From positions 359,291 to 423,290 of the forward strand of contig JAXGNG010000002.1 of the NCBI GenBank assembly GCA_040768125.1: DNA of 64,000 nt, given 5' to 3'. Made by a program: the position numbers and the translations under genes. The notes under the pieces were generated by a model, which saw nothing but the letters and a program-made list of their open reading frames with translations, searched no databases and was not told the DNA's origin. Below, one piece after another: positions 1 through 64,000 of this stretch. How positions within the stretch are numbered: position 1 is the first letter of the stretch; each line of letters starts with the position of its first letter. This DNA is from Spirochaetota bacterium. Lineage in GTDB: Bacteria; Spirochaetota; UBA4802; UBA5550.

Positions 1-753
1 GCGTACCGCATCATACAGGAGGACATTTCCCTCGCACGCCGGATCCAGGAAAACCTCCTGGCGTACGCCCTCGATGGAGGTTCGCCCTTCACCATCGATA
101 TCCATTTCTACCCGATGAGCGAAGTGGGGGGGGATCTCTACGATATCGTTGAACTGAGGCCGGGGGTGCTTCGCGTTTTTCTCGCCGACGCGACCGGACA
201 CGGCATACAGGCGGCGCTCGTCACGATGCTCGTGAAGAGCGAATACGGGAAATTCAAATACGATGATGTCCCTCCCTCGGAGATCATGAAGGCCATCAAC
301 AACGAATTCATCGGGCGCTACACGAACCTTCCCGTACTCTATACCTGCATTATCGCGGATATCGACATTCACGCGGGCCGGGTCCTCTACGCCTCGGCGG
401 GACATCCCGATCAGTACGTGCTGCATGATGGCGACGTCAGCGTCCTCTCGCGGACCGGCAAGATTATCGGTTTCATCAGGGGCCTTGAATATAAACTCGG
501 CGAGGCGCCGTTCGGACCACGGGACAAGCTCATCCTTTTCTCAGACGGGATTTACGAAGAGTTTGACATGGATCTCAAGGAGTACGGCGAGAAAAGGCTT
601 TTTGACCTTGTGAGGCGTCATTCACGGGAGCCCGTCGCGTCGATCACGAGGAATATCCTGGACGATGTCCGATCCTTCACCGGGAAAGAGCGGATCAATA
701 CGAGTGACGATGTGACCGTCATAGGGGTTGAGGTCAAGGCTGATCGGCAATGA
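1..753 (+). CDS. PP2C/SpoIIE-family serine phosphatase (RsbU-like), C-terminal portion; 5' end lies outside the window
   Basis: Frame 1 is open from nt 1 (AYRIIQEDISLARRIQENLL...). PP2C motifs are present: GGDLYD, FLADATGHG, FSDGIYE, and a C-terminal [10 protein letters not shown]. Confidence 0.8.
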   Translation, partial: AYRIIQEDISLARRIQENLLAYALDGGSPFTIDIHFYPMSEVGGDLYDIVELRPGVLRVFLADATGHGIQAALVTMLVKSEYGKFKYDDVPPSEIMKAINNEFIGRYTNLPVLYTCIIADIDIHAGRVLYASAGHPDQYVLHDGDVSVLSRTGKIIGFIRGLEYKLGEAPFGPRDKLILFSDGIYEEFDMDLKEYGEKRLFDLVRRHSREPVASITRNILDDVRSFTGKERINTSDDVTVIGVEVKADRQ

Positions 754-1600
754 CGCGCCCGTCGCTGCCGGCGCCGCCCGGAAGCTTTCTCGCATCCCTG
801 ATGAGGATGTGGTTTTTCCCGAAGAGCCTGACCCTCCCGGGTGAAAGGGGGTTCGGCGGCGCGTTTTTGAATGGCCTCATGAGGGGGGAGATAAAATCGC
901 GGTCGGCGAAAATTCTCTTCCCGATACGGTTCGCGGCGTAATTCCTTTCGCCATTGTCCAGAAGGAGAATGAACCGGGGTGGGACCGGTTCTTCCAGCGA
1001 TCTCGCGAGAGGGTCGCGTATGCCCACGACCTCTGATTTGATCCTTACGCGAAGAATGTCCGGCTCTTCGACGCCCAGGAGGGCGAAGGGGGGGTGGGGA
1101 ATTATTTCGATGGACGTGAAGGGGGCGATAAACCATGACCTGTTCCGCTCGAAGGTTATCCATCGGTGTTTCCTCAGCGCGAGTTCCTCAGGGTGGTCCG
1201 CGATCCCTTCGACAACCGTTGGCGCGTCCCTGTGGTCGAGGGAGGGAAATTCCTCGAAGGACGCGTTGCGGGAATCCGATATTTTACCCAGGATCCGCTG
1301 TACAAGATTGAAATCGAGGCCCTCCCTGGTGTACTGCTTCCTGTAGGATTCAAGAAGCGCCCTGAGCCTGAGGAGGTCTTCGCCTCCCCCGACCGTGTTG
1401 AACGCCGAGTAAATGGAGCAGAGAATGTCCAGCTGGCCGATGATATCGTCGTAGAGCGGCTCGAATTCCGCGTACTTGTGTTCAAGGGCTGTCAGGGATT
1501 TTTCCACGGCACTCTGGATCCGCTCCATTTTCTGGAGATTGTAATTCCAGAGTTCGCGATAATCCTGGAATGAAGGGTCGTCGTTTGTTTCCTGTCCCAT
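734..1600 (-). CDS. hypothetical protein with no recognisable domain; start uncertain (ORF extends to 1726, internal ATGs at 1600 and 1528)
   Basis: Long ORF with protein-like composition, convergent with and overlapping the phosphatase by 20 nt. The 1600–1840 interval looks like a divergent promoter region (AT-richer, TTGACG). Confidence 0.4.
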
Positions 1601-1839
1601 GCCCGCCGTCCAACCGTGTGGATGAAGGTAATGTACGCTACTCCATCCGTTTCTGCCCGTCAATAATTTTTGTCCCCGGCGCCAAATTACTTGACGTGGA
1701 AACTTTTCGTTCAACAATTGCATCAAAAAACGGGATGGGTGGGGGATTCGTGCGTTTCGGCGGCGCTGTTCCCACCGCCTGGTGTGCGGGTATGACGATC
1801 CCGCATCGAATGGGCCCCGTGGTGATGCGAGGTGCTCCT

Positions 1840-2604
1840 ATGATCGGCAAGAAGATACGCCTGCAGAGAATAATCAACAGAAACACGGGGAGGATGATCA
1901 TCGTCCCGATGGACCACGGTGTCACGGTGGGTCCCATTCCCGGTCTCATCGACATGGCCGATACCGTCAACAAGATCGCGAACGGAGGGGCGAACGCCAT
2001 CGTGATGCACAAGGGGATCGTGGAAACGGGACATCGGTCCAGCGGGAAGGACATAGGGCTCATCGTCCATCTTTCCGCGAGCACCTCCCTGGCTCCCGAC
2101 TCCAACGCGAAAACCCTCGTGTGCAGCGTTGACGAGGCGGTACGCCTCGGCGCCGACGCGGTGTCGATTCATGTTAACATCGGCGCGAACACCGAGGCGG
2201 AGATGCTCGGCATCATGGGCTACATTTCAAGAAGCTGCAGGGACTGGGGGATGCCTCTTCTCGCCATGATGTACACCAGGGGAGCTAAGATAAAAAACGA
2301 ATACGATGTGGCCGTGGTGAAGCACGCCGCCCGCGTGGGGGCGGAGCTGGGCGCCGATATCGTAAAGGTCAATTACACGGGATCGCCCGAGTCGTTCGAC
2401 GAGGTGGTGAGGGGGTGCCCCGTGCCGGTCGTGATAGCCGGCGGTGAGAAGATGGAAAGCGATGAGGAGATACTTGAAATGGTGAGGGGATCGGTCGAGG
2501 CCGGAGGCGCCGGGGTATCGATCGGCCGAAACGTGTTCCAGCACCCGAGCCCGGAGATAATATTGAAAAAAATCGCGGAGATCGTGCACGGCGGCGGTAA
2601 ATGA
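1840..2604 (+). CDS. 2-amino-3,7-dideoxy-D-threo-hept-6-ulosonate synthase (AroA', DhnA-type class I aldolase)
   Basis: Matches the archaeal ADH synthase along its length: [63 protein letters not shown], and the Schiff-base region [11 protein letters not shown]. The ORF's N-terminal extension from 1570 is rejected as promoter sequence. Confidence 0.8.
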
Positions 2605-3602
2605 AGGAAGTCTGGCTCCACCTGCCATCATGGAACAAGGGCCTCGTTACGGAGGCCCTCGAATCCGGGGTAAACGCGATCGTGACGACGGCCGACCTCG
2701 TGGAGCGGATTCGCGAACTTGGAAGGATCATGGTGATCGCCCCGGACGGCGGCGACCGCAACATTCCCGGCGACGTGGAGATCGTTGTCATAAAGGATAA
2801 AAAAGACGAGGAGAGGGCCGCGGCCTCCCTGGCCTCTCGCGCGGTGATTGTTCGCACCACGGACTGGGACATCATACCGATCGAGAATCTGATACCCCGG
2901 GGGGGCGAGCGGCTCTATACCTTCGTGAGGCATCTGGATGACGCGAGGCTCGCCGCCGCGATAATGGAGAAGGGCGTTGCGGGTGTCGTTATTGAAACCG
3001 GGGACCCCGCCGAGATAGGACGCGTGGCGTCCTACATCCGTGAGATGGACAGCGAGGCATGCGAAATGGCATCGTTCACGATCACGGGGATCAGGGGCAT
3101 CGGCATCGGCGACCGCGTATGCGTGGACACCTGCGGGAACCTCGGGCCCGGGGAAGGACTCATGGTGGGCAACAGCAACCGGGGGATGTTCCTCGTTCAT
3201 GCCGAGAATATTGAAAACCCCTACGTCGCTCCCCGTCCCTTCCGCATAAACGCCGGGGCGGTGCATTCCTACGTGAGGGTGCCCGGCGGCAGGACGGTGT
3301 ACCTCGGCGAGCTTCGCACGGGCGATCCCGTCCTCATCGTGGACAAGGACGGTAAAACCTACACGTCCTACGTGGGTCGATCGAAAATCGAAAAAAGGCC
3401 CATGCTCGTCGTGTACGCCACGGACGGCCAGCACGAGTACTCCACTGTCCTCCAGAACGCGGAAACCATTCGTCTTACCTCGCCTGACGGAAAGGCCCTG
3501 AGCGTCGCATCGCTCAGGGAGGGGGATGTCGTGCTTGGGTGCAGTGAATCCGGCGGGCGTCATTTCGGCATGGCCGTCGAGGAGACGATTACCGAGCAAT
3601 AA
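2601..3602 (+). CDS. 3-dehydroquinate synthase II (AroB', archaeal-type)
   Basis: Conserved blocks [46 protein letters not shown] and [12 protein letters not shown] 4-nt ATGA overlap with the upstream aroA' suggests translational coupling. Confidence 0.85.
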
Positions 3603-3635
3603 CCAACCTGCCTCCGACTTGCCAACGGCATCCCT

Positions 3636-3663
3636 ATCCCTGAAAACGGGATCCCATTTTTTC
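3636..3663 (+). terminator. Rho-independent terminator candidate after aroB'
   Basis: ATCCC–TGAAAAC–GGGAT hairpin followed by CCCATTTTTTC. Confidence 0.5.
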
Positions 3664-3839
3664 TATGCATTCCAAAAAAAAGGATTGAACCGAGGGGGAA
3701 GTTTCATTCCTATGGAACGGAGTCCGATGCTGTGGACTCGTAGTGCCGCCCTGGGGTTTCGTAACGTGCGGGTCAAGATGGCAGAGCGGCGACCATGGCA
3801 CCACTTTGAAGGCTCACGGGTGTATGGGGCCTGTCTGCA

Positions 3840-3886
3840 AGCCAGCATCGTTTCCTTCAGGGGATAACGGGTGTTGGCTTTTTTGT
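3840..3886 (+). terminator. hairpin plus U-tract (terminator or attenuator) 48 nt upstream of the gltA start codon
   Basis: An 8-bp stem (AGCCAGCA / TGTTGGCT, one G·U pair) around a 24-nt loop, followed by TTTTTTGT. It ends a ~270-nt noncoding interval. Confidence 0.4.
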
Positions 3887-3933
3887 AATGATGGATGCGG
3901 CATCAACAGGTTAACCGCAGCCGCGCCCCGGGC

Positions 3934-5253
3934 ATGTCGACATTACAGGAAGGGGTCTTGCCGTTGAGCGACGCAGTACTGCATTATAACGGGACCGACT
4001 ATCCCCTCGGCATCGTTGAAGGGACGGAGGGGGAGAAGGCGATCGATATCCGCAATCTCCACAGGGATACCGGGCTCATAACCCTTGATACCGGTTATCA
4101 GAACACAGGATCCTGCCTCTCGGCCATCACCTACGTCGACGGGGAAAAGGGAGTGCTCCGCTACCGCGGAATTCCGATCCAGGTGCTGGCGGAGAAGGCT
4201 TCCTTCACCGAGACGGCCTTTCTGCTCATCCACGGCCACCTGCCGTCGGAGGAGGAGCAGAAGCTCTTTTCGCGGCGCCTCACCGAGAATTCCATGATCC
4301 ACGAGAAGATGCTCCGTTTTTTCGACGGTTTCCCCGTAACGGCGCATCCCATGGCCATGTTGAGCACCATGGTCAATGCGCTCTCGGTGTACTATCCACT
4401 GTTCTTCACGGACAAATTCGAGAGCGACACCTTTGAATTGATGGCGGTCCGGCTTATCTCGAAGATACGCACTATCGCCGCCTATTCATACAAGCATTCA
4501 ATCGGCGAGCCCTTTATCTATCCGAGGGACGATCTGCGTTATTGCGCGAATTTCCTTTACATGATGTTTCACAGCCCCGCGAAACCGTACGATGTCGACC
4601 CCTTCATCCACCAGCTGCTGAACATACTGCTCATTCTCCACGCCGATCACGAGCAGAACTGCAGCACCTCCACGGTGAGGCTCGTGGGAAGCAGCATGGC
4701 AAACCTCTATTCATCGATATGCGCCGGAATCTGCGCCCTCTGGGGCCCGCTCCATGGAGGCGCCAACCAGAGCGTGATCGAAATGCTCGAGAGCATCCAG
4801 AAGGAAGGTCTCACGGTGCGGCAGTGCATTGAAAAAGCGAAGAGCAGGGATTCCAACTTCAGGCTTTTCGGTTTCGGCCACCGCATTTACAAGAGTTACG
4901 ACCCCCGGGCGACATTGTTGAAGGAAAAATGCTGGGAGATGATAAGAATGTTCAACATTCACGAGCCCCTTATCGACATCGCCATGGAGCTGGAGCAGGC
5001 GGCCCTCCAGGACGACTACTTCATCGAGCGCCGTCTCTACCCGAATGTTGATTTCTACAGCGGGCTTCTCTACCGGATGATGGGCATCCCCACGGAAATG
5101 TTCACGGTGATGTTCGCCATCGGTCGGCTTCCCGGATGGATCGCCCAGTGGAAGGAGATGCATGACGATACGCCCCTTAAAATCGGACGACCCCGTCAGG
5201 TTTATATCGGAACGCATCTCGCTGATTACGTGCCGGTGGAGAAGCGGGGGTAG
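3934..5253 (+). CDS. gltA: citrate synthase (type II)
   Basis: Citrate synthase signature region GFGHRIYKSYDPRA, catalytic His context HGGANQ, and full-length similarity. The 3895 start is trimmed to MSTLQEG. Confidence 0.9.
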   Translation: MSTLQEGVLPLSDAVLHYNGTDYPLGIVEGTEGEKAIDIRNLHRDTGLITLDTGYQNTGSCLSAITYVDGEKGVLRYRGIPIQVLAEKASFTETAFLLIHGHLPSEEEQKLFSRRLTENSMIHEKMLRFFDGFPVTAHPMAMLSTMVNALSVYYPLFFTDKFESDTFELMAVRLISKIRTIAAYSYKHSIGEPFIYPRDDLRYCANFLYMMFHSPAKPYDVDPFIHQLLNILLILHADHEQNCSTSTVRLVGSSMANLYSSICAGICALWGPLHGGANQSVIEMLESIQKEGLTVRQCIEKAKSRDSNFRLFGFGHRIYKSYDPRATLLKEKCWEMIRMFNIHEPLIDIAMELEQAALQDDYFIERRLYPNVDFYSGLLYRMMGIPTEMFTVMFAIGRLPGWIAQWKEMHDDTPLKIGRPRQVYIGTHLADYVPVEKRG

Positions 5254-5417
5254 CGGTGCCGCCGAAGCGGCGCGGGGTCCCCGGCCGCGGCAAGCAGCGG
5301 ATACAGTGTCTGACCCGTGTGCCGATTTTTACAGCATGCGCGTGCATGCGTCATTGGACCGGCGCGGGGCGAGAGCATGATATACCAGATGAACACCAGT
5401 CGAAAAGGAGCCGATTG

Positions 5418-8400
5418 ATGTCCAAAAAAAAGATGACCAAATCCATGGACGGCAACATGGCAGCCGCCCATGTCGCCTATGCCTTTACCGAGGTCGCGAC
5501 GATTTACCCGATAACCCCCTCGTCGCCGATGCCGGAATACGTCGACGAATGGGCCGCCCATGGGCTGAAGAACATATTCGGCGAAAAGGTCAGGCTCGCG
5601 GAGATGCAGTCCGAAGCGGGGGCCGCGGCGTCGATGCACGGCGCGCTCCAGGCGGGGGCGCTGGCCACGACCTTCACGGCATCCCAGGGGCTCCTTCTCA
5701 TGATCCCCAACATGTATAAAATGTCGGGCGAGCTGCTTCCCGGCGTCATGCACGTGACCGCCCGGTCAATTTCCGCGCACGCCCTGTCGATTTTTGGTGA
5801 CCAGGCCGATATCTACGCCGTTCGCCAGACCGGTTTCGCCATCCTCGCCAGCGGTGGCGTCCAGGAGGTGATGGACCTCGGGAGCGTGGCGCACCTTGCC
5901 GCTATCAAATCGCGGGTTCCCTTCCTTCATTTTTTTGACGGTTTCAGGACCTCGCATGAAATCCAGAAAATCGAGGTGCTGGAGTATAAGGACCTGAAAA
6001 AGCTCGCGGATTGGACTTCGATCGAGGAGTTCAGGAAGCGAGCCCTGAACCCGATGGATCCCGTTACCAGGGGTACGGCGCAGAACCCCGATATCTATTT
6101 CCAGCTTCGGGAGGCGGCGAATCCCTATTACGAGGCGGTCCCGGACATCGTTGAAGGATACCTCAGGGACATGAGCGCGCTTACCGGAAGGGAATACCAT
6201 CCCTTCGTGTACTACGGCGCTCCCGACGCGGAGCATATCATCGTAGCCATGGGTTCGGTGACGGAAACCATACGTGAGACGATCGACCACATGATGGAGA
6301 AGGGAGACAAGGTGGGCCTCATGACCGTCCACCTCTACAGGCCCTTCTCGGCGAAGCATTTTTTCAAGATGCTTCCGAAGAGCGTCAGGCGCATCGCCGT
6401 CCTGGACCGGACCAAGGAGCCAGGGGCAACCGGCGAACCGCTCTACCTGGACGTGAGGGACATCTTCTACGGCCGCGAGAACATGCCCCTTATCGTGGGT
6501 GGGCGGTACGGTCTCAGTTCCAAGGACACAACCCCGGGCCAGATTATCGCGGTATTCGACAACTTGAGACAGCCGGAGCCGAAAAACGGTTTCACCATAG
6601 GCATCACGGATGACGTCACCTTTACGTCGCTTTCGGTGAAGGAAAACTTCAGCACCGCGCCGAAAGGCACCTTTGCCGCAAAGTTCTTCGGCATCGGTTC
6701 CGATGGAACCGTGGGGGCGAACAAGAATTCCCTGAAGATAATCGGCGACCACACCGACATGTACGCCCAGGCCTATTTCGCCTATGACGCCAAGAAGTCG
6801 GGAGGGGTCACGGTGTCGCACCTCCGCTTCGGCAAAAAGCCGATACGTTCGACTTACCTTGTTATCCGTCCCGATTTCGTGGCGTGCCATGTCCCCTCTT
6901 ACCTGGAGCAATATGACATGCTCAAAGGCCTTAAGAAGGGCGGGACATTTCTGCTGAACAGCATCTGGGACGCCGAGGAGACAAAGCGGCGACTCCCGGA
7001 CCATATCAAAAAGTACCTGGCCGAGAACGACATCAGTTTCTATATCATCAACGCAACGGAAATCGCCGAGGAGATAGGCCTGGGCACCCGAACCAACAGT
7101 ATCATGCAGGCGGCCTTTTTCAAGCTGGCGGACGTCATCCCCTACGATGAGGCCACGGGATACATGAAGGAAGCCGTGGACGCCACGTACGGGAAAAAGG
7201 GCGACGATATCATCAGGATGAATTACGCCGCGATCGAGAAGGGTGCCGAGGGCCTGGTCAGGGTCGAGGTCCCGGCGGAGTGGAAGGACATCGTGACGGA
7301 TGCCGACGCCGCGCGCGGCGAGGTCCCGGAATTCGTGCGCGAAATCGCGGACCCCATGAACCGCCTGGATGGAGACAGCCTTCCCGTGAGCGCATTTTCG
7401 GACATGCCCGACGGCACTTTCCCGCCCGGTACCACGGCCTACGAAAAGCGGGGTATCGCGGTCCATGTGCCGGAATGGCAGCCCGATGAATGCATCCAGT
7501 GCAACCAGTGCTCCTATGTCTGCCCCCACGCCGTTATCCGGCCCTTCCTCCTTGACGACGCCGAGGCGGCCGCAGTCCCGGAGGGGACCCGGCTTGTCGA
7601 CGCCAAGGGGAAGGGACTCGAGGGCTACAAGTTCAGGATACAGATAAGCCCCCTGGACTGCACCGGCTGCGGCAATTGCGAACAGACCTGTCCCGCGAAA
7701 CCGAAGGCCCTGATCATGAAAAATCTTGATGACCAGATGGCGGAAAGTGCCCGGTGGGCCCATTTCAGCCGCACTGTCACGTACAAGGACACCCTGGTAG
7801 CGAAAAGCACCGTGAAGGGGAGCCAGTTCGCCCGGCCCCTCTTCGAGTATTCAGGCGCCTGCGCCGGATGCGGGGAGACCCCCTACATCAAGCTCATCAC
7901 GCAGCTCTACGGTGACCGCATGATGATCGCAAACGCGACGGGATGTTCATCGATCTACGGCGGTTCCGCGCCAGGCACCCCGTACTGCGTCAATTCTGAA
8001 GGGCACGGTCCATCATGGGCGAGTTCCCTATTCGAGGACAGCGCCGAATACGGTTTCGGCATGAAGATTGGCGTCGAGCAGCTCAGGGACCGGGTCGAGG
8101 AATGCGCGCGGGAACTCATCAGGGGCGGCGCGTCCCCGGCCCTGAAAGAGGCGCTCAGCGAATGGATCGAAGGCCGGGACGACGCGGAGAAATCAAAAAA
8201 AGCTTCGACGAAACTCGTGCCTCTTCTTGAGTCGGAAAAAGACGATAACGCCCGTGAAATCCTCCGCCTGAGGGACTATCTCCCCAGGCGCTCGATCTGG
8301 ATTATCGGAGGTGACGGGTGGGCCTACGATATCGGCTACGGTGGCGTCGACCATGTAATTGCGTCGGGCGCCGATGTCAATCTCCTGGTCCTGGATACCG

Positions 8401-8945
8401 AGGTCTATTCGAACACCGGGGGACAGTCATCCAAGGCAACGCCCGTGGCCGCCGTCGCCAAGTTCGCCGCGGCGGGGAAAAGGATCAGGAAGAAGGACCT
8501 CGGCATGATGGCGATCACCTACGGGTATGTCTACGTGGCCCAGGTGGCCATGGGAGCCAGCCAGTCACAGTTCCTCAGGGTTGTCCAGGAGGCGGAGGCG
8601 TATCCAGGCCCCTCTCTCATCATCGCCTATTCGCCGTGCATCAACCATGGCCTCCGGGCCGGCATGGGCAAGAGCCAGCTTGAATCAAAGCTCGCGGTGG
8701 AATGCGGGTACTGGCACCTCTTCCGCTATAATCCCCTTCTCGAGAAAGAGGGGAAAAATCCATTCGTTCTTGACTCGAAGGAGCCTGACTGGAATAAATT
8801 CCGGGATTTCCTCATGGGGGAGGTGCGGTACACGTCCCTCAAGAAGGAATTCCCCGACGTTGCCGATGAGCTCTTCAAGGCCGCGGAGGAGAACGCCAGG
8901 TGGCGATATAATTCCTACCGAAGGCTCGCGAGCCTCGAATACTGA
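5418..8945 (+). CDS. por: pyruvate:ferredoxin (flavodoxin) oxidoreductase, single-polypeptide PFOR
   Basis: About 1175 aa. It has two ferredoxin CxxCxxCxxxCP motifs (CIQCNQCSYVCP, CTGCGNCEQTCP) and the TPP-binding GGDGWAYDIG block. An AAAGGAG ribosome-binding site precedes the ATG at 5418. Confidence 0.9.
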   Translation: MSKKKMTKSMDGNMAAAHVAYAFTEVATIYPITPSSPMPEYVDEWAAHGLKNIFGEKVRLAEMQSEAGAAASMHGALQAGALATTFTASQGLLLMIPNMYKMSGELLPGVMHVTARSISAHALSIFGDQADIYAVRQTGFAILASGGVQEVMDLGSVAHLAAIKSRVPFLHFFDGFRTSHEIQKIEVLEYKDLKKLADWTSIEEFRKRALNPMDPVTRGTAQNPDIYFQLREAANPYYEAVPDIVEGYLRDMSALTGREYHPFVYYGAPDAEHIIVAMGSVTETIRETIDHMMEKGDKVGLMTVHLYRPFSAKHFFKMLPKSVRRIAVLDRTKEPGATGEPLYLDVRDIFYGRENMPLIVGGRYGLSSKDTTPGQIIAVFDNLRQPEPKNGFTIGITDDVTFTSLSVKENFSTAPKGTFAAKFFGIGSDGTVGANKNSLKIIGDHTDMYAQAYFAYDAKKSGGVTVSHLRFGKKPIRSTYLVIRPDFVACHVPSYLEQYDMLKGLKKGGTFLLNSIWDAEETKRRLPDHIKKYLAENDISFYIINATEIAEEIGLGTRTNSIMQAAFFKLADVIPYDEATGYMKEAVDATYGKKGDDIIRMNYAAIEKGAEGLVRVEVPAEWKDIVTDADAARGEVPEFVREIADPMNRLDGDSLPVSAFSDMPDGTFPPGTTAYEKRGIAVHVPEWQPDECIQCNQCSYVCPHAVIRPFLLDDAEAAAVPEGTRLVDAKGKGLEGYKFRIQISPLDCTGCGNCEQTCPAKPKALIMKNLDDQMAESARWAHFSRTVTYKDTLVAKSTVKGSQFARPLFEYSGACAGCGETPYIKLITQLYGDRMMIANATGCSSIYGGSAPGTPYCVNSEGHGPSWASSLFEDSAEYGFGMKIGVEQLRDRVEECARELIRGGASPALKEALSEWIEGRDDAEKSKKASTKLVPLLESEKDDNAREILRLRDYLPRRSIWIIGGDGWAYDIGYGGVDHVIASGADVNLLVLDTEVYSNTGGQSSKATPVAAVAKFAAAGKRIRKKDLGMMAITYGYVYVAQVAMGASQSQFLRVVQEAEAYPGPSLIIAYSPCINHGLRAGMGKSQLESKLAVECGYWHLFRYNPLLEKEGKNPFVLDSKEPDWNKFRDFLMGEVRYTSLKKEFPDVADELFKAAEENARWRYNSYRRLASLEY

Positions 8946-8975
8946 CGCCGCAGCGGTGGCGGCCTCACGCGGGAG

Positions 8976-10091
8976 TTGAATGAGATGAAAGACACGGTGG
9001 TCTGGATAGATTTCGATACCATGGAGCGATTCATGACCGACGTGTTCATCGCGGCGGGCGTTCCCGTGGAAGACGCGAAAATATGCGCCGACGTGCTCAT
9101 CACTTCCGACAAGCGGGGGATCGATTCCCACGGGATCAACAGGCTGAAACCGATCTACATCGACCGGATCCGGGACGGGATCCTTTCGCCGGTCACGAAG
9201 ATCGATATCGTCAGGGAGGGACCCACCACGGCGGTTCTGGACGGCAATAACGGCATGGGTCACGTGATAGGGAAACGCGCCATGGCGATGGCCATTGACA
9301 AGGCGGACAAGTACGGCATGGGCATGGTGGCCGTGCGCAATTCATCCCACTACGGAATATGCGGGTACTACGCGATCATGGCAGCCGAAGCGGAGATGAT
9401 CGGCGTTACCGGGACCAACGCGCGTCCGAGCATCGCCCCGACCTTCGGCGTGGAGAACATGCTCGGCACCAACCCCCTTGTTTTCGGCATGCCCACGGAC
9501 GAGGGTTTCCCCTTCGTGATAGATTGCGCGACCTCGGTATCGCAGAGGGGCAAGATCGAGGTCTATGCCCGCGAAGGCAAGGCACTTCCGGCGGGATGGG
9601 TGGTCGACGAGCGCGGCGAATCGACGACGGATGCGGGCCTGGCCCTGGAAAAACTCATTGACGGTACCGCGGCCCTCGCCCCCCTGGGCGGCATTGGCGA
9701 GGAGGGGGGAGGGTACAAGGGATACGGCTACGCGACGGTGGTGGAGATATTGAGCGCGGCGCTCCAGGCGGGCAACTTCCTCAAAATGCTTTCGGGCTTC
9801 GAAAACGGGAAAAAAATCCCCTACCGGCTCGGCCATTTCTTCATGGCCATAAACATTTCCCATTTTATCGAGCCATCCGAATTTAAAAAAACGGCGGGAG
9901 ACATTCTCAGGGAGCTCAGGTCCTCGAAAAAAATGCCCGGTCGGGAGAGGATCTATACGGCGGGGGAGAAGGAATACCTCGCGTGGGTTGATCGAAAGGA
10001 GAGGGGTGTACCGGTCAACATGAGCCTCAGGAAGGATATCATCGCCCTTCAGGATGAGTTTAATCTGAAAGGGTACCCTTTCCCCTTTTAA
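8976..10091 (+). CDS. Ldh_2-family malate/L-lactate (or sulfolactate) dehydrogenase
   Basis: Ldh_2 motifs GIDSHGINRL, VAVRNSSHYG and GTNPLVFGMP; 31 nt downstream of PFOR on the same strand. Confidence 0.75.
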   Translation: MNEMKDTVVWIDFDTMERFMTDVFIAAGVPVEDAKICADVLITSDKRGIDSHGINRLKPIYIDRIRDGILSPVTKIDIVREGPTTAVLDGNNGMGHVIGKRAMAMAIDKADKYGMGMVAVRNSSHYGICGYYAIMAAEAEMIGVTGTNARPSIAPTFGVENMLGTNPLVFGMPTDEGFPFVIDCATSVSQRGKIEVYAREGKALPAGWVVDERGESTTDAGLALEKLIDGTAALAPLGGIGEEGGGYKGYGYATVVEILSAALQAGNFLKMLSGFENGKKIPYRLGHFFMAINISHFIEPSEFKKTAGDILRELRSSKKMPGRERIYTAGEKEYLAWVDRKERGVPVNMSLRKDIIALQDEFNLKGYPFPF

Positions 10092-10118
10092 CTGAACCGT
10101 GCCGAAGGCGTGAAGCAT

Positions 10119-10718
10119 TCATCGCGCCCATATAATCCTGTCGAAATTCTTTACGCCCTGTCCCTGGAGAAAATCCTTCCATTTGACACTAACCGCCGTG
10201 CCCGTGAAATCCGCGTCCCTGAAATGGGCGTGGTAAGGCGAAACGTCCATATCCCGTCTCGGTGTGCCCCGGGCCACCAGGCTTTCTTCGGCAGGGGACT
10301 GCACAAGCAGGGCGCCCCGCATATCCGCCCCGCTCAGGTTGGCGTGGTAAAAGTAGGCGTTTACCAGGTTGGTGTCCCGGAGGAATGCCCCCCGGGCGTC
10401 GACATGACGGCAGTTGGCGCCGCGCAGGTCCGAACCGGAAAGGTCGGTCCCGCTCAGATCCGCCCCAAGCAGGTCGGCGTTAACAAGGACCGAGTTCTTC
10501 ATCCTGGCGAAACTTAGATTCGTCCCCACGAGCCTCGCCCTGGTGAGATTGATTTCTTCAAGGTTAAGGTTATAGAGATCGAATCCCGAGAAGTCAAGGC
10601 CCGCGAGCTTCTTGCTCATCAGGTATTTTCTGAAGAGGCGGCCACGGCAATCCGTTGCGAAAAGCATCGAGAAAATGGCGATAATAATGACGCATCGCCG
10701 CCACCAGGTGTTTTTCAT
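10119..10718 (-). CDS. pentapeptide-repeat protein with an N-terminal hydrophobic/signal segment
   Basis: Tandem A(D/N)LxG pentapeptides (ADLSGTDLSGSDLRGAN, ANLSGADMRGA). Start placed at MKNTWWRRCVIIIAIF; the ORF's 5' extension into the IS is rejected. Confidence 0.65.
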   Translation of the reverse strand: MKNTWWRRCVIIIAIFSMLFATDCRGRLFRKYLMSKKLAGLDFSGFDLYNLNLEEINLTRARLVGTNLSFARMKNSVLVNADLLGADLSGTDLSGSDLRGANCRHVDARGAFLRDTNLVNAYFYHANLSGADMRGALLVQSPAEESLVARGTPRRDMDVSPYHAHFRDADFTGTAVSVKWKDFLQGQGVKNFDRIIWAR

Positions 10719-10872
10719 CCGGCATGCGTGACGACTATCTGCCATGAGGCGGCCCTCCTCCAGCGCGGGCCAGCGCTCCGAAGGTCGATGAGAGGCGGTG
10801 GCCCTTTGAGAAAAGATACGCCGCTGGATGCTGCCGTCAAGACATTTCACGGGCTTCCCTGGCGAAGGCCTC

Positions 10873-11971
10873 AATTCAAGGATGAAGTGCAACATTAGGA
10901 ATCAGTAATAATAGTAGTCTCATGGGGGCTCTTCCCATAGGATTGAGTTTGACAGAACATAATCCGAGGAGGAACCACCCATGAGACTGTATTCACACAT
11001 AACGAAAGACGAGCGCCATGTCATCCAAAAAATGCTCTATTCTAGCGTATCAAAGATTGAATTGAGCAAATATCTGGGACGCGATCGATCTACCATTTAT
11101 CGAGAGCATACACGAAACAGGACAAAAGGCTATCATTATCAAGATGCACATGAACGTTATTGCGCCCGAAGGTATAGGCGTCGGAGAAAGCTCGATAGCA
11201 ATGGTGTGTTACGGCTTCTTGTATGCTCTTTGCTTATGGAGAGAAATTCCCCTGAAGTCACATCATATTATTTGAGGAGCCAGTTTCCCGGAGATCCTGA
11301 GATGCATATATCAACTGAAGCCATCTATCAATGGGTGTATGCGCAGCATGGGGAGTACCACAATATGTTATTGCTTAATTATCTGTTCACAAAGAGGAAT
11401 AAACGTCAGAAACGGTCCCTGATATATCAAAAAAGAGAACTTATTGCTGGGAAACGGAACATTTGTGAACGTCCGATAGAGGCTGATGAAAAGACTGTCG
11501 CCGGCCATTTGGAGGGTGATCTCATTACCAGTGCAGGGAATGATGCATATTTACTTACCCTGGTTGACCGCAAACTGGCGCATATCTGGGGTGTTCCAGT
11601 CCATTCCAAGGATGCGGAAATCGTATCCCGAGCTGTCGTGGAGGCACTGAACGATTTACCTGCCGGATTCGTTAAAACAATTACATTCGATAATGGTAGT
11701 GAATTCAGCTTATTTCAGAATATCGAAAAAGCATTGGAATGCAAGGTCTTCTTTGCCGATCCATATTGTTCATGGCAACGTGGGTTAAATGAGCATATCA
11801 ATGGACGCATCCGCCAGTATATCCCTAAGAAAAAAAGTTTTGCCCACTTGACCGATGATGATTTTGAGGATATCCTCTGTGCAATAAATTCGAGGCCCCG
11901 AAAATCCCGTGGGTGGCGTACCCCGAGATCGCTGTTGAATGAACTGATTTGTTGCACTTGAATGTTGAATT
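10873..11971 (+). mobile_element. IS30-family insertion sequence (~1.1 kb)
   Basis: Imperfect terminal inverted repeats, AATTCAA-N5-AAGTGCAACA at 10873–10894 and the reverse complement at 11950–11971. Single IS30 transposase ORF. Local GC falls to ~40% against ~60% in the flanks. Confidence 0.7.
10981..11961 (+). CDS. IS30-family DDE transposase
   Basis: IS30 hallmarks: HLEGDLI, TFDNGSEF and ADPYCSWQRGLNEHINGRIRQYIPKK. Confidence 0.9.
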   Translation: MRLYSHITKDERHVIQKMLYSSVSKIELSKYLGRDRSTIYREHTRNRTKGYHYQDAHERYCARRYRRRRKLDSNGVLRLLVCSLLMERNSPEVTSYYLRSQFPGDPEMHISTEAIYQWVYAQHGEYHNMLLLNYLFTKRNKRQKRSLIYQKRELIAGKRNICERPIEADEKTVAGHLEGDLITSAGNDAYLLTLVDRKLAHIWGVPVHSKDAEIVSRAVVEALNDLPAGFVKTITFDNGSEFSLFQNIEKALECKVFFADPYCSWQRGLNEHINGRIRQYIPKKKSFAHLTDDDFEDILCAINSRPRKSRGWRTPRSLLNELICCT

Positions 11972-12059
11972 CAGGAGGGAGGCTCGACGACAGGGTATTA
12001 TTTCCTTGACTTTTTCGGTGAGCGGATACACCAGTTTCGTGAGACCAAGGAGGCCGGTT

Positions 12060-12317
12060 ATGGAAGAGATCAAAGTCGGTACCGTGGTAAAATTCTTCGC
12101 CAAGCCGGGTGTTGCGGCAATCGAGGTGGCTGACGGCGAAGTGAAGGTGGGCGACACCCTTCATTTCCGGGGGCACAGCACTGACTTCAACCAGGTCATC
12201 GAATCAATGCAGGTGGAGCACGCCCAGGTGGACACGGCCAGGAAGGGGGATTCTATAGGAATCAAGGTGGCCGATCGCGTGCGTGAGCATGATGAAGTCT
12301 ATCTCGTGAAGGGGTGA
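12060..12317 (+). CDS. small (85 aa) hypothetical protein, possibly an EF-Tu-domain-2-like beta-barrel
   Basis: AAGGAGG ribosome-binding site 7 nt upstream. The sequence GTVVKFFAKPGVAAIEVADGEVKVGDTLHF resembles translation-factor beta-barrel domains. Confidence 0.45.
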   Translation: MEEIKVGTVVKFFAKPGVAAIEVADGEVKVGDTLHFRGHSTDFNQVIESMQVEHAQVDTARKGDSIGIKVADRVREHDEVYLVKG

Positions 12318-12497
12318 CGGCCCCCGTTTGCCTTGATGTTCCCTCAATCAATGAGTCCGGCATTTACCGGACCAGGGGTGAATTTTGCCTTTTCATGGAA
12401 AAAATGGTTGTAACCTCTTTTGTCGGGGTGTACGATAGGAGTTTCCGGATTGGAGGAGGAACGCCGTCCGGACCACCATACATGGAGGAGGTTCGTC

Positions 12498-12701
12498 ATG
12501 AACAGCGTGTACAAGGTCATCGAGATAATCGGAACCAGCACGACATCGTGGGAAGACGCGGCGAAAAAAGCCATAGAGGCCGCGTCCAAGACCCTGAAGG
12601 AAATCCGGGTCGCCGAAGTCAAGGAATTGGACATCAACGTCGAGGAAGGCAAGATGATATTCCGCGTGAAGCTGAGGCTTTCCTTTAAATTCGTTGACTG
12701 A
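12498..12701 (+). CDS. dodecin-family flavin-binding protein (67 aa)
   Basis: YKVIEIIGTSTTSWEDAAKKAIEAASKTLKEIRVAEVKELDINVEEGKMIFRVKL fits the dodecin fold pattern. GGAGG ribosome-binding site. Confidence 0.7.
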   Translation: MNSVYKVIEIIGTSTTSWEDAAKKAIEAASKTLKEIRVAEVKELDINVEEGKMIFRVKLRLSFKFVD

Positions 12702-12812
12702 CGCCCCTCCGGGGGGCGGGTGAAATAACAGCGGCACCGGCGGTGCGCCGGTTATCGGACGCCGCCTCTCTCCATTCGGGCGTTCCGCGGCGGCAACAGG
12801 TACAAGAACGTA

Positions 12813-13979
12813 ATGGTAAAAACAGGCCTCGATCGCCTTCTTGATCGAAACGACATCATCCGGAACCGACGCATCGGCCTTATCGCCAACCATACATCGG
12901 TAAATGCCGATCTGCATTACGGGTGGGACCTCATTCGGGAGACGGGAGCGGACCTGCGGATCATTTTTTCGCCCGAGCACGGGCTCTTCGGCGTCGAGCA
13001 GGACCAGGAGCCGGTGTCGAAGGTGCCCTCTTTTCCGGATCGCGTGCAAAGCCTTTACGGGGATTCCTCCGCCACCCTCGCGCCCAGGGAGGAACACCTG
13101 GAGGGTCTTGACGCCGTATTGTTTGACATCCAGGACGTGGGGAGCCGGTATTACACCTACGTCAACACCATGGTTTTCTTCATGAAGGCCCTCGACGGGC
13201 GCGGCGTTGAGTTCATGGTCCTTGACCGGCCAAATCCCCTGGGAGGCCTGAGCGTCGAAGGTCCGGGGTTGAAGGATGGCTATGAATCATTCGTGGGGGT
13301 TCTACCGGTTCCCGTACGGCACGGCCTCACCGCGGGTGAGATCGCCCGGCTGGCCCTCTCGCACTTCGACCTCGATCTCGAGCTATCCGTCATCGAGATG
13401 GAGGGATGGGATCGCGGGATGTTCTTTGACGAAACGGGCCTCCCCTGGGTACCGCCGTCGCCGAACATGCCGTCTCTGGATACCGCCCTGGTGTATCCCG
13501 GGTCCTGCCTCTTCGAGGGAACGACCGTGTCCGAGGGGAGGGGCACCACCACGCCTTTTCAGGTGATCGGCGCTCCCGGCGTGGTGCCGCATGAACTCGC
13601 GGCAGAACTGGACGGGCTTCCCCTCCCCGGGGCCCGTTTCCGCCCCCTCTGGTACCGACCCACATTCAACAAGCATTGCGGGAAGACCCTCGGGGGTGTA
13701 TTCATACACGTAACGGACAGGCAACTCTTCAGGCCCTTCGCGACCGGGGTCGCCCTCGTGACGGTTCTGCGGAAGTTGTGCCCGGGTTTCGAGTTCACGC
13801 GCGGGGTATATGAATTCAATTCTGAGCATCCCGCCTTTGACCTTCTCGCGGGAAGCGCGTCCATAAGGGAGATGATCGAGGGGGGTGAGGCGCTCGACAC
13901 GATACTCGATTCCTGGGCCGAAGAGGAGCGCGATGCCCTGGAGGCAGTGAGGGAATATTATATTTACGGTGAATCGTGA
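12813..13979 (+). CDS. DUF1343-family protein (NamZ-like exo-beta-N-acetylmuramidase)
   Basis: N-terminal RIGLIANHTSVNADL and overall DUF1343-like organisation; 388 aa. Confidence 0.65.
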   Translation: MVKTGLDRLLDRNDIIRNRRIGLIANHTSVNADLHYGWDLIRETGADLRIIFSPEHGLFGVEQDQEPVSKVPSFPDRVQSLYGDSSATLAPREEHLEGLDAVLFDIQDVGSRYYTYVNTMVFFMKALDGRGVEFMVLDRPNPLGGLSVEGPGLKDGYESFVGVLPVPVRHGLTAGEIARLALSHFDLDLELSVIEMEGWDRGMFFDETGLPWVPPSPNMPSLDTALVYPGSCLFEGTTVSEGRGTTTPFQVIGAPGVVPHELAAELDGLPLPGARFRPLWYRPTFNKHCGKTLGGVFIHVTDRQLFRPFATGVALVTVLRKLCPGFEFTRGVYEFNSEHPAFDLLAGSASIREMIEGGEALDTILDSWAEEERDALEAVREYYIYGES

Positions 13980-15442
13980 TGCCTCTTGACCCGGCCCTCG
14001 TCGTCATCGCCGCATACCTTGTCGGGGTCAACCTGATCGGCCTCGCGTGCACGCGGGCATCAACCCTCAACGAGTATTTCCTCGGGGGCAGGAATCTTCC
14101 CTGGCCCGTGGCCTGTTTTTCAATCGTCGCCACCGAGACGAGCTCCCTCACCTTCATTTCCATCCCGGGTCTCGCGTATATATCGAACCTGGGCTTTCTC
14201 CAGGTTGCACTCGGCTACATCATTGGCAGGGTCCTTGTCGCGGCGATCCTCCTCCCGAGGTATTTTTCCGGAAACCTGGAAACCGCCTATGAATTCATCC
14301 AGAACCGTTTCGGGCTCCTCTCTCGGCGCGTGATCGCCGTGGTCTTCCACGTCACGCGTCTTCTCGCCGACGCCATACGGCTATTCGCAACGGCGATCCC
14401 GCTATCCCTCCTCCTGGGCTTCGAGGGTTACTGGCAGGCGATCGTAATCGTCGGACTCGCGACATTCCTTTACACACTTTACGGCGGGATGAGGTCAGTA
14501 GCGGTAGTGGATTCGATCCAGCTTGTTATATACCTCGTGAGCGCCGTGGCGGGAATCATGGTCATCGCCCACAGCATGGGGATCACGGCGGGTTCGCTGT
14601 TGAGCCGCATACCATCTTCGGGGATGGTCCTGTTTTCCACGGGAATCAAGGAGGGCTGGCGCGGCATATTCGGCTCTTACAACATCTTCTCAGGGCTGAT
14701 CGGAGGCGCGATGCTTTCCTTCGCCTCCCACGGCACGGATCACCTTATCGTCCAGAGGGCCCTCTCCTGCAAAGACCTTTCCTCCGCGCGGAAGGCTATG
14801 ATCGGGAGCGGTGTGCTGGTGTTTTTCCAGTTCGCGATATTCATGATCCTGGGGCTCTGCATCCATGTCCTTCTCAGGGGGCAAACCTTCGATCTCCCCG
14901 ATACCATCATGCCCTTTTTCATCATCAATCACGTTCCCGCGTTCTTCAGGGGGCTCATGCTCGCGGGGATATTCGCCGCGGCGATGTCGACGATAAGCTC
15001 GTCGATAAACTCGATCTCTTCCTCCACGGCGCTTGATATTCTCATGCTCTCGCGGAAGGATCTTCCTGAGAAGCGGAAGGTCCTCGTGTCGCGGCTCATT
15101 TCCCTTGCGTGGACCCTGGTGCTCATGGCCCTCGCCATGGCGATGCGTAACACGAAGAGTCCCCTCGTGGAGCTGGGGCTGAGCATCGCCTCGATAACCT
15201 ACGGCGGGATGCTCGGGATTTTCATCCAGGGCGCGCTTTTCCGGCGGTTCGGCGAAGGGGCGGCCCTTTCGGGAGTAGTCCTCAGCATCGCCCTCGTGCT
15301 CGCGATATCAATCGTGACCCCCCTGTTCTGGCCGTGGTACGTTCCGGTAGGATTCCTGATAGCCTTCGGAACCGGTTCGGCGGTCCAACTGGTTCTGGGA
15401 AGGAAGAAGGACGGCGTCAGTCCTGGCTTCGGTCCTCAATGA
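13976..15442 (+). CDS. sodium:solute symporter (SSS family) transporter
   Basis: Multi-TM protein with the SSS signature region VACFSIVATETSSLTFISIPGLAY. GTG/ATG start overlaps the upstream stop. Confidence 0.85.
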   Translation: MMPLDPALVVIAAYLVGVNLIGLACTRASTLNEYFLGGRNLPWPVACFSIVATETSSLTFISIPGLAYISNLGFLQVALGYIIGRVLVAAILLPRYFSGNLETAYEFIQNRFGLLSRRVIAVVFHVTRLLADAIRLFATAIPLSLLLGFEGYWQAIVIVGLATFLYTLYGGMRSVAVVDSIQLVIYLVSAVAGIMVIAHSMGITAGSLLSRIPSSGMVLFSTGIKEGWRGIFGSYNIFSGLIGGAMLSFASHGTDHLIVQRALSCKDLSSARKAMIGSGVLVFFQFAIFMILGLCIHVLLRGQTFDLPDTIMPFFIINHVPAFFRGLMLAGIFAAAMSTISSSINSISSSTALDILMLSRKDLPEKRKVLVSRLISLAWTLVLMALAMAMRNTKSPLVELGLSIASITYGGMLGIFIQGALFRRFGEGAALSGVVLSIALVLAISIVTPLFWPWYVPVGFLIAFGTGSAVQLVLGRKKDGVSPGFGPQ

Positions 15443-16370
15443 TCTTCAGGGAGGGATGGGTGATACACATGTCGTTTTCGTAACGCGTGTCGAATAGTAT
15501 CAATATTTCCGTGCGGACGTTTTTCTTGATGATGAAGTAATACTCGCCGGCCAGTTTCCTCACCAGGTCGATCCCCCTGCCTGTTTCGGATATCAACGAG
15601 GTGACGTCCTCGTCTTCGGTTGACGCGCGGTCAAGAAGCACGTTCTGTTCGATAACCTTGTTGATGCTTTCCAGGATAGTCATCTTGGAAAGCTTGCCAC
15701 GGTAGTCGTCTATGGCGATGCCGTAGCGGTCGTCGGAGCGGGCGAAAAAGAGGTCGACCCACTGGCCCTCGGCGAGTTCGACCGGGATCCTCCGCTGTTT
15801 CTGGTCGGTATGGCCGTGGGAGTGGTAGACCGCGTTTATGGCCATCTCGTTCAGGATAAGGCTCAGGGTGATACGGTTCCGGATGGGCATGCCCCAGGCG
15901 GTGATTTCATCGATGATCATGTCGATGGCCTTCTTTATCTGCCGCGACGCCGTAATCCTGATTTTTTTTATATCGACAAGGCCGGGGAGGTAGTTTTCAA
16001 GGCCGAAGATCCGGTCCCCGGTAATAAGCTTGTCAGCGAGATTGAGAAGCTCGTCTTTTTTAATGGGTTTGCAGAGGACGTTGCCGATGCCTTCACGGAA
16101 GATGGCGTCGAAAAAGTCGTCCATGTTCTTGTCCGTCGTCATGATCGTGGGGATGTAGGGGAAATGCCGCGAGATGTAGTTGTAGAGATCGAAGGCGTTG
16201 TCGCCCGGGAGCTCGACCTCGGAAACGACCAGATCGAAGTCGAGGGCGTTGAGCTTCGCGACGGCGTCATATGCGGACTCGCAGAGCTCGACGCGGTAGC
16301 CGCTTTCATTGAAAACCCTTGCGATGGATTCCCTGAAGTCCGAATAATCAACAACAAGCACGTTATGCAT
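15417..16370 (-). CDS. response-regulator receiver domain fused to an RsbW/SpoIIAB-like GHKL serine-kinase domain
   Basis: N-terminal REC (VLVVDYSDF...DFDLVVSEVELPG...CKPI). C-terminal GHKL N-box (ILNEMAINAVYHSH) and G-box (ETGRGIDLVRKLAGEYY). Confidence 0.7.
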   Translation of the reverse strand: MHNVLVVDYSDFRESIARVFNESGYRVELCESAYDAVAKLNALDFDLVVSEVELPGDNAFDLYNYISRHFPYIPTIMTTDKNMDDFFDAIFREGIGNVLCKPIKKDELLNLADKLITGDRIFGLENYLPGLVDIKKIRITASRQIKKAIDMIIDEITAWGMPIRNRITLSLILNEMAINAVYHSHGHTDQKQRRIPVELAEGQWVDLFFARSDDRYGIAIDDYRGKLSKMTILESINKVIEQNVLLDRASTEDEDVTSLISETGRGIDLVRKLAGEYYFIIKKNVRTEILILFDTRYENDMCITHPSLKIIEDRSQD

Positions 16371-16578
16371 GATCTGCTCCGGTGCGAGGCCCTGTTCCCA
16401 ATTGAGCCGCGATGAGTATCGGTAGTACTGGACGGCGGTTATGGCAAGAAAAAAATTGTCGTGAAAAAGGTCCCGGGATGTCGAAAAATGTATTGAAAAT
16501 TCATCCCTTTAGTGCATAGAGTGATCGATGGACCCAGGCCTCCCGCGCGGGGGGCTTCGAAGCCAACTGGAGGACATA

Positions 16579-17274
16579 ATGAAAAAAGCATATATCGCAG
16601 CGGCATGTCTCCTCATCGCCATGGGCGTTTCAACCGCCCAGGAGCCAGCCGGAAAAACAAAGGAGGCCTCCCTGACCTCGGAAAGCCTTGACCAGGAGGG
16701 CAAGAAGCTTGATGAGCAGATATTCGATCTCAACAAGAAGATCGGGGAGATCATCGGCAATTATGAGCTCCTGAAGGCGGAAGGAATACGATGGGTCCCC
16801 TACCAGATGACCTATATCATGGGGAGTAATTATATCGAAATGGAGAAGCACAGCTTCACCAAGGAGGGTGTTTTCGGAAGGGACATCACGGGCCTCCAGA
16901 GCAGAAAGATCAAGATATACACCGACGGCAAAACAGTCTCGAAGATCGAGTCGGAGATTTATGAGCGGGATTACTATGGCGGCACTTCCAACATCGTCCG
17001 GATCGTCGATCCCTCGCCCATGGCCCAGGGAACAGATAATGTGACCTTCACGAACATCATCAACGGAAAGACGTACCTTGAGAACAAGCGTCTTGGAGAG
17101 ATCAAGAATACCACGGCCTTCCCGATTCGCAATGACATAAAGAGGGAGTTTTTCATACCACATCTCGTTTATTTCCGGAGCTCTATTCTTTTTATCGCCG
17201 AATCCTACATGAAGGGCCAGAAGGACTCGGAACATGGCATGCAAGAATTTCTCAAAAAGGCTAAGCAATTTTAA
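16579..17274 (+). CDS. secreted hypothetical protein (signal peptide)
   Basis: Signal peptide MKKAYIAAACLLIAMGVSTAQE and a GGAGGA ribosome-binding site; no recognisable domain. Confidence 0.55.
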   Translation: MKKAYIAAACLLIAMGVSTAQEPAGKTKEASLTSESLDQEGKKLDEQIFDLNKKIGEIIGNYELLKAEGIRWVPYQMTYIMGSNYIEMEKHSFTKEGVFGRDITGLQSRKIKIYTDGKTVSKIESEIYERDYYGGTSNIVRIVDPSPMAQGTDNVTFTNIINGKTYLENKRLGEIKNTTAFPIRNDIKREFFIPHLVYFRSSILFIAESYMKGQKDSEHGMQEFLKKAKQF

Positions 17275-17296
17275 TTGATTCACACAAGGGTGCTGG

Positions 17297-17320
17297 GGGC
17301 CGCCTTCGGGCGGCCTTTTG
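17297..17320 (+). terminator. Rho-independent terminator
   Basis: GGCCGCC–TTCG–GGCGGCC hairpin followed by TTTTG. Confidence 0.6.
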
Positions 17321-17514
17321 CGTTTCGATGGAAATCAACGAAAGAAAAGAATTTATTCTCTCCCCGGCGCTCAGTTCACGAGTACCCCGCGCGCGATAAA
17401 AGTGTTGACATCAGGGACGGCTGATTACGATGCTTTAAAATGTGACGGCAATCAATCGCCGCGAATCCCTTCGCGGGGTCCCGTCGACGTTAAAAATCAT
17501 TCCTGGAGCATACG

Positions 17515-18837
17515 ATGAAACTTGCGGTTATTGGCACGGGGTATGTCGGTCTGGTGACCGGCGCCTGCTTCGCGGATATGGGCAACGACGTGTGGTGCAT
17601 AGATATCGACAGCAAGAAGATCGAGGGCCTCAAGAAGGGTGTTCTTCCTATCTATGAGCCGGGCCTCGAAGAGATAGTGAAGATGAATTATTCCGAGGGC
17701 CGTCTTCGGTTCACCACGGACCTTCGCGAGGGCATCAGGGACGTGACCTTCGCCTTCATCGCGGTCGGTACCCCCTCGGATGAAGACGGCTCGGCTGACC
17801 TCCAGCACGTCATTAACGTGGCCAGGGAAATCGGCAAGACCATGGAGGGGTACCTGGTCATCATAGACAAGTCCACCGTGCCCGTTGGTACGGCGGAAAA
17901 GGTGCGCCAGGCGGTACGTGAAGAGCTTGACCGGGGGGGGCGCGGCGAGATTGAATTCGACGTGGTTTCAAACCCGGAGTTTCTCAAGGAGGGGAGCGCC
18001 GTAGAGGACTTTATAAGGCCCGACCGGGTCATCATCGGCGCGGATAACGCCCGCGCCGCGGACCTCATGCGGGAACTGTACTCGACCTTCGTGCGCAAGG
18101 GTGACAGGGTCATGGTCATGGACATTCCCTCGGCGGAGCTCACGAAATACGCCGCCAACGCGATGCTTGCGACCCGCATCAGCTTCATGAACGAGCTATC
18201 GAGTCTCTGTGAATTGACCGGCGCGGACATCGAGAGCGTGCGGAAGGGAATCGGCTCGGACAGCAGGATCGGCAACGCCTTTCTCTACGCGGGGATCGGA
18301 TACGGCGGCTCATGCTTTCCCAAGGACGTCAAGGCGCTCATCCACACGCTGAAGGACCACGGCTTCGGCGCGGAGATACTATCATCCGTTGAGAAGGTAA
18401 ACCGTCAGCAACGGATAAGCTTCCTCGATAAGATCACGCGGCACATGGGAGAGGACCTGAAGGGGGTCACCTTCGCTGTATGGGGACTCGCGTTCAAGCC
18501 CCAGACCGATGATATGCGCGAAGCTCCCGCGATCGACATCATCAACGGCCTGCGGGAACGGGGCGCCTCGATCCGGGCCTATGACCCGATCGCCGCGGAT
18601 ACCGCCCGCGACATCCTGGGGGACGAGCGCATCGAGTACTTGAAGAACAATTACGACGTCTTGCAAGGGGTTGACGCGCTTCTTCTTCTCACCGAATGGC
18701 ACCATTTCCGAAAGCCGGATTTTCAAAAGATGAAGTCGATGATGAAGAAGCCCGTGATTTTTGATGGAAGGAACCAGTACGAACCCGAGAAAATGAAGGA
18801 ACTGGGATTCACTTATTTTTCCATCGGCAGGAATTGA
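17515..18837 (+). CDS. ugd: UDP-glucose 6-dehydrogenase
   Basis: MKLAVIGTGYVGLVTGACFADMG Rossmann N-terminus, catalytic GGSCFPKDV motif, 440 aa. Confidence 0.9.
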   Translation: MKLAVIGTGYVGLVTGACFADMGNDVWCIDIDSKKIEGLKKGVLPIYEPGLEEIVKMNYSEGRLRFTTDLREGIRDVTFAFIAVGTPSDEDGSADLQHVINVAREIGKTMEGYLVIIDKSTVPVGTAEKVRQAVREELDRGGRGEIEFDVVSNPEFLKEGSAVEDFIRPDRVIIGADNARAADLMRELYSTFVRKGDRVMVMDIPSAELTKYAANAMLATRISFMNELSSLCELTGADIESVRKGIGSDSRIGNAFLYAGIGYGGSCFPKDVKALIHTLKDHGFGAEILSSVEKVNRQQRISFLDKITRHMGEDLKGVTFAVWGLAFKPQTDDMREAPAIDIINGLRERGASIRAYDPIAADTARDILGDERIEYLKNNYDVLQGVDALLLLTEWHHFRKPDFQKMKSMMKKPVIFDGRNQYEPEKMKELGFTYFSIGRN

Positions 18838-18849
18838 ACATGGCGGGTT

Positions 18850-19629
18850 CTAGCTGATGCCGAGGCCGAACACGCGCGACGCGTTTGCCGTGGTGTGCGC
18901 GGCTATCGCTTCAACGTGTTCGCCCAGGATGTCCGCTGCTCCACGGAGGTTGTAGAGGATGTTGCGCGGGTAGTTCACCTCGCCCTTCTTTTCCACCGGG
19001 GGAATATCCGGGCTGTCTGTCTCGAGAAGAAAATTTCCCGGGTAGATTTTTTTCAGGACCGCCGCCCGTTTTTTGCTGTTGCGGTAGGTCAGCACCCCAC
19101 CCATCGAAAAACTCAACCCGAGGCGCAAAAGCGCATCCGCGATTTCCTCGCTCCCTGAGAAGGAATGCACGATCCCCCCGGCCGGCGGGAGGCCGACTCT
19201 TTTCAGCGAGACAATCAGCTCGTTGAAGGCCCCGCGGCAGTGCATGATCACCGGGAGACCGGTCTCCCTCGCAACGGCGAGCTGCGCCTCGAAGAAACGC
19301 ACCTGGAGGGCGAAGTCGCCGCCTTCAATTTTCCTGTCCAGGCCGATTTCACCTATCGCCACGGCGCCCAGGCGTTTCGCCGCGGCAAGGGAGGGGAGCG
19401 CCTCCATGAAGGATTCTTCAATATACCAGGGATGGATGCCAATGGCGAATTCAACGTCGGGATACCGCGCGGCGATTGACCGGGACGTCTCCCACTGGGC
19501 GGGAACAATGGAAGAGGTGATGAGCCTGACAATTCCGGCCTCGCGCGCGTCCGATATGACCCCGTCCAGCTTTCCCGAGAAGCGGTCGCTTTCAAGGTGA
19601 CAGTGGGCGTCAACGAGCTTCACGGTCAC
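18850..19629 (-). CDS. tatD: TatD-family metal-dependent hydrolase/DNase
   Basis: [20 protein letters not shown] and HCRGAF motifs. Confidence 0.85.
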
Positions 19630-20045
19630 TCCCCTATGATCTTCACCAGAACGCGTTTAGGGCGCCTGCCGTCGAACTCGGCGTAGTATATCTGTTCCCA
19701 TGGGCCGAAATCGAGCTTTCCGCCGGTTATCGCGGCAACGACTTCGCGGCCCATGATGGTACGCTTGATATGGGCGTCCCCGTTATCCTCACCGGTCCTG
19801 TTGTGGCGGTACCGGGACAGGGGCTCATGCGGGGCCAGGCCCTCCAGGAAGTCGTCGAAATCCTGAATCAGGCCGCTCTCGGCGTCGTTCACGTACACGG
19901 AAGCCGTGATGTGCATCGCGTTAATCAGGCAGAGGCCTTCCCGGACGCCGCTCTTCTGCACCAGCTGTTCCACCCTGTCGGTGATGTTAATATACTCCCT
20001 GCGGCTCTTCGTGTTGAAAGTGAGGTGTTCGGTAAGGGATTTCAT
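19626..20045 (-). CDS. yjbQ: YjbQ/UPF0047 family protein (secondary thiamine-phosphate synthase)
   Basis: 139 aa with [15 protein letters not shown]...HEP...HIKRTIMG, typical of YjbQ. 4-nt overlap with tatD. Confidence 0.8.
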
Positions 20046-20168
20046 TGTATCCTCCGGTACTGGTGTGTGGTGATACGATAAACCACGCCGTGTGACCTGT
20101 CAAAATAAATATCAGACGTCGTGGCGCGTGGAACGGGTCGTCAATCGGCGCGGAAACGCGGCAAAGGG

Positions 20169-21374
20169 TTATGCGCCGGAAATTGACTGGGCCAGGAGGT
20201 TGACCGGGTGGAGGACCTTGTATTCGGTGTGACGGGAAATCTGGAGATTGCATGTTTCGCAATCGGTGACCACAAATTCGGGATTGGCCTGTTCGATCAG
20301 CTGAACGAGCTGCGACGCGATGTCGGTGCTTATGGCGTGGTACTCTTTCTTGAATCCATAGGTTCCCGCGATGCCGCAGCATTCCGAATGAAGGATGACA
20401 AGATCGAGGCCCGGTATCCTCTTCAGCACATTGATGGTGTAGATCACGCCGCCCTGGCGCTCCAGGTGGCACGGCGAATGGTACGCCACGCGGAGAGGGA
20501 CGGGCTTCAGATCCGGAAGGTTGCCCGCCTCGAACTGGTCGAAGAGGAACTTGGTGATGTATTCAACGTCGTTGTAAATGGCGCCGTTGTCGAGATCGAG
20601 AAAGTGCGAGTACTCGTGCTTCAGGGCGTAGGAACAGCTCGATGATGTCGACACGATTTTTCCCCCCGTGGCGGCTTTACGTACGGAGAGGTTCTTAATG
20701 TTATGGAGGGCGTTTGCCTTCGCCTTTTCAATGTACCCGTTCGCGATGAGGGGAACGCCGCAGCATTTCTCCCTTGTGATCTCGACCCCGATGTTCATGG
20801 CGTTGAGAACCCTTACCAGGTCCATCCCGAGTTCGTGGTCGTTGTAGTTGACGAAGCATCCATGGAAATAGGTCACCCGTTTTTCATAGCGCGCCTGGTC
20901 GCCCCTGAGCCTTCTGAATTTTCTCGCGAAGGTCCCCGATGCATAGGACGGGAAGACGCTCTGTGAGGGGATTTTCATCACGAGGTCCATGAGGAGCTTG
21001 ACCGGTGGAAAACGCAGGAAAAAATTAACGATGGAGCTGAACCGCGTTGCGATGGAGCCCACGAGGTCGGTTCGGCTCATGAAGAAATCGCGGGGCCTGA
21101 AGAATCCGCGTTTTACGTAATTCCATTTTGCCATCTGGATGATGCTGGCGATCTGCACGCCCGAGGGGCAGACCGTCTCGCAGCGCTTGCAGTTCGAGCA
21201 GTATTTCAGCGACGCGTCGACCAGGAGCGGGTCCTTGATGCGCAGGCGCTCGGTGTCGGGACCCGATTGTTTCGGGCCGGGGAAGAGGTGGGTCACGCGC
21301 GCCACGGGGCAGTAGATGGTGCACACCGTGCATTTGATGCACTGGTCGAAGCTGATGTTCTCGAGTCGTATCAT
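20169..21374 (-). CDS. glpC: anaerobic glycerol-3-phosphate dehydrogenase subunit C
   Basis: Two Cys clusters (CIKCTVCTIYCP, CSNCKRCETVCP) plus CCG-type Cys-rich domains. Confidence 0.85.
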   Translation of the reverse strand: MIRLENISFDQCIKCTVCTIYCPVARVTHLFPGPKQSGPDTERLRIKDPLLVDASLKYCSNCKRCETVCPSGVQIASIIQMAKWNYVKRGFFRPRDFFMSRTDLVGSIATRFSSIVNFFLRFPPVKLLMDLVMKIPSQSVFPSYASGTFARKFRRLRGDQARYEKRVTYFHGCFVNYNDHELGMDLVRVLNAMNIGVEITREKCCGVPLIANGYIEKAKANALHNIKNLSVRKAATGGKIVSTSSSCSYALKHEYSHFLDLDNGAIYNDVEYITKFLFDQFEAGNLPDLKPVPLRVAYHSPCHLERQGGVIYTINVLKRIPGLDLVILHSECCGIAGTYGFKKEYHAISTDIASQLVQLIEQANPEFVVTDCETCNLQISRHTEYKVLHPVNLLAQSISGA

Positions 21375-22672
21375 TTTTGCCGCATCGCCCCTTTCCCGGT
21401 AATCATGAGGGCCGCGTGATATCCCGTGGCGATGGCGACCCCCCCGCCGGAGGCCTCCCTGATGGGGTTGTAGTCGCCGAGAATGGAACCCGCGCAGTAG
21501 AGATTGTTGACCATGTTCCCCTTCGCGTCGATGGCCTTCAGGTTGTCGTCGGTCTGGACGCCGTATTCGAGGAAGGGATGACTCGAAGGTTCAAAAAAAC
21601 GCGCGGCATACCAGTCATTCCTCTTCTGAGGGGCGTTGACGGACAGATTCAGTACCGGTTCCTCGATCCTGTTGAATTCGCTCCTCAGGCCGCTGCTGAA
21701 GAAGCTCCCCGTGGCAAGCACAAAGGAGGACGAATGGTGGCGCGTGGTGCCGTAACTTTTGGTGTGAACATGATCAACCGAGCCGTTCACGATCTCGCCG
21801 CCCGTTACCGTGTCTCCGATGGAGAATTCACCCCCAAGGGCCGCGAATCGTCTTTTCAGTGCGTCATCGATCCTCATCCCCATGATCGACGGGGGCAGAG
21901 AGGGGACCTCGTAGATGATGCGTCCCGTCAACTCCTCGAGTCGTGCGTGGATTGCCCCGAAGTTGCGTATGCCGAGAAAAGAGGGGAGACAGACGATACC
22001 GGCCTTCCCCGCTACGGCGTTGATTTCGCCGGCGATGCGTGGAAGATATTTTTCCGTCTCGAAGATGCGCGCAAGGTCAATGGACCTGAATTCGTGGGGA
22101 TTTCTTTCGGGCCGGGCCAGGCGGGGTATCCTTATGCGCCCCGTGATGATTTCGGTGTCGGCGAAAAGGGGCTGGCGCTTGAGCTGCTCCACCGCGATTT
22201 CCGCGTAGTAGTCGCGGTATCCCTCGAAGTTGAGTATCGCGATCGGGATTTTGTTCTCCCACGCGGAGCGGATGCGCTCGTTGAACACGCTCGCCTGGGA
22301 GAGGTACGTGGGCTTCAGGGTGCCGATTCCGGTAACGTGAAAGTGGTTTTCGCGGCCGTTGCGGTGAAGGGCGATATCGCCCACGGCGGCCTCGGAGATG
22401 AAGAACTCGATTGCCTCGGCAACGACGGCGGTCCCTATTTTTGCGTAGGGGTGATGGTGATTGACCGCAGCGATCCCCTCGATGTATTCCAGGGGGGTCG
22501 CGACCGGGTTCTTTTCCGGGGTGTACCCGTAGAGGTCTATCGACCCCGATGAGAAATGAAGGGAATTGGCCCCTGAAGAAATGATGGCCGTGCGAAGGCC
22601 CTCGCGCCTGCATTTGATGCCGCAGGTGAGGCCCGCAAGGCCGCCGCCGATGATTAGACAGTCGTACGCCAT
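21371..22672 (-). CDS. glpB: anaerobic glycerol-3-phosphate dehydrogenase subunit B
   Basis: MAYDCLIIGGGLAGL FAD-binding N-terminus; sits between glpA and glpC. The ORF's upstream extension to 22798 is rejected. Confidence 0.8.
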   Translation of the reverse strand: MAYDCLIIGGGLAGLTCGIKCRREGLRTAIISSGANSLHFSSGSIDLYGYTPEKNPVATPLEYIEGIAAVNHHHPYAKIGTAVVAEAIEFFISEAAVGDIALHRNGRENHFHVTGIGTLKPTYLSQASVFNERIRSAWENKIPIAILNFEGYRDYYAEIAVEQLKRQPLFADTEIITGRIRIPRLARPERNPHEFRSIDLARIFETEKYLPRIAGEINAVAGKAGIVCLPSFLGIRNFGAIHARLEELTGRIIYEVPSLPPSIMGMRIDDALKRRFAALGGEFSIGDTVTGGEIVNGSVDHVHTKSYGTTRHHSSSFVLATGSFFSSGLRSEFNRIEEPVLNLSVNAPQKRNDWYAARFFEPSSHPFLEYGVQTDDNLKAIDAKGNMVNNLYCAGSILGDYNPIREASGGGVAIATGYHAALMITGKGAMRQK

Positions 22673-22692
22673 GATTGAGTTCGTTACTCTCC

Positions 22693-24306
22693 CTAATCTT
22701 TCAGGTTGCCGAGCCCGAAAAGTCCCTCGTATATCCAGTAGGTGAATTCCGACTCCCTGAGCGAATCGCCCCAGAGGACCGGTTTCACGCCCTTCCACCT
22801 TTCTTCGAGGAAGTCCCTGAGCAGCTTCGCGGATTCAACCGGTGTCGCGGATCCGTACTCCTGGAACAGGCCTGCGGAACGGTAGGCGCAGAGTTCTCCC
22901 TGGCATGGTCCCATGCCGATCCGCGTTCTCCGTCGAAGGTCAACCAGGTCCCTGACGTTGAGTTTTCTCAGGGCGTACTCCACCTCGCCTTCGGTGACCA
23001 TCTCGCATTCGCATATCAGGCGGTAATTTTTCCGGTCCCTTTTCAGGAACCCGTGAACGCGGTGCCCGTGTCGGTAGAGCGTGGAACCCACGACGGAGTT
23101 GGGGATGCCCGTGAAGGCCCTGACGGTTTTACCGCGTGACAGCTTTCGTTCGGAACCGGGCAGTGGAGTGCGATGGGTGGCGCAGCCCTTTTTCACGCCG
23201 AGCTTTTTCACCGCCATGTCGACGGTCATTTCCGCCATGAGGCGGTAGGTCATGAGCTTGCCGCCGGCTATGGTGATGAAGCCGTCAAGCACGTCGCGTT
23301 CCGCGTGGTCGATAAGGACGATGCCACGGCTGATGTCCCGTCCGCTGGTTTCGCCCGATACCGCGACCAGCGGACGGACACCGGCGTAGGCCCTGAGCGC
23401 CCTTGCCCGGGAAACGTTCGGGATCAGTTTCTCGCCGTCGCCAAGAAGCACATCGATCTCGTCGTCGTCCACGGTAAGATACTCGATGCAGTTGTAATCT
23501 ATCTGCCTCGACGTGGTGCCGATGATCGAAACCGTATCCCCCGGGACAATGATATCGCCGTCCGCGGGAGGCCGGCAACGGTTGATGACGATGTTGTTGA
23601 CGCGGTAGTCGATGATAAGCATGGATCCCTTCGAGGGAAACATTTTCAGCTCGATGCCCGCGGTTTCGCAAATGTGCTGCCCCCATACCCCCGAAGCGTT
23701 GATGACGATTGAACCATGGATTTCGAAGATATCGCCCCCGGCGGTCTGGCAACGGACGCCCAGGGCGCGTCCTCCCCCGGTCAGCACCTCGGTTACCTTT
23801 GTATGGTTGAAGACCCTGCCGCCGCGTTCCTCGGCGTCGAGAATATTCGACGACGTCAGTCGAAACGGGTCGACGATGCCGTCCGGTACATATATCGCGG
23901 ACAGTATTTTCTCGTTGAGATTGGGTTCGAGGCGAAGGGCCTCGTTGATGCTGACGTCCTCGGTTTTAATGCCAGCGATCCTGCATCCCGCGATGAGGTC
24001 GTGGTGGTACATCGGGTCGTCGTCGGGGAGGGTGACGAATAGCCCCCCCGTGTCCTCAATGCAGTGCCGGGCGATGTGTTTCAGTATCCTGTTCTCGGAG
24101 ATGCATTCCCTTGCGGATTCAAGGTCTTTCACGGCATAGCGCGCTCCGGAATGGAGGAGGCCGTGATTCCGCCCCGTGGCGCCATAGGCGATATCGTCCT
24201 TTTCGACGAGCGTGGCAGCTATGCCCCTCAGGGAGAGATCGCGTATAATGCCGGCTCCCGTAATACCCCCGCCGACAACGATGACTTCTGTCTCGATATT
24301 TTTCAT
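22693..24306 (-). CDS. glpA: anaerobic glycerol-3-phosphate dehydrogenase subunit A
   Basis: VIVVGGGITGAGIIRD...ATGRNHGLLHSGARYAV matches the GlpA FAD-binding region; C-terminal BFD-like Cys motif. Confidence 0.85.
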   Translation of the reverse strand: MKNIETEVIVVGGGITGAGIIRDLSLRGIAATLVEKDDIAYGATGRNHGLLHSGARYAVKDLESARECISENRILKHIARHCIEDTGGLFVTLPDDDPMYHHDLIAGCRIAGIKTEDVSINEALRLEPNLNEKILSAIYVPDGIVDPFRLTSSNILDAEERGGRVFNHTKVTEVLTGGGRALGVRCQTAGGDIFEIHGSIVINASGVWGQHICETAGIELKMFPSKGSMLIIDYRVNNIVINRCRPPADGDIIVPGDTVSIIGTTSRQIDYNCIEYLTVDDDEIDVLLGDGEKLIPNVSRARALRAYAGVRPLVAVSGETSGRDISRGIVLIDHAERDVLDGFITIAGGKLMTYRLMAEMTVDMAVKKLGVKKGCATHRTPLPGSERKLSRGKTVRAFTGIPNSVVGSTLYRHGHRVHGFLKRDRKNYRLICECEMVTEGEVEYALRKLNVRDLVDLRRRTRIGMGPCQGELCAYRSAGLFQEYGSATPVESAKLLRDFLEERWKGVKPVLWGDSLRESEFTYWIYEGLFGLGNLKD

Positions 24307-24466
24307 TGATGTGATTTCACCGGCGGCCGAAGTTCTTCAGCGAGGCCTCCGGCGTGACGGAAAAGTGCGGTGCATCGCCGCGGTGGACAATGATGCCTCC
24401 GCGAAGGACCTGTCGAAAGATACCATGACAGCAAATGCCGGAATGCGTCAAGGAAAAATGGAAGGA

Positions 24467-25453
24467 TTAATGGATTTCCGGTCCGTCGGCGTTTCCCCTG
24501 TCGCTTCCCGTTACTTTTCTGTTGTCAATCAACACTTCGAGCTCTTTGCCGCTGAACCGGTACCGCTGCGCGCAAAAGGCGCAGGTGACCTCCGCCCCGT
24601 TGTCGCGTTCCCGCATCTCTTTCAGTTCGTCCATGCTGACGTGGGCCAGGATGTCGAGTATCAGCCTCCTGCTGCAGCGGCATGCGGACTTCAGGGGTTG
24701 GGACCCAAGGATGGTCAGGGGTTCGCCGCCGAAAAGGGCCGCGAGGAACGCTTCCATGGGTTCGCCGTCTTTCAGTTTTTCGCCAAGGGAACGTTCCATC
24801 GTGGTGATGGCATTCTCCACCCGTGCCACCGACGTTTCAGGCGTATCCGGGAGGGTCTGGATGAGGACGCCCCCGGAGGAAGTGATGCCGCCGTCGTTCC
24901 CCAGGGTGAGGCCGATGATGAGGGCCGAGGGGACCTGCTCGGATATCGTCAGGTACCGTGCGACATCCGCGGCAACGTCGCCCGCCTCGAGGTGGATGAC
25001 GCCGGAGTAGGGCTCTCCATGGCCTGTTTCCCTTCGTACCGTAAGGAGGCCAGCGCCGATGCTTTTAGAAAAGCTGATGGTGTCCAGTTCACCGGTTTCA
25101 TCGGGACGGGGATTTCCGGCATAGGCCCGGATGTTCCCTCGGGCATCGGCCTGGGCATGCAGCTCCCTGATGGGACCGCTTCCCTCTATCCGGAGGACCA
25201 GGCTCTGGTCCGAAAGAGGTTTCAGGGTGGCGCTCAGAAGGGCCGTAGCGGTGATCGTCCTTCCCATCGCGACCGTTGCGTTTGGCGTGGTGCCGTGAAG
25301 GGAGGTGATTATCCGCACGGTTTCGAGCGTGGTGGCGGTGTAGGCCCTCAGGCCCAGGCCCTCGCAGAGGTAGCGCGTCAGGGTGTCGGTCCCTCTCAGG
25401 TCGTTACCCGGGGCAGAAGTCGCGGCATGGGAATGGCCGGTTGACATGGTCAT
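24467..25453 (-). CDS. hslO: redox-regulated chaperone Hsp33
   Basis: C-terminal zinc centre C-x-C ... C-x-x-C (CRCSRR...CAFCAQRY) and an Hsp33 N-domain. The start overlaps the upstream gene's stop by 4 nt. Confidence 0.85.
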   Translation of the reverse strand: MTMSTGHSHAATSAPGNDLRGTDTLTRYLCEGLGLRAYTATTLETVRIITSLHGTTPNATVAMGRTITATALLSATLKPLSDQSLVLRIEGSGPIRELHAQADARGNIRAYAGNPRPDETGELDTISFSKSIGAGLLTVRRETGHGEPYSGVIHLEAGDVAADVARYLTISEQVPSALIIGLTLGNDGGITSSGGVLIQTLPDTPETSVARVENAITTMERSLGEKLKDGEPMEAFLAALFGGEPLTILGSQPLKSACRCSRRLILDILAHVSMDELKEMRERDNGAEVTCAFCAQRYRFSGKELEVLIDNRKVTGSDRGNADGPEIH

Positions 25454-26613
25454 TTTTCACCGATCCTGATACAACCCTTGCCAGGCTGGGAGCAGGAGTA
25501 TCCGCAATTGATATTTTCATCGGAGCAGCAAGAATCGAGGAAGATATCCCATCGTGCGCGCTCCCTTGAATACAAGAGAAAGGCCCGGACAACGCATTCA
25601 TAGACGACACGACGTGTCACGAGCCCGGGTTTTCCATCCTTAACGGATTCCCCGGGTTCATCTATTGAGAAAAGGACCCGCCCCGTCAGGGGTATCTTCG
25701 TGCGGTATGCCTCTGGCTCTCCCCTGGAGATGATCTCCAGCTTCTCGATGTCGACGTTCCCCTTCTTGAGTCCGTATTCCTCCGCCAGGGATTTCTTCAG
25801 CAGTTGAAGGGCTTCCTCGTCATTGACTTCCGGCAAGGAGCCGTCGGTTGAGAGGTTCCTGCACATCGTCGGGATAAAGCACTCAACCCGGTCCTTTCCC
25901 CTGAAGACGCAGGCATCGCCCGCGTAGCGCCATTCCCCGCCCGAATTCTCAAGGGTAGAGCGCATGAGGCATTCATAGGTGGAAAGGGTATTGGTGAGAT
26001 CGTCATTACGGGAAATGACGGCCCGCGAGGTCACCAGGGTGCGGGCCGTACATCGTTCCCTGGACGCTGTTTTTTTCAACACCACGACCTCCTTCACTAC
26101 CCACCCTGGGCGGCGTTCAACGAGGCCCTGGCGGACCAGGGAGAGAGCCGTTTTGTCGTCAAGGGCGGGTAGTTTCTTTTTCGGCGCCCCGACTTCCTTC
26201 GATACCGTTTTTTCAATGCGATCGAAGATCCATTCTGTTTCAAGGCGGTAATAATGGGCATCCCATATGTCACGAAGGGGAAGACCGCATTCGTTGATGA
26301 TGATATCGACCGTTACGCGATGGACCTGCGAGGGGACCGCTATTCCGCCCTTCATTACGCTGCCGTTGCGCACACCACCGGCGTACGTGACTCTGCGTTC
26401 CGTCGTCCCATCGGGCTGTTGATAGACTGTGCGGAAATCGGCGAGAACCCGCTTTCCGGTCACGGCGCCAATCTTGCCGGGAGGGGGCGAGGGCCCGACA
26501 CCAGCGGCGGGCGGCGCGGCGGTGATCATGCCTCCGCCGGTGATGAAAGCGGAGAGGAGGACGGTAATCCAGATGAGGGCTCGTGACGTGTGATGTCCCA
26601 TTGCTTTCTCCAT
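25450..26613 (-). CDS. hypothetical membrane-anchored or secreted protein with a Cys-rich C-terminal tail
   Basis: N-terminal hydrophobic segment ALIWITVLLSAFITGGG and 13+ Cys, including the C-terminal SCCSDENINCGYSCSQPGKGC. No known domain recognised. Confidence 0.5.
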   Translation of the reverse strand: MEKAMGHHTSRALIWITVLLSAFITGGGMITAAPPAAGVGPSPPPGKIGAVTGKRVLADFRTVYQQPDGTTERRVTYAGGVRNGSVMKGGIAVPSQVHRVTVDIIINECGLPLRDIWDAHYYRLETEWIFDRIEKTVSKEVGAPKKKLPALDDKTALSLVRQGLVERRPGWVVKEVVVLKKTASRERCTARTLVTSRAVISRNDDLTNTLSTYECLMRSTLENSGGEWRYAGDACVFRGKDRVECFIPTMCRNLSTDGSLPEVNDEEALQLLKKSLAEEYGLKKGNVDIEKLEIISRGEPEAYRTKIPLTGRVLFSIDEPGESVKDGKPGLVTRRVVYECVVRAFLLYSRERARWDIFLDSCCSDENINCGYSCSQPGKGCIRIGEK

Positions 26614-26634
26614 GGCGAACAGGTCGCCGATAAT

Positions 26635-27657
26635 TCAGGCATCCCGGGCGATGAGTACGCCGGATGCCTCGACCACCGTGAAACGTATCCCGCTGAGATT
26701 AAAAAAACGTTGTATGTGACGTAGATTTTCACTGCGGTAGCCGATATATTCCCCGGTGTTGCGGGAGGGTATGAGAAACCTGATCGTGCGCACATTGTCA
26801 TTGCAAGACAGGTGCTCACGGGCCAGTACCATCATCTCGTCCCTCCGGAAGCGCGACTTGACGAGGTGTCCGAAAGAGGGGTGGTAGGGGCCGGCGATTA
26901 CCGCGTGCGCCCTTTCCGGCGTGAAGGGGTGTATGCCCATCCTGATGACCGGTATGCGGCGGAGAACGAAGATGCCGTAAATATCCCTGCAGAGCTCTAT
27001 CGCTTCCTCCAGATCGAGGGGAAAGTATTCCCCCTTTCTGTACCTCTCTTCGAGGACGGTGCCGCGGATAACGACAGTGGGATATATCCGGACAGCGGCG
27101 GGGACAAGGCCGGCCGCTATGCGCGCCGAACGAAGGGCTGAAGGCCTGGTTTCCCCAGGGAGTCCCGGCATCAGCTGTATCACGAGGTCGATGCCATGCC
27201 GCTGGATGGCCTCAACGGCAGCGTAGGTAGTCCCGGTGTCATGGCCGCGTCCCGAGGACTCGAGGACAGCGTCGTCGAAGCTCTGGACTCCCAGCTCGAT
27301 CGTCGATACACCCCGGTCCCGGAGAAAACGGAGGATTTCATCGGTGATACAATCCGGGCGCGTTGAGAGGCGGATGCCCTGGATGACGTTGGCTTCGAGG
27401 TGTCTCCGGGCCCTCGCGAGATAGGCTTCCTGGATGCGGCGATCCATGGCGGTGAAACTGCCGCCGAAAAATGCTAGTTCAACACGGTCCACGGAGGACC
27501 CGATATGCGCAGAGTACTCCGACACCAGGGCGTCGACATGGTCGGGAGAGGGTGGGGCCGCCTGTCCCGTGGCGGCCCACTGGTTGCAGAAAACGCAACG
27601 ATGCGGGCACCCGGAATGAGGGATGAAGACGGGAATAGTGATGCGCTTTTTAGCCAT
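26635..27657 (-). CDS. radical SAM protein (CxxxCxxC = CPHRCVFC)
   Basis: FIPHSGCPHRCVFCNQ cluster motif, ELAFFGGSFTA, TIM-barrel-like radical-SAM core. The ORF's N-terminal extension to 27798 is rejected. Confidence 0.75.
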   Translation of the reverse strand: MAKKRITIPVFIPHSGCPHRCVFCNQWAATGQAAPPSPDHVDALVSEYSAHIGSSVDRVELAFFGGSFTAMDRRIQEAYLARARRHLEANVIQGIRLSTRPDCITDEILRFLRDRGVSTIELGVQSFDDAVLESSGRGHDTGTTYAAVEAIQRHGIDLVIQLMPGLPGETRPSALRSARIAAGLVPAAVRIYPTVVIRGTVLEERYRKGEYFPLDLEEAIELCRDIYGIFVLRRIPVIRMGIHPFTPERAHAVIAGPYHPSFGHLVKSRFRRDEMMVLAREHLSCNDNVRTIRFLIPSRNTGEYIGYRSENLRHIQRFFNLSGIRFTVVEASGVLIARDA

Positions 27658-27775
27658 GATACAAAACCGGCACTGAGTGGCGACTGACGGCAATCGGCCG
27701 TCGGTATCGAGCCTAGATGGTGGTTTCGAATATTCAAGGATTTTTTCAAAAAGATTGGCCACATTATAAAAAATA

Positions 27776-27804
27776 TTGACATTGCGGCGCCATTTCAATT
27801 AATG
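27776..27804 (+). promoter_or_regulatory. sigma70-like promoter candidate (TTGACA-N17-TTAATG) for the fmdB-like gene
   Basis: Consensus -35 with a plausible -10 about 50 nt upstream of the ATG at 27856. Part of the 18-nt motif shared with 63468–63487. Confidence 0.3.
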
Positions 27805-27855
27805 CCACGCAAGGGCTCTTGCCCGTAATCGCATCAGGGAAAGGGAGTATAGGGT

Positions 27856-28134
27856 ATGCCCACATATGAATACGAATGCCTTGAGTGCAAAGACAGGTTC
27901 GAGCTTTTCCAGTCGATGAACGACGAGCCGGTTCGCACGTGCGCGAAGTGCAACGGCAGGGTACGGAAGCTCTTCAGCTCAGCCGGGATCATATTCAAGG
28001 GATCCGGATTTTACGTGAATGATTACAAGAACCCAGGGAAAAAAGAAGGTGCGGGTTCCTCGTCGGAAGGCGCGTTGTGTCCTGCCGCCGGGAACTGTTC
28101 GGCAACCTGCCCCGCCGGGGCTTCGTCGGAGTGA
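27856..28134 (+). CDS. FmdB-family zinc-ribbon protein
   Basis: MPTYEYECLECKDRFELFQSMNDEPVRTCAKCNGRVRKLFSSAGIIFKGSGFY is the canonical FmdB CxxC...CxxC N-terminus. Confidence 0.75.
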   Translation: MPTYEYECLECKDRFELFQSMNDEPVRTCAKCNGRVRKLFSSAGIIFKGSGFYVNDYKNPGKKEGAGSSSEGALCPAAGNCSATCPAGASSE

Positions 28135-28212
28135 GTGCCGGCCAATAAAGCCCATGTCCATGCTGTTGCTGCAAGAGCGCTCCGCGAGGGGCGCTCTTTT
28201 TTGTATAGGCAC

Positions 28213-30078
28213 TTACTTTCTCGATTTAACTTTTTTCATCATCTGGGATTTTTTCTGGGTATACAGGGACATCAGGTATTTTTCAATGTTGAGCAGCGCC
28301 TGCGGGGTCATTTTTTCATCCTTTATCTTTTCACCCGCAAGGGAATCGATGAATTCGCGGATGAGCTCCGGGGACTGGACCAGATCAGTATCGACCATAA
28401 GGTATTCGATGTCCGGGATCAGGTAAAGCTGGCTCCGGTTTGGGTAGAGCACTTTCCGCGCATTGTAAATCGGGATCACGATTTTCAGGTTGAGCTTCCT
28501 GACATCCTGGATTATCGTTTCTATCCGGTCCTCGTTGGCGGGAAGGAGGTCAATGTGGTTCGAAAGGGGGATTATTTTCTGGCCGCTGTTTCTGATTTTA
28601 TTGAGTATGTTTTTTGCCTCTCCGGTCGCCATGGGACGATAGGCCTCATGGTCATGGCCCTGCTGCCGGGTGGTTCCCGCGTGTGAATCTTCCTTCCTCG
28701 ACGAGAAAATAGACCTGAAGAAATCGGTAATCGATTCAAATATCGATTTGTTTTTTTTCACCTCGCGCTCATCGCGCTCCACCGCCGCCCCGAGGGCAAG
28801 GCTGTTCTGGTAATTGTCGTACTCATCGATCATGCGTCGCATTCGGTTGATCGACTCAACGTTGCCGATGAAGGCCTTCGCCCGCTCCTCGGAGCCCATG
28901 AGATTCCTTCCCGCGTTGAAGAGTATGCCGGTCTCGTCCAGGATCCTTTCCTTTTCCGTTTGGGTCGCGCCGGCGAGGGCGTCCGGACCCGAAACGACAA
29001 GGGCGTGGAGTTCCTCCATGCGCGAAAGAAGCCGGTCGCCGTCGATGAGGTAATGCACCCCGTCTTCATCCCTGAAGAGGGCGATCCTGTGCTGGGGTCC
29101 CTGCGCGCCGGCCCATTCGATGACGGACTGCTCGGTGAGCCCGTTGAAAAGCGATGTGATCGCCGAGACGGAACAGAACCGGCTTTCCCTCACGTGCGCG
29201 GCGATATCGGCGCCTGCGGTGACGATTGGATCGATCAGGGTTTCCACCTTGAGAAGGCAGGAGCGCAGGGAGTTGAAATTCTTGACCTCGGTCTGCTCCG
29301 CGTTGGAAAGAGAGGGGAATATATCCTGCAGAAGAACACTCAGTATGTAGTCCAGTTTCGTATCGCGGTAGTCGCTGAATTCGGCATTGAGAATCCCGAA
29401 ATTTTTCAGGCGCCGGAGGACGGGGGCGGTGTGGTGCGCGATCACCTTGTTGAGGCGCTCCATGGTGAGGGCGTCCTTGACCGACTCGTAGTTGTCCCTG
29501 TGGAAGCAGAAATCCTCGGCAGTTTCAACGCCCTGACGGTCGATTGAATAATGCTTGTAGGTGAACACTCCGGTATTGAGCTCGCCCTTGATGGCCTGCG
29601 TGAGGAGGGCGCGTTCACCGGTTTTTCTCAAAAGCTTGGTGAGATTGAAAAGCCTGAACTGGGATATGAGCTCGAGAAAATTACGGGCCGATACGCGGTT
29701 GCGCTCGTTCTGTATCCGGTTGAATTCATCGTGGCTAAGCAGTATCGAGAATTCCCTGTTTTCCGCTATCGAAAGCTTTTTGGATTCCGGTTCGACGGCA
29801 AACGAGAACGAGACAATGCTTTTAACCTCGCCGGGATAGGTTTTCGTGAGAATTGTCATGTGATTGACGATCATCTTGTTGCGGGCGATGGTGAAGGGAA
29901 TCTTTATGTTTCGCGACGTCTTCAGATCCTCCATCGTCGCGAGGCGTCCCAGACCCGTTGTGAGATAATTGGTCTGGAATGCCATGATCTCGTTGAGGAC
30001 CTCAAAGATATGCGGCTCGCGCGCGATGTGCGAGTGAAGGAAGGGGAATCTTTTGTCCTGTACGTTTTCTTTCGGCAT
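28213..30078 (-). CDS. large (621 aa) hypothetical cytoplasmic protein with no recognisable domain
   Basis: Long ORF with coding-like composition but visibly lower GC than its neighbours. Start set at MPKENVQ (30078). Confidence 0.55.
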   Translation of the reverse strand: MPKENVQDKRFPFLHSHIAREPHIFEVLNEIMAFQTNYLTTGLGRLATMEDLKTSRNIKIPFTIARNKMIVNHMTILTKTYPGEVKSIVSFSFAVEPESKKLSIAENREFSILLSHDEFNRIQNERNRVSARNFLELISQFRLFNLTKLLRKTGERALLTQAIKGELNTGVFTYKHYSIDRQGVETAEDFCFHRDNYESVKDALTMERLNKVIAHHTAPVLRRLKNFGILNAEFSDYRDTKLDYILSVLLQDIFPSLSNAEQTEVKNFNSLRSCLLKVETLIDPIVTAGADIAAHVRESRFCSVSAITSLFNGLTEQSVIEWAGAQGPQHRIALFRDEDGVHYLIDGDRLLSRMEELHALVVSGPDALAGATQTEKERILDETGILFNAGRNLMGSEERAKAFIGNVESINRMRRMIDEYDNYQNSLALGAAVERDEREVKKNKSIFESITDFFRSIFSSRKEDSHAGTTRQQGHDHEAYRPMATGEAKNILNKIRNSGQKIIPLSNHIDLLPANEDRIETIIQDVRKLNLKIVIPIYNARKVLYPNRSQLYLIPDIEYLMVDTDLVQSPELIREFIDSLAGEKIKDEKMTPQALLNIEKYLMSLYTQKKSQMMKKVKSRK

Positions 30079-30230
30079 GATCGTTTGACATGAAAGAGGC
30101 CGTTTCACGGCCATTTTTTCGGCGCGCGACGACGCGGTGCCGATTCGCCCACAAGGATGAAATCCCCGCAGGGAGCCCTTGTCGCGACGGTATCAATGAT
30201 TGGAAATCAAAGGGGCTTTTGTCAATACTT

Positions 30231-31013
30231 TTAACGCTCCCCCGGACCGTGGATCATCGGAACAAAACGGACGTAGGTGACGGTTTTCCTCGTCACATTG
30301 CCGTTTCGTTTTGTGAGGGTCACCAGTTCCTGGGCGTAATCCCCCACGGGAGCGACCAGTATGCCTCCCCCTGCGAGCTGGTCGATGAGACTCTGGGGGA
30401 TCGAAGGCGGCGCGGCGGTGAGAATTATCACGTCGAAGGGCGCCTCATCGGGCCAGCCCCCGTATCCATCGCCGATGCGCACCTGGACGTTGTCATAGCC
30501 AAGTTCTTTCAGCTTCAACCGCGCGCTTTTACCCAGGGGCTCGACGATCTCTATGCTGAATACCGATTTCGCGAGAAGGGAAAGGATAGCGGCCTGGTAA
30601 CCGGAGCCCGTGCCGATTTCGAGGATTTTCTCGTCCCCCTGGAGATCACAGAGCTCGGTCATGAGGGCCACGATATAGGGCTGGGAAATGGTCTGCCCGT
30701 GGCCTATGGGCAGGGGGTGATCCTCGTAGGCGCTTGCGTGATGGTGACCCGGCACGAATTTATGGCGTTCTACCTCCCGCATGGCCCTGAGCACGCCCTC
30801 GTCCCTGACGCCGCGGTCTTCTATCTGGGTTTTCACCATGCGCTCGCGAAGCTGTTCCATCGATGTCTCTCCTCCGCCGCGACCGCATGACGGCACGGTT
30901 GCGGCAATGATGCAGTAAAGCAATGGGGCGAGGACGCCCTGAAGCGCATGCCCGCGCCGGGCCGATAGTCCGCGGTTCCCGATGATGTGTATCTGATTGG
31001 TTATAGTCGTCAT
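30231..31013 (-). CDS. pcm: protein-L-isoaspartate O-methyltransferase, possibly with an N-terminal signal or lipoprotein leader
   Basis: PIMT motifs LEIGTGSGYQAAILS, TISQPYIVALM and DVIILTAAPP. Confidence 0.8.
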   Translation of the reverse strand: MTTITNQIHIIGNRGLSARRGHALQGVLAPLLYCIIAATVPSCGRGGGETSMEQLRERMVKTQIEDRGVRDEGVLRAMREVERHKFVPGHHHASAYEDHPLPIGHGQTISQPYIVALMTELCDLQGDEKILEIGTGSGYQAAILSLLAKSVFSIEIVEPLGKSARLKLKELGYDNVQVRIGDGYGGWPDEAPFDVIILTAAPPSIPQSLIDQLAGGGILVAPVGDYAQELVTLTKRNGNVTRKTVTYVRFVPMIHGPGER

Positions 31014-31124
31014 GGCGCCGGTCCCGCCTGGAATCCTTCCCATGGTCACGCCATACGCGCGGGAAAAATTATCTTGAAATAATCCGCCTTTCCTGCATGT
31101 CATGGTAGCGTGCGTGGAGAGCAC

Positions 31125-31220
31125 AATGAACGGGAAATGCTACCGTCTCCCATCGATAAAGTGGCACCGATGAAAGGTTGCATGACCGGGATAGTAGGAA
31201 ATGTATCGAATGAACGGGAA
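31125..31220. repeat. direct repeat AATGAACGGGAA (12/12) at 31125–31136 and 31209–31220
   Basis: Exact 12-mer repeated 84 bp apart in the pcm/GerMN divergent intergenic region. Confidence 0.4.
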
Positions 31221-31331
31221 TATTTCAAGAAATTATTTTTCAGGATTACTCGTCCCTGAGCCCGGTTCCATTGCAGCGACGGCGAGTTTCAGGGCCGTGT
31301 CCTCACGATTCAGCGAGATGGCCGGACCTGC

Positions 31332-32138
31332 ATGGTCCAACGCGCCATGGGGAGCATGGTGATGGCCACGAAGAAGACGGCATCGGCGAAAAAAACAACG
31401 ACCAAGAAAAAAACCGCGTCGAAGGGTCCCGCGCGATCCCGCGCTGCCGCCAGGCCTGCCGCGCCCGCCGCCGCGCCTGCCGGGCGCAGCGGCGTTCCCC
31501 TTGCGGTCCTGGCGATCATGGCGCTGCTGGCCGTCATCGCCCTTATGATCAATAACCTTTATCTCGGAAAAGGCGGGGACCCCGGTGCGGCTTCCGGGGG
31601 AAAAGAGACACGCGTCGTCGCCCCGCGGGCCGATGAACCGGATGAGAAGGAGTCACCGAAAAGGGAAGCGCCTGAATCGAAACAGGTTTCCCGTGAATCG
31701 GGCGGCCCATCGCCCGCCACCGTTTTCGAGGCGGCGAAAATCTATTTCGTGCGTCATGACGAGCGTGACGACGGCCTGCGACTGGTGCCCGTAACGAGAA
31801 AGGTGGCCCGGGAAAAACGTCTGGACCAGGCCCTGCGTGAATTGGTCAGGGGCCCCACGGCGGCTGAAAAGAAGCGGGGCCTCCTTACGGCGGTCCCTCC
31901 CGATCTACGGGTGAGGAGCGTGAAGGTAAGCAATCGCGTCGCCGAGGTCGACTTTAACGGCGTCATCGAGGAGGGCGCAGCCGGCAGCATCCTTATCAAC
32001 AGGGTGGACCAGATCATCTATACCCTTACCGAGTTCCCCGATGTTGACGCCGTTCTCATAAAGGTCAACGGAAGTCGGAGGAATACCCTCGGGGCGGACG
32101 GCCTTTCCATCGGGGCGCCCCGCACGCGGAGCAGGTGA
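31332..32138 (+). CDS. GerMN-domain protein with a basic low-complexity N-terminus and a TM segment
   Basis: GerM-like blocks IYFVRHDERDDGLRLVPVTRKV, LRELVRGPTAAEKKRGLLTAVP, AEVDFNG and YTLTEFPDVDAVLIKVNG. Start uncertain (several ATGs). Confidence 0.65.
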   Translation: MVQRAMGSMVMATKKTASAKKTTTKKKTASKGPARSRAAARPAAPAAAPAGRSGVPLAVLAIMALLAVIALMINNLYLGKGGDPGAASGGKETRVVAPRADEPDEKESPKREAPESKQVSRESGGPSPATVFEAAKIYFVRHDERDDGLRLVPVTRKVAREKRLDQALRELVRGPTAAEKKRGLLTAVPPDLRVRSVKVSNRVAEVDFNGVIEEGAAGSILINRVDQIIYTLTEFPDVDAVLIKVNGSRRNTLGADGLSIGAPRTRSR

Positions 32139-32680
32139 TGGCGCCCCTGGAGATCGAGGTAAAGGCCTATTGCGATGATCTCCCGGCCGTGGCGGAGAGG
32201 CTCGCAGGGCTGGGGGCCCGTTCCCTCGGATCGATACGCGAGCGTGACCTCTATCTCAATCATCCCTCCAGGGACTTCGGGGCCACCGATGAGGCCCTGC
32301 GCCTTCGCCGAGCGGGGGATTCAATCATCATGACCTACAAGGGCCCGAAAATGGGGCTGGCCGCGAAGACCAGGCGCGAGATCGAGGTCTCCGTCGGTGA
32401 TTTTGAGGCGGTGCTTCTCATGCTGGAGACACTCGGGTTTTCGAGGGTCGGGACGGTGGTCAAGGATCGTGATCGGTTCCTTCTCGAGGGAATCGAGATA
32501 AGCCTTGACCGGGTTGAGGACCTGGGGGACTTCGTGGAGCTTGAAAAAAAGGGAGCGAACCGTCAGTCCGCCGAGGATGAGCTTTTCCGCATGGCTGAAC
32601 GGCTCGGTCTTGAATCCTTCGAGAGACGATCGTATCTCGAGCTGATACTGCGGGGGGGAGACGGCGGCGTCGGGGCGTGA
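32135..32680 (+). CDS. CYTH-domain protein (class IV adenylate cyclase / triphosphatase-like)
   Basis: N-terminal EIEVKA motif and CYTH-like size (181 aa); ATGA overlap with the upstream gene. Confidence 0.65.
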   Translation: MMAPLEIEVKAYCDDLPAVAERLAGLGARSLGSIRERDLYLNHPSRDFGATDEALRLRRAGDSIIMTYKGPKMGLAAKTRREIEVSVGDFEAVLLMLETLGFSRVGTVVKDRDRFLLEGIEISLDRVEDLGDFVELEKKGANRQSAEDELFRMAERLGLESFERRSYLELILRGGDGGVGA

Positions 32681-32711
32681 CCGGTTCCGGTGCGGCGATG
32701 GAAGCAGAACG

Positions 32712-33806
32712 ATGGCAGGATTCTGGAAAGGAAAACGACGGCGCGAGGAGACCCTGAGGTTCTCCGCGCTCGAGGAACGGAACCGGAAGCTTCGCACGCT
32801 GATCGAAATCAACACCTACATCGCCAATTCCCTTGAAAAAGAGGAGGTGCTGAAGCGGATACTTAACCGCACGAAGGCCCTTCTCGTGTGCGAGTCGAGC
32901 AGCATCCTCCTGGTCGACCGGGAATTGCGGCGCCTCAGCTTCGCGGTCCTGAGCGAGGACAAGGAGGGTGAAGTGCTCAAGGACACGAGCCTCAGGATGG
33001 GGGAGGGGATAGCCGGGACGGTCTGGCAGAGCGGGATCCCGATCATCATCAACGACGCCCAGGGCGATCCCCGGTTCTCGAACCGTGCGGACATCATGGC
33101 GCGCACCGTCACCCGCACCATCATCGCCGTCCCCCTGACGGTGAACGGCGAGATCATCGGCGTCATCGAGGGAATCAACAAGATCGAAGGCGTCTTCGAT
33201 GACTTTGATCTCGAGATACTCCAGTTCGTTTCAACGCAGTCCGCCATCGCGATCAATAACGCCGACCTGTACAATTCGGCGATTCGCGATGGCATGACGG
33301 GACTCTACATCGCAAAGTATTTCAGGGAGCGATTCATCGAGGAATGGAACCGGTCGATACGCAACGGACACGATCTCTCCCTCGTTATGTTCGACATCGA
33401 CCATTTCAAGGTCATCAACGACACCTACGGACATCAGGCAGGGGACTGGGTCATAAAGGAGGTCGCGAGGGTCCTTATCGACGGATGCCGCTCCATCGAC
33501 ATCGCCGGGAGATTCGGCGGTGAGGAATTCGCGGTGTTTCTCCCCGAGACGAGGGCCGGCGCGGCGGTGGCCTTTGCAGAAAGAATTCGCTCAACCATTG
33601 AAGGGATGAGGATAGAATGCCAGGAGGGCACCATCCGGGTGAGCGTGTCGTGCGGGGTCGCCTCCCTGAGGGAAAGCCGTGCGGGAAATTCCGCCGATCT
33701 CATCGACGGCGCGGACTCGGCGCTCTACGCGTCGAAGGAGAAGGGCAGGAACAGGGTTTCCCTCCACAGCGGTCGGGATAAAGCGGGCCGGAAGGGGGCT
33801 ACCTGA
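32712..33806 (+). CDS. GAF-domain diguanylate cyclase (GGDEF)
   Basis: GAF region (ESSSILLVD...GIAGTV) and a GGDEF domain with an intact RFGGEEF active site. Confidence 0.85.
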   Translation: MAGFWKGKRRREETLRFSALEERNRKLRTLIEINTYIANSLEKEEVLKRILNRTKALLVCESSSILLVDRELRRLSFAVLSEDKEGEVLKDTSLRMGEGIAGTVWQSGIPIIINDAQGDPRFSNRADIMARTVTRTIIAVPLTVNGEIIGVIEGINKIEGVFDDFDLEILQFVSTQSAIAINNADLYNSAIRDGMTGLYIAKYFRERFIEEWNRSIRNGHDLSLVMFDIDHFKVINDTYGHQAGDWVIKEVARVLIDGCRSIDIAGRFGGEEFAVFLPETRAGAAVAFAERIRSTIEGMRIECQEGTIRVSVSCGVASLRESRAGNSADLIDGADSALYASKEKGRNRVSLHSGRDKAGRKGAT

Positions 33807-36195
33807 GCTGGAAGCCCCGGCCGGCGAGGGCCTCCACCGTGCGTTTCTGAAGCGATCCGATCTCTTCCGGCGAGAGGGTCTTCTCCCTGGACGCGAAGAT
33901 GGCGCGAAGTGAAACGGATTTTTTTCCTTCCGGTATGGGGGCCCCGTCGTACACCGACACCACATCGACGCGTCTTACCAGGGAGGGGTCCACCCCCTCG
34001 ACGATGGCGCATATGTCGCGGCCGTGGGCGTCCCGATGGGCAAGCACGCTCACTTCGAAAGGGACTTCCGGGTATTTCTGGATTTCGATGAAGGCGGCGT
34101 CCCGGGTCCCGGCGGCGCGTATAAGGTCAAGGTCGATATCGAAGAGCGCCGCGGCTCCGATGATATCGAATGCTTCCAGGGTATCCGGATGAAGCTCGAA
34201 GATTTCACCCGCCTTCTCTGTTCCCACCATGAGGGCGATTGACCGTCCCGGATGGGCGTAGGGGGGGAGGCTTTCCGGAGAGGGCCTGAAGGCCCAGCCG
34301 GGAACCCTCAATCGTTCCATGAGGGCCGACACGATCGACCTGGCATCGTAGAAAAGGGGGTATTCAGGTTTTTTTCCGAAGAAGGCTCCCGTCACCATCG
34401 TGCGTTCCCGCGCGAGGTCAGGCGAAGTCCTCTTGTCTTTAAGGTAGACGCGTCCCAGCTCGTAAATGCGGAACTCCTCGTGGAACCGCACGTTATGCTC
34501 TATGTTTTGAACGATATTCGGCACCAGGCTCCGGCGAAGGCGGTCCTGCTCCCGTGAGAGGGGATTGCTCAGGCGGAGTTCCGCGTCATTGTTGATTTTC
34601 AGCCTGTCCAGGACCGTCTCGCCGGTAAACGAGTATCCGCTGACCTCTATCATGCCGCCGTGCCCCGACAGGGTCTCCTTTACCTTTCGCTCGAACAGCC
34701 GGGGGTAGTTTTTCGCCGGGGCTGCGCAGGGGACCATGGGGGGTGATGACGCGATGTTGTCGTACCCGTAGATCCTTCCCACCTCCTCGACGATATCTTC
34801 GGCAATCGATACGTCTCTCGTCGCGCGGTACTGCGGAACCGTGATCGAGAGGGATTTCCCTCTGGTCGAAACGGAGAAATCGAGCGATTCCAGAATCGAA
34901 AGAATGCGTTCGTCGTCGATCGCATCACCCAGGCGACGCCGGATAAAGTCCGTGTCGGTTTTGATAACGATGGGTTCCGCGGGACGGGGATATGCGTCGA
35001 TGATGCCTGAACGGGCCGCGGCGCCGGGTATGATGCGGCATATGAGATCGTAACAGCGGAGAAGGGCGGGGATCGTCAGGCCCGGCGAAAGGGATTTCTC
35101 GAACCGTATGGCCGCCTCGGTGCGGTGGCTGTAGCGCGCCGCGGTTTTTCGGATGTTGACGGGGTTAAAATTCGCCGCCTCGAGGACGATGTCCGTGGTG
35201 GTGTCGTCGATCTCGCTGTTTCCGCCTCCCATGACGCCCGCCAGGGCGATGGGGCCTCCGGAGTCGGCGATGACGATGTCCTCCGGGTTGAGCTCGAAGG
35301 ACGAGCCGTCAAGGGTCGTCAAAGGCTCTCCCCGCTGCGCCATCCTGACGATGATTTCATCGCCTCTCAGTTTTTTCCTGTCAAAGGCGTGCATCGGCTC
35401 GCCCAGTTCCGCCATCACGTAGTTCGTGATGTCGACGATGTTGTTGATCGGCCTCATGCCGATCGATTCCACCATCGCCTTGAGCCAGTCGGGTGATTCC
35501 GCGATCTCGATACCCGACATCTCAAGGGCGCTGTAGCGGGGCGCCGCCTCGGGAGAGAGGATGCGAACCTTCAGGCCCGTGGAGGATTTCACGTTATCAA
35601 GAATTCCGGGGTCGACGACGCTTCGGAAGGGCCTTCCGTAGAGAGCGCCGATTTCGCGGGCGAATCCCTCGTGACTCCAGAGATCGGGACGATGCGTGAT
35701 CGACTTGTTGTCGATCTCGAAGCGCACATCGGCCCGGTGGGGATACATGCGGGCCAGGGAAGTGCCCGGAGCGGTGTCTCCGGGAAGGATCATGATGCCG
35801 GAATGGTCGTCGGAAAGGCCCAGTTCCCGTTCCGAGCAGAGCATTCCCTCGGACCGCTCGCCGCGGATCTTTGTTTTCTGAATCACCATGTCCTCGCCGA
35901 AGCGGGTACCGGGGAGCGCCAGGGGAACGATGTCGCCCTCGGCTATGTTCGTCGCGCCGCAGACCACGCGGTGCTTCCGGTCACCGGAATCGAGGTCCAC
36001 GAGGGTCAGTTTGTCCGCACCCGGGTGCGGCACGACGGAGAGAATCCGCGCGGCGATGATTGATTCAAAGTGCGCGTTGATGCGTTCAATCGAATCGATT
36101 TCAGCCGTGGCCATGGTGAGCCGAAGGGCAAGATCCTCGGGGTCAATGCCGGCGGTGTCCACCATCTGCGAAAGTATGTTCAGGGAAAGCCACAT
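33799..36195 (-). CDS. pheT: phenylalanine--tRNA ligase beta subunit
   Basis: 798 aa; tRNA-binding, B3/B4, B5 and FDX-ACB domain order; immediately downstream of pheS. Confidence 0.9.
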   Translation of the reverse strand: MWLSLNILSQMVDTAGIDPEDLALRLTMATAEIDSIERINAHFESIIAARILSVVPHPGADKLTLVDLDSGDRKHRVVCGATNIAEGDIVPLALPGTRFGEDMVIQKTKIRGERSEGMLCSERELGLSDDHSGIMILPGDTAPGTSLARMYPHRADVRFEIDNKSITHRPDLWSHEGFAREIGALYGRPFRSVVDPGILDNVKSSTGLKVRILSPEAAPRYSALEMSGIEIAESPDWLKAMVESIGMRPINNIVDITNYVMAELGEPMHAFDRKKLRGDEIIVRMAQRGEPLTTLDGSSFELNPEDIVIADSGGPIALAGVMGGGNSEIDDTTTDIVLEAANFNPVNIRKTAARYSHRTEAAIRFEKSLSPGLTIPALLRCYDLICRIIPGAAARSGIIDAYPRPAEPIVIKTDTDFIRRRLGDAIDDERILSILESLDFSVSTRGKSLSITVPQYRATRDVSIAEDIVEEVGRIYGYDNIASSPPMVPCAAPAKNYPRLFERKVKETLSGHGGMIEVSGYSFTGETVLDRLKINNDAELRLSNPLSREQDRLRRSLVPNIVQNIEHNVRFHEEFRIYELGRVYLKDKRTSPDLARERTMVTGAFFGKKPEYPLFYDARSIVSALMERLRVPGWAFRPSPESLPPYAHPGRSIALMVGTEKAGEIFELHPDTLEAFDIIGAAALFDIDLDLIRAAGTRDAAFIEIQKYPEVPFEVSVLAHRDAHGRDICAIVEGVDPSLVRRVDVVSVYDGAPIPEGKKSVSLRAIFASREKTLSPEEIGSLQKRTVEALAGRGFQLR

Positions 36196-36210
36196 TGAGG
36201 AACTCCATGG

Positions 36211-37269
36211 TCAGAATTGCGTCAGGAAGCGTATGTCGCCGCTTAAAAAATGGCGGATATCGTTGATGCCGTACTTCATCATTACAAGGCGGTTCAGGCC
36301 GAGACCGAAGGCGAAGCCGGACCATTCGGCGGGGTCTACGCCGCCCATGCGGAGGACGTTCGGATGGACGAGGCCGCAGGGGAGAAGCTCCACCCATCCC
36401 GACTGCTTGCAGACGCTGCACCCCGTGCCGTTGCATATGAGGCAATTGATGTCCAGCTCGAAACCGGGCTCGACGAAGGGAAAGTATCCGGGCCTGAGAC
36501 GCACCGTTACCTCGCGATGGAATATCTCCCTGAGGAGCTGTTTCATGACGAATATAAGGTTGGCCACGGTAATGGTCCGGTCGACCATCATACCCTCCAC
36601 CTGGTAGAAGGTGTTTTCGTGGGATGCGTCGGTGCTCTCGTAGCGGAACACCCTACCGGGACCGACGATCCTGAAGGGAGGTGTTACCCTTTCCATGGCG
36701 CGGACCTGGATCGCGGAAGTATGGGTCCGTAAAAGGTTTCCGTCCTCGGTCCAGAAGGTGTCCTGCATGTCACGGGCGGGATGGTGCGGGGGAATGTTGA
36801 GCGCCTCGAAGTTGTAGTGGTCCGTCTCGACCTCGGGGCCGTCATGGATTTCGAATCCCATGGAGGTGAGGATGTCCTCGATTTCATACTGGATCTGTGA
36901 GATGGGATGGAGCCTTCCGTAGATCGGGGGGCGGGTTTCCCCCGGCAGGTCAAGGGTCACGTCTATGCGTTCGCGCCGAATCATCTCGTCGGAAAACGAC
37001 TCGGTGATGGCGCGGGTGCGTGCGACGATCGCCTGTTCGATTTCATCCCGGTACTCGTTTGAGAGCTTGCCGATGAGGGCCCTGCGGGAGGGATCAAGCT
37101 CACCGAGGGAGCGGAGGATCCGGGTGAGTTCGCCCTTCCTTCCCAGGAATCGTATCCGGACCTCTTCGAGGTCGGACGCCCGGGCGGCGTCCCTGATCGC
37201 CGCGAGGGCGTCACCGCGTATGGTGGCGAGTTGGTTTTCCATGTCGTAGCCGGAATCCTGTTTGTTCAC
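36211..37269 (-). CDS. pheS: phenylalanine--tRNA ligase alpha subunit
   Basis: Class II aaRS motifs (FRYESTDASHENTFYQVEGM, GFAFGLGLNRLVM). Confidence 0.9.
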   Translation of the reverse strand: MNKQDSGYDMENQLATIRGDALAAIRDAARASDLEEVRIRFLGRKGELTRILRSLGELDPSRRALIGKLSNEYRDEIEQAIVARTRAITESFSDEMIRRERIDVTLDLPGETRPPIYGRLHPISQIQYEIEDILTSMGFEIHDGPEVETDHYNFEALNIPPHHPARDMQDTFWTEDGNLLRTHTSAIQVRAMERVTPPFRIVGPGRVFRYESTDASHENTFYQVEGMMVDRTITVANLIFVMKQLLREIFHREVTVRLRPGYFPFVEPGFELDINCLICNGTGCSVCKQSGWVELLPCGLVHPNVLRMGGVDPAEWSGFAFGLGLNRLVMMKYGINDIRHFLSGDIRFLTQF

Positions 37270-37311
37270 GACCAGTACGGCGCCGGAGTGGTAAATGTCA
37301 AGGAAAATGTG

Positions 37312-38259
37312 TCATCGGTTCATGGAATCTATGGCGATTTTCACCGCGCCGAATGAAGGGAGCTTGCCCGGATCCTGCACGGGTATGAGCTGGTACCTGT
37401 CCTTGAATCCCTTGAGCACGCGGTCATTCACGGTCTGTCGTATCACGGGGAAGATCAGCTTGTGGGCGTGTGATACCCCTCCGCCGATGAGGATCGCTTC
37501 GGGGTTGAAGATCGAGACGAGGTTAGCGATGCCGATGCCGACGTATTTCGCGTACTCATCGAGGATGGCAAGGGCCGCCTCGTCGCGGTTCAGCGCCTCT
37601 TCGTGCACAAGCGCCGCCGTGAGTTCTTCATGCTTCGCCCGTTTCGCGAGGGAAGAGCTCCTGTGCTTTTTCAGGTGCTGCCTGGCGAGCTCGACCAGGG
37701 CGGTTGCCGAGGCATAGCGCTCCCAGCAGCCGCGGTTCCCGCAGGGACATTCCCTTCCCTCATGTTCGATGGTCATGTGGCCGACCTCCATCGCGTTGCC
37801 CGCCTGTCCGGCATAGACCTTGCCGTCCACGATGAGGCCCCCGCCGACCCCCGTTCCCAGGGTAATCATGATCCAGTTCCTGTACTTGCCGACGTTCTCC
37901 TTCCACCACGCGCCGATAAGCGCGACGGTGGCGTCGTTCTCAAGAAAAACCTTCGCGCCGGTCAGTGACTCGATGTTTTTAACGATGGGGTGGTTTCGGA
38001 ACGAGGGAATGTTCGGCGCGCTCAGTATGAGTCCCCGCTCCCTGTCTATCGGCCCGGGGCATCCGATGCCGATCGCCTTAATGTCGATTTTGGATACCGA
38101 TGCCGATGTGGCGAGGTTCTCGATAAGGGTGGCGATGCTGGTGTCGATTGTTTCAGCTGATTTCGCCGTATCGATCCTCCGGAAGCTGAGCTCTTTCCCT
38201 GAAGGATCGGTAAGGATTCCCTTTATGGTGGTGCCCCCGATATCAATGCCCGCAAACAT
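37312..38259 (-). CDS. ROK-family glucokinase
   Basis: MFAGIDIGGTTIKG N-terminus and ROK zinc motif CPCGNRGCWE. Confidence 0.8.
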   Translation of the reverse strand: MFAGIDIGGTTIKGILTDPSGKELSFRRIDTAKSAETIDTSIATLIENLATSASVSKIDIKAIGIGCPGPIDRERGLILSAPNIPSFRNHPIVKNIESLTGAKVFLENDATVALIGAWWKENVGKYRNWIMITLGTGVGGGLIVDGKVYAGQAGNAMEVGHMTIEHEGRECPCGNRGCWERYASATALVELARQHLKKHRSSSLAKRAKHEELTAALVHEEALNRDEAALAILDEYAKYVGIGIANLVSIFNPEAILIGGGVSHAHKLIFPVIRQTVNDRVLKGFKDRYQLIPVQDPGKLPSFGAVKIAIDSMNR

Positions 38260-38432
38260 GTTGCATTCTCCAGATTCGTAATGCCGTTCCGGCTCAGGTG
38301 GATGCCGCCGGGAAGGTTATTGTATCAATTCCAAAAATTAGACGCTGTTTAGTAAAGTATTTTTTTCCAATAGCAGAATGAGGCACTGAAAAAGGTACCC
38401 GGTTCGATTCACCCCGGCACTAGAGCTCAAAG

Positions 38433-39926
38433 TCATTCGCCGTATTTATCCTTCAGGTACTCGAGGTAGGGCGGGACACGCAGCCGGGTGCCGGTGATCG
38501 CGTGTACCAGCTCGTGGAAGGTGTAGCGCGCGCCATGGACGTGTACCTGTTCCCTGAGCCATTCAAGGAGCGATGAGAACCGCCCCCCGCGGATTTCATC
38601 CGGTATCGAGGGCCGGTCCTCGACGGCCCTGCGGTACAGCTGCACGGCAAGGATATTCCCGATGGTGTAGGTCGGGAAATAGCCTATGGCGCCGTGGGCC
38701 CAGTGGATGTCCTGGAGGCAGCCCCGGGCGTCGTCGGGAGGCGTCAGGCCCAGGTACTCCCGGTACTTTTCGTTCCAGACCGACGGGATGTCTTTCGCCG
38801 CAAGGTTCCCCGTGACAAGATCCTTCTCAATTTCAAACCTGATAAAAATATGAAGATTATAGGTGAGCTCATCGGACTCGACCCTGATGAGACCGGGTGT
38901 CACCGCGGTGACCGCGCGGTAGAATCGCTCGGTGTCCACGCCGTCAAGCTGGCCCGGGAAATACCGCTTCAGAATCGGCAGGTAGTGCTCCCAGAATCCC
39001 CTGCTTCTTCCCACGATGTTCTCCCAGAGGCGCGATTGGGACTCGTGCACGCCCAGGGATACGGGCTGGCAGAGGGGGGTGTCGATGGCGTCGAGGGGAA
39101 GGCCCTGGTCATAGAGGGCGTGTCCCGCCTCGTGGATGGTGCTGAAAAGGGCGGAGAGGAGGTCCTTCTCGAAGAAGCGCGTGGTGATCCTGACGTCGTA
39201 GGGCGTGAAGGATGTCGTGAACGGGTGGGCCGAACGGTCCTGGCGTCCCCTCCTGAAATCGAAGCCCAGATCGCGGAGCACTTCGAGTCCGAAGGCCTCC
39301 TGGCGGTCCACTGAAAAATTTTGTTTGAGAAAATCCAAATCTTCATCCCGTCTCCGGGAGACGACATCGCGCACCAGGGGGACCTGCACCTCTTTCAGTT
39401 CGTCAAAAATGCGCTCCGTCTCGGCTGTGGTGAGATCGGGTTCGTATAGATCCAGGAGCGCGTCGTAACGGTTCCCTCCGTGGCCGAGGGCATCGGCCTG
39501 TTCCCGGTTGAGCTCCACGATTTCGCCGAGAATCGGCGCGAAGGATGGAAAGTCGGATTCAGCGCGTGCCCTGATCCAGACGCTGTTGGCCCGTGCGACG
39601 GTCCGTGCCATCCTTGACACCAGGTCCGAGGGGATCCGCGCTTTCCGGTCGTAAAGCCTCCTGGCCGCGCGCACCAGGGCGGCCTCCCGTGAATCGTGTC
39701 CGGCCCCCGCGACCTCCTTTTCGGCCTCTTCGATGAGACGGGCGGTGCTGTCGGAGGTGAGCCATTCGTGACCAACCTCCGCGAGGAGGGCGAGCTGTTC
39801 GGATCGGGGTCCCGAACCGTCCTCGGGCATGCAGGTTTCCATGTCCCAGTGGAGGATCGCGATGGCCTGCTCGATCCTGCTGATTCGCGCCCAGGCCCTG
39901 TTTAATTCGTTGACTTTGGTTCCCAT
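38433..39926 (-). CDS. M32-family metallocarboxypeptidase (Taq-like)
   Basis: HEAGHALYDQG (HExxH) and the M32 HESQS motif (GVHESQSRLWEN). Start trimmed to MGTKVNEL. Confidence 0.8.
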   Translation of the reverse strand: MGTKVNELNRAWARISRIEQAIAILHWDMETCMPEDGSGPRSEQLALLAEVGHEWLTSDSTARLIEEAEKEVAGAGHDSREAALVRAARRLYDRKARIPSDLVSRMARTVARANSVWIRARAESDFPSFAPILGEIVELNREQADALGHGGNRYDALLDLYEPDLTTAETERIFDELKEVQVPLVRDVVSRRRDEDLDFLKQNFSVDRQEAFGLEVLRDLGFDFRRGRQDRSAHPFTTSFTPYDVRITTRFFEKDLLSALFSTIHEAGHALYDQGLPLDAIDTPLCQPVSLGVHESQSRLWENIVGRSRGFWEHYLPILKRYFPGQLDGVDTERFYRAVTAVTPGLIRVESDELTYNLHIFIRFEIEKDLVTGNLAAKDIPSVWNEKYREYLGLTPPDDARGCLQDIHWAHGAIGYFPTYTIGNILAVQLYRRAVEDRPSIPDEIRGGRFSSLLEWLREQVHVHGARYTFHELVHAITGTRLRVPPYLEYLKDKYGE

Positions 39927-40148
39927 CAGGAGGCTTCTCCACGCGTGGTGCCGTGTCCGGAAGAAACGGCTTACGGACATGTTTTTCCTGCCAGAAAAAA
40001 AATCAATGATAAAAGTGTCCATGCGTGCGGCCCCGTCAACCGCTCTGCGTCCTTGCGGACCAGCGTTATTGCCGCGCCATAGTGAGAATCATTCACGGCA
40101 TGAAAAACTGGTTGCGCCGGAGGCGCCGGCTCTGTAGGCTTCCCCATT

Positions 40149-41015
40149 ATGAAAAAAATCGATCTTCACACCCATACCACGGCCTCGGACGGCATATACT
40201 CCCCCCGGGCGCTGATCGACCTCGCAAGGAGCAACGGCCTTGTCGCCATGGCCATAACCGACCATGATACGGTTGACGGCCTCGGCGAGGCCATGGAATA
40301 CGCAGCTTCGGTGGGGTTCAGGCTGTACCCGGGGATCGAGTTCAGCATAGATTACGATGAAGGATCGTTCCATCTCCTCGGCCTCAATCTTGACCATGGC
40401 GACGCCGCCCTGAGAAGCAAACTCCGCTTTCTTACGGGGGAGCGGGAGAAGCGGGCGTATCGCATAATCGATGACCTGCAGCGCCACGGAATCGAGATCC
40501 CGATCGAAGAGGTGCTCGCCGAGTCAGGCGGCGGCTCGATCGGACGTCCTCATGTGGCACGTGTCATGGTGAACAGGGGATACGCCGCGACGATAAAGGA
40601 TCTTTTCCGGGGCTACCTTGTAAAGGGGAAGCCCGGATTCGTTAAAAAGACGCGCATCGCCTTCAAAGATGCGGTTGACCTCATCCATGCCTGCGGGGGG
40701 ATTCCGGTTGTCGCGCACCCGGTATCACTGGAATGCCGCGACATGGACCATTTCGAGACGCTTCTCAGGGGGTTCGTCAATGTGGGAGTTGAAGGTATCG
40801 AGGCCTACGCGGCGATGCACACGCCGGACATGGCTGAAGCCTACCGCGCCCTGGGGGAGCGGTACGGACTCCTGATTACCGGCGGAAGCGATTTCCATGG
40901 AGATAAGGACGAGGTCATCGGGTATTACCGAAAGGGCGAACTGATACCACCGGGCATTCTCGAACGTCTCGAGGAGCGTATCACGGCGGGGCCCGGAAAT
41001 CGACGACGGGACTAG
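40149..41015 (+). CDS. PHP-domain phosphoesterase
   Basis: MKKIDLHTHTTASDG...AITDHDTVDG PHP histidine motifs. Confidence 0.8.
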   Translation: MKKIDLHTHTTASDGIYSPRALIDLARSNGLVAMAITDHDTVDGLGEAMEYAASVGFRLYPGIEFSIDYDEGSFHLLGLNLDHGDAALRSKLRFLTGEREKRAYRIIDDLQRHGIEIPIEEVLAESGGGSIGRPHVARVMVNRGYAATIKDLFRGYLVKGKPGFVKKTRIAFKDAVDLIHACGGIPVVAHPVSLECRDMDHFETLLRGFVNVGVEGIEAYAAMHTPDMAEAYRALGERYGLLITGGSDFHGDKDEVIGYYRKGELIPPGILERLEERITAGPGNRRRD

Positions 41016-41830
41016 AGGACGATCAGGAACCTGCCACAGTGGGTGCAGAGTGATATTCCCTCCCGGTTTTTCGTCTGTTCGACGTAAAACGGGGGAATCT
41101 CCATGTGGCATCCGGAACAGCTGTTTTTCTCGACGATGGAGAAGGGGTTCTCCTTTTTTTTTCTCATGCGCTCGTAGTAGGTGAGGGAACGGTTGTCTAT
41201 CAGCTTTTTCAGGGTGTCGATTTTCTTCTGGAGCGCGGGGTTTCGGTCCCCCTCGTCGTAGAGTTTGTAGAGGCTGTCAAGCCGGATCAACAGGTCCAGG
41301 TCGGAGGAGGGGACACCTGAAAGGTTCTCCGGGGTGCCGGCCTTCGGGGAGACCTTCTCGGACAGGGAATCAAAATACGCCTTTGACTCTTTTTTTAACA
41401 GCGCGTATATCTTTGAAGGGGCGGTTTCGCTCTCGATTGCTTTTCTTTTCGATTTGTTCGAGAAGATCCTGGCCATCATCCCGATAAGATACAGGTACCT
41501 GGTGCTCAGCTCAGTGGGGAAGATGCTGAGAAGCACGTACTTGACGGGCCTGTCATCAATGGACTGGTAATCGATCGGGCTTTCAAGGATGCCGAAGATG
41601 GCGATGAGATCGGATACCGATTCTGTGCGGGCGTGGGGTATTGCGAGGCCGCCCCCTATACCGGTGTTTTCAAGGGATTCGCGGTGGATAATCTGGGCGT
41701 AGTAGCGTTCCTTGTTGTTTATGTAACCCAGTTCCTGGAGTTTGTCGACGAGTTCCTTTATTACCAGCTGTTTTTCCGTGGATTTTATCTTGATAACCTG
41801 TTTGCGGTCGAAAAATCCTTCAAGATCCAT
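41012..41830 (-). CDS. PTS EIIA(Ntr)-like domain fused to a coiled-coil / C4 zinc-ribbon C-terminus
   Basis: EIIA type-2 His region NTGIGGGLAIPHART, then a coiled-coil-like segment and CSGCHMEIPP...CTHCGRF. The start is set downstream of tRNA-Pro; the ORF's 5' extension overlaps the tRNA and is rejected. Confidence 0.6.
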   Translation of the reverse strand: MDLEGFFDRKQVIKIKSTEKQLVIKELVDKLQELGYINNKERYYAQIIHRESLENTGIGGGLAIPHARTESVSDLIAIFGILESPIDYQSIDDRPVKYVLLSIFPTELSTRYLYLIGMMARIFSNKSKRKAIESETAPSKIYALLKKESKAYFDSLSEKVSPKAGTPENLSGVPSSDLDLLIRLDSLYKLYDEGDRNPALQKKIDTLKKLIDNRSLTYYERMRKKKENPFSIVEKNSCSGCHMEIPPFYVEQTKNREGISLCTHCGRFLIVL

Positions 41831-41871
41831 AGATGCCCGCCGGTAAAAATGGAATAGAAAAAAGCAGCTAT

Positions 41872-41945
41872 TCGGGGCGAGAGGATTTGAACCTCCGACC
41901 CCTTGACCCCCAGTCAAGTGCGCTAACCGGACTGCGCCACGCCCC
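41872..41945 (-). tRNA. tRNA-Pro (anticodon GGG)
   Basis: Cloverleaf read by eye: 7-bp acceptor stem GGGGCGT/CGCCCCG, anticodon stem CTTGA/TCAAG with loop CTGGGGG (U33, GGG at 34–36, G37), T-arm GGAGG-TTCAAAT-CCTCT, discriminator A. Confidence 0.85.
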
Positions 41946-42125
41946 GAATCTGATGTCGCCGGAATCGCATCCAACCCGATGATCAACCCGCGAGAGGACG
42001 ATGGATTGTGGGCCGGAGATGAGCCGTGACAACGACGGTGGCCATAATCAGTCATAACCCCCTGCCCGTCAAGCTTTATTGTGACACCCGCGGCGAATGT
42101 CGCGGAAGATCGGGTGACGGGAGTA

Positions 42126-43940
42126 TCAGTCGGGCGCCATTTCCTTGAGGGCCTCGGCTATCCTGCGTGCCGTTTTTTTCCCTATCCCCGGTACGCTCTG
42201 CAACTCCTCGACGGTCGCGTTTCTGACGGCCCGGATCGACCGAAAGTGGCCGAGAAGAGCGGCCTTTGCCGCGGCGCCGACGGGAAGGCCGTCAAGGAGG
42301 GATTTCCTGCTTCTCGCGCTCCTCAGCGTTCGGTGATAGGCCAGGGCAAAGCGGTGGGCCTCGTCTCTCAGGGCCGTCAGGATCGTCCGTCCGGGAGATG
42401 AAGCAAGGAGCCTTATCGGGGGACTCCCGGGTTCGGTGTAGATATCTTCGAATCGTTTCGCAAGGGAGACGACACGGACGGTCTTACTGAAGTTGCGTAT
42501 TCCTTCCATGGCCCTGGAAAGCTGCGTCTTCCCTCCGTCCACTACGATGAGATCCGGAAGTTCAAGGTTTTCGTTCACAAGGTGCTGCATGCGGCGCGAT
42601 ACCACCTCGTGGATCATGGCGGGGTCATTGGGCGCGCCGTAACCGCGAATCTTATAGCGTCGGTATCCAGACGGATCGGGACGACCGTCGCGGAATACCA
42701 CCATCGATGCCACGGCGTCGGACCCGCCCAGGTTGGATATGTCGAAACACTCGATGACACGGGGAATCTCATCGAGAGACAGGACGCCGCGGAGCTCTTC
42801 GAGTCCCTCGCGCGTGTCCGCCCGGGCGCGGGCGGCATACCGCTCCGCGGCGATGACGTCGATATTTTTCTGAATGAGGTTGATGATGCCCCGATCATCC
42901 CCGGTCCGTGGCCGCGTAATCCTGACCTTTTGATTCGATTTGCCTGAAAGGAACGTTTCGAGAAGTTGCCGGTCCGGGACGTCGTGGGCCGTGATGATGC
43001 GGTGGGGCACGTCGGCGCGGTCATAGTGGTCCCGAAGGAATCCGCCGATGATCTCGCCGGGCGCCGCGTATTCCACGTTTTCGCAGATCCCGATTTTTCT
43101 GCCGAGGAGGACGCCGCCGCGGAATTCGAAAAGCACCAGGACCGCCTCGGTGTCGAAGACCGAGACTCCGATTGAGTCCTGGTCGGTTGCGGCGGGAACG
43201 TGCACCTTCTGCGATTCCGAAATCGCCTGGATATCATACAGCATGTCCCTCAGTTCAGCCGCACGTTCATAGTCGCGGCGGTTGGAATGCTCTTTGATCA
43301 ATTCACGAAGATTCGACACCACGGGCGCGATCTTCCCTTCGAGAAAGGAGATCGCGTTGTCCACGATGGCCCGGTATTCCTCTTTTGAGAGCACTCCCTG
43401 GCATACCCCGGCGCACCGGTTGATCTGCCGGTTCAGACAGGGCCTCTCATGCGGGGCCAGGGGGAGGTTCCTCCTGCAGGTCTTCAGCTTGAAGATGGAA
43501 TTAATAAGGTCCACGGTGTTCTTTGCGGCCCTGGCGTCGGTGTATGGACCGAAATACCTCGTTCCGTCCTTCCTGATCGTCCTGGTATAGGTGACCCTCG
43601 GGTAGTCCTCGCCGAGCGTCACCGCGATATAGGGATAGCGCTTGTCGTCCTTGAGACGGACGTTGAATCTGGGGCGGTGCTTCTTGATGAGAGAGCTTTC
43701 AAGTATGAGCGCCTCGATCTCGGAATCGGTAAGTATCCATTCGATATCACGGATGTTCTTTACGAGGATTTTCGTTTTCGGATCGATGACGTTCTCACGG
43801 AAATACGAGGCGACCCTTTTTTTTATGGACGACGCCTTGCCTATGTAGATAATCGACCCGGAGCCGTCCTTCATCAGGTAGACGCCGGGACCCGAGGGGA
43901 AGGTCTTCAGTCGTGCATGGACCGGATTGACTTCAGGCAT
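42126..43940 (-). CDS. uvrC: excinuclease ABC subunit C
   Basis: N-terminal GIY-YIG (PGVYLM...IYIGKA), UvrBC-interaction region, RNase H-like domain and C-terminal HhH (GIGKKTARRI). Confidence 0.9.
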   Translation of the reverse strand: MPEVNPVHARLKTFPSGPGVYLMKDGSGSIIYIGKASSIKKRVASYFRENVIDPKTKILVKNIRDIEWILTDSEIEALILESSLIKKHRPRFNVRLKDDKRYPYIAVTLGEDYPRVTYTRTIRKDGTRYFGPYTDARAAKNTVDLINSIFKLKTCRRNLPLAPHERPCLNRQINRCAGVCQGVLSKEEYRAIVDNAISFLEGKIAPVVSNLRELIKEHSNRRDYERAAELRDMLYDIQAISESQKVHVPAATDQDSIGVSVFDTEAVLVLFEFRGGVLLGRKIGICENVEYAAPGEIIGGFLRDHYDRADVPHRIITAHDVPDRQLLETFLSGKSNQKVRITRPRTGDDRGIINLIQKNIDVIAAERYAARARADTREGLEELRGVLSLDEIPRVIECFDISNLGGSDAVASMVVFRDGRPDPSGYRRYKIRGYGAPNDPAMIHEVVSRRMQHLVNENLELPDLIVVDGGKTQLSRAMEGIRNFSKTVRVVSLAKRFEDIYTEPGSPPIRLLASSPGRTILTALRDEAHRFALAYHRTLRSARSRKSLLDGLPVGAAAKAALLGHFRSIRAVRNATVEELQSVPGIGKKTARRIAEALKEMAPD

Positions 43941-45066
43941 CTCTCTCCCTGAGCCTTTGTATCTTTTCAATGTATTCCGCGCTGAGGCGGAATGATGGAT
44001 TTATCGCGAGGGCCTTGCCGAACATTCTCTCGGCGCCGTCGTAGTCCCCCTTTTTGGCGTGGGCGACGCCGAGATTGAAATAGCTCCCGAACCCCGCCGG
44101 CTTGATCGCGACTATCGCGTTGAACACCGCGATGGCATCGTCAAGGCGGCCGTCCTTTAACAGGGACACACCCGTGGAGAACAGGGGAGCGGTGTCCGCC
44201 GCGGGGGGGGCCGTTTTCGACGGCCTCTCCTTCATCTCCTCGACCAGGGCGTTGAAGGACAGCGCAAGGCGGCTGAGCTCGGTGTCTGCGGTTTCCCTGA
44301 GGGCCACGCCGAGATCGCCGCCCGCCGCTTTTTCCATGGTGTCCGACAGGTTGCGTATGAGGAGCGAGTAATTGTGCGCCAGAATGATGGAAAGCGCGAT
44401 GGCGCCCAGTACCGTGATCAGTGTCACCAGTGCCATGGAGATCCGTATCATCCTGGTTTCACGGACATAGGTGCGTATGGCGTGCCAGGAGTCGGCCACG
44501 CTCATCCGGCACTGTGCTACCGCCTTCCTTCCGCCGATCCCGAGGGGGATATACACGTTCTGCCAGGCACGGCCGTCCTGGTAGTAGATGTCGGGGTCCA
44601 CGACGGGGTCGAGAAGACCCCGCTTGAGATAGTTCATCTCCTTTTCTTCCTTTACCGTGTCCGATTTCTCGATTTCAGGCCGAAGGCCATCGAGAAAGGA
44701 TATCGTCTCCGCCACGCGGAAGAAATTCTCATCTTCGGTCTTTCTGAATACGTTCACCATGAAAAGATCTTCGATGGCGGCTCCGCGTTCCCTTATTCGA
44801 AGGGACGCCCCCTCGATGGAGCCACGCTCCGTTTGTTCCGACAGGGGGAGCGTGGCGCGTAAAAGCGAGTCGGCATTCTGCGACGCAATAGCCTTGCGCA
44901 GGATCATGGCGCTTCTTTTCATGGCGATATGGAACGAAACGGAGAGAGTGAGTATGAACAGAGACAGGAGCAAGGCGACAATGACAATATAGCGCCTCGT
45001 GAGGCTTGATTCGCCTTTCACTTTGAAGATACCTGGTAGTGATCGAAATGTGGCACGCATTGGCAT
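43933..45066 (-). CDS. membrane protein with a HAMP-like linker and C-terminal TPR repeats
   Basis: Two TM segments, a HAMP-like stretch after the second TM, and a TPR-like C-terminus (FNLGVAHAKKGDYDGAERMFGKALAINP). Confidence 0.55.
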   Translation of the reverse strand: MPMRATFRSLPGIFKVKGESSLTRRYIVIVALLLSLFILTLSVSFHIAMKRSAMILRKAIASQNADSLLRATLPLSEQTERGSIEGASLRIRERGAAIEDLFMVNVFRKTEDENFFRVAETISFLDGLRPEIEKSDTVKEEKEMNYLKRGLLDPVVDPDIYYQDGRAWQNVYIPLGIGGRKAVAQCRMSVADSWHAIRTYVRETRMIRISMALVTLITVLGAIALSIILAHNYSLLIRNLSDTMEKAAGGDLGVALRETADTELSRLALSFNALVEEMKERPSKTAPPAADTAPLFSTGVSLLKDGRLDDAIAVFNAIVAIKPAGFGSYFNLGVAHAKKGDYDGAERMFGKALAINPSFRLSAEYIEKIQRLRERDA

Positions 45067-45253
45067 GGAGTCCTCTCATCTGGTGTATCGGAGACCCATG
45101 ATTGCCGGTATCACCGTTTACGTGGTATCACGGAGATGTCCGGGATCTCTCTTCGCATAGTTGGTAATGCCATGGGTTTTGTAAAGGATTCTTTTCAGGG
45201 CCTTCCCATCAGGGTGTGCCTGGGCCGTTTTTCCCGGCGTTGAAAAAAATAGT

Positions 45254-45286
45254 TGCAAAATGCATATAATATCATATAATGTCTCC
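45254..45286 (+). promoter_or_regulatory. MarR-gene promoter/operator: TTGCAA plus the direct repeat GCATATAAT-A-TCATATAAT, ending 6 nt before the ATG (possible leaderless mRNA)
   Basis: Two TATAAT hexamers inside an 8-bp direct repeat; no Shine-Dalgarno sequence before the ATG at 45287. Confidence 0.4.
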
Positions 45287-45769
45287 ATGGTTGAGCCGCT
45301 TATCAAGAGTCTGCCCGGAGATCTTCTTGAAGAGATCCTTTTCCACGCCCTTCGCACGATCTACCTGTTCGAGCGGTCTGAGGTCGACACCTTTGGCCTC
45401 GATTACCAGCAGATGTACCTCCTGAAAATCCTGAAGAGGAGGTCTCCCCTGAGGGTCAGCGAGATATCCCAGGAACTCCGGATTCCTCCCTTTGCCGGGA
45501 CGCGCCTGGTGCGCCAGCTTGAGTCAGATGGTCTCGTGGAAAAGAAACGGGACTCCAGGGACCGCAGAAATATTTTCGTCGGGATTACCGCGTCGGGATT
45601 TGATACGGTCGGACGCATTGAATCGCATATCAGGGGACTACTCATCGAGCGGCTTTCGCGCTACCCCGAGGAACAGCTGAGGGTGATGATAAACGTGATA
45701 CGGGACCTCGATATGATTCTCGGCGTATCAGATGAGGCCGGAGATGGTGTAACCGGGGAGCTTGCATAG
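45287..45769 (+). CDS. MarR-family transcriptional regulator
   Basis: Winged-helix region LRVSEISQELRIPPFAGTRLVRQLESDGLVEKKRDSRDRRNIFVGIT. Confidence 0.8.
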   Translation: MVEPLIKSLPGDLLEEILFHALRTIYLFERSEVDTFGLDYQQMYLLKILKRRSPLRVSEISQELRIPPFAGTRLVRQLESDGLVEKKRDSRDRRNIFVGITASGFDTVGRIESHIRGLLIERLSRYPEEQLRVMINVIRDLDMILGVSDEAGDGVTGELA

Positions 45770-45803
45770 GGAGTATGCAGAATTATCACACAAGGAGCAT
45801 GTC

Positions 45804-47741
45804 ATGGCGACTTCGTACAAAGGATACATGGGCAGGATGCTGGACATTGATCTCACCACCGGAAAGGTGGGTGAGTACCCGTTAAGCGACCGGGACAGGG
45901 AACTCTTTCTGGGGGGGCGGTACCTCAGCACGAAGATACTCTGGGACGAGCTGAAGCCCGGGATCGATCCGCTCTCCGAAGATAATATACTAGTGGTGAT
46001 GACCTCGCCGCTCACGGGAACCGGAGCGCCCAGCACGAGCAGGTACGATATCTCGGCGAAGAGCCCATTGACCGGAGCGATCGGACATTCAAACAGCGGC
46101 GGCAACTTCGGGATGAACCTGAAACGAGCGGGATGGGACGGGATGCTGGTCCGGGGGAAGGCGAAGAAGCCGGTGTATATCGAGATCAATGACGATACGG
46201 TATCCATTCAAAGCGCCGCGAAGATATGGGGCCTCGATACCCAGGAATCACAGAAGGCTCTTCTCGGGCCCGGGGGCAAGGGGGGGACCATGGCGATCGG
46301 TCCGGCCGGGGAGCACCTTGTAAAATACGCCGCGGTCATTTCGCAGGAGCGCTGTCACGGGAGGACCGGCATGGGGGCCGTGATGGGATCCAAAAACCTG
46401 AAAGGGATGGTGGCCCGCGGCACGAAAAGCGTACAGGTCCATGATCAGAAGAAGTTCAAGGAGACGATCAAAAAGTGGATCAAGCTTCTCCAGGGGCATC
46501 CCGCCACGGGCGAGATCGCTCCGCGCCTTGGCACTGCGTTTTCACTCATCCCCCTCTCGTTACGGAACACCCTGCCGACGAAGAATTTCTCGAAGGGAAG
46601 CTTCGAAAACGCCTACAGCATCAGCGGCGAGCGGCTTGCCGACGAGTTTCTCGTAAAAACCTACGGGTGCATTTCCTGCCCCATTCGCTGCGGACGCGTG
46701 GTCAACATCAAGGGGCATGAAGTCAAGGGCCCCGAGTATGAGATACTCTGCCTGATGGGATCCAACCTCATGATCGATGACATGGAGGCCATCATCAACT
46801 GGAACTACGAGATGGATCTTTACGGCATGGACACCATAAGCACGGGCACGGTCCTCGGCTTCGCTGCGGAGCTCAACGAGAAGGGGCTGTGGAAAAACGG
46901 CATCAAATTTGGCGATAAGAAGTCCATCGGAAAGACGATCAAGGATATCGCCTACCGACGGGGCATCGGCAACGACCTCGCCGAGGGGGTAAGGGCCCTT
47001 TCGAAGAAATACGGGGGTGAGGACTTCGCCCCCCATTCCAAGGGACTCGAAATCGCGGCCTACGAGCCGCGGGGGACCACTGCCCAGGCCCTGGGGTACG
47101 CCACGGCCACCAGGGGGGCCTGTCACCTTGACGCGGGTTACGAGGTCTACATGGAGGTCACGGGGCCGATCACCATGAAGCAGCACCAGTACCGGGGGAA
47201 GCCCCCATGGACCGTCCTCACGCAGAACCTGATGGCCGTGATAAGCGCCGGGGGAAACTGCCTCTTTACCGGGTGGACCTTCGTGCCGAAGCCGGCCTAC
47301 AAGGTCCCCGGGAGCCTTCTGCTCTCGAAACTATTCACCGCCATCATGAGCAACATCGGGTGGCTGATCACCGCCACGATCAAGACCCCGCCCTGGCTCC
47401 TGCGACTTCACCTCCCCTTTCTGCTGCCGCACTCAAAGGCCCTCTCTGAGGCGACGGGTATGAAGATATATTTTGGCGACTGGACGAGGATCGGGGACAG
47501 GGGCTACAATCTTGAAAAGCTTTTCAACCTGAGGGAAGGGATCAGGAAGGACAAGGACACCCTGGCGCGGCGGTTCACCCACGAGCCACTCATAGAGGGA
47601 AGGCCAGAAACGGTCGTGCGCCTTGACAAGATGCTGCCGAAATACTACAGGATCCGGGGATGGGACGCAGACGGGATACCCAAAAAGAAAACATTGAAAA
47701 AATTGAAGCTTGATTTCGTGGACGTTTCACAGCTTCGATAA
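45804..47741 (+). CDS. aldehyde:ferredoxin oxidoreductase (tungsten-containing AOR family)
   Basis: AOR N-terminal domain (MGRMLDIDLTTGKV...LGGR) and C-terminal pterin/FeS-binding Cys motifs; AAGGAG ribosome-binding site. Confidence 0.85.
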   Translation: MATSYKGYMGRMLDIDLTTGKVGEYPLSDRDRELFLGGRYLSTKILWDELKPGIDPLSEDNILVVMTSPLTGTGAPSTSRYDISAKSPLTGAIGHSNSGGNFGMNLKRAGWDGMLVRGKAKKPVYIEINDDTVSIQSAAKIWGLDTQESQKALLGPGGKGGTMAIGPAGEHLVKYAAVISQERCHGRTGMGAVMGSKNLKGMVARGTKSVQVHDQKKFKETIKKWIKLLQGHPATGEIAPRLGTAFSLIPLSLRNTLPTKNFSKGSFENAYSISGERLADEFLVKTYGCISCPIRCGRVVNIKGHEVKGPEYEILCLMGSNLMIDDMEAIINWNYEMDLYGMDTISTGTVLGFAAELNEKGLWKNGIKFGDKKSIGKTIKDIAYRRGIGNDLAEGVRALSKKYGGEDFAPHSKGLEIAAYEPRGTTAQALGYATATRGACHLDAGYEVYMEVTGPITMKQHQYRGKPPWTVLTQNLMAVISAGGNCLFTGWTFVPKPAYKVPGSLLLSKLFTAIMSNIGWLITATIKTPPWLLRLHLPFLLPHSKALSEATGMKIYFGDWTRIGDRGYNLEKLFNLREGIRKDKDTLARRFTHEPLIEGRPETVVRLDKMLPKYYRIRGWDADGIPKKKTLKKLKLDFVDVSQLR

Positions 47742-47753
47742 CGACGCGCGCAC

Positions 47754-47776
47754 GGCCGGGGAAGTCCCCGGCCGCG
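47754..47776. terminator. GC-rich hairpin between the convergent AOR gene and the small ORF (possible bidirectional terminator, no clear U-tract)
   Basis: GGCCGGGG–AAGT–CCCCGGCC perfect 8-bp stem. Confidence 0.35.
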
Positions 47777-47792
47777 TGACGCGCCGGAATCC

Positions 47793-48017
47793 TCAGGCCG
47801 CGTACATGTCGACGTGTTTTATGCCCTTGAGGGGTATCTTTCTTTCCCCGCAATTAATGTCAAAGGTGACGATCATGTCCCCGATGATTGACCTGTTTTT
47901 ATAGAGCTCGATCTCCCTGCCGTCGTCGAGGACAATGACGATATCGAGTCCCTTGATATCAAGATATTTTGACAGCAGCTGTTTGAAGCTCTTCTTCTTC
48001 GTTTTTTTCTGTGCCAT
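47793..48017 (-). CDS. small (74 aa) hypothetical protein
   Basis: Basic N-terminus MAQKKTKKK then DIVIVLDDGREIELYKNRSIIGDMIVTFDI, preceded by an AT-rich promoter-like region. Coding status uncertain. Confidence 0.35.
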   Translation of the reverse strand: MAQKKTKKKSFKQLLSKYLDIKGLDIVIVLDDGREIELYKNRSIIGDMIVTFDINCGERKIPLKGIKHVDMYAA

Positions 48018-48157
48018 GTCGGTTCCTCGATATTCAATAATGGTTTCTGTCAGGACAGCCGGGCTGATTGTTATGTCCCATGTTGAATATCGGTTTATCA
48101 ATTAATATCTTGATTAATTTTTATATATATTGATAGAAAATTGTTAGTACAAATTAA

Positions 48158-49117
48158 TTAATCATCGAAGCCGATTCTCCAGAGGGCCGTGCCCCTGAGG
48201 CGATACCGCCGCGCCAGGTCAGTCAGGAGGGACCGGGTTGTGGCGTCTGAAATATAGAGACGGCAGGTGCTTCCTCCACGGTTGAAATGGGCGAAAAGTG
48301 TTCCCGAAGGATCACGCGTGGCTCCCCGGGCCCTGGCGAGCGGTGCCCCCCGTTTCGCGGATATCGCCTCGGGCTTTCCTCCGCACCAGAGGTATCCGTA
48401 GGCGGGGATCCCGAGCCAGACCTGCTCAGGCTTCATGAACTTCAGGCAATGGCGGATGTTGTCCTCTGCCCAGGCAAGGTCGGTGACCGGGCCGGCTTCG
48501 CTATGGGGCCCATGGTAGTCATAGCACATAATGACCGCCTCGTCGATAAGGTGGCCGATTTTCCTCAAATCGTGAAACCTGCTCCATTTTTCAGGGAAAT
48601 CAACCTGGGGGAAGATGGCCATGGTGATCCTGCCCTTGTAACGCATTCTTATCCGGGTTAAAAGAAGGGCCAGCCTGTCCGCGTCTTCAGGGGGGAGGTA
48701 CTCGAAGTCGAGATGCACCCCCGGGAAGCCCTCGGCATGCGCGAGGTTGGAAATCGTCCTGGCGGCCAGTTCACGCGATTCCTCCGATGCGAGTATGCCG
48801 CGACCCCGGGCGGTCGAGGAAAAGGAAATCAGGGGATAGATGGCGAAACCGTGGCGTTTTGACAGGAAGGTGAGGCGCCTGAGAATATCCCTCCTCACGG
48901 GCGTTATCGTTCCAGGAGATTCGAGCCTGAATCCAGTCAGCGAGACCACGGTATAGCCGGGGAGCGCCTTTTCAAGATAGCCCCCACCGGCGGCTGAGGA
49001 GTGAACCAGGTATCCCCACCGGCAAGGCTCCTCCCCATCGGCGGGCGAGGGACCGCAGCGAAGGAGAAATAAAACCGTCATGGCCGCGATAAATGGTTGC
49101 CTCATGCCATGCATCAT
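48158..49117 (-). CDS. secreted glycoside-hydrolase-family-18-like protein
   Basis: Signal peptide, then a GH18-like catalytic region (GVHLDFEY D-x-E motif) and aromatic-rich barrel segments. Confidence 0.55.
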   Translation of the reverse strand: MMHGMRQPFIAAMTVLFLLRCGPSPADGEEPCRWGYLVHSSAAGGGYLEKALPGYTVVSLTGFRLESPGTITPVRRDILRRLTFLSKRHGFAIYPLISFSSTARGRGILASEESRELAARTISNLAHAEGFPGVHLDFEYLPPEDADRLALLLTRIRMRYKGRITMAIFPQVDFPEKWSRFHDLRKIGHLIDEAVIMCYDYHGPHSEAGPVTDLAWAEDNIRHCLKFMKPEQVWLGIPAYGYLWCGGKPEAISAKRGAPLARARGATRDPSGTLFAHFNRGGSTCRLYISDATTRSLLTDLARRYRLRGTALWRIGFDD

Positions 49118-49304
49118 GGTAGAATAATCCGGTCAGAGCAAGAATAAAACCGGAAAAAGCCTCCGGAGTCGAGGAATCCGGTTGCCACGGAAGGCGGGTT
49201 TTTATTGACAGTGCGGAATTTCCTGGATAATTTTATCAAGGAAGATGTCGGTTTATAAGATAATAATCATAGGGGGAACCACGTCACGTGAGGAACGAAC
49301 AACA

Positions 49305-49748
49305 ATGAAAAGAATATTCCGACATTTTTCAGTTTTCGCCGCTGCACTTATCGTGTCGGCCAACGTCACGTGCGCCAAGTTTGACGATCTTGACGATCAG
49401 AACCCGGTCTTGATCGTTAATATTGAAGTGACCGATCCCGTGGCCATCCCTATCAGCGCGACCCAGAAAGTGCATCTCATCTATTATGTAAACAAGAACT
49501 GGACCAATCCATGGCTTCAGCAGAGTTCAAGCACTTCCACGATCATAAATCCCGTGGTCCTGTCGAAGACACTGTATATCGCCGCATTCTGGGATGCCAA
49601 TTCAAATGGAGTGGTGGATGCGGGGGAACCCTGCACGGGATGGAAAAATGCGGATCACGCAGCGGCGGACGAGCTGGATATGCTCACACTTTTGCCCCTC
49701 GAATGGCGGGAGGTCACCATTACCCTTGATCCAGCGATAGTGTATTGA
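49305..49748 (+). CDS. secreted protein, paralog A of a tandem pair (147 aa)
   Basis: Signal peptide MKRIFRHFSVFAAALIVSANVTC; shared core NKNWTNPW...SSSTS...DANSNGVVDAGEPCTGW with paralog B. Confidence 0.55.
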   Translation: MKRIFRHFSVFAAALIVSANVTCAKFDDLDDQNPVLIVNIEVTDPVAIPISATQKVHLIYYVNKNWTNPWLQQSSSTSTIINPVVLSKTLYIAAFWDANSNGVVDAGEPCTGWKNADHAAADELDMLTLLPLEWREVTITLDPAIVY

Positions 49749-49789
49749 CAGAGGTCCGGTTATAATACCGTTTTCCGTGAGAGGACTAT

Positions 49790-50233
49790 ATGAAAAATAA
49801 TTTCAAACGAGCGGCATTGGCCATGGTGCTTTTCTTTCTTTTCGCCATCGTCAGCGCCTGCGACACGGCCGAGGATAAGAGTCCCTATCTCATCATCAAC
49901 GTCAATCTTGACGATATGGCACATCCGGTGAGCGCGGCGAACAAGCTTTTCCTGGTGTTCTATCTTCATAATAACTGGACGGGTAAATGGCTATCCATGT
50001 CATCTTCGACGCGTATGTTCGTGACGCCACGTCTTACCATCGGGAGCTTTCCGTTTTACTTCGAGGTGATCTACGATGACAACGGCGACGGGGAGCCCTC
50101 GACCGGCGATCTCTACCAGGGGTGGAACGGAGCAATCGACCGGACGTCCGATACGCTTACCACCGTACTTCTTCCCAAGACCGACTTGATGATACTGAAC
50201 ATTGATCTTGACAACAATGGCGTAATGCCTTAA
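49790..50233 (+). CDS. lipoprotein, paralog B of the tandem pair (147 aa)
   Basis: Lipobox-like AIVSAC; core HNNWTGKW...SSSTR...DDNGDGEPSTGDLYQGW aligns with paralog A. Strong TATAAT at ~49763. Confidence 0.6.
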   Translation: MKNNFKRAALAMVLFFLFAIVSACDTAEDKSPYLIINVNLDDMAHPVSAANKLFLVFYLHNNWTGKWLSMSSSTRMFVTPRLTIGSFPFYFEVIYDDNGDGEPSTGDLYQGWNGAIDRTSDTLTTVLLPKTDLMILNIDLDNNGVMP

Positions 50234-50316
50234 TCAACACCGCCTCACATGGTGCGCCGGCGGGGCCCCGCCCACGCCGTCAGCCCTGGGAATAAGCGAT
50301 GCCGGAGGGGAGGGCA

Positions 50317-50631
50317 ATGACGGGACTTTCCGCCGATGAGAAGCGACGCCTCAAGACAAGGGCCCACCATCTCAGGCCGGTGGTGTATATCGGCCGTGGC
50401 GGCATGAGCGGCGCCGTGATAGAGGCGACCGACAGGGCCCTGGGTGACCACGGACTTATCAAGGTGAAATTCATAGACTGCAAGGATGAGAAGAAAGATC
50501 TCGCCGAAGAGCTTGCAGGGTCGACGGGAAGCTTTCTGGTTACGATCATCGGAAATATCGCCATTCTCTTCCGGCCTGATGATGTTACACCCGCCGCAGG
50601 AAATACCGGCCGCATCCCGCATTCTTCTTGA
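50317..50631 (+). CDS. yhbY: YhbY/CRS1-type CRM-domain RNA-binding protein
   Basis: LSADEKRRLKTRAHHLRPVVYIGRGGMSGAVIEATDRALGDHGLIKVKF matches YhbY. Confidence 0.75.
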   Translation: MTGLSADEKRRLKTRAHHLRPVVYIGRGGMSGAVIEATDRALGDHGLIKVKFIDCKDEKKDLAEELAGSTGSFLVTIIGNIAILFRPDDVTPAAGNTGRIPHSS

Positions 50632-50722
50632 CAATAGCCGCGACCCTCTTCAAGTTGCCGCAATGGAGCGGCGCCCATGCCGCTGCGAAAGGGACACGGG
50701 GCGCGCGCCGGGGAGGTAGATC

Positions 50723-51736
50723 ATGAAAAAGTACAACGTCGTCATCATGGGCGCAACGGGAGCGGTGGGTATTGAATTCAGGAAAATCCTGCTTGAGCGC
50801 AACTTCCCCGTGGGATCGATGAAATTCCTCGGATTGACCACCGTGGGAAGGGAGTACGATTTCGGGGGACGTACGGTGCGTTCCGAAGCCGTCGTTGACG
50901 GCTGCTTCAGGGGGTCGGAAATCGCGCTCTTTTCAGCCGGCGGCGATATAAGCAGGAAGGTTGCCCGGCGGGCAGTGGAGGAGGGGTGCGTCGTTATCGA
51001 CAACAGCTCGGCGTGGCGGATGGATCCCGATGTGCCCCTCGTGGTTCCAGAGGTCAACCCTGACGATGTGGACCGTCATGCGGGGATCATCGCGAATCCC
51101 AACTGTTCCACGATACAGATGGTGGTCGCCCTCAAGCCGATCCACGACGCCGCGCGCATCAGGAGGGTCGTCGTCAGCACCTACCAGGCGGTATCGGGCA
51201 CGGGCCTGAAGGCGATTGAAGAATGCATGGACCAGACCGGCGACATCGTCGCCGGGAGGAACGTCCCGGCTCCCAAGGTGTATCCTCACCGGATAGCCTT
51301 CAACGTCCTCCCCCAGATCGATGTCTTCCTTGAAAACGGTTATACCAAGGAAGAGATGAAAATGGTGAACGAAACCAGGAAGATCATGGGTGATGATTCC
51401 ATAGGGGTGACCGCCACCACGGTCAGGGTCCCTGTGCTTTACGGCCATTCAGAATCGGTGAACGTGGAAACGGAGAAAAAGCTTTCAGCGGGCGAGGCAA
51501 GAGAACTGCTCGCGGGAGCCCCGGGCGTGACGGTGATCGATGACCCGGGGTCAAAGGAGTATCCCATGCCTATCCACGCGGCCGGGAAGGACGATGTATT
51601 TGTGGGCCGTATAAGAGAGGATGATTCCATACCCAACGGGATCAACCTCTGGATCGTATCCGATAACATCAGGAAAGGAGCGGCGCTCAACGCGATCCAG
51701 ATCGCCGAACTCCTGATCAAAAAAGGGAAAATCTAA
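50723..51736 (+). CDS. asd: aspartate-semialdehyde dehydrogenase
   Basis: MGATGAVG N-terminus, active-site IANPNCSTI, and the YQAVSGTG block. Confidence 0.9.
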   Translation: MKKYNVVIMGATGAVGIEFRKILLERNFPVGSMKFLGLTTVGREYDFGGRTVRSEAVVDGCFRGSEIALFSAGGDISRKVARRAVEEGCVVIDNSSAWRMDPDVPLVVPEVNPDDVDRHAGIIANPNCSTIQMVVALKPIHDAARIRRVVVSTYQAVSGTGLKAIEECMDQTGDIVAGRNVPAPKVYPHRIAFNVLPQIDVFLENGYTKEEMKMVNETRKIMGDDSIGVTATTVRVPVLYGHSESVNVETEKKLSAGEARELLAGAPGVTVIDDPGSKEYPMPIHAAGKDDVFVGRIREDDSIPNGINLWIVSDNIRKGAALNAIQIAELLIKKGKI

Positions 51737-51764
51737 ACCATCGAGCTTGTTTTTGAATAACAAA

Positions 51765-51797
51765 AGCCCCGGAGCGCCATCTCCGGGGCTTTTGTTA
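51765..51797 (+). terminator. Rho-independent terminator after asd
   Basis: AGCCCCGGAG–CGCCAT–CTCCGGGGCT hairpin followed by TTTGTT. Confidence 0.6.
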
Positions 51798-52087
51798 TTC
51801 AGGACAATCCCCGCGGACAGAGCGGATGGGAGGGACGCGGCCGCTTGTTCAATGAACCGGGAGCCGACATGACGAATAGCATCGCGATATTGATTGATGA
51901 TCCATAATTATTGCTGAATTTATGTACAATTGCTTAATATTTATAGTAATTATTACGAAAATTATTATAGCAATAATTATCAGATTATGATATCATATAC
52001 TTCACATTGTCTAGCTCATTGAGAAATGGATTCACGGGAGACGGGTGTGGGATACTATTCCCTGATAAAGAGTAGCAGACGGACACT

Positions 52088-53812
52088 ATGAAAAAAATTC
52101 TTTGCTATTTCGATCCTACTGTGAAAAGGATCCTGGTTGAAAAAGTAACGGAAAGCGGAGAGAAAAAGATCGTCCTCTCGTCGCCCCACAATTTCGTGTA
52201 TACATCTGAGATCGTAGCCAGGGTGATCAATATCGACGACGAAGAGCAGATCCCCACCAGGCTTGATCCAGGGTACAGCTACTATCGCGTCCTGGATTTC
52301 CAGACGATCAAGGCGGATACCGGAATATACTACGATGAGTCGGCAAACGCCTACAAGGCAGCGGAATACGGTTTCGTGGTTCTTGATAACCAGAAGCTGC
52401 GGTGGATATCGCCCCTCTCGGTGAGCAGGGACAAGCTGAAGGCCTACTATTCCATCTACCCCACCAAAACGGGAAGGATCCCCGCCTATGCGGACATCGA
52501 GGAGGCCCTGCACCGTTACAAGATACTGTCACGCGTGGAGAAGCGTCAGGTCGAGGAACAGCTCCAGTCGATCAATCCCGACCAGCCGAGATTCACCAGG
52601 ATACTCGTTGCCCAGGGGAAGGAGCCGGTAAACGGGCACGATGAATACTTTCTTCCGCTCCTCAATTTCCAGAAGAAGGCCGGAGAAATCAAGGAGGACG
52701 GGAGCATTGATTTCAAGGAGGTCGGCTCAATAGTCGAGGTCAAGAAGGGCCAGGATATACTGAAGAGGGTACCGGGCGTCAAGGCCGTTGACGGGTATGA
52801 TATATACGGGGATAAATCCATCGCCAAGTTCGAGCGGGTCGAGGGATATGCGAAAGGAGAAAACATAGAGCAGGGCCCCTCTGATGAAAATATCTTCGTC
52901 GCCTCGATCGATGGATGCCTCGACGTGGACGGAAGGAGGGTCTCGGTTCTTCCCATCGCGTTTATACACGGCGACGTGAATTACGAAACGGGCAACATCG
53001 ATTTTGACGGATCGGTCCACATAATGGGGTCGGTGCTTCCAGGTTTCAGCGTGAAGGCGAAGGGCGACGTTATCGTTGAAAAAAACGTCGACGACTCTCA
53101 TATTGAGGCGCAGGGCGACATCACGGTGAAGATGGGAGTCGTGGGCAAGGAAAACGCGGTGCTCGTCGCCGGGGGAAAAGTTGTGGCCAAGTACCTCCTG
53201 AACGCCAGGGTGGAGGCGGCCGGCGAAATCATCGTGGATGATTCGATAATAAATTCTAACGTCTTTTCCAACTTTCGGGTAAGCGTTGTGGCCCGGCAGG
53301 GAAAGATAATCGGGGGGAAGACCACGGCCCTCTACGAGATAGTGATCAACGTGTCAGGGTCGCCAAACGAAACCGAGACCCAGCTTTCCGTGGGAAGGAA
53401 CCTTTTCATCGAGAAGGAGCTGGAGGAAGTCCAGAAGGAGATCATCACGTGGAGAAAGGCGGTTGATGAATCGATGCGCCAGCTCAAGGTGAGTTTCGGC
53501 GAAGCGGTCTTCGAAAATCCCAAGGAATACATCTCGAAGCTTCCCGGCATGAAAAAAAAGAACTGTCTTCTCATGCTCAAGGATTTGAGCGACAAGAACA
53601 GCGAACTCAAGAAACACCTTGAGGTGAGCAGGGAGATCCAGGAGCGGCTGAAGCTGGAACGTGAACCGTGCATAATCATTAAAAACAAGGCCTATCCCGG
53701 CACCATCGTCAGCATAAAGAAGAGCATCAAACGCGTTGAAAGCATCATCGACAACGTGAAATACTACGAGGACACGGAAGCGAAGATCATTCGATTCAGT
53801 CCCGCAGTATGA
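52088..53812 (+). CDS. DUF342 (FapA-like) family protein
   Basis: 574 aa with the DUF342 beta-helix-like repeats (GDVNYETGNIDFDGSVHIMGSV..., GDVIVEKNVDDSHIEAQGDITV..., GKVVAKYLLNARVEAAGEIIV) and a C-terminal coiled coil. Confidence 0.7.
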   Translation: MKKILCYFDPTVKRILVEKVTESGEKKIVLSSPHNFVYTSEIVARVINIDDEEQIPTRLDPGYSYYRVLDFQTIKADTGIYYDESANAYKAAEYGFVVLDNQKLRWISPLSVSRDKLKAYYSIYPTKTGRIPAYADIEEALHRYKILSRVEKRQVEEQLQSINPDQPRFTRILVAQGKEPVNGHDEYFLPLLNFQKKAGEIKEDGSIDFKEVGSIVEVKKGQDILKRVPGVKAVDGYDIYGDKSIAKFERVEGYAKGENIEQGPSDENIFVASIDGCLDVDGRRVSVLPIAFIHGDVNYETGNIDFDGSVHIMGSVLPGFSVKAKGDVIVEKNVDDSHIEAQGDITVKMGVVGKENAVLVAGGKVVAKYLLNARVEAAGEIIVDDSIINSNVFSNFRVSVVARQGKIIGGKTTALYEIVINVSGSPNETETQLSVGRNLFIEKELEEVQKEIITWRKAVDESMRQLKVSFGEAVFENPKEYISKLPGMKKKNCLLMLKDLSDKNSELKKHLEVSREIQERLKLEREPCIIIKNKAYPGTIVSIKKSIKRVESIIDNVKYYEDTEAKIIRFSPAV

Positions 53813-53971
53813 TTTCCCCGGGCCGCATATTCTCCGCAGATCGCCGGAATTTATTTGACAAACTTTTACCGTGTACCTTAATGTCCCTACCGGACCATGG
53901 CATGTTATGCAGGGACCGGATTCGGTGGTCGATAATTTCGGCCGCATCGAGTATTTAATTGGAGGTTGCAC

Positions 53972-54181
53972 ATGCTTACCGATTTCGGAACCGTCAATCT
54001 TGCCCTGATCGGAAACCTCGGTCCGTGGGAGCTGGCACTGATTTTCCTTATCGTGCTTGTGGTGTTTGGCGCTAACAAGCTCCCGAAGATTGCCAAGGAC
54101 CTCGGCAGCGGGATCCGGGAATTCAAAAAATCGATTTCCGGTGAAAGCGATGAAAAAAAAGAAGAATCAAAAAAGGAGTGA
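53972..54181 (+). CDS. tatA: twin-arginine translocase subunit TatA/E
   Basis: N-terminal TM GPWELALIFLIVLVVFGANKLP then amphipathic KIAKDLGSGIREFKK. An alternative start lies at 53966. Confidence 0.75.
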   Translation: MLTDFGTVNLALIGNLGPWELALIFLIVLVVFGANKLPKIAKDLGSGIREFKKSISGESDEKKEESKKE

Positions 54182-54263
54182 AAGGCTGCGACGTGTCCCG
54201 CCCTTCGAACAGACGTCGGCGTTTCGCGGAAGGTAGGAAAAATCTTTTTCAGGAGCGCTGTGC

Positions 54264-54770
54264 ATGAGGCCCTACAAGGTAGATGATGCGGGAGAGCAAA
54301 TTCTCGACATCCTCCACAGGAACGCGAAATTGGATGCCGAGGATATCGCCCGCCAGGTGGATCTTCCCGTGGCGGAAGTGAATAAACGGATCCAGAAATT
54401 CGAAAAGGACAACATCATTCTCGGGTATCATGCCGGCATCAACTGGCAGAGAATTCGCCTCAACGAAGTAAAGGCGCTTATCGAGGTAAAGGTAAAACCG
54501 GAACGCAAGGTGGGCTTTGACTCCGTGGCGGAATCGATCTACCGGTTTCCAGAGGTCTGTTCGGTCTACCTGATGTCGGGGGGATATGATCTTCTCGTGC
54601 AGGTGGTCGGCGAGAACCTCCGCGAAGTGGCGCAATTTGTTTCCGAAAAGCTCGCCACGCTGAACGGCGTGCAATCGACGGTATCGCATTTTCTGCTGAA
54701 AAAATACAAGGAAGACGGCATCATCCTGGTGGACCAGCATGAATCCAAGCGCCTGCCGGTGACCCTGTAG
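54264..54770 (+). CDS. Lrp/AsnC-family transcriptional regulator
   Basis: N-terminal HTH (ILDILHRNAKLDAEDIARQVDLPVAEVNKRIQKF) and C-terminal RAM domain. Confidence 0.85.
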   Translation: MRPYKVDDAGEQILDILHRNAKLDAEDIARQVDLPVAEVNKRIQKFEKDNIILGYHAGINWQRIRLNEVKALIEVKVKPERKVGFDSVAESIYRFPEVCSVYLMSGGYDLLVQVVGENLREVAQFVSEKLATLNGVQSTVSHFLLKKYKEDGIILVDQHESKRLPVTL

Positions 54771-54828
54771 GCATTCACCTCCCGGACCGGGGCCCGGGGG
54801 CGCGCGTCCGCGCCCCTTTCAACGTACC

Positions 54829-55563
54829 ATGCAGAAGATCAGACACGTCTATCGGAGGCTTCTCCGTTTCCATGGGCCGCAGGGATGGTGGCCCATCCTC
54901 GATCCGGAACGTGGATCAGGCACCTATCATCTGAACGCCCCGCGGAACGGATCTGAGGTGTTCGAGATATGCGCCGGGGCCATTCTTACCCAGAATGTAG
55001 CGTGGAAAAACGCCGAGAAGGCCCTGTGCAATCTCAAGCGGGCGGGAATGCTCGGTCCGGAAGAGATTGAAGGTGCGAAGCTTCAGGACCTTGGCGCGAT
55101 GATCCGCTCAGCAGGATATTACAATCAGAAAGCGAAAAAGCTGAAGCACTTCACCGCCTGGTACCGGCGCTTCGGCTATAACGCATCGGCCCTTGCCGCC
55201 CTGAACCGGGACCTCCTCAGGAGCGAACTGCTCGCCGTATCGGGCATCGGCCCTGAGACCGCGGATTCGATTCTCCTCTACGCCCTCGGCATGACAACAT
55301 TCGTTGTAGACGCATACACGAAGAGGATATTCACCCGCATCGGAATGGTTCGCCGGGGTGAGGGCTACGAGGGGATCCGCACCATGGTGCATCGCCTCTT
55401 CCCGTCCCCGGCGTCAGTATATAACGAATTTCACGCCCTCATCGTCGCCCACGGGAAGGATTACTGCACCAAACGTCCCTCCTGCGCCGACTGCTGCCTC
55501 GAGCCGCTCTGTGCGAAAATCCTTGACGATGCCGCGCCCGCGGGTATACTGCCTCAATCCTGA
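54829..55563 (+). CDS. HhH-GPD base-excision glycosylase (endonuclease III-like, with Fe-S Cys loop)
   Basis: HhH-GPD region [35 protein letters not shown] and C-terminal Cys cluster [16 protein letters not shown]. Confidence 0.75.
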
Positions 55564-55585
55564 ACCATCAGCGGAGTTACCGGGC

Positions 55586-57211
55586 ATGACAACACGCGAC
55601 TCTACCGCCACGAAGGAATGGCAGGCCCTCCGGGTCCACCATGACGAGGTGAAGGGAATGACCCTGGGCGAGCTCTTTGCATCAGATCCCGCCAGGGCGG
55701 GGGCCTTTACGGTCAGTGAGTGCGGCCTTCTGATGGACTATTCAAAAAACCGGGTCACCGCCAGGACAATGGCGCTCCTGAACGATCTTGCCATGTCGCG
55801 CGGCCTTGAAAAGGAAATCGCCCGGATGTTCGGCGGCGAAAAGATAAACGCCACCGAGGGGAGGGCGGTCCTCCATGTCGCCCTGAGGAACCTCGGCGGG
55901 GACCCGATTATCCTTGACGGAATTGACGTGATGCCCGGTGTGCGCGCCGTCCTGGAGAGGATGAGGGAATTCTCCGACGAAATCCGGGACGGGAACTGGA
56001 AGGGTCATACGGGCCGTCCCGTGAGGAATATCGTTAATATCGGCATCGGGGGCTCGGACCTGGGGCCTTCGATGGCAACGGAGGCCCTGGCCTTCTATTC
56101 GCGGCGGGAGCTGCGCTCCTTTTTCGTCTCGAACGTCGACGGAAGCCATATCATGGAGACCCTGCGGGGACTCGATCCCGAGGAGACGCTCTTTATCGTC
56201 GCATCGAAGACCTTCACCACCCAGGAAACCATGGCCAATGCCGCCACGGCGCGGCGATGGGTAGTCGATTCCCTCGGAAGCGATGCCGCCGTCCGCCGGC
56301 ATTTCGTTGCCGTGTCCACCAATTCTTCGGCGGTGGCCGCCTTCGGAATAGACCGCGAGCGAATGTTCGAGTTCTGGGACTGGGTGGGGGGGAGGTACTC
56401 CCTCGCTTCGGCAATAGGCCTTTCGCTGATGATCTCGATAGGTCCGGAGCGTTTCTTCGAAATGCTCGAGGGCATGCATGAGATGGACATGCATTTTCTC
56501 CGGACGCCCTTCACGCGCAACATGCCGGTCATACTCGCCCTTATCGGGATATGGCACGTGAACTTTTTCGGAGCGGAATCCTGCGCGGTACTTCCCTACG
56601 ACCAGTACCTTCGGCGATTCCCCGCCTACCTGCAGCAGGCGGACATGGAATCGAACGGCAAGGGCACCGATCGAGACGGGAACAGGGTCAACTACGCGAC
56701 GGGGCCCGTTGTCTGGGGCGAGCCCGGTACCAACGGGCAACACGCGTTTTACCAGCTCCTTCACCAGGGAACAAGGCTGGTCCCGGTTGATTTCATCGGC
56801 TTCGCGAGCCCCCTCTGGGAGGCGGGGAACCACCACCGGCTTCTTGTGGCGCATATGATCGCCCAGGCCGAGGCACTTGCCTTCGGAAAAAGCGCCGATC
56901 AGCTTCGCGCGGAACACATACCCGAAAGGCTGATCCCCTTCAGGACATTCGAGGGGAACAGGCCCTCCACGGTCATCCTCGCCGATCGACTCGACCCGCG
57001 TACCCTGGGCAAGCTCATCGCGCTTTACGAGCACAAGATATTCGTCCAGGGGATCATCTGGAACATATATTCATTCGACCAGTGGGGAGTGGAACTGGGC
57101 AAGGCCCTGGCGAACAGGATAATTGGTGAATTCGAGCAGGGGCGCTGGCATGACGGGGGCCACGATTCCTCCACGAGCGCCCTGATGCGTTACTGCCTGG
57201 AACGCGGGTAA
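55586..57211 (+). CDS. pgi: glucose-6-phosphate isomerase
   Basis: 541 aa with PGI signature regions ([23 protein letters not shown], catalytic Glu/His/Lys context). The ORF's 5' extension from 55358 is rejected. Confidence 0.9.
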
Positions 57212-57217
57212 ACGGCG

Positions 57218-58141
57218 ATGTCCGCGCGCATGGGTGGTTCAGGCGGCGCAGGGTCGCGCGACGAGTCGAAGCTGCGGCAGTATGACATGCTCATCGCCGA
57301 GGCGAACACCATACGGGAGAAGGACAAGGTCCTCGTCCGGGGGCTCCTGCAGAGCTTTTACGGAAAGAAGCTCAACGTCGGGATCGGCTTCGAGCGCTCG
57401 GCCGGTTCGATTCTTTCCGGAGATTATTTCGACCTCATCAAGCTCCCCGACGGAAACTACCTCTTTATTTTCGCCGACATCAGCGGACACGGTCTTCCCG
57501 CCTATACCACGCTGGTGCGGCTCAGGTCCGCCGTAACCATTTGCGTGGGAGAGACCAGGCGGATCTACGAGCAGGCGGAAACGGTGGACACCGATTTTCT
57601 CGTGCGGGACATCAGCGCGAAGTTCACGGATATAATGGAGGGGGCCAATTCCCAGGATTTCGCCTCCGTGCTCTTCACCTTCATTTACAACGAGGGAGAC
57701 AAGTACCATCTGAGGTTCTATAACCGGAGCATGCTGTTTCCCGTTATTATCCGAAAATTCGAAAGGCGGATCATGGGCGTCTATGATCTCAACAACCATG
57801 AAAAAGGGTGGATCCCGAGAAAGGGGTATCTCCTGAGCGTCGATGTAAAAACCCTCACGGGAGCGGGATACATGGTCACCCCGCCCTGCGAGTTCACTCT
57901 TTATGAGGGCGATTCGATCCTCTATTTCAGCGACGGGATTGTGGAGGCCTGCGATAGGGACCGCAACGGTGATGATTTTGGAATACACCGGATCACGAGG
58001 GTGCTTACTGAATACAATAACCTCATGCCCCAGGTGATCGTGCAGGAACTCTTCACTTCCGTGTACGACCACATCGGTGGCCAGGAGAACCAGAAAGACG
58101 ACATGACGGCAGTCCTCATCGATTTCCCGCACATACGATAG
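57218..58141 (+). CDS. PP2C/SpoIIE-family serine phosphatase
   Basis: Motifs SGDYFD, FADISGHG, FSDGIVEA and DDMTAVLIDF. Starts 6 nt after the pgi stop. Confidence 0.75.
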   Translation: MSARMGGSGGAGSRDESKLRQYDMLIAEANTIREKDKVLVRGLLQSFYGKKLNVGIGFERSAGSILSGDYFDLIKLPDGNYLFIFADISGHGLPAYTTLVRLRSAVTICVGETRRIYEQAETVDTDFLVRDISAKFTDIMEGANSQDFASVLFTFIYNEGDKYHLRFYNRSMLFPVIIRKFERRIMGVYDLNNHEKGWIPRKGYLLSVDVKTLTGAGYMVTPPCEFTLYEGDSILYFSDGIVEACDRDRNGDDFGIHRITRVLTEYNNLMPQVIVQELFTSVYDHIGGQENQKDDMTAVLIDFPHIR

Positions 58142-58225
58142 CCAGGCCCGGAAGAGGGCGCGGCGCCCCGGATGAGATCCGCCACGGCGGGCGCTTCAGG
58201 CCGGTCGATCCGGGCCATAACCGCG

Positions 58226-60250
58226 TCACTTCCGTATACGGCGGAAATACTCCTTCATGTGCTCCCTCGCGTTCAAAACGATATCGCGGTAACGTGCGGT
58301 GATTTCAGGCCGCGCGTGGGCGATGTTGCGCGTTTCCTGGGGGTCGTTTTCAAGGTCATAGAGCTCTTCGAGCATGTCCTTCATCCGGCAGATGTACTTC
58401 CATCGTCCGTCGGCGATCCCGAGAAAGTCATCCTTCCACGAGGTGTGAAGGAGGGCCATCTGGTCCTTTCTGGCGGCGAATATCGGAATGCCCTCCTGCC
58501 TGGGGTCCCGGGGGATTCCGAGGATATCGAGGACCGTGGGGAGGATGTCAATATGCCTCGTGATGCCCCTGTAGGCAACGTGTTTCGGGAACAGCTTCCT
58601 GTTGTAAATGAGGAAGGGGACGTGAACGTTTTCATCGTAGAGAAAGAGGGGATGATTATAGTTCATCCTGTGCTGGTAAAACGCCTCGCCATGGTCGGCG
58701 AAAAGGAAGAGAAGGGTGTTCTCCATGAGGCCCCTTGATTCCAGTTCGTCAATGAGCATGCCGAGGGAGTGGTCGGCGTAGTGGAGGGAGTTGAGATAAT
58801 TGTACCAGTTCCGTTTCTTATAGTCAATTCCATCCGGGATTTCTCCGGTGATCCGGAACGAGGTGTCCGGAATTGCGTAGGGATGGTGGGGATTGACCGG
58901 CATCAGGACCAGGAAATAGGGCTCGTTCCTGTTTTCCTCGATGAATTCGATCGATGGCCTGATCATGGCGCGCTCGTCGACTCCCCATCCGACCTGCCGG
59001 TTGTAGGGCGGGATTCGTATGAGCTGGTTGTAATCGATGATCCGGTCGAACTTCCTGTTCCGGAGAAACCGGTTCTGCCCGGCGTATCCCAGGCCACCCG
59101 TATGGATCAGGCAGGTCCGGTATCCGTGATCGTGCAGAATCTCGGGCATGGTGGGCAGTTCCAGGTCGGGGTGTTTCTGGATCGCCATGTCCTTGGAATA
59201 GAGGCCGTACGCCGAGGTGAAGACCGAGAGGAGCGCGTTTGCCGAGAGGGGATAGTTGCAGTAATGTTTCTTGAAAAAGACGCTGGTCCTTTCAAGCCGG
59301 TGCCACGAGGGGACCACGGGCCTTCCATTGATTTCCATGTCGTAGTACTTCGCGGGCATGGATTCGAAGAAGTAGAGGATGATATTGTAGCGGTCGTTCC
59401 GGGGGATCGCCCCGAGGCGCGGGTTCATCCGGGGTGATTCTATCGAATCCGTGGCGAATCTCCACGTGAATGGCGCGTCAACATCGCTCGATGATGCGGA
59501 GGGGGATTTTTTTTCTTCGCCCGCGAAGAGATTGGCCAGGGGGTGCATTGAAAATTCTCGGAGCATTGAAATCACCGCGGGTGCTTTTACGGCGCCGTGG
59601 CGCGAAGCAATGCGTACGGGAGCCGATGAATCCGTGGCCAGAGACAGCAAGCACAGGATGGATATCGCGGCGGGAGGAAGAAGCCTCAGGACCTGTACCG
59701 TCCTGGTTATGCCGTCCGCACGTCCCGCGTCTCGGGCAAAGCGGGATTCACGCATGATGAGGGCGATATTCAATCCGGTGCCGAGGGCGGCGAGGAGGAA
59801 GAATACAATATAAAAGTCAAGGGTGAATTCCGAGCGCGCTGATTCGACAATGTTGCCCAGGGAGGTGAAATGCTCTCTCCCCGCGTATGACGTCTGGAAT
59901 GTCGTCTCGTAAACCCTGAAAAAATGCAGCGAGAAGAGCATGAAAAAGGAATAGATCGTCTGGATGATGGCCAGGATGCCGCATGAAATCCAACCGGGTT
60001 TTCCCGTGACCATCGCGAGGATGAGAAGGAAAAGAAGCGTTCCGAGCAAGGTAAGGCTGTCAGTGCCGAGCGTGAGGGCAAGGTATTCCGGCAGGCCTGC
60101 CAGTATTCCCGGGTAGATCGATTCGATCTGCCTGTAGACGCTGATTCGGTACAGTCCGTGGACCAGCAGGACGAAGGCTCCGTTCGCGAGAAAGAGGACC
60201 AGGATCGAATCGTAGCGCGTGACCAGCTTTTGCAGGGATTTCCACGTCAT
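58226..60250 (-). CDS. LTA-synthase / phosphoglycerol-transferase-like sulfatase-family membrane protein
   Basis: N-terminal polytopic TM domain followed by an alkaline-phosphatase-superfamily domain (FLFADHGEAF; metal-ligand His/Asp pattern). Confidence 0.75.
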   Translation of the reverse strand: MTWKSLQKLVTRYDSILVLFLANGAFVLLVHGLYRISVYRQIESIYPGILAGLPEYLALTLGTDSLTLLGTLLFLLILAMVTGKPGWISCGILAIIQTIYSFFMLFSLHFFRVYETTFQTSYAGREHFTSLGNIVESARSEFTLDFYIVFFLLAALGTGLNIALIMRESRFARDAGRADGITRTVQVLRLLPPAAISILCLLSLATDSSAPVRIASRHGAVKAPAVISMLREFSMHPLANLFAGEEKKSPSASSSDVDAPFTWRFATDSIESPRMNPRLGAIPRNDRYNIILYFFESMPAKYYDMEINGRPVVPSWHRLERTSVFFKKHYCNYPLSANALLSVFTSAYGLYSKDMAIQKHPDLELPTMPEILHDHGYRTCLIHTGGLGYAGQNRFLRNRKFDRIIDYNQLIRIPPYNRQVGWGVDERAMIRPSIEFIEENRNEPYFLVLMPVNPHHPYAIPDTSFRITGEIPDGIDYKKRNWYNYLNSLHYADHSLGMLIDELESRGLMENTLLFLFADHGEAFYQHRMNYNHPLFLYDENVHVPFLIYNRKLFPKHVAYRGITRHIDILPTVLDILGIPRDPRQEGIPIFAARKDQMALLHTSWKDDFLGIADGRWKYICRMKDMLEELYDLENDPQETRNIAHARPEITARYRDIVLNAREHMKEYFRRIRK

Positions 60251-60361
60251 TTGATGACCTGCCGTTTTTCAATGCCGTGCATGCCGGCGGGATTGCAGGT
60301 TACAAAGAGCCGGGCCCCGCCTTCAGGTCAAGCATTTTGCGCGGGGTTCACGACAGTCGTT

Positions 60362-61273
60362 TCATGCTTTAAAGGCGTAAAGAACCATCGAACTGGTCAT
60401 AGCGAAGTCACCCATGTGGATTTTACCGAGCCAGTGATAGGCCGCGATGCGGGCCCAGGAGCGGTAATCCAGGAGTGAACGGAAATTTCCCCGGGATTTC
60501 TTCAGTTTCGGAATAAGGCCGAATTCAACGGGATGAAAGCTTCGTACCCTGGCGAATCCGCAGCGGAAGAGGGCTTCTGTGAGGTTGCGCCTGGAAAAAT
60601 AGGAGAGGTGACCGGGCATGAAATAGGCGTAGCGATCCCTCAGGAGCCTTGCCTGTAATCCCGCCATGTTCGCGGTCTGTATAACCAGTATTCCGCCGCT
60701 GACCAGAAGGTCGTGGCATTCAACGAGTGCGGAAACGGGGTCCGGGATGTGTTCAAGAAGCTCGATCATTGTGATGGCGGAAAAGAAATTCTTCGGGAAG
60801 GGATGGTCTTCCAGCGTGCCGATATGCATGGCGTCGCCGAATTCACTCCGGGCGAATTTTCCGGAGTATGAGGACAGCTCGATGCCATGGGGGACGAAGT
60901 AGGGTCGCGCCGTCCTGAGAAGTCCGCCGAAGGAAGCCCCCACGTCGAGGATGCTCCCCGGAGGCGCGAAACGCCTCAGGATGGAGATCCTTTTTTCCCA
61001 CACGTGACGCGCGAATTTTTCCGAGACCCTTTCATCGAGGTATGAATAATCAGATTCGCCGGTGTAATAACCCTCCCGGTAGAGCTCCATGATTTCATCG
61101 GAGGACGGGCGGGGATTCCTGAAAAGGAAACCGCAGTCGGCGCAGCAGTCAATCATAAAGGGAGGTTCGTAGCGGGTGATTCGGTACCGGGTCCCGATTT
61201 CGGACCCGCCGCAGAGGGGGCACCTTGCCAGCGTGATTCCTGCACTATTTTCTCTCGCGTTCGTATCGGGCAT
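60362..61273 (-). CDS. class I SAM-dependent methyltransferase with an N-terminal zinc ribbon
   Basis: CPLCGG...CCADCGF zinc ribbon, then methyltransferase motif I ILDVGASFGGL and downstream post-I/II motifs. Confidence 0.7.
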   Translation of the reverse strand: MPDTNARENSAGITLARCPLCGGSEIGTRYRITRYEPPFMIDCCADCGFLFRNPRPSSDEIMELYREGYYTGESDYSYLDERVSEKFARHVWEKRISILRRFAPPGSILDVGASFGGLLRTARPYFVPHGIELSSYSGKFARSEFGDAMHIGTLEDHPFPKNFFSAITMIELLEHIPDPVSALVECHDLLVSGGILVIQTANMAGLQARLLRDRYAYFMPGHLSYFSRRNLTEALFRCGFARVRSFHPVEFGLIPKLKKSRGNFRSLLDYRSWARIAAYHWLGKIHMGDFAMTSSMVLYAFKA

Positions 61274-61287
61274 AGGGACCCCGTGTG

Positions 61288-61932
61288 TCAGGCCCGGGCG
61301 CGGATGACCCAGTGAGAGATGACGGTGCCGGTATCGCCGACAAGGGTCCTTTCCATGAGCCCGTACCTGAATTCCGCGAAAACCGAGAACGCGGATGCCA
61401 TTTCTTCTTCGGTATAAAAGGAAGCGATCGCTCCACTGATGTCATCGACCCCCGTGCGCCAGGTGTCACCGCCCAGGTGGGTGCCCTTTTTCATGTGGGT
61501 ATCTCGCGAGGAGCGCAGCGTCGCGAAGAGATGCCCGCCCCGTGAGAGTATTCTCGATATTTCTGAAAGCATGACGGGGAGATCGTCTTTGCCGGAGTAG
61601 TGCAGGGAACCCCAGGCGATGACGATGTCGGCGCTCTCATCATTGAAGGGAAGACGCGTTATCTCCCCGCACACGAGGTTCGCCCGCGTGTGATTACGCG
61701 CGAGCGCCAGGGCGTTGAAACTCGCGTCGAGGCCGGTGATCCGGGAAATCCCGATGTCATCAAGAAGCCGGAGGTGACGCCCCCCCCCGCAGCCGAGATC
61801 GAAAGCCCATAACCTCTCCGCGGTCTCCGGAGACGGGACGTGTTTCTTAAGAAGGCGCACCAGGTTTTCGTCGGGATATGACAGGTCCGAGCGTTCCCTT
61901 CGATAGTGTTCGTCCCACTCGCGAGTATCCAA
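61288..61932 (-). CDS. class I SAM-dependent methyltransferase
   Basis: Motif I AFDLGCGGGRHL and a Type-11-like core; 214 aa. Confidence 0.7.
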   Translation of the reverse strand: MDTREWDEHYRRERSDLSYPDENLVRLLKKHVPSPETAERLWAFDLGCGGGRHLRLLDDIGISRITGLDASFNALALARNHTRANLVCGEITRLPFNDESADIVIAWGSLHYSGKDDLPVMLSEISRILSRGGHLFATLRSSRDTHMKKGTHLGGDTWRTGVDDISGAIASFYTEEEMASAFSVFAEFRYGLMERTLVGDTGTVISHWVIRARA

Positions 61933-61935
61933 CGT

Positions 61936-63165
61936 TCACTTGATCCTGATATTGTAGCTTTCCGCGGCGATTCCCGCACGTTCGACGGCCTCGTCGAGGG
62001 TGCGTCCCGTTACCGCGACGACACCGATCCGGTCATGATTGGTGGTGGGCTCACTGATGGGTGAACCGATTTCCTTGAATATCCTCGAAAAGAGAATTCC
62101 CCTGACCTTGCGGGGCCCTTCGGGATTGAATGAGGCAAGGACCCCGGGCGTCCCGGTGATATATTTCACCACGACCGGCTTCTGGCGCGCGGAACCGGGG
62201 GGTGCGAATCCGCGGCCCGACATGGATTGTATCGATTCACGAATGATATGGTACCCGTTATGGGCCGGGATAAGCACATCAGGGATGAATTCGCCCCCGA
62301 ACTCGGGGACGGCCTCGATGATGCAGGGGCCCGTTTCGGAGATGACGCATTCCATGATGAGGGGCGATGAGACGATCCCGAAGGCATCCGCGATTTTCTG
62401 GCCCATTCCCGATATCGACTCAGCCAGGGCGCTGTGACGCGACGGCGCCGCGTGCATGGTGTCGACGAAATAGGGCGGGGGCGACGTTATCTTGTCAGTC
62501 ATGGCCGCGAGGTGATAGGTGCCTTCATGGATAACCCCCGCCGCGATTATTTCATCACCGGGGATGAAGCGCTCAAGGATGATGTCCGAATCCCCCGCCA
62601 TGAGGGGAACGACGTGACGCCTGAACTCGGGGAGACTCTCGATGAGGCGGACATTCATCTTGGCGTGGCCGATAGCGGGTTTCATGACGATCGGGAAGGC
62701 CTGTTCGGGGATCGTGAGATTCCCGTCGCGGGATGAAACCGGAACCGCCGGTGGAGTCGGCAGTGAATGTTTGCGCAGGATAGACTTCATCTTTCGCTTG
62801 TTAAGGAAAATACCCGCCGAAGAAAAGGGGAGGAAGGGTAGCCTGAACTTTTCGGCGAGGTACGCCGTGGTCTGCATGGCGGGTCCGTAAGACTTGGTCA
62901 TTATCCCGAGGATCTCGCCGTCCACGAGGAGTTCCAGGAGCTTTTTATGAATGGCCGCGTGGTTGCTGATGGATTCCTGGATTTTAAGGTCGCAGTGGCA
63001 GAAGCCGGGAGCCGAGGCGTTTGTATCTACCCCGATCACCTGGAATCCCAGTTTTTTGGCTTCCCTGATGAGCGGTAACTGGTTCAGGCCGGCGCCAATT
63101 GAAACGAACAACTGGATTGGCTGATGTGTGCGCATGCGCGAGAACATGGCGTATACTCCGACCAT
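61936..63165 (-). CDS. ATP-grasp domain protein
   Basis: Rossmann-like N-domain (LFVSIGAGLNQLPLIREAKKLGFQVIGVD) then ATP-grasp core (FPIVMKP...ERFIPGDEI). Lies 3 nt upstream of the next methyltransferase. Confidence 0.65.
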   Translation of the reverse strand: MVGVYAMFSRMRTHQPIQLFVSIGAGLNQLPLIREAKKLGFQVIGVDTNASAPGFCHCDLKIQESISNHAAIHKKLLELLVDGEILGIMTKSYGPAMQTTAYLAEKFRLPFLPFSSAGIFLNKRKMKSILRKHSLPTPPAVPVSSRDGNLTIPEQAFPIVMKPAIGHAKMNVRLIESLPEFRRHVVPLMAGDSDIILERFIPGDEIIAAGVIHEGTYHLAAMTDKITSPPPYFVDTMHAAPSRHSALAESISGMGQKIADAFGIVSSPLIMECVISETGPCIIEAVPEFGGEFIPDVLIPAHNGYHIIRESIQSMSGRGFAPPGSARQKPVVVKYITGTPGVLASFNPEGPRKVRGILFSRIFKEIGSPISEPTTNHDRIGVVAVTGRTLDEAVERAGIAAESYNIRIK

Positions 63166-63471
63166 TGATGGGCAACGTCAACCAGAATACGGGCCATGAT
63201 ACGCAAAGTCAATATCTATTACGGGACAAGACGGGTGGCGGTGAGTAAAGTGATCTTCCGGCACCGTTAGTCACGGAAGTGTGTCCGGGGGCAGAGCGGG
63301 ACGGGGTAAATATATAATATGCAAATTAAAATAAAGCGCCCGTCTCACGCCGTGTCAGGTCATGGTCCGGGTTAACGATCGGGGTTTATGATTGAGAGGT
63401 CCGTAAATATTTTACATGCTGTGATGAAAAAATCGTTTCAAATTATCCACGTCGTGCGATAATAATGTATA

Positions 63472-63508
63472 TTGACATTGACGGCGCATCAGGATGCCGT
63501 CAAAATGG
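63472..63508 (+). promoter_or_regulatory. promoter-like TTGACA/TTGACG -35 overlapping an inverted repeat TTGACGGCGCATC|AGGATGCCGTCAA (candidate operator), upstream of the mcsA-like gene
   Basis: Near-perfect palindrome TTGACGGC..GCCGTCAA; the first 18 nt are shared with 27772–27790. Confidence 0.4.
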
Positions 63509-63578
63509 CATGGACGGCCTGCAAAGGCTCTGTGCGCTCAACGCGAAAAACGGAAAGGAAGGTTGCAGCGAAAGGACC

Positions 63579-64000
63579 ATGTATTGCGAACGATGCAGAG
63601 AAAGCGAGGCGACCATTCACCTCACGGAAATCATTAAGGATGTGAAATCCGAACTGCATCTCTGTGAGAAGTGCGCCCGCGATATAGGGCTTAATGCGAA
63701 ACTCTCGAACTTTTCCCTTTCGATCCCGGAGATGCTTTCGTTCCTTGACGTGAACGAGATCGAGGGGTGCCCTGAGGGGAGCGCCTGCGCAACCTGCGGG
63801 GTAACATTCCTGGACTACAGCCGGGAGGGCAGGCTCGGATGCCCTGATTGCTACGAGTACCTCGGCGCGTCCCTTCACTCCGTTATCGCGGGATACCACG
63901 GAGCTACGCGACATGCGGGCAAGCATCCCCTTGCCGCTGATGATTCCGGCGCCTGTGTCCGTCCATCCGGGGATGGCATGCGGCCCGCGAGGATGAAGGC
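63579..64000 (+). CDS. McsA-like UvrB/UvrC-motif zinc-finger protein (3' end outside the window)
   Basis: MYCERCRESEATIHLTEIIKDVKSELHLCEKCAR and a second CxxC pair (CATCG...CPDCY), as in McsA/YacH-type proteins. The frame is open to the window end. A GGAAAGGA ribosome-binding site precedes it. The antisense ORF 63489..63926 is rejected. Confidence 0.6.
   Translation, partial: MYCERCRESEATIHLTEIIKDVKSELHLCEKCARDIGLNAKLSNFSLSIPEMLSFLDVNEIEGCPEGSACATCGVTFLDYSREGRLGCPDCYEYLGASLHSVIAGYHGATRHAGKHPLAADDSGACVRPSGDGMRPARMK

Follow-up and report, generated by a model that had tools for sequence, protein, structure and literature searches.

A predicted aroA'-aroB' operon for DAHP-independent 3-dehydroquinate synthesis in an uncultured member of the Spirochaetota

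Gene pair and surrounding locus

The window, by which we mean the whole 64-kb stretch of DNA analyzed here, carries two adjacent genes, aroA' and aroB', that correspond to the ADH synthase and 3-dehydroquinate (DHQ) synthase II families (Table 1; ADH, 2-amino-3,7-dideoxy-D-threo-hept-6-ulosonate). Both reading frames are intact and lie exactly where the initial annotation had placed a pair of overlapping genes (1840 to 3602), the stop codon of the first and the start codon of the second sharing 4 nt (ATGA). The host is clearly bacterial, an uncultured member of the Spirochaetota, because the 27 best relatives are Spirochaetota MAGs and because of the gene content of the neighborhood, which includes flagellar FlgN, FlgK, FlgL, FliW, and CsrA, a bacterial-type asd, uvrC, and a PTS IIA gene.

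Table 1. Coordinates and properties of the features described in the window.
Feature	Position	Strand	Properties
Divergent promoter block (predicted)	1658..1718	+	-35 TTGACG at 1691-1696, -10 AACAAT at 1713-1718; would serve aroA'
Minus-strand -35 (predicted)	1658-1663	-	CGTCAA reads TTGACG; for the divergent gene at 734-1600
aroA' 5' leader (inferred)	1725..1839	+	RBS GAGGTG at 1829-1834; transcription start inferred from the -10 box
aroA'	1840..2604	+	ADH synthase, class I (Schiff-base) aldolase/transaldolase, 254 aa; catalytic D25, Y145, K176
aroB'	2601..3602	+	3-Dehydroquinate synthase II, 333-aa short form, translationally coupled to aroA' via ATGA
Terminator-like hairpin	3636..3662	+	ATCCC-TGAAAAC-GGGAT followed by CCCATTTTTT, 34 nt past the aroB' stop; pattern match only
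asd	50723..51736	+	Aspartate-semialdehyde dehydrogenase; NF011456 480 bits (cut-off 223), TIGR01296 446 bits (cut-off 324)

The pair forms an isolated unit, flanked by a flagellar block on one side and genes of central carbon metabolism on the other and outside any aromatic-amino-acid operon, and the same isolated position was found in each of the 28 spirochaete loci. Neither the window nor the 21-kb spirochaete loci examined contained aroD, aroE, aroK, aroA, aroC, or a source of DKFP. Among 80 related bacterial and archaeal loci, aroA' lies immediately 5' of aroB' in 72. In the archaeal loci, unlike the window, the pair usually lies beside aroD, aroE, aroK, aroA, and aroC and heads runs of these genes (the shikimate kinase being of the GHMP type), sometimes with asd upstream. 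Since the archaeal pairs head such runs of aro genes, the AroA'/AroB' family as a whole can be tied to the supply of dehydroquinate. We take the pair of Desulfovibrio vulgaris to stand at the head of an operon for aromatic and tryptophan synthesis.

The initial annotation had singled out the presence of asd in the same window. The gene itself, whose product would provide one of the substrates of AroA', is confirmed by curated models (Table 1), but the importance given to it is not, as asd lies 47 kb from aroB' in a different transcription unit and is near-universal in bacteria, which need it for lysine, diaminopimelate, threonine, and methionine. Because of this distance and this near-universality, its occurrence here adds no weight to the pathway assignment, and it was rejected as a linked partner of the pair. 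Directly 5' of aroA', asd was found in three archaeal loci only (L072, L074, and L081).

Two further features of the locus were considered and set aside. An antisense ORF within aroB' (2628 to 3599, minus strand, 323 aa) was treated as the usual shadow ORF of a high-GC gene. The divergent gene at 734 to 1600 (minus strand), a candidate functional partner in the form of a regulator or a DKFP enzyme, gave no domain or PDB match; it is conserved but confined to the spirochaete clade. Its adjacency to the pair is little informative, because about 15 genes are syntenic in the clade anyway.

Family assignment of the two proteins

AroA' exceeded the curated cut-offs of TIGR01949 (361.2 bits, cut-off 299.45, E = 3.3e-108, residues 2 to 251 of 254) and NF005556 (404.8 bits, cut-off 241, E = 1.6e-121), and it matched the Pfam DeoC family over its full length (1.8e-70). 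The proposal that the first gene encodes an ADH synthase is thus borne out along the whole protein. The comparison with MJ0400 of Methanocaldococcus jannaschii, put forward earlier as a check, yielded 56% identity over 250 aa and a match to its structure (PDB 2qjg) at 8.3e-94; identity was 36% to the T. tenax fructose 1,6-bisphosphate (FBP) aldolase and 31% to E. coli LsrF. D25, Y145, and K176 of AroA' align without gaps to the MJ0400 aldolase catalytic residues Asp33, Tyr153, and Lys184 and are invariant in 72 members of the clade. For MJ0400, a catalytic function of Asp33, as proton acceptor, and of the Schiff-base Lys184 is given in PMC4162585, citing Morar 2007. These three residues are necessary and not discriminating, since FBP aldolase has the same ones.

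Discrimination between the two kinds of aldolase comes from other positions and from the tree. A grouping with DhnA aldolases had been named as part of the outcome that would speak against the assignment; AroA' groups with MJ0400 instead. In a neighbor-joining tree calculated without bootstrap and with GriI left out, it falls inside the MJ0400 clade, from which T. tenax FBP aldolase and E. coli LsrF are separated by a long branch, and it carries all 19 residues that the ADH synthase clade keeps invariant and that differ in both outgroups.

The start of AroA' at 1840 is likewise supported. Most orthologues from the closer spirochaetes have a start codon at the aligned position and a GAGGTG ribosome-binding site 5 nt upstream of it; the profile alignment begins at residue 1 of the 254-aa protein, and a separate gene call on a Logan contig also gives 254 aa. 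Longer versions from 1570 or 1734 were rejected, as the extension is unconserved whereas the 1840 start and its ribosome-binding site are conserved in the closer loci.

AroB' is assigned to DHQ synthase II with similar clarity, in agreement with the initial annotation: it passed the NF002627 cut-off over its full length (438 bits, cut-off 392, E = 1.8e-131, residues 1 to 333 against profile positions 1 to 330 of 330) and matched Pfam PF01959 (DHQS) at 395 bits (2.5e-118, residues 2 to 333). Models of the other DHQS II subfamilies cover the protein only beyond residue 60 or so. Across 80 bacterial and archaeal homologues, 48 positions carried by AroB' are at least 97% invariant. They include R172, C174, D176, and T177, which fall in GDRVCVDTC; E202, R212 to R215, N217 to G219, H222, and Y224, which fall in FLVHAEN...AVHSY; and K262, E264, and R266. 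All three motifs quoted in the initial annotation were recovered in the translations, where they occupy the best-conserved blocks of their families, and K176 of AroA', equivalent to the Schiff-base Lys184 of MJ0400, lies in one of them. No DHQS II structure was found in the PDB set, MJ1249 included.

The names already attached to these proteins differ in how much they tell. Cluster mates of AroB' at 90% identity are named "3-dehydroquinate synthase II" in GenBank and IMG, and those of AroA' "class I fructose-bisphosphate aldolase family protein." The pair is an unexceptional example of a known enzyme pair and had already received machine annotation.

Expression signals and evolutionary history

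A consensus scan found a promoter-like site at 1691 to 1718, upstream of aroA'. In 15 spirochaete loci, the block CAAATTACTTGAC ... AAnAATTG and an upstream GTCAATAATTT are invariant, and the remaining spacer is unalignable. A role of the CAAATTACTTGAC block as a dedicated operator or regulon signal was rejected, with 11 matches in the window against 9 expected; because matches upstream of other genes occur at chance frequency, it is better regarded as a general -35 context or promoter form.

In the leader of aroA', neither sequence nor length is conserved among the 15 loci, where only the promoter and the ribosome-binding site are kept. A search for a regulatory RNA gave no Rfam match at the gathering or E <= 1 thresholds, and the leader is predicted to fold no more stably than shuffled sequence does (z = -0.10). 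On these three grounds, a riboswitch, attenuator, or other regulatory leader 5' of aroA' was rejected.

Because a terminator-like hairpin lies 3' of aroB', the pattern of the locus suggests that the pair forms a transcription unit of its own, separate from the citrate synthase gene at 3895. Membership of citrate synthase, PFOR, and Ldh_2 in the same unit was rejected, since a 293-nt gap containing this hairpin lies between. Moreover, the citrate synthase gene is absent from many of the syntenic spirochaete loci.

Synteny of the pair with about 15 neighboring genes extends over 28 spirochaete loci, in the order FlgN-FlgK-FlgL-FliW-CsrA-YhhN ... aroA'-aroB'-(citrate synthase)-PFOR-Ldh_2. For AroA' as well as AroB', the sequences from these 28 loci form a single clade in neighbor-joining trees without bootstrap. 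Their nearest nonspirochaete neighbors in both trees are Desulfobacterota, Persephonella, and Deferrimicrobiaceae, together with Methanomicrobiales. The pair is under strong purifying selection (dN/dS of 0.04 to 0.06 for aroA' and 0.06 to 0.14 for aroB'), and its GC3 of 0.78 equals that of housekeeping genes. Since synteny across the clade, strong purifying selection, and native codon usage coincide, the acquisition appears to be old; on the grounds of the native GC3 and the clade-wide synteny, a recent horizontal transfer was rejected.

Similar bacterial pairs occur in other phyla, namely, in Desulfobacterota (Desulfobacterales and Syntrophobacter), Persephonella, and Deferrimicrobiaceae, in which aroA' and aroB' are adjacent as they are here. 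Their proteins are 62 to 70% (AroA') and 45 to 53% (AroB') identical to those of the window, and many of these loci have an intergenic gap of 25 to 480 nt in place of the ATGA overlap.

Predicted pathway and alternative explanations

The pair of the window belongs to the same two enzyme families as MJ0400 and MJ1249 of M. jannaschii, and both of its proteins exceed the cut-offs of the same curated models. MJ0400 and MJ1249 are described as ADH synthase and DHQ synthase II in PMC4162585, which cites White 2004 and Morar 2007. The window differs in its bacterial host and in the short, 333-aa form of AroB'. Orthologues of the pair are also known as OE1472F and OE1475F in Halobacterium salinarum and as aroA' in Methanococcus maripaludis. 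Mutants of these two archaea need aromatic amino acids, according to Gulko 2014 (PMC4162585) and to Porat 2006 cited therein, and such auxotrophs are the best functional evidence for the AroA'/AroB' family.

Taking these observations together, we consider it very probable, judging from sequence comparison, that aroA' and aroB' form a two-gene operon for DAHP-independent synthesis of 3-dehydroquinate in an uncultured member of the Spirochaetota, with its own promoter, an old acquisition, and vertical inheritance. The earlier reading of the locus as a DAHP-independent entry into the shikimate pathway in a bacterium holds in view of the curated cut-offs passed, the grouping with MJ0400, and the Spirochaetota host. 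By orthology, AroA', as a class I aldolase, would transfer a fragment onto L-aspartate semialdehyde to give ADH (EC 2.2.1.10), the predicted substrates being DKFP and L-aspartate semialdehyde. AroB' would then use NAD+ to deaminate ADH oxidatively and cyclize it to 3-dehydroquinate (EC 1.4.1.24), which would enter an ordinary shikimate pathway encoded elsewhere in the genome. The pair would be expressed from its own sigma-70-type promoter and be translationally coupled; an ancestor of the spirochaete clade would have gained it long ago and passed it on vertically since then as a housekeeping unit. Here we infer the substrates, the NAD+ dependence, and the use of the pair as the principal way of making aromatic amino acids in this organism, and we assume that the substrates of both enzymes in the spirochaete clade carry over from M. 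jannaschii.

The enzymes might act as described and the route still be auxiliary, if DAHP synthase and AroB were also encoded in the genome, with the pair serving as a back-up or under specific conditions. We regard this as unlikely. The position of the pair outside aromatic operons throughout the spirochaete loci would suit such a role, whereas the strong purifying selection and the retention of the pair throughout the clade argue against it. In addition, organisms with aroA' and aroB' are usually without the canonical pair, and no canonical DAHP synthase or AroB gene was found among the scanned ORFs of the 64-kb window, small as a sample of that size is. A further alternative concerns the first substrate, which is debated in archaea: Gulko et al. 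leave it possible that FBP takes the place of DKFP as the precursor that reacts with aspartate semialdehyde (PMC4162585), and in many archaea possessing the pair no DKFP synthase can be detected (PMC9012536). Dehydroquinate would then be made in the spirochaete from FBP (or DHAP), and AroA' would perhaps also act as a class I FBP aldolase. Compatible with this are the FBP aldolase activity of the haloarchaeal orthologue OE1472F (PMC4162585), the binding of F-1,6-P and DHAP at Lys184 in MJ0400 crystals, as stated in the same article, and the match of AroA' to an archaeal class I FBP aldolase model (3.2e-59). The 64-kb window also contained no DKFP-forming enzyme, methylglyoxal synthase, or other aromatic-pathway gene. 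Against it stand the score for the FBP aldolase equivalog NF040816 (200.6 bits, cut-off 430), which leaves room for a side activity on FBP, the higher identity of AroA' to MJ0400 than to the T. tenax FBP aldolase, and the 19 clade-specific positions at which it differs from FBP aldolase. MJ0400 itself was without detectable aldolase activity (PMC4162585). On this evidence, we judge the use of FBP by the spirochaete enzyme to be quite improbable.

The pair also resembles GriI/GriH of Streptomyces (BagB/BagC and FevI/FevH), in which a homologous DhnA-type aldolase and a DHQS II-like enzyme are encoded in the same gene order. This system also uses aspartate semialdehyde but combines it with DHAP to give 3-amino-4-hydroxybenzoate within secondary-metabolite clusters. 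A pair of this type, making a secondary-metabolite precursor instead of dehydroquinate, would account for the significant matches to the BagB/FevI (9.5e-72) and BagC/FevH (1.7e-41) models. However, both scores are far from the corresponding cut-offs (NF041223, 241.3 against 500; NF041224, 142.3 against 750), whereas the dehydroquinate models pass, and the pair is surrounded not by a biosynthetic cluster but by flagellar genes and by those for citrate synthase and PFOR. Together with a housekeeping-like conservation over the whole clade, these results make such a function highly improbable.

The preferred assignment, synthesis of 3-dehydroquinate via ADH by AroA' and AroB', is of consequence chiefly for reconstructing metabolism correctly. 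Software that seeks only DAHP synthase and AroB would miscall these spirochaetes as aromatic-amino-acid auxotrophs, and the generic aldolase name in GenBank hides the pathway. Among the papers covered, a full-text literature search found none that discusses the pair in Spirochaetota, and the main texts of Price 2018 (PMC5764234) and GapMind (PMC7311316) contain no discussion of it. The locus brings no new chemistry, gene family, or regulatory mechanism. What it adds to the known hosts of this route, for which archaea are usually named, is a coherent, vertically inherited bacterial clade represented by 28 loci.

The origin of DKFP is the standing question of this pathway, and the locus alone makes its answer no more tractable. 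More tentatively, the pair could be the sole entry into the shikimate pathway in an environmental clade of Spirochaetota, acquired by one ancient transfer and fed by a source of DKFP or ketose phosphate unlike the known DKFP synthases, a combination we find possible and somewhat doubtful. If it is true, the clade would provide a bacterial system in which the origin of the first substrate may be traced by comparative genomics.

Identity of the gene pair

The initial annotation proposed an archaeal-type route to 3-dehydroquinate (DHQ) in a bacterium, encoded by overlapping genes for 2-amino-3,7-dideoxy-D-threo-hept-6-ulosonate (ADH) synthase, aroA', and DHQ synthase II, aroB'. Both open reading frames lie where it placed them, overlap by four bases (ATGA) and contain the three peptide motifs it quoted. 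Both proteins exceed curated NCBIfam cut-offs: AroA' scored 404.8 bits against the ADH synthase model NF005556 (cut-off 241) and 361.2 bits against the ADH synthase equivalog TIGR01949 (299.45), and AroB' matched the DHQ synthase II equivalog NF002627 end to end (438 bits; cut-off 392), Pfam PF01959 covering its residues 2-333. The aroA' start (1840) aligns with a start codon in 27 of the 28 spirochaete loci. In the window and most closer orthologues it is preceded, at a distance of 5 nt, by the ribosome-binding site GAGGTG; more distant spirochaete loci have other purine-rich sites. A Logan contig carries a separate 254-aa gene call for AroA'. The reading frames, motifs, model scores and start support therefore confirm the original observation, and its overall interpretation of the pair is supported.

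Features of the window and their positions
Feature	Position	Strand	Remarks
SpoIIE (PP2C phosphatase) end of a protein	1-753	+	Window opens inside the gene
Orphan gene	734-1600	-	288 aa; no Pfam or PDB profile match
Promoter-like site	1691-1696, 1713-1718	+	TTGACG, 16-nt spacer, AACAAT; separate consensus scan; within conserved block
aroA'	1840-2604	+	254 aa, intact
aroB'	2601-3602	+	333 aa, intact
Terminator-like hairpin and T-run	3636-3662	+	3' of aroB'; consensus scan
Citrate synthase, single-polypeptide pyruvate:ferredoxin oxidoreductase (PFOR), Ldh_2-family malate/sulfolactate-type dehydrogenase	3895-10091	+	3' of the aro pair
IS30-like transposase	10981-11961	+	HTH_38 and rve integrase core domains
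Three GlpABC-like genes	20169-24306	-	DAO and BFD [2Fe-2S]; FAD_binding_2; CCG and 4Fe-4S
Large ORF	25450-26613	-	387 aa; no Pfam match
Large ORF	28213-30114	-	633 aa; no Pfam match
PTS-IIA/PtsN-like ORF (mechanical call)	41012-42055	-	Zinc-ribbon tail; overlaps tRNA-Pro(GGG)
tRNA-Pro(GGG)	41871-41947	-	
MarR-family regulator, then tungsten-type aldehyde:ferredoxin oxidoreductase	45260-47741	+	AFOR_N, AFOR_C
Three ORFs 5' of asd	49245-50678		132-167 aa; no Pfam match
asd	50723-51736		

The alternative named in the initial annotation, that AroA' groups with DhnA-type aldolases, was examined in a neighbour-joining tree of 72 AroA' sequences from the relatives' loci together with the Methanocaldococcus jannaschii ADH synthase MJ0400, the Thermoproteus tenax class I fructose-bisphosphate (FBP) aldolase and Escherichia coli LsrF. 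In this tree, which carries no bootstrap support and does not include GriI, AroA' falls within a monophyletic spirochaete group nested in the MJ0400-containing clade, and a long branch parts the FBP aldolase and LsrF from that clade. Identities follow the same order (MJ0400, 56%; FBP aldolase, 36%; LsrF, 31%), as do matches among solved structures, where MJ0400 (PDB 2qjg; E = 8.3e-94) is by far the best, followed by the T. tenax enzyme (3.9e-40) and LsrF (8.4e-32). AroA' also carries each of the 19 residues that set the ADH synthase clade apart, being invariant within it and different in both outgroups. A gap-free alignment equates its D25, Y145 and K176 with MJ0400 Asp33, Tyr153 and Lys184; PMC4162585, citing Morar et al. 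2007, names Lys184 as the residue of the Schiff base and Asp33 as the proton acceptor. The models of the homologous 3-amino-4-hydroxybenzoate pair, GriI/GriH, were far from reached (241 vs 500 and 142 vs 750), and AroA' fell below the cut-off of the archaeal FBP aldolase equivalog (200 vs 430). The window pair is plainly orthologous to MJ0400/MJ1249 of M. jannaschii. For DHQ synthase II, a family with 48 near-invariant residues, a search of the PDB copy gave no sequence-related solved structure (top match E = 0.066, spurious).

Inheritance and transcription

The host is plainly bacterial, as the initial annotation held: the window encodes bacterial-type asd, UvrC, a PTS IIA-like protein, bacterial PheST and FapA, and FlgN, FlgK, FlgL, FliW and CsrA lie closely upstream in syntenic loci. 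A search covering one genome per species, which relies on shared peptide words and is hence not exhaustive, returned 111 AroB' relatives. The 27 best of these (60-98% identity) are all metagenome-assembled genomes labelled Spirochaetota, Spirochaetes or Leptospirales, and a further spirochaete genome (L079; 72%) stands lower in the table. The second tier, at about 45-53%, comprises Desulfobacterota, Persephonella and Methanomicrobiales; other archaea rank after them.

Recent import of the pair is ruled out by several lines of evidence. Gene order is conserved across the 28 spirochaete loci as FlgN-FlgK-FlgL-FliW-CsrA-YhhN-(giant kinase/GAF/SpoIIE protein)-(orphan gene, minus strand)-aroA'-aroB'-(citrate synthase)-PFOR-Ldh_2, and spirochaete AroA' and AroB' are each monophyletic. 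dN/dS against three relatives is 0.04-0.14, values that are approximate as dS is saturated, and GC3 (0.78) is the same as in housekeeping genes such as pheS and PFOR, unlike the nearby IS30-like element (0.43). The pair is therefore an old, constrained and vertically inherited part of this lineage's genome.

A 239-nt spacer separates the divergent orphan gene from aroA'. Fifteen spirochaete spacers are mutually unalignable except for the ribosome-binding site and one block, GTCAATAATTT ... CAAATTACTTGAC ... AAnAATTG. An upstream CGTCAA can be read as a minus-strand -35 box serving the orphan gene. The block was considered as a specific operator and rejected: similar -35 contexts precede other window genes at chance frequency, which argues for a predicted pair of back-to-back housekeeping promoters. 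The inferred aroA' leader of about 115 nt is unconserved and no more stably folded than shuffled sequence (z = -0.10), and it matched no Rfam family; these three approaches revealed no riboswitch, T-box or attenuator in it. The pair is most simply read as a self-contained, translationally coupled bicistronic operon.

Neighbouring genes

Orthologues of the orphan gene lie divergently beside aroA' in 24 of the 28 spirochaete loci and in none of 52 others; the N-terminal half of its product looks helical, and conserved W/F/G motifs occupy the C-terminal half. The SpoIIE-bearing protein at the edge of the window is represented in relatives by a giant of about 1,735 aa (L079:2836-8043) with Ser/Thr kinase, AAA_16 ATPase, TPR, GAF and SpoIIE domains. 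PFOR and Ldh_2 keep their synteny with the pair clade-wide; citrate synthase, the next gene after aroB', is missing from many syntenic loci. The transposase is probably a recent insertion, since it has no counterpart in any fetched locus, syntenic spirochaete loci included, and has low GC (0.437) and GC3 (0.431), against 0.571 for the whole window. Farther away, three genes resemble anaerobic glycerol-3-phosphate dehydrogenase GlpABC, and the aldehyde:ferredoxin oxidoreductase, whose gene comes directly after that of the MarR-family regulator, scores well under its NCBIfam equivalog cut-off. Family matches of the PTS-IIA/PtsN-like frame begin at about residue 79, so its true start probably lies downstream of the tRNA gene.

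Pathway context and significance

Established enzymology supplies the reaction scheme (White 2004; White & Xu 2006; Porat 2006, as cited in PMC4162585 and PMC11151856), and we infer the steps in the window by orthology: AroA' would make ADH from DKFP and L-aspartate semialdehyde, and AroB' would oxidatively deaminate ADH with NAD+ and then cyclise the product to DHQ. Gene context in other genomes supports a likely DHQ-supply role for the family. aroA' lies immediately 5' of aroB' in 72 of 80 loci, and archaeal loci carry type I dehydroquinase, shikimate dehydrogenase, GHMP-type shikimate kinase, EPSP synthase and chorismate synthase genes 3' of the pair, with chorismate mutase/prephenate dehydrogenase and prephenate dehydratase nearby. 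No shikimate-pathway partner or asd adjoins the pair in the spirochaete loci, and the scanned window ORFs, down to about 100 aa, include no other gene of the aromatic pathway, no methylglyoxal synthase and no DKFP-type aldolase.

The asd gene flagged in the initial annotation is genuine; it adds nothing to the pathway claim because it lies 47 kb away and nearly all bacteria need asd for other pathways. In three archaeal loci (L072, L074 and L081; Hodarchaeota, Wukongarchaeum and Conexivisphaera), asd directly precedes aroA'-aroB', which are followed by aroD, aroE, aroK (GHMP type), aroA and aroC. These loci tie aspartate-semialdehyde supply to the pathway at operon level, and the spirochaete window has no such link. 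As for DKFP, the debated ketose-phosphate substrate of AroA', Gulko et al. left room for fructose 1,6-bisphosphate as substrate (PMC4162585), and many pair-bearing archaea have no detectable DKFP synthase (PMC9012536).

Outside the spirochaetes, the pair has its nearest relatives in sulfate-reducing and syntrophic Desulfobacterota, Persephonella and Methanomicrobiales. In public pipelines, one protein of the same 90% cluster is already called "3-dehydroquinate synthase II", and the aldolase carries the generic name "class I fructose-bisphosphate aldolase family protein". Since our literature search found no paper discussing the pair in Spirochaetota, this lineage is a modest addition to its known distribution; it brings nothing new in chemistry, architecture or regulation. 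In practice, recognising the pair helps to avoid false auxotrophy calls, and, if whole-genome scans show the pair to be the sole route, this clade would be a bacterial setting for finding the source of DKFP.

Follow-up and report, generated by a model that had tools for sequence, protein, structure and literature searches.

The locus studied here raises the question of why a radical SAM gene, a gene for a cysteine-rich exported protein and the gene for a redox-regulated chaperone should lie in one tight unit. All three are found on the minus strand of the window, the stretch of 64,000 nucleotides of Spirochaetota DNA that was analysed: the radical SAM gene (rSAM, 26635-27657; 340 aa from the ATG of MAKKR), the gene for the exported protein (MID, 25450-26613; 387 aa, or 383 aa from an ATG at 26601) and hslO (24467-25453; 328 aa), which encodes Hsp33. 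A first-pass annotation had proposed that the cysteine tail of MID is modified by the radical SAM enzyme through thioether or anSME-like chemistry, or else that the genes form an oxidative-stress module. In the fuller form of the first idea weighed here, modification would take place in the cytoplasm before Sec export, while Hsp33 would hold the unfolded client. The open reading frames and their coordinates were read from the sequence as that annotation had given them, and its identification of the radical SAM and Hsp33 genes is supported by both Pfam and NCBIfam.

The geometry of the locus is that of an operon. The rSAM stop (26635) and the first MID ATG (26613) are 21 nt apart, or 33 nt if MID begins at 26601, and the MID stop overlaps the hslO start by 4 nt (ATGA, 25450-25453). 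The same overlap is present in three relatives (L005, L008 and L029), with gaps of 1-62 nt in the others, and the spacing from rSAM to MID ranges from -17 to about 39 nt across relatives. Upstream, an intergenic region (27658-27855) separates rSAM from a divergent gene for an FmdB zinc ribbon and probably holds the operon's promoter. Minus-strand sigma-70-like matches occur at 27798-27770 and 27683-27656; such matches are weak evidence, with 3 in the scanned region compared to 1.5 +/- 1.4 after shuffling. In the promoter and terminator scan, which gave counts close to those of shuffled sequence, the minus strand showed no terminator-like site inside or past the operon, and an Rfam search of 20000-32000 gave no match. 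Since the gene order recurs in 9 of 12 MID-carrying GTDB species, which are Spirochaetota metagenome-assembled genomes, and also in a more distant metagenomic contig (L029) with other flanking genes, it is very likely that rSAM, MID and hslO form one operon. The tight co-directional unit noted at first is thus conserved in relatives.

The members of the trio can be separated. The rSAM gene lies immediately upstream of MID in 11 of the 12 GTDB species and in L029, where the flanks include a methyl-accepting chemotaxis protein (MCP) and a TPP-enzyme, and Hsp33 is not beside MID in 3 of the 12. MID is found without Hsp33 in L021 and L026, and with neither partner in L028. In L030 the order is MID-Hsp33-GlpA without rSAM; its MID is 24% identical and its GlpA 73% identical. 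Distant MID-like genes (L031-L034) stand alone. Conversely, rSAM orthologues of 47% identity in L014 and L015/16 have neither MID nor Hsp33 nearby and keep another set of neighbours, the FmdB zinc ribbon (27856-28134, plus strand, in the window), a 615-633-aa protein without a Pfam match (U633, here 633 aa; 28213-30114, minus strand) and PCMT (30231-31124, minus strand), which together form a block at 27856-31124. Most of the trio loci also have about ten flanking genes in common, so the conservation of the trio does not count independently for coupling or against it. Coupling of function or regulation within the trio is nevertheless possible, because the overlapping or abutting genes stay adjacent, L029 included, more than accidental neighbourhood would predict. 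A literature search on Hsp33 or hslO with a radical SAM operon returned no paper or described system with the trio, and PADLOC found none either, in agreement with the initial view that it is not a described system. A defence-system reading was rejected: the sole PADLOC match was a weak generic one for rSAM (PDC-M51A, 31 bits), with MID, Hsp33 and U633 unmatched.

The radical SAM enzyme is identical (100%) to NCBI protein P0009 of 340 aa. It carries the Radical_SAM core (PF04055; E 6.4e-24, 85.4 bits, cutoff 29.5) with the CX3CX2C motif for the [4Fe-4S] cluster and SAM, followed by Radical_SAM_C (PF16199; E 6.5e-19). Across 28 orthologues the only invariant cysteines are the three of this motif, C17, C21 and C24, representing a single cluster. 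No SPASM or twitch domain was found with Pfam and NCBIfam, no auxiliary-cluster cysteines were seen in the conservation of the 28 orthologues, and neither library gave a KAT/GNAT match. The best NCBIfam match is TIGR01212 (E 1e-26), which aligns to residues 84-226 only and, at 93.8 bits, stays below its cutoff of 180; TIGR01211 (Elp3) scores 93.3 bits against 350. In all 25 best-matching NCBIfam models the subfamily falls below the curated cutoff. The best PDB matches by sequence are to Elp3 (E 1.3e-21), and with the AF2 model (pLDDT 92.4) Foldseek places Elp3 structures at all of ranks 1-11 in the PDB (E 1e-13 to 2e-15, TMq 0.55-0.66). SkfB is the sole RiPP maturase among the top 50 structural matches, at rank 37. 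At E<=1e-10 the family exceeds 7,880 clusters, and rSAM is a widespread Elp3-type housekeeping enzyme.

Elp3 is a radical SAM/KAT enzyme that modifies tRNA U34 to the cm5 form, and its chemistry needs the C-terminal KAT/GNAT domain. The radical SAM core, Radical_SAM_C and the single CX3CX2C motif are common to rSAM and Elp3 (Dehalococcoides mccartyi, 5l7j/6ia6; eukaryotic Elp123, 8asw/8pty), whereas rSAM lacks GNAT and has a C-terminal module of its own of about 80 aa, modelled as a helix with a small alpha/beta unit. A second comparison is with the MnmL/YtqA/YhcC proteins. MnmL often shares an operon with MnmM, but no MnmM-like methylase adjoins rSAM at any locus compared, and rSAM remains below the cutoff of the TIGR01212 model to which these proteins belong. 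They are stand-alone Elp3-like radical SAM enzymes in mnm5s2U tRNA modification (bioRxiv 10.1101/2023.12.21.572861; 10.64898/2026.05.18.725915), and rSAM resembles them in standing alone, in its length (about 300-340 aa), in Radical_SAM_C and in having no acetyltransferase domain. Because Elp3 and MnmL/YtqA/YhcC are the closest characterised relatives, the substrate of rSAM is most likely, by analogy, tRNA, another nucleic acid or a small molecule rather than a peptide.

This classification bears directly on the proposed modification of the tail. SPASM/twitch enzymes such as anSME, AlbA and SkfB can act on cysteine substrates encoded alongside, and anSME acts before Sec export. In contrast to these maturases, rSAM has no SPASM or twitch domain and is usually found without MID, so that enzyme and supposed substrate do not consistently occur together. 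The supposed substrate is also a folded protein of 355 aa with three domains, and MID, at 383-387 aa with three predicted folded domains, is not the short leader and core peptide that is encoded beside a RiPP maturase. It had been stated beforehand that lack of a partner-dependent subfamily signature in the enzyme would count against modification of the tail, and rSAM bears no such signature: it is not of the SPASM/anSME type, and its fold is closest to Elp3. Moreover, more than 7,880 rSAM clusters stand against 21 of MID, and each gene occurs without the other. Gradients of identity across the loci suggest that rSAM follows the species tree, which is not what a MID-specific subclade would show. 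The view of rSAM as a maturase of MID is thus not upheld.

The first-pass annotation had given MID 387 aa. That open reading frame exists, but the second ATG (26601, MGHHT...), which gives 383 aa, is the more likely start codon: it has GGAG 7 nt before it, the NCBI protein (P0001) has this length, and homologues are conserved from this point on. MID had further been described as membrane-anchored or secreted. Export is probable, and of the two forms a cleavable Sec signal peptide is the likelier one: residues 1-32 (26518-26613) hold the sole hydrophobic segment, which fits a signal peptide better than an anchor. One N-terminal segment of this kind is present in every family member (KD19 1.6-2.2, elsewhere <=1.5), preceded by basic residues in all members; in the 14 close members an invariant Ala-Pro comes after it, and cleavage is likely before this pair. 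Three other routes were rejected: Tat export, as the twin-arginine motif is absent; a lipoprotein, as the signal-peptide region has no conserved cysteine of a lipobox; and a C-terminal sorting signal, as the polar tail ends in GEK.

No Pfam or NCBIfam family matches MID, and a MID profile searched against PDB sequences found nothing even at E<=1. The predicted architecture consists of the signal peptide, a disordered linker, three tandem cystatin/NTF2-like domains, each a helix with four strands, and a C-terminal cysteine knot. In each domain an N-terminal helix is predicted to pack in a curved antiparallel beta-sheet, which is the alpha+beta cone of the cystatin/NTF2-like fold. Domains 2 and 3 are homologous and each is followed by a cysteine knot; homology of domain 1 to either was unsupported in hhalign (E 0.17-0.3), and it is related to them by fold only. 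Fetuin-B/multicystatin, the VirB8-like OrfG and the intermembrane-space domain of ARC6/PARC6 match MID only at the level of the generic fold; they show no detectable sequence similarity to it, and its cysteine-knot appendages have no counterpart in them. The family is small: 1.84 billion proteins contain 21 representatives of it, or about 21 clusters when 50% identity is the limit. A metagenome scan with a five-sequence profile returned one locus only. MID likely binds a ligand or a protein in the envelope.

The dense cysteine cluster reported at the C-terminus of MID is present in the translation (...SCCSDENINCGYSCSQPGKGCIRIGEK), with the motif SCCx6CGxSCSxPxKGCxRxGEK in residues 361-387 (25453-25533). 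The cysteines are, however, not confined to it. Twelve are invariant in the 14 members of the close family, of which five (C362, C363, C370, C374 and C381) lie in the tail and seven in the body. The knot C235/C245/C251 after domain 2 is the counterpart of the C-terminal knot, and the tail is predicted to pack with domain 3. When stand-alone relatives are included (16 proteins), five cysteines remain invariant, six more are kept in 14 or 15 of the 16, and C362 is kept in 10. The pattern is mostly retained in the stand-alone relatives, and also in L028 and L030, all of them without an adjacent rSAM. One protein, P0149, is without both C215 and C251, and such a joint loss is expected for a disulfide pair. 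This pattern of conservation makes it most likely that the 12 invariant cysteines pair in about six structural disulfides, which make up two homologous knots after domains 2 and 3. The tail is thus probably a built-in, disulfide-bonded structural part of MID and not an obvious enzyme substrate.

The hslO product matches PF01430 over its full length (E 2.7e-70, 237.4 bits against 21.4) and passes NF001033 (246.3 bits, cutoff 244). The C-terminal zinc centre of four cysteines, CxC...CxxC, is intact in the translation as SACRCSRR...(27 residues)...TCAFCAQ. The gene encodes the canonical cytoplasmic redox-regulated chaperone Hsp33. Compared with described Hsp33/HslO it is slightly extended at both termini (328 aa here, 307-310 aa in more distant relatives), and only in the present clade is it encoded together with MID.

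The explanation that we hold with some confidence is that the locus is a co-transcribed operon confined to one lineage of uncultured, probably anaerobic Spirochaetota, whose three products differ in the compartment where they act and in their substrates. By analogy, rSAM would be a cytoplasmic, single-cluster Elp3-type enzyme acting on a nucleic acid or a small molecule; MID would be Sec-exported to the periplasm or surface as three cystatin/NTF2-like domains stapled by disulfides; and Hsp33 would serve in the cytoplasm with its zinc-dependent redox switch. The three products would then have no direct biochemical connection. The probably anaerobic life of the host counts against disulfides in MID. 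If this explanation is true, the locus is mostly ordinary, comprising two well-known families and one lineage-specific exported protein, and tight operon geometry in a narrow clade need not mean an enzyme-substrate link. It also adds a small family of probably disulfide-rich envelope proteins without a Pfam entry, present in a few lineages besides uncultured Spirochaetota.

An alternative that we regard as rather doubtful is that oxidative stress switches the operon on. In the periplasm MID would then serve as a thiol/disulfide buffer, as a sensor or as a sink for oxidants, Hsp33 would guard cytoplasmic proteins, and the oxygen-labile rSAM would be co-regulated with them, the link being regulatory and physiological, not one of enzyme and substrate. 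The canonical redox switch of Hsp33 agrees with this, as do the PCMT gene nearby, a protein-repair gene, the recurrence of the ATGA overlap and the adjacency of MID and Hsp33 in both L029, where the flanks differ, and L030, where MID identity is 24% and rSAM is gone. However, GlpA follows Hsp33 in L030, and the adjacency there may reflect nothing more than inherited synteny. Neither a regulator nor an operator was identified, Hsp33 is not always beside MID, and the distant MID-like genes occur alone. Additionally, strictly invariant, even-numbered cysteines in a folded multidomain protein suit structural disulfides better than a sacrificial buffer.

A broader proposal is that in anaerobic spirochaetes the trio does function as one module, in which either rSAM was recruited to modify the cysteine knot of MID or MID and Hsp33 are switched on together as an oxidative-stress defence in two compartments. 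We consider this decidedly unlikely; what speaks for it is the persistence of the trio in L029 with other flanks and of MID-Hsp33 in L030 despite the low identity of MID.

It is very unlikely, in turn, that the cysteines of MID hold Zn, Cu or Fe, with MID binding metal in the periplasm or resembling a metallochaperone. Metal-binding knots do have motifs similar to CCx6CxxxC and Cx9Cx5C. The host probably lives without oxygen, because the neighbouring genes include glpABC and 2-hydroxyacyl-CoA dehydratase, and its periplasm may on the same grounds be less oxidising. Against this, MID has no twin-arginine signal for export loaded with a cofactor, no conserved His or Asp partners surround the knots, no metal-binding family matches, and the paired loss in P0149 points to a disulfide. 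Finally, cytoplasmic modification of the MID tail by rSAM, to which the position of rSAM directly upstream of MID and the strict conservation of the tail motif in the close family lend some appeal, is highly improbable given the three invariant cysteines of the enzyme, the far lower rank of peptide maturases than of Elp3 among its structural matches, its orthologues without MID nearby, the disparity in cluster numbers, the cysteine pattern kept without an adjacent rSAM and the homologous internal knot after domain 2.

Apart from the trio, loci that lack MID and Hsp33 still have the FmdB/U633/PCMT block beside rSAM. This stable neighbourhood, with U633 at about 615-633 aa, may be a better guide to the function of rSAM than the trio itself.

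ORFs were listed over window positions 21000-31000, and the minus strand was read over 24300-27900. As the first-pass annotation had stated, three consecutive minus-strand genes are found here, with a 21-nt spacer between the first two and an ATGA stop/start overlap at 25450-25453: a radical SAM gene (rSAM, 26635-27657; 340 aa from the ATG of MAKKR, the length of the identical NCBI protein P0009), a 387-aa ORF for the middle protein (MID, 25450-26613), and hslO (24467-25453). Two in-frame ATGs are present in MID, at 26613 and 26601 (MGHHT...). The second is probably the start codon, because GGAG lies 7 nt upstream of it, the NCBI model P0001 has 383 aa, and conservation among homologues begins there; the rSAM-MID spacer would therefore be 33 nt rather than 21 nt. 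Radical_SAM and Radical_SAM_C were assigned to rSAM by Pfam and NCBIfam, while MID had no match in either database. The hslO product is Hsp33 (PF01430, E 2.7e-70; NF001033, 246.3 bits vs a cutoff of 244), canonical with an intact CxC...CxxC zinc switch and unremarkable apart from its gene neighbour. In the window and its closest relatives, Hsp33 is 328 aa long, both termini carrying a short extension; in more distant members of the clade its length is 307-310 aa. No PADLOC model fitted the trio, no Rfam element was found in window 20000-32000, and a literature search found no paper describing it, in agreement with the earlier view that it is not a described system.

MID forms a very small family. 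Word-indexed search gave 8 clusters and profile search 12, only 21 proteins matched when 1.84 billion representatives were searched exhaustively with an HMM, and 12 loci were found in the 185,579 GTDB species genomes scanned, all in Spirochaetota or 'Leptospirales' MAGs. The window's nine proteins were mapped by tblastn onto all loci fetched. The trio proved syntenic in 9 of the 12 MID-bearing GTDB species, where the order PCMT / 633-aa protein / FmdB zinc ribbon / rSAM / MID / Hsp33 is retained, and in the distant contig L029. Two other species (L021 and L026) have rSAM-MID with Hsp33 absent from the locus and opposite-strand genes directly after MID; in the remaining one (L028), MID occurs without rSAM and Hsp33, and YjbQ and TatD come next. 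About ten flanking genes are common to most of these 12 loci, and the agreement is therefore largely shared ancestry within a narrow clade. The distant contigs L029 and L030 are more informative. L029 (identities to the window: MID 35%, rSAM 50%, Hsp33 50%) carries a compact rSAM-MID-Hsp33 set with abutting or overlapping genes, flanked by an MCP gene on one side and an opposite-strand TPP-enzyme gene on the other. The order in L030 is MID-Hsp33-GlpA, its MID is 24% identical to that of the window, and glycosidase fragments and a transposase are located at the expected rSAM position. The genes of an even more remote subfamily of MID-like proteins (P0145-P0155) are stand-alone with unrelated neighbours (L031-L034: serpin, PLD-like protein, 4HBT thioesterase, FadL-like OMP, and sigma-70). 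Orthologues of rSAM at 47% identity (L014, L015/16) have neither MID nor Hsp33 nearby and retain the zinc-ribbon, ~615-aa, and PCMT neighbours; this neighbourhood is conserved more deeply than the trio. Retention of the order in the clade, together with partners that are separable in L014, L015/16, L021, L026, L028, and L030-L034, indicates that the trio is very likely a real operon persisting within one clade, each link of which is dispensable somewhere.

Every MID member has one N-terminal hydrophobic segment with basic residues ahead of it, followed by an invariant Ala-Pro in 14 close members. No second hydrophobic segment, twin-arginine motif, or conserved lipobox Cys was found in the members, and the N-terminus fits a putative Sec signal peptide. 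The AF2 model (pLDDT 80.3; residues 1-46 disordered) contains three tandem units, each of one helix and a four-stranded antiparallel sheet, and Foldseek weakly matched tandem NTF2-like and cystatin proteins (E 2.7e-3 or weaker). The MID family is small and uncharacterised, and its fold is a common one. Profile-profile comparison shows homology between domains 2 and 3 (E 3.3e-5), and each has a YEC...W...C core with a trailing Cys knot (C235/C245/C251 and C362/C363/C370/C374/C381, respectively). The 'Cys-rich tail' is therefore no free peptide; it repeats a structural appendage that also follows domain 2.

In its mature form, the window MID contains exactly 12 Cys, all invariant across 14 family members. 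In a wider comparison of 16 proteins, the distant stand-alone subfamily included, every protein has C109, C188, C235, C245, and C340, 15 have C215, C251, and C381, 14 have C363, C370, and C374, and 10 have C362. The divergent homologue P0149 (L030, 3490-4581) has lost C215 and C251 together with the Cys count still even (10), which suggests a C215-C251 disulfide pair. Because the Cys set is conserved and even-numbered in a putatively Sec-exported multidomain protein, and most of it is retained where neither rSAM nor Hsp33 adjoins, it would be best explained by structural disulfides, with metal binding as a lesser alternative. Three distant stand-alone MID-like proteins, P0151 (667 aa), P0153 (541 aa), and P0147 (451 aa), keep most conserved Cys and carry long extra C-terminal extensions, with 21-32 Cys in the two longest; the extensions look like repeated Cys modules.

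The rSAM family is very large: at E<=1e-10 it comprises >7,880 clusters, and the 120 that score best all have ~290-420 aa and the same two Pfam domains. Its top NCBIfam models were TIGR01212 (MnmL/YtqA; 93.8 bits vs a cutoff of 180) and TIGR01211 (Elp3; 93.3 bits vs a cutoff of 350), both matches being far below the cutoff; rSAM belongs to neither family. It is closest to Elp3: bacterial and archaeal Elp3 matched best in a PDB sequence search, and the top 11 Foldseek matches of the AF2 model (28 orthologues; pLDDT 92.4, pTM 0.90) were all Elp3 structures. SkfB, a RiPP maturase, appeared only at rank 37, and anSME was absent from the top 50. Only C17, C21, and C24 are invariant among the 28 orthologues, the window enzyme's other three Cys being unconserved; therefore, it lacks both an auxiliary cluster and a SPASM/twitch domain, and the sulfatase-maturase-like chemistry suggested earlier gives way to an Elp3-type assignment by sequence and fold. 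Elp3, a characterised relative, modifies tRNA. MnmL/YtqA, also characterised, modifies tRNA as well (bioRxiv 10.1101/2023.12.21.572861). As these relatives act on tRNA, the rSAM substrate would most economically be a nucleic acid or small molecule.

The best-supported account, which we regard as reasonably probable, takes the trio as a lineage-specific operon whose genes are biochemically independent. A possible shared redox-stress regulon of exported Cys-rich MID, redox chaperone Hsp33, and oxygen-labile rSAM is the weaker idea; it gains mild support from the persistence of MID-Hsp33 in L029 and L030, and is considered rather unlikely. Modification of the MID Cys tail by rSAM, as first proposed, is very improbable and failed all tests applied, since the enzyme is of the wrong class and without an auxiliary cluster, its family exceeds that of MID by a factor of hundreds, the two are separable both ways, and the tail is an integral, internally duplicated structural element. 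The trio is of low to moderate interest overall; two of its three genes, rSAM and Hsp33, are ordinary.

The FmdB zinc ribbon (27856-28134, plus strand), the 633-aa ORF (28213-30114, minus strand), and PCMT (30231-31124, minus strand) form a block (27856-31124) that adjoins rSAM in the relatives examined, even in L014 and L015/16 without MID/Hsp33, where the 633-aa protein is 38-39% and PCMT 56-57% identical to the window. The ~615-633-aa protein had no Pfam, NCBIfam, or PADLOC match. This block with rSAM may be a better lead to the function of the orphan rSAM subfamily. On the other side, no terminator-like site was found in the 160-nt gap between hslO and the anaerobic glycerol-3-phosphate dehydrogenase operon, glpA (22693-24306), glpB (21371-22798), and glpC (20169-21374), all on the minus strand. 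In part of the clade (L010, L012, and L019-L026), this place is taken by a different, inverted set of DAO/FAD_binding_2/Fer4/CCG genes, GlpA/GlpB-like at only 27-41% identity. A 2-hydroxyacyl-CoA dehydratase (HGD-D) and its activator (BcrAD_BadFG) are located just past glpC in L001 (14376-17149) and L002 (8468-11241), which fits a clade living by fermentation under strict anaerobiosis.

Follow-up and report, generated by a model that had tools for sequence, protein, structure and literature searches.

Which process does a protein serve that joins an EIIA(Ntr)-like PTS domain to the C-terminal part of a FlgZ/CdsZ protein? In many bacteria the gene for EIIA(Ntr) lies beside rpoN, yet the targets known so far are scattered and, for the most part, not connected with sigma-54. 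FlgZ/CdsZ (COG1579) proteins are widely distributed and bind sigma-54/RNA polymerase as well as secretion components, without an agreed mechanism. A gene for such a fusion is located in the 64,000 nucleotide stretch of DNA from a Spirochaetota bacterium that was analysed here (the window). A conserved natural fusion ranks among the better indications that EIIA(Ntr) and FlgZ/CdsZ are functionally linked, and we offer the hypothesis that the PTS phosphorylation state might act where the zinc-ribbon module docks.

The fusion gene and its genomic context

The mechanical open reading frame (41012-42055, minus strand) encodes 347 amino acids. Since all homologues are about 272 amino acids long and begin at an internal methionine (MDLEGFF...), the real coding sequence is 41012..41830 on the minus strand (272 amino acids plus stop), in agreement with the Pfam matches and the AF2 model. 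The remaining 75 codons (41831..42055, minus strand) are a spurious 5´ extension, carried by none of the homologues in the alignment, and run through a tRNA-Pro with anticodon GGG (41871..41947, minus strand), which was found by both ARAGORN and Rfam (RF00005, 63.5 bits). The preliminary description had already regarded these codons as unreal and had named the tRNA, and both points hold. It had let the gene end at 41945, which includes non-coding tRNA sequence, and it had reversed the order of the two genes: the fusion gene lies directly downstream of the tRNA, on the same strand and separated from it by 40 nucleotides. An exact look-up of the protein sequence from the window gave no record.

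The tRNA-Pro is the sole recurrent neighbour of the fusion gene. In 33 of the 76 eligible related loci, the most divergent ones included, it precedes the gene on the same strand by not more than 500 nucleotides, and in many related loci the distance is 28-54 nucleotides. No terminator-like site was found between tRNA-Pro and fusion gene on the minus strand. Upstream of the tRNA, a consensus scan revealed two sigma-70-like matches (TTGACG-17-GATTAT and TTGTCA-16-CACAAT; 42005..42072, minus strand), a candidate promoter of the tRNA-mRNA unit, and related loci contain a conserved TTTACA-~17-TAAAAT element at the equivalent position. Because of the short distance, the conserved promoter in front of the tRNA and the absence of a terminator in between, the fusion gene and tRNA-Pro(GGG) are probably transcribed together from the tRNA promoter. 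A sigma-54 promoter upstream of the tRNA was also considered and was rejected, as inspection by eye gave no GG-N10-GC match.

In the window the fusion gene is accompanied by uvrC, the tRNA-Pro and a PHP-domain gene. Pfam scans of 40 window ORFs revealed no PTS genes, ptsP/npr included, besides the fusion itself and no RpoN or RNA polymerase genes, and motif scans of the window for the RpoN box, the EI active site, the HprK P-loop, the HPr histidine and GAFTGA were negative, as was a tblastn search of the window for HPr with E. coli and B. subtilis queries. Across approximately 90 related loci none of the genes rpoN, ptsI, ptsH and hprK is consistently found near the fusion gene; motif scans of 82 related loci yielded only a spurious GAFTGA match and an EI fragment 10 kb from a paralogue in one locus (L076), which is too short to be used as a query. 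Synteny with the window (uvrC, PHP, M32, ROK, pheST) is mainly confined to the closest clade (at least 76% identity), with PHP, ROK and pheST fragments of it in a few loci at 64-70% identity. De novo clustering of neighbours gave housekeeping genes in sub-clades only, among them an Ogg-type glycosylase (confirmed by Pfam) and, judged by eye from the sequence, ClpC/McsA/McsB-like, cardiolipin-synthase-like and NfeD/SPFH-like genes. Distant family members are found in unrelated, metabolic contexts. The neighbourhoods vary and do not hint at a function. In the window a FapA gene is found at a distance of 10 kb from the fusion gene, and in one related locus (L001) a CheY-like/CheX/GGDEF cluster is located divergently to it.

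In the window no NIF3 (DUF34), rpoD-dnaG or RNase H gene adjoins the fusion gene, and such genes are also absent from the annotated recurrent neighbour clusters of about 80 spirochaete loci. In two loci (L041 and L038) a canonical cluster of NIF3, a CT398-like gene (PF24481 plus PF02591) and RNase H is present 5 kb from the fusion gene, and the canonical paralogue of L041 matches PF24481 at 1.8e-10. Since some genomes also keep this canonical cluster, the fusion is an extra paralogue.

Two conserved modules and their distribution

The N-terminal module is the EIIA(Ntr)-like domain with the GIGGGLAIPH motif that had been recognised in the preliminary description. PTS_EIIA_2 (PF00359) matches residues 12-147 (41390..41797, minus strand) over 137 of the 144 profile positions, with an E-value of 7.2e-30 and 104.3 bits (cutoff 27); the Pfam matches of both domains of the protein are far beyond chance. 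The motif spans residues 57-66, and in the alignment to 1a6j His66 (codon 41633..41635; GTG on the plus strand, CAC on the minus strand) coincides with the active-site histidine of the E. coli PtsN motif GIGNGIAIPH, making it the predicted phospho-acceptor. H66 and the cysteines C238, C241, C262 and C265 never vary among 37 close homologues or in a set of 24 sequences that includes distant members, and in 113 sequences down to about 23% identity they are invariant together with R50, E51, P65 and D92. The phospho-acceptor histidine and the zinc ligands are both invariant across very deep divergence, and the two weak points foreseen in the preliminary description, lack of a phosphorylatable histidine on alignment and cysteine pairs not conserved in homologues, do not apply. 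The domain stays below the NCBIfam cutoffs for PtsN equivalogs (TIGR01419, 68.2 bits with a cutoff of 138.7; NF008145, 50 bits with a cutoff of 221) and is thus not a bona fide PtsN orthologue. Structure comparison identified PtsN as its nearest fold, and two close EIIA relatives (P0127 and P0138) are fused to Na+/H+ exchangers.

A flexible linker of about 15 residues (~158-175; 41306..41359, minus strand), variable in length and sequence in the alignments and with pLDDT values below 50 at residues 159-167 (better model) or 158-175 (first model), leads to the C-terminal module. This module begins with three helices (176-192, 198-210 and 213-225; 41156..41305, minus strand), identified by the profile comparison with the PDB and the AF2 secondary structure, whose homologues in HP0958/CT398 are the descending and connecting helices. 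The three helices bear the motifs LL.RL and Y-x-R-[ML], and L181 and L184 are nearly invariant in the 24- and 113-sequence alignments. The module ends with a C4 zinc ribbon (Zn_ribbon_9, PF02591; residues 237-269, 41024..41122, minus strand; E-value 1e-7, 32.3 bits with a cutoff of 29.1), composed of CSGC (238-241) and CTHC (262-265) with 20 residues in between, a spacing that agrees with the CxxC-x18-26-CxxC pattern of the COG1579/DUF164 family. The COG1579-like ribbon proposed earlier is therefore present. The proposal of generic Lys/Glu-rich helices with a ribbon of nucleic-acid-binding type has to be replaced: over about 100 residues the module is homologous to HP0958 (FlgZ) and CT398 (CdsZ), in both cases to the C-terminal half, with profile matches to HP0958 residues 121-234 (E-value 1e-14), CT398 residues 113-234 (3.4e-14) and MSMEG_4306 (1.9e-6) and structural matches to 3na7 and 4ilo. 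The coiled-coil hairpin of these proteins (CT398_CC, PF24481) gave no Pfam match in the fusion protein at E-values up to 1, and its place is occupied by the EIIA domain; the score for the CdsZ equivalog NF047363 is 31.6 bits with a cutoff of 275. Within the spirochaete clade the C-terminal module is conserved as strongly as the EIIA domain, and the basic/aromatic hallmark residues YYERMRKK and GRFL are retained. The fusion offers a minimal FlgZ/CdsZ module without the hairpin, usable for mapping zinc-ribbon binding.

The single-chain AF2 model used here was based on the 113-sequence alignment (mean pLDDT 87.8) and superseded a first run with a shallow 37-sequence alignment, in which the C-terminal module came out poorly, with pLDDT values of 36-49. 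With a pTM of 0.58 and a disordered linker, the model does not show a fixed inter-domain contact.

The fusion had been called unusual, which is correct in comparison with characterised proteins, but it is not a one-off. Uncultured Spirochaetota/Leptospirales have hundreds of proteins with the EIIA-zinc-ribbon architecture, the count for the spirochaete clade exceeding 250, and other uncultured lineages, one of them named Candidatus Lindowbacteria, have it at 24-32% identity. Carriers include the chromosomes OW818666.1 and OY760686.1 and the MAG contigs CAVSZF010000002.1 and CAZKPR010000097.1. It was found in at least 21 further clusters at 50% identity and in more than 120 further clusters at 90% identity. 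A literature search revealed no paper describing an EIIA-Zn_ribbon_9/DUF164 fusion. From identity and architecture, the gene almost certainly belongs to a family of regulators with two modules that is conserved and had escaped description. Members are annotated as "PTS sugar transporter subunit IIA"; in uncultured Spirochaetota and other candidate lineages this label is carried by hundreds of proteins that most probably have no part in sugar transport.

Possible partners and mechanism

The partners on record for FlgZ/CdsZ proteins are sigma-54/RNA polymerase and FliH/CdsL, and for one member flaA mRNA (PMC5947703, PMC3372290). The zinc-ribbon cysteines of HP0958 are required for RpoN accumulation (PMC3372290). 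CT398 binds RpoN through its N-terminal coiled coil, assembles with RpoN and core RNA polymerase into a single complex and also binds FliH/CdsL, according to the account of Barta 2015 given in PMC5947703. AF3 models in a preprint place the zinc ribbon of the family on the beta' shelf/jaw of RNA polymerase and the tip of the coiled coil at the core-binding domain of sigma-54 (bioRxiv 10.64898/2026.07.15.738315). On the PTS side, ptsN is classically found in a cluster with rpoN, and in Leptospira interrogans a regulatory EI is present and PTS transporters are lacking (PMC2405797).

Taken from these homologues, our preferred reading is that a PTS phospho-acceptor is tethered to RNA polymerase/sigma-54 by the FlgZ/CdsZ module, which as a whole we consider possible, with a likelihood somewhat short of even. 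A regulatory, transporter-less PTS (EI to HPr/NPr) would phosphorylate His66 according to the carbon/nitrogen (PEP) status; the zinc-ribbon/helix module would dock on the partner of the family, most likely RNA polymerase (beta' region) and/or the sigma-54 holoenzyme, and sigma-factor use or the stability of the holoenzyme would be modulated according to whether the tethered EIIA is phosphorylated. Both the docking target, which is drawn from distant homologues (~22% identity), and the regulatory logic are tentative. Against this mechanism, the coiled coil that contacts RpoN in CT398 is exactly the part missing in the fusion, the beta' anchoring of the ribbon rests on AF3 predictions from a preprint, and rpoN, ptsI, ptsH and hprK are absent from the window and not consistently close to the gene in the related loci. 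The uninformative neighbourhoods and the EIIA score below the PtsN cutoff also speak against it. It is rather unlikely that the family constitutes a novel kind of signal receiver resident on RNA polymerase, with the ribbon on the beta' shelf/jaw and the EIIA domain at the position where the coiled coil usually reaches the sigma-binding region. If this were so, the PEP/carbon-nitrogen state would be delivered by phosphorylation directly to the transcription machinery, and this "Rosetta-stone" fusion would provide a physical basis for the long-noted, unexplained ptsN-rpoN linkage. The fusion architecture suggests that nutrient status might be wired directly to the transcription machinery.

Other readings have to be weighed against this tether. 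A misjoining of two adjacent genes or a chance ORF has practically no probability: the mechanical ORF did indeed reach too far in the 5´ direction, through the tRNA, but a single ORF of 270-290 amino acids recurs in hundreds of independent assemblies (NCBI, JGI, ENA, Logan) with invariant catalytic residues and zinc ligands, which refutes an artefact. An RNA-binding, post-transcriptional regulator, in which the ribbon would bind mRNAs or other RNAs and EIIA phosphorylation would switch the binding, is unlikely. HP0958's zinc-ribbon domain reportedly binds the flaA transcript (Douillard 2008 and Pereira 2011, as cited in PMC5947703), the Borrelia homologue BB0713 was picked as a candidate RNA-binding protein by gradient profiling (bioRxiv 10.1101/2025.09.19.677338), the fusion keeps the basic and aromatic hallmark residues, and FlgZ/CdsZ-family genes often adjoin genes for RNAs (tRNA-Met and RNase P RNA, PMC3372290; tRNA-Pro here). 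However, RNA binding is on record for one family member only, Rfam reports the tRNA alone and no conserved RNA element near the gene, and the tRNA adjacency is more simply due to shared transcription. The phosphorylation-controlled DNA/RNA-binding regulator of the preliminary description, which the RNA-binding reading narrows to RNA, therefore remains one reading among several, as the recorded partners of the family include sigma-54/RNA polymerase, FliH/CdsL and flaA mRNA, but it is not the best supported one.

It might also be that the protein is an ordinary PtsN-like EIIA that acts through its EIIA surface alone, for instance on K+/Na+ transporters or kinases, with a tail serving oligomerisation, stability or localisation. 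The structural proximity to PtsN, the close EIIA relatives fused to Na+/H+ exchangers, which fit the ion-homeostasis roles of PtsN, and the missing fixed inter-domain contact would agree with this, but we regard it as quite improbable: the FlgZ/CdsZ hallmark residues and the four cysteines are kept over a very large divergence, which argues for a specific conserved partner and not for a passive tail, and within the spirochaete clade the tail is conserved to the same extent as the EIIA domain. Very unlikely is a link to flagellar export, in which the C-terminal module would bind FliH and couple the PTS nutrient status to periplasmic flagellum assembly or motility. HP0958 and CT398 both bind FliH, which regulates the flagellar export ATPase, spirochaetes are flagellated, and the FapA gene and the CheY-like/CheX/GGDEF cluster mentioned above would fit; however, the fusion lacks the coiled-coil hairpin, which takes part in FliH binding, the approximately 90 loci show no consistent linkage to flagellar genes, and the distant members reside in unrelated metabolic contexts.

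Comparison with known systems

PtsN is typically a stand-alone protein of about 150-160 amino acids encoded in an rpoN-hpf-ptsN cluster. The fusion shares with PtsN (E. coli 1A6J; Burkholderia 3URR/4GQX; Neisseria 2A0J) the G-I-G-x-G-x-A-I-P-H motif with the invariant histidine and the R-E pair in front of it. The fusion would likewise be expected to be a terminal phospho-acceptor of a transporter-less regulatory PTS. The identity to PtsN is only 20-23%, and the E. coli T-H-L-H is R-Y-L-Y in the fusion family, and the close clade has Y112, L113 and Y114 without exception. Unlike stand-alone PtsN, the fusion has a C-terminal extension of about 115 residues, and unlike ptsN its gene is located outside any rpoN cluster in the window.

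With FlgZ (HP0958, 3NA7), CdsZ (CT398, 4ILO) and MSMEG_4306 (5Y05) of the COG1579/DUF164 family the fusion has in common the CxxC-x20-CxxC ribbon, the Y-x-R-[ILM] helix in front of it and the terminal G-R-[FIY]-L; as in every COG1579/DUF164 member, the ribbon is located at the extreme C-terminus (PMC3372290). In contrast to CT398, no coiled-coil hairpin PF24481, which bears the RpoN contact there, was detected, and in contrast to COG1579/DUF164 genes the NIF3, rpoD-dnaG or RNase H neighbourhood is lacking. Only one DUF164 protein per bacterium has been reported (PMC3372290), whereas the fusion coexists with a canonical COG1579 member in at least two genomes. Pereira et al. found only three Pfam DUF164 proteins that deviate from the plain layout of coiled coil and zinc ribbon, and the only one of them that they describe is WS2117 of Wolinella succinogenes, a NIF3-DUF164 fusion in which the zinc-ribbon module is C-terminal as well (PMC3372290). 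The partner in WS2117 is NIF3, the usual operon neighbour; here it is a PTS domain.

PRD regulators of the MtlR/LicR type bind DNA, contain HTH and PRD domains and carry C-terminal EIIA(Mtl/Fru)-like domains. They resemble the fusion in placing a phospho-regulated module of the EIIA_2 type inside a transcription regulator, and differ from it in their HTH and PRD domains, which Pfam did not detect in the fusion.

Position of the gene and its genomic surroundings

The mechanical ORF for the fusion protein (41012-42055, minus strand, 347 aa in the ORF list) encloses in its first 75 codons a tRNA-Pro with the anticodon GGG at 41871-41947 (minus strand). ARAGORN, which reports it as the single tRNA of the whole window, and Rfam (RF00005, 63.5 bits) agree on this tRNA. 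Since the homologues are all about 272 aa long and start at an internal Met (MDLEGFF...), the true coding sequence is 41012-41830 (minus strand), and the 5´ extension is spurious, as the preliminary description had argued. That description had also placed the gene upstream of the tRNA; as transcribed, the tRNA comes first, 40 nt upstream of the gene. The fusion itself was confirmed, and its coordinates and orientation had to be corrected. A PHP-domain gene (40149-41015, plus strand) is convergent with the fusion gene, and the two genes overlap by 4 nt at their stop codons (41012-41015), which leaves no intergenic room for terminators.

The tRNA-Pro(GGG) is the single recurrent neighbour of the fusion gene in the spirochaete clade. 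It is located on the same strand and at most 500 nt upstream in 33 of the 76 eligible loci; counted over the whole upstream flank, which extends to at most 10 kb, it is found in 43. The adjacency persists in the most divergent spirochaete members (about 50% identity), with gaps of 28-41 nt there and of 28-54 nt in many spirochaete loci; distant family members were found to be without such an upstream tRNA. Many loci have a conserved sigma-70-like promoter (TTTACA-~17-TAAAAT) ahead of the tRNA, and the consensus scan of the window revealed a candidate (TTGACG-17-GATTAT) at 42072-42044 (minus strand). No terminator-like site was found between tRNA and coding sequence on the minus strand of the window. 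Judged from sequence, the simplest reading is that tRNA-Pro(GGG) and the fusion mRNA are probably co-transcribed; the tRNA aside, the gene mostly appears to be monocistronic.

According to Pfam scans of 40 ORFs, the window is ordinary chromosomal housekeeping DNA. Genes near the fusion are pheST, a ROK kinase, an M32 carboxypeptidase, the PHP-domain protein, tRNA-Pro, uvrC, a HAMP/TPR protein, MarR and AOR; farther away are, among others, citrate synthase, PFOR, the Hsp33 chaperone, FapA and PGI. These scans and a further one detected no PTS, rpoN or RNA polymerase genes in the window. Synteny is largely confined to the closest clade; a few loci at 64-70% identity keep fragments of it, and the neighbours elsewhere are different. 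A gene for an 8-oxoguanine DNA glycosylase of the Ogg type (PF22175) lies close to the fusion at 23 spirochaete loci, and at 21 of these it is located upstream on the same strand (L021-L082, about 0.2-4 kb). In the window and its close relatives uvrC occupies this position, so that a DNA-repair gene precedes the tRNA either way. The window also contains an HhH-GPD gene (54829-55563, plus strand), 13 kb from the fusion gene and overlapped by about 200 nt by the mechanical ORF for PGI (55358-57211, plus strand, GTG start at 55358); since the Pfam match of PGI begins at residue 127, translation probably starts farther downstream. The only obvious mobile element of the window is an IS30-like transposase/integrase (HTH_38 + rve; 10981-11961, plus strand) adjoining pentapeptide-repeat genes. 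Two long ORFs, 28213-30114 (633 aa) and 25450-26613 (387 aa), both on the minus strand, remained without a Pfam match at E<=1e-5.

Two modules in one protein

The protein consists of two modules joined by a flexible linker, with an intact phospho-acceptor site and an intact Zn(Cys)4 site. Pfam assigns PTS_EIIA_2 to residues 12-147 (E 7.2e-30) and Zn_ribbon_9 to residues 237-269 (E 1e-7), both above the gathering score. In NCBIfam the N-terminal domain is intermediate between fructose-type EIIA and Ntr-type EIIA and scores under the curated cutoffs of both models. Among PDB sequences it matches PtsN (1a6j, 8e-12; 3urr, 4gqx, 2a0j), and in structural comparison 1a6j and 4gqx score 20.7 (1.8-1.9 Å over 146-149 residues). 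The best EIIA matches also include two proteins of 860-900 aa (P0127, P0138) in which a Na+/H+ exchanger membrane domain is combined with two tandem EIIA domains; such proteins are a further, little described way in which uncultured bacteria use EIIA(Ntr)-like domains.

The C-terminal half had been described as a generic charged helix with a zinc ribbon. The ribbon stands and keeps the FlgZ/CdsZ hallmark residues, but the half exceeds this description, because it matches HP0958 (FlgZ), CT398 (CdsZ) and MSMEG_4306 by profile and structure. Residues 167-269 match the PDB sequences of CT398 (4.6e-7) and HP0958 (1.2e-3). A profile of the last 123 residues of 25 diverse family members matches HP0958 (E 1e-14, its residues 121-234), CT398 (E 3.4e-14, residues 113-234) and MSMEG_4306 (E 1.9e-6). 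The structural matches are HP0958 (3na7; 14.3, 1.9 Å, 100 residues), CT398 (4ilo; 10.4, 2.3 Å, 100) and MSMEG_4306 (5y06; 7.2, 3.3 Å, 101). This part of the protein is therefore the C-terminal half of the FlgZ/CdsZ fold (COG1579/DUF164), with its descending helix, its connecting helix and the zinc ribbon. Pfam detected no PF24481 coiled-coil hairpin in the fusion protein; the EIIA domain takes the position of this hairpin.

Extent of the family and its paralogues

More than 250 proteins match the fusion at E<=1e-3; the best 120 of them are all about 272 aa long, nearly all with both Pfam domains. Their sources are MAGs of uncultured Spirochaetota/Leptospirales (NCBI, JGI, ENA, Logan), and 80 fusion loci lie in species-representative genomes; the protein of an 'uncultured Leptospirales bacterium' (L011) is 97% identical to that of the window. 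When 1.8 billion cluster representatives were searched exhaustively with HMMER, at least 21 additional 50%-identity clusters emerged (266-296 aa, full-length alignment, 24-32% identity), and both Pfam domains were present in all five scanned members of distant clusters. A profile of distant members revealed over 120 additional 90%-identity clusters; Candidatus Lindowbacteria is the sole informative organism name in this set.

In the alignment of 37 close homologues, invariant positions include H49, R50, E51, H66 and the four Cys. With distant members (24 sequences) these are R50, E51, A63, P65, H66, D92, L184, C238, C241, C262 and C265, and in the widest set (113 sequences) K20, R50, E51, G59, P65, H66, D92, L101 and the four Cys. 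The phospho-acceptor His and the Cys pairs, on which the preliminary description had staked its reading, are thus both retained throughout. This conservation indicates that the fusion is real and old and that selection acts on both functional signatures. The recurrence in hundreds of assemblies refutes an artefact, the probability of which is negligible.

A second ORF matching the C-terminal profile (E 1e-14 to 1e-15) is present in Spirochaetia bacterium UBA2205 (L041) and in L038 (4102-4839). In L041 it encodes 236 aa with CT398_CC and Zn_ribbon_9 in a canonical NIF3 (DUF34) - CdsZ-like - RNase H - RecJ cluster (1108-5606, minus strand; Pfam and profile), located 5 kb upstream of the fusion. 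Both genomes thus have two Zn_ribbon_9 proteins, the fusion being an additional paralogue beside the canonical family member. Two fusion paralogues, about 50% identical to each other, are found in MIBJ01 (L012/L073), CAWHAA01 (L005/L074) and JBGSUQ01 (L013/L087); the second copy in L087 lacks an upstream tRNA and is preceded by the gene for a GH94-type glycan phosphorylase of 2887 aa.

Possible function and relation to known systems

EIIA(Ntr) accepts the phosphate at the end of the regulatory PTS, and its gene classically accompanies rpoN; Leptospira interrogans is reported to have a regulatory EI and to lack PTS transporters (PMC2405797). HP0958 shields RpoN from turnover, for which the zinc-ribbon Cys are needed (PMC3372290). 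CT398 assembles together with RpoN and the RNA polymerase core into one complex (Barta 2015, quoted in PMC5947703), and an AF3 preprint of 2026 predicts the zinc ribbon of the family on the beta' shelf/jaw of the polymerase and the coiled coil across it, the tip extending to the sigma-binding region or to the core-binding domain of sigma-54 (10.64898/2026.07.15.738315). We tentatively favour a mechanism in which HPr/NPr of a transporter-less PTS would phosphorylate His66, the C-terminal module would dock on the family-typical partner, taken as the RNAP/sigma-54 holoenzyme, and the EIIA domain, in place of the hairpin, would act there in a phosphorylation-dependent manner. However, the mapped RpoN contact of CT398 is its N-terminal coiled coil (Barta 2015, quoted in PMC5947703), the part absent from the fusion, the beta' anchoring of the ribbon is a prediction, and genomic linkage to rpoN or PTS genes is absent.

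The preliminary description proposed a phosphorylation-controlled DNA/RNA-binding regulator, which is only partly supported. HP0958 also binds flaA mRNA (PMC5947703), and we regard an RNA-binding switch as rather unlikely compared with docking on RNAP/sigma-54. That the protein is PtsN-like with a passive tail is unlikely; the PtsN fold is clear, and the tail retains its zinc site. HP0958 binds FliH as well (PMC5947703), and CT398 contacts FliH/CdsL with both domains (Barta 2015, quoted in PMC5947703), one of them missing here; a link to flagellar export is less likely still. The docking mechanism is a proposal drawn from distant homologues, and the fusion is a clean, deeply conserved hint tying the regulatory PTS to the FlgZ/CdsZ/RNAP-sigma-54 axis that makes this link directly testable.

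The databases label the fusion proteins only as 'PTS sugar transporter subunit IIA', and we found no mention of an EIIA fusion of the FlgZ/CdsZ module in the literature searched. By fold, profile and His the protein belongs to the PF00359 EIIA superfamily. It is no PtsN equivalog, since it scores under the cutoff, carries an extra module instead of standing alone and lacks an rpoN cluster. It shares with COG1579 a genuine zinc ribbon (PF02591) and the helices next to it, but not the defining coiled-coil hairpin, the CdsZ equivalog score or the usual neighbourhood. It is best filed as a new domain architecture uniting two known modules. Pereira et al. stated in 2011 that a second DUF164 protein is hardly ever present in a bacterium and that only three of these proteins depart from the plain layout of coiled coil and zinc ribbon (PMC3372290); the genomes described above, with a fusion beside a canonical member or with two fusions, are exceptions on both counts.

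Follow-up and report, generated by a model that had tools for sequence, protein, structure and literature searches.

Genes A and B are adjacent in the window (the whole 64-kb stretch of spirochaetal DNA analyzed here). They are best explained as encoding envelope proteins that are anchored by a lipid, stabilized by Ca2+ and without enzymatic activity; these would serve as binding or scaffold modules and probably act together. The probability of this reading is estimated at about 0.5. Each protein would be exported by its signal peptide, cleaved and lipidated at an invariant cysteine and held at one of the envelope membranes by a short acidic linker. Each would fold into a single seven-stranded β-sandwich of the transthyretin/prealbumin type. 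The loop connecting strands 5 and 6 would bind a Ca2+ ion that makes the domain more rigid, as is the case for staphylococcal Sdr B-repeats. The domain would serve as a binding or scaffolding module without a recognizable catalytic site, and the two paralogs would act jointly. A and B form an ancient conserved pair in an uncultured lineage of Spirochaetota and, as envelope proteins go, are fairly ordinary.

Table 1. Genes A and B and their features, with positions in the window.
Feature	Position	Strand	Description	Basis
Gene A	49305-49748	+	147-aa putative lipoprotein precursor, A-type subfamily (EPCTG[WY] and PLEW motifs)	ORF list, homologs, syntenic orthologs
Gene B	49790-50233	+	147-aa putative lipoprotein precursor, B-type subfamily (CD[TS] tether, GD.YQGW and MILN.DLD motifs)	ORF list, homologs
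Promoter-like element upstream of gene A	49205..49231	+	TTGACA, 15-nt spacer, GATAAT preceded by TG	Read from sequence
A-B spacer	49749..49789	+	41 nt, with GAGAGGA ribosome-binding site for gene B	
Signal peptide of A	49305..49373	+	Ends ANVT-C, lipobox-like; Cys23 codon 49371-49373	
Signal peptide of B	49790..49861	+	Canonical lipobox IVSA-C; Cys24 codon 49859-49861; Asp at +2	
A loop D97-A-N-S-N-G-V-V-D-A-G-E108	49593..49628	+	EF-hand-type 12-residue Ca2+-loop consensus, strands 5/6	
B loop D96-D-N-G-D-G-E-P-S-T-G-D107	50075..50110	+	Dx[DN]xDG core kept; distal length varies among orthologs	
Cys110 ... His118 of A	49632..49658	+	A-type-specific, directly after the loop	Alignment of A-type sequences

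Two small ORFs on the same strand, each of 147 aa, had been proposed in a sequence-only reading of this DNA, and both are real. The start coordinate given there (49199) lies in the upstream promoter-like intergenic region, outside any gene. Gene A starts with MKRIF, preceded by the ribosome-binding site GAGGA. If translation began at the in-frame ATG at 49245, the product would have 167 aa (20 additional residues), but L001 does not keep this extension, and P0007, a public gene call, has 147 aa. The promoter-like element is kept in the two closest relatives, L001 and L010, and may act as a promoter. It was missed by a consensus scan because the scan requires a spacer of 16–18 nt and that of the element has 15 nt. 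Genes A and B are separated by 25–42 nt in the orthologous loci (six measured), and such a short spacer is consistent with their co-transcription. Opposite-strand ORFs inside genes A and B were rejected as genes; they are short and are called in no relative. An Rfam scan of both strands of positions 47500–51000 gave no credible RNA.

Models of A (pLDDT 86.5, pTM 0.72) and B (pLDDT 84.3, pTM 0.73) were generated with AlphaFold2 from the family alignment and have the same topology. Seven strands follow the signal helix, and there is no helix outside the signal peptide. The predicted fold is a transthyretin/prealbumin-like seven-stranded β-sandwich, which is superposable on transthyretin-like and carboxypeptidase-regulatory domains and in this respect agrees with the superfamily. 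Structural neighbors include NOMO, CnaB, the CBM20 starch-binding domains, pilins and the N-terminal domain of SleC. Among lipoproteins they include the pilotins ExsB and AspS, TssJ and the Bacteroides surface families DUF4876, DUF1812 and DUF3823. A Foldseek search against the PDB found nothing below an E-value of 1e-3. As modeled, A and B have no close structural relative and no enzyme-like site. A CnaB-type isopeptide bond between Lys and Asn/Asp was considered and rejected, as strand 1 contains no conserved Lys. Searches of Pfam and NCBIfam with A, B and all 31 family members gave nothing significant, in line with the initial impression that the proteins belong to no named family. At least one large multidomain protein, P0076, contains the entire domain as one of its modules (92.6% probability, ~100 residues).

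The Asp/Asn-Gly loop is found between strands 90–97 and 109–112 of the A model and between strands 89–95 and 108–111 of the B model. Its pLDDT is 94–96 in both. In A, the loop fits the EF-hand consensus with D1, N3, N5, G6, V8, D9 and E12, and the sole departure from PS00018 is a Pro directly after the loop. The B loop fits except for a Pro at position 8. Asp97 and Gly107 are invariant across both subfamilies and Gly102 is at least 90% conserved. Within the A-type proteins, Asp105 is invariant and Asn101 and Glu108 are at least 90% conserved. Most of these proteins keep the pattern D-x-[ND]-x-[ND]-G-[VIT]-[VLP]-D-x-G-[ED], and a few have an insertion that partly duplicates the loop. B-type loops start with D-x-[DNT]-G-[DNS]-G, followed by a variable stretch and then G-D or V-D; DINGDGVGSGD, with 11 residues, is one example. 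Because of this variable length in the distal half, the canonical 12-residue site is not maintained in the B-type. Most likely, judging from these residues, the loop chelates one Ca2+ ion, and chelation appears likelier in A than in B. For SdrE, Ca2+ shifts the melting temperature by several degrees. At least twelve folds without relation to one another bind Ca2+ through Dx[DN]xDG in a near-identical manner (PMC3123361). In the B-repeats of Sdr proteins, a functional EF-hand-type Ca2+ loop compacts and stabilizes the protein (PMC3775735).

Signal peptides are present in both A and B, which agrees with the export proposed from the sequence. Bacterial lipoproteins are recognized by a basic N-terminal region, a hydrophobic core and a lipobox, [LVI][ASTVI][GAS]-C, and this signature of signal peptidase II substrates is seen in both proteins. 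B begins with MKNNFKR, followed by a hydrophobic stretch and the canonical IVSA-C. A begins with MKRIFRH, followed by a hydrophobic stretch and NVT-C, and its residues 2–20 are predicted to be helical (AlphaFold). The non-canonical Thr at position −1 of A is outside the classic pattern. The signal peptides of A orthologs end with ASC, LSC, HAC or NSC, and SC, AC or GC is found at −1/Cys. The terminal Cys itself is invariant in all 31 aligned sequences, and for this reason both A and B look like lipoproteins. Probably, both are cleaved and lipidated at this residue. A lipobox had previously been ascribed to B. It is indeed classic there, but it is not a property of B alone, as the signal peptide of A ends in the invariant Cys23.

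The tether of B starts with C-D-[TS] in 13 of 13 genome-derived orthologs and in most other B-type sequences, and that of A reads C-[ASGN]-K...DDLDDQ, which makes both tethers acidic close to the anchor. In Borrelia, negative patches near the anchor of OspA fusions kept a model lipoprotein in the inner membrane, and the enterobacterial +2 sorting rule was reported not to apply (PMC2987989). A "+2 Asp" rule for the sorting of B was rejected as unreliable for the latter reason. By analogy with this one spirochaete model, the acidic tethers favor a location below the surface, and it is somewhat more likely that A and B are subsurface than surface-displayed.

A and B are 31% identical over 144 aa (BLASTP, E 3e-21), far above noise, and their proposed paralogy is therefore real. 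The motifs that had been listed as shared are all present: NWT..W, SSST and the block DANSNGVVDAGEPCTGW in A or DDNGDGEPSTGDLYQGW in B. Their equal length is a fact in the window but partly a coincidence, since orthologs vary in length. Called or ATG-started orthologs have 142 to 156 aa, and the two ORFs of L014 have 149 and 152 aa. Of all ORFs with 40 aa or more in the six frames of the window, only A and B match the pattern D.[DN].[DN]G.[LIVMCP][DNSTE]..[DE], and only these two match the family HMM.

Both ORFs are conserved as proteins in relatives. A collection of 5.8 billion sequences yielded 29 relatives of A and 6 of B, a difference ascribed to the word prefilter of the search and to the faster divergence of B. 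When 1.84 billion representatives were searched exhaustively with a HMMER profile, 225 matches were obtained, of which only ~28 are full-length small proteins of 99–260 aa. The large proteins found in this search match only profile positions ~86–125, which correspond to the strand plus loop. In Pfam, one of them is an SdrD_B-repeat protein (6e-110) and others match DUF2141 or EF-hand_6. Wherever the source organism of a relative is identifiable, it is a metagenome-assembled member of the Spirochaetota; most are labeled Spirochaetota or Spirochaetes and one Leptospirales.

The scan of genomes for related loci was run with an A-only alignment. In all 18 fetched loci, an A-type match is directly followed by a B-type match (tblastn). 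These loci represent 13 distinct genomes besides that of the window, plus a fourteenth contig, L004, which has B and a frameshifted A-type copy at the same position. Each of the 13 distinct related Spirochaetota genomes has exactly one A and one B, again at the same position. A-type proteins are characterized by the motifs KVTGDLDDQ.P, NWTNPW, GEPCTG[YW], PLEW and a C-terminal VY, and B-type proteins by CD[TS], PY.[IV]INV, GD.YQGW and MILN.DLD. Within every genome, A and B are 24–32% identical. From this divergence and the separate subfamilies it follows that the duplication predates the radiation of the clade; as judged by the sequences, it is older than the divergence of all related genomes sampled.

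Two variants were observed. In P0065, P0067, P0069 and P0099, which form a third, hybrid subtype, the N-terminal half is B-like (DRYVIINVNY, LWAV) and the residues following the loop, PC[IL]G[FY], are A-like. In one lineage (L004 1161-1795; P0037), the A-type protein has a C-terminal extension of ~110 aa, FTVxxNQA...PIAFTVVFGxAxxPATFTxADITD, which resembles Ig-like modules of large surface proteins. The extended copy of L004 is split by the frameshift, which may be an assembly error.

The conserved gene order around the pair is MarR, AOR, a 74-aa ORF (−), GH18 (−), A, B, YhbY, asd, FapA and TatA. The aldehyde:ferredoxin oxidoreductase gene (AOR, 45762-47741, + strand; AFOR_N/AFOR_C in orthologs) is preceded by a MarR regulator, and the gene of the FapA/DUF342 protein (52088-53812, + strand) is followed by TatA. 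Both flanks belong to a collinear block shared across the Spirochaetota clade. The 74-aa ORF (47793-48017, − strand; MAQKKTKKKSFKQLL...HVDMYAA) has no Pfam match. It is 76–96% identical across all related genomes, which is comparable to the neighboring housekeeping genes and far above A, B and GH18. An exported 319-aa protein of the GH18 family (PF00704, E 6e-17) is encoded at 48158-49117 on the − strand, divergent from gene A. The GH18 gene is present in most relatives. At this locus, Spirochaetes bacterium RBG_13_51_14 (L014) lacks both GH18 and MarR-AOR, and the 74-aa ORF is directly head-to-head with the A-B pair there.

Joint action of A and B is suggested by their constant adjacency, the presence of one of each, their probable co-transcription and their distinct subfamily motifs. 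Adjacency is weak evidence for a joint function, as collinearity in the clade extends over the entire region and also covers unrelated housekeeping genes.

The same neighborhood gives rise to the main rival explanation, a glycan-binding accessory role for the adjacent GH18 protein. A and B would then be CBM-like or SusE/F-like lipoproteins presenting the divergently encoded, exported GH18 with chitin or with glycans derived from peptidoglycan. In 12 of the 13 distinct related genomes, the GH18 gene and A are arranged head-to-head. It also evolves at a similar rate: identity to relatives is 42–56% for A, 41–50% for B and 41–51% for GH18, where asd reaches ~80%, AOR 77–83% and FapA 71–76%. YhbY, with 48–58%, is likewise similar to A and B. 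CBM20, DUF4876, DUF1812, DUF3823 and the SleC N-terminal domain are among the structural neighbors, and aromatic residues are kept (Trp66 and Trp70 family-wide, Trp134 and the Tyr/Trp after Gly112 in the A-type). On the other hand, the A-B pair is intact in L014, in which GH18 and MarR-AOR are absent from the locus, and adjacency carries little information in a region that is collinear as a whole. A glycan-binding role is thus considered unlikely, though it deserves more weight than any other alternative to the binding or scaffold modules proposed above.

The sequence-only reading regarded A and B as diversifying tandem duplicates with a surface, adhesion or host-interaction function, i.e. as surface antigens or adhesins. 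They are indeed small exported paralogs whose protein-level evolution is ~2.5–3 times faster than that of the neighboring housekeeping genes. Pilins and CnaB adhesin domains are among their fold neighbors, and the lineage of P0037 adds an extra domain to A. The duplication is old, however, as the separate A-type and B-type subfamilies demonstrate, and every genome sampled contains one A and one B. The copy-number variation expected of such genes was thus not found in the 13 related genomes. Pairwise Nei-Gojobori estimates of dN/dS are 0.11–0.30 for A and 0.12–0.28 for B, with synonymous sites saturated in the deeper pairs, and give no sign of positive selection. Both genes are under purifying selection. 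They are moderately fast-evolving but clearly constrained, their copy number is fixed, and the label of diversifying tandem duplicates is wrong for them. Furthermore, no host association is seen for the genomes, which are labeled only as metagenome-assembled Spirochaetota, and by the analogy with Borrelia OspA fusions the acidic tethers oppose surface exposure and favor subsurface retention. An antigen or adhesin function is therefore improbable.

Even less support exists for the view that A and B are accessory lipoproteins resembling pilotins or TssJ, which would help to dock or assemble a large envelope machine such as a secretin, a type VI secretion system or flagellar parts. Pilotins and TssJ are among the neighbors of the models, but they score no better than many unrelated sandwiches, and known pilotins have no Ca2+ loop. 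The conserved neighborhood contains no secretin, T6SS or pilus gene, and the downstream FapA and TatA are part of the collinear housekeeping block. Such a function appears very unlikely.

Equally doubtful is an A-type enzyme or metallochaperone that depends on a thiol or metal at Cys110 and His118, with B as its non-catalytic partner. Cys110, Thr111 and Gly112 do not vary among 14 A-type sequences, nor does His118 in the 13 genome-derived A orthologs; both Cys110 and His118 are absent from B, and B-type proteins carry Tyr/Gln and lack a His in this segment. Yet divergent A-type proteins lack the Cys (P0040 with DPYTG, P0044 with DPAMG and P0055 with EPAMG) and P0018 lacks the His. No known Cys/His site, be it of an enzyme or a cupredoxin, was found to match the pair. 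A cupredoxin-like Cys/His/Met copper site in A was rejected for its wrong spacing and for the lack of a conserved Met. The Cys110/His118 pair plays no part in the best explanation.

Least probable of all is a bridge in which A and B, anchored in different membranes (B in the inner one via Cys-Asp-[Thr/Ser], A in the outer one), pair up as a Ca2+-dependent heterodimer spanning the periplasm or setting its width, with Cys110/His118 as a second site sensitive to redox state or metal; if true, this bridge would be a minimal envelope tether of a kind not described before and found in this lineage alone.

If A and B are Ca2+-stabilized lipoprotein modules, they define a small unnamed lipoprotein family, seen here only in uncultured Spirochaetota wherever the source organism is named. 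A transthyretin-like sandwich of a lipoprotein would join the list of folds known to contain a Dx[DN]xDG calcium loop, and a remote link to the uncharacterized DUF2141 would be plausible. A and B would be a small, well-behaved target for work on lipoprotein sorting in spirochaetes; no long-standing question is opened by them.

Comparison with known Ca2+-binding domains separates the loop from its surroundings. EF-hands (PF00036/PF13405; PS00018) have a 12-residue loop with ligands at positions 1, 3, 5, 7, 9 and 12, Gly at position 6 and a hydrophobic residue at position 8. The loop is part of a helix-loop-helix motif, and the hands are usually paired. Dockerins of type I (PF00404) consist of two tandem segments of ~22 residues, each with a Ca2+ loop and a helix. 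When the family profile was compared with PDB sequences, the sole matches were EF-hand loops (GCAP3, SCaMC-1 and calcineurin B), all of them weak and of motif length (best E 0.0099). Pfam EF-hand_1 is matched by one of the 31 members with an E-value of 0.056, and for dockerin there is no Pfam match at E up to 10. A and B have a single loop per protein in an all-β fold and lack flanking helices, paired hands and the duplicated 22-residue dockerin segment. The likeness to EF-hand or dockerin loops noted earlier thus holds for the 12-residue EF-hand consensus and does not extend to the fold: located between strands 5 and 6 of a β-sandwich, the loop belongs to neither an EF-hand nor a dockerin.

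Some likeness is seen to DUF2141 (PF09912), which comprises small exported β-sandwich proteins of Bacteroidota and Proteobacteria. Both families have ~135–150 aa and an N-terminal export signal. Their C-terminal halves share the order of a hydrophobic strand ending in D, an x-N-x-N-G-x-x-D loop, G-x-P...G and a final strand. An hhalign comparison of the family alignment (A1) with 25 genuine PF09912 proteins gave a probability of 64% (E 6.4e-5) over 48 columns, in the C-terminal half only, and the intermediates P0060 and P0061 match both profiles. The N-terminal half of the A/B family remains unaligned and the DUF2141 loop is three residues longer. The hallmark GIPKEGYGFSNN...GPP of DUF2141 is replaced by GEPCTG[YW] in A and GD.YQGW in B. 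Of the invariant DUF2141 motif, H-D-x-N-x-N...D...G-I-P-x-E...N...G-P, only D-x-N-x-N-G-x-x-D is shared, and the remainder reads GEPCTGW in A and GDLYQGW in B. The Pfam model of DUF2141 matches neither A nor B at E up to 10 and none of the 31 members at E up to 1. Possibly, as far as these alignments indicate, the A/B family is a remote relative of DUF2141, not a member.

The families ExsB, AspS, TssJ, DUF4876 and DUF3823 also differ. Identity to them is 5–15%, there is no shared motif and no partner machinery is encoded nearby, and these families have no Ca2+ loop. The strand-plus-loop element recurs in the SdrD B-repeat (PF17210), which has a CnaB-type prealbumin fold and is found in Gram-positive surface proteins. 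This similarity spans ~20 residues around the loop, and Pfam SdrD_B matches neither A nor B nor the family. Sdr repeats are tandem units of an LPXTG-anchored stalk, whereas A and B are single-domain lipoproteins with the loop after strand 5. A and B represent a new small family inside a known superfamily, and the annotation "hypothetical protein" can be replaced by "Ca2+-loop beta-sandwich lipoprotein, A-type/B-type", with lipidation and Ca2+ binding as probable properties.
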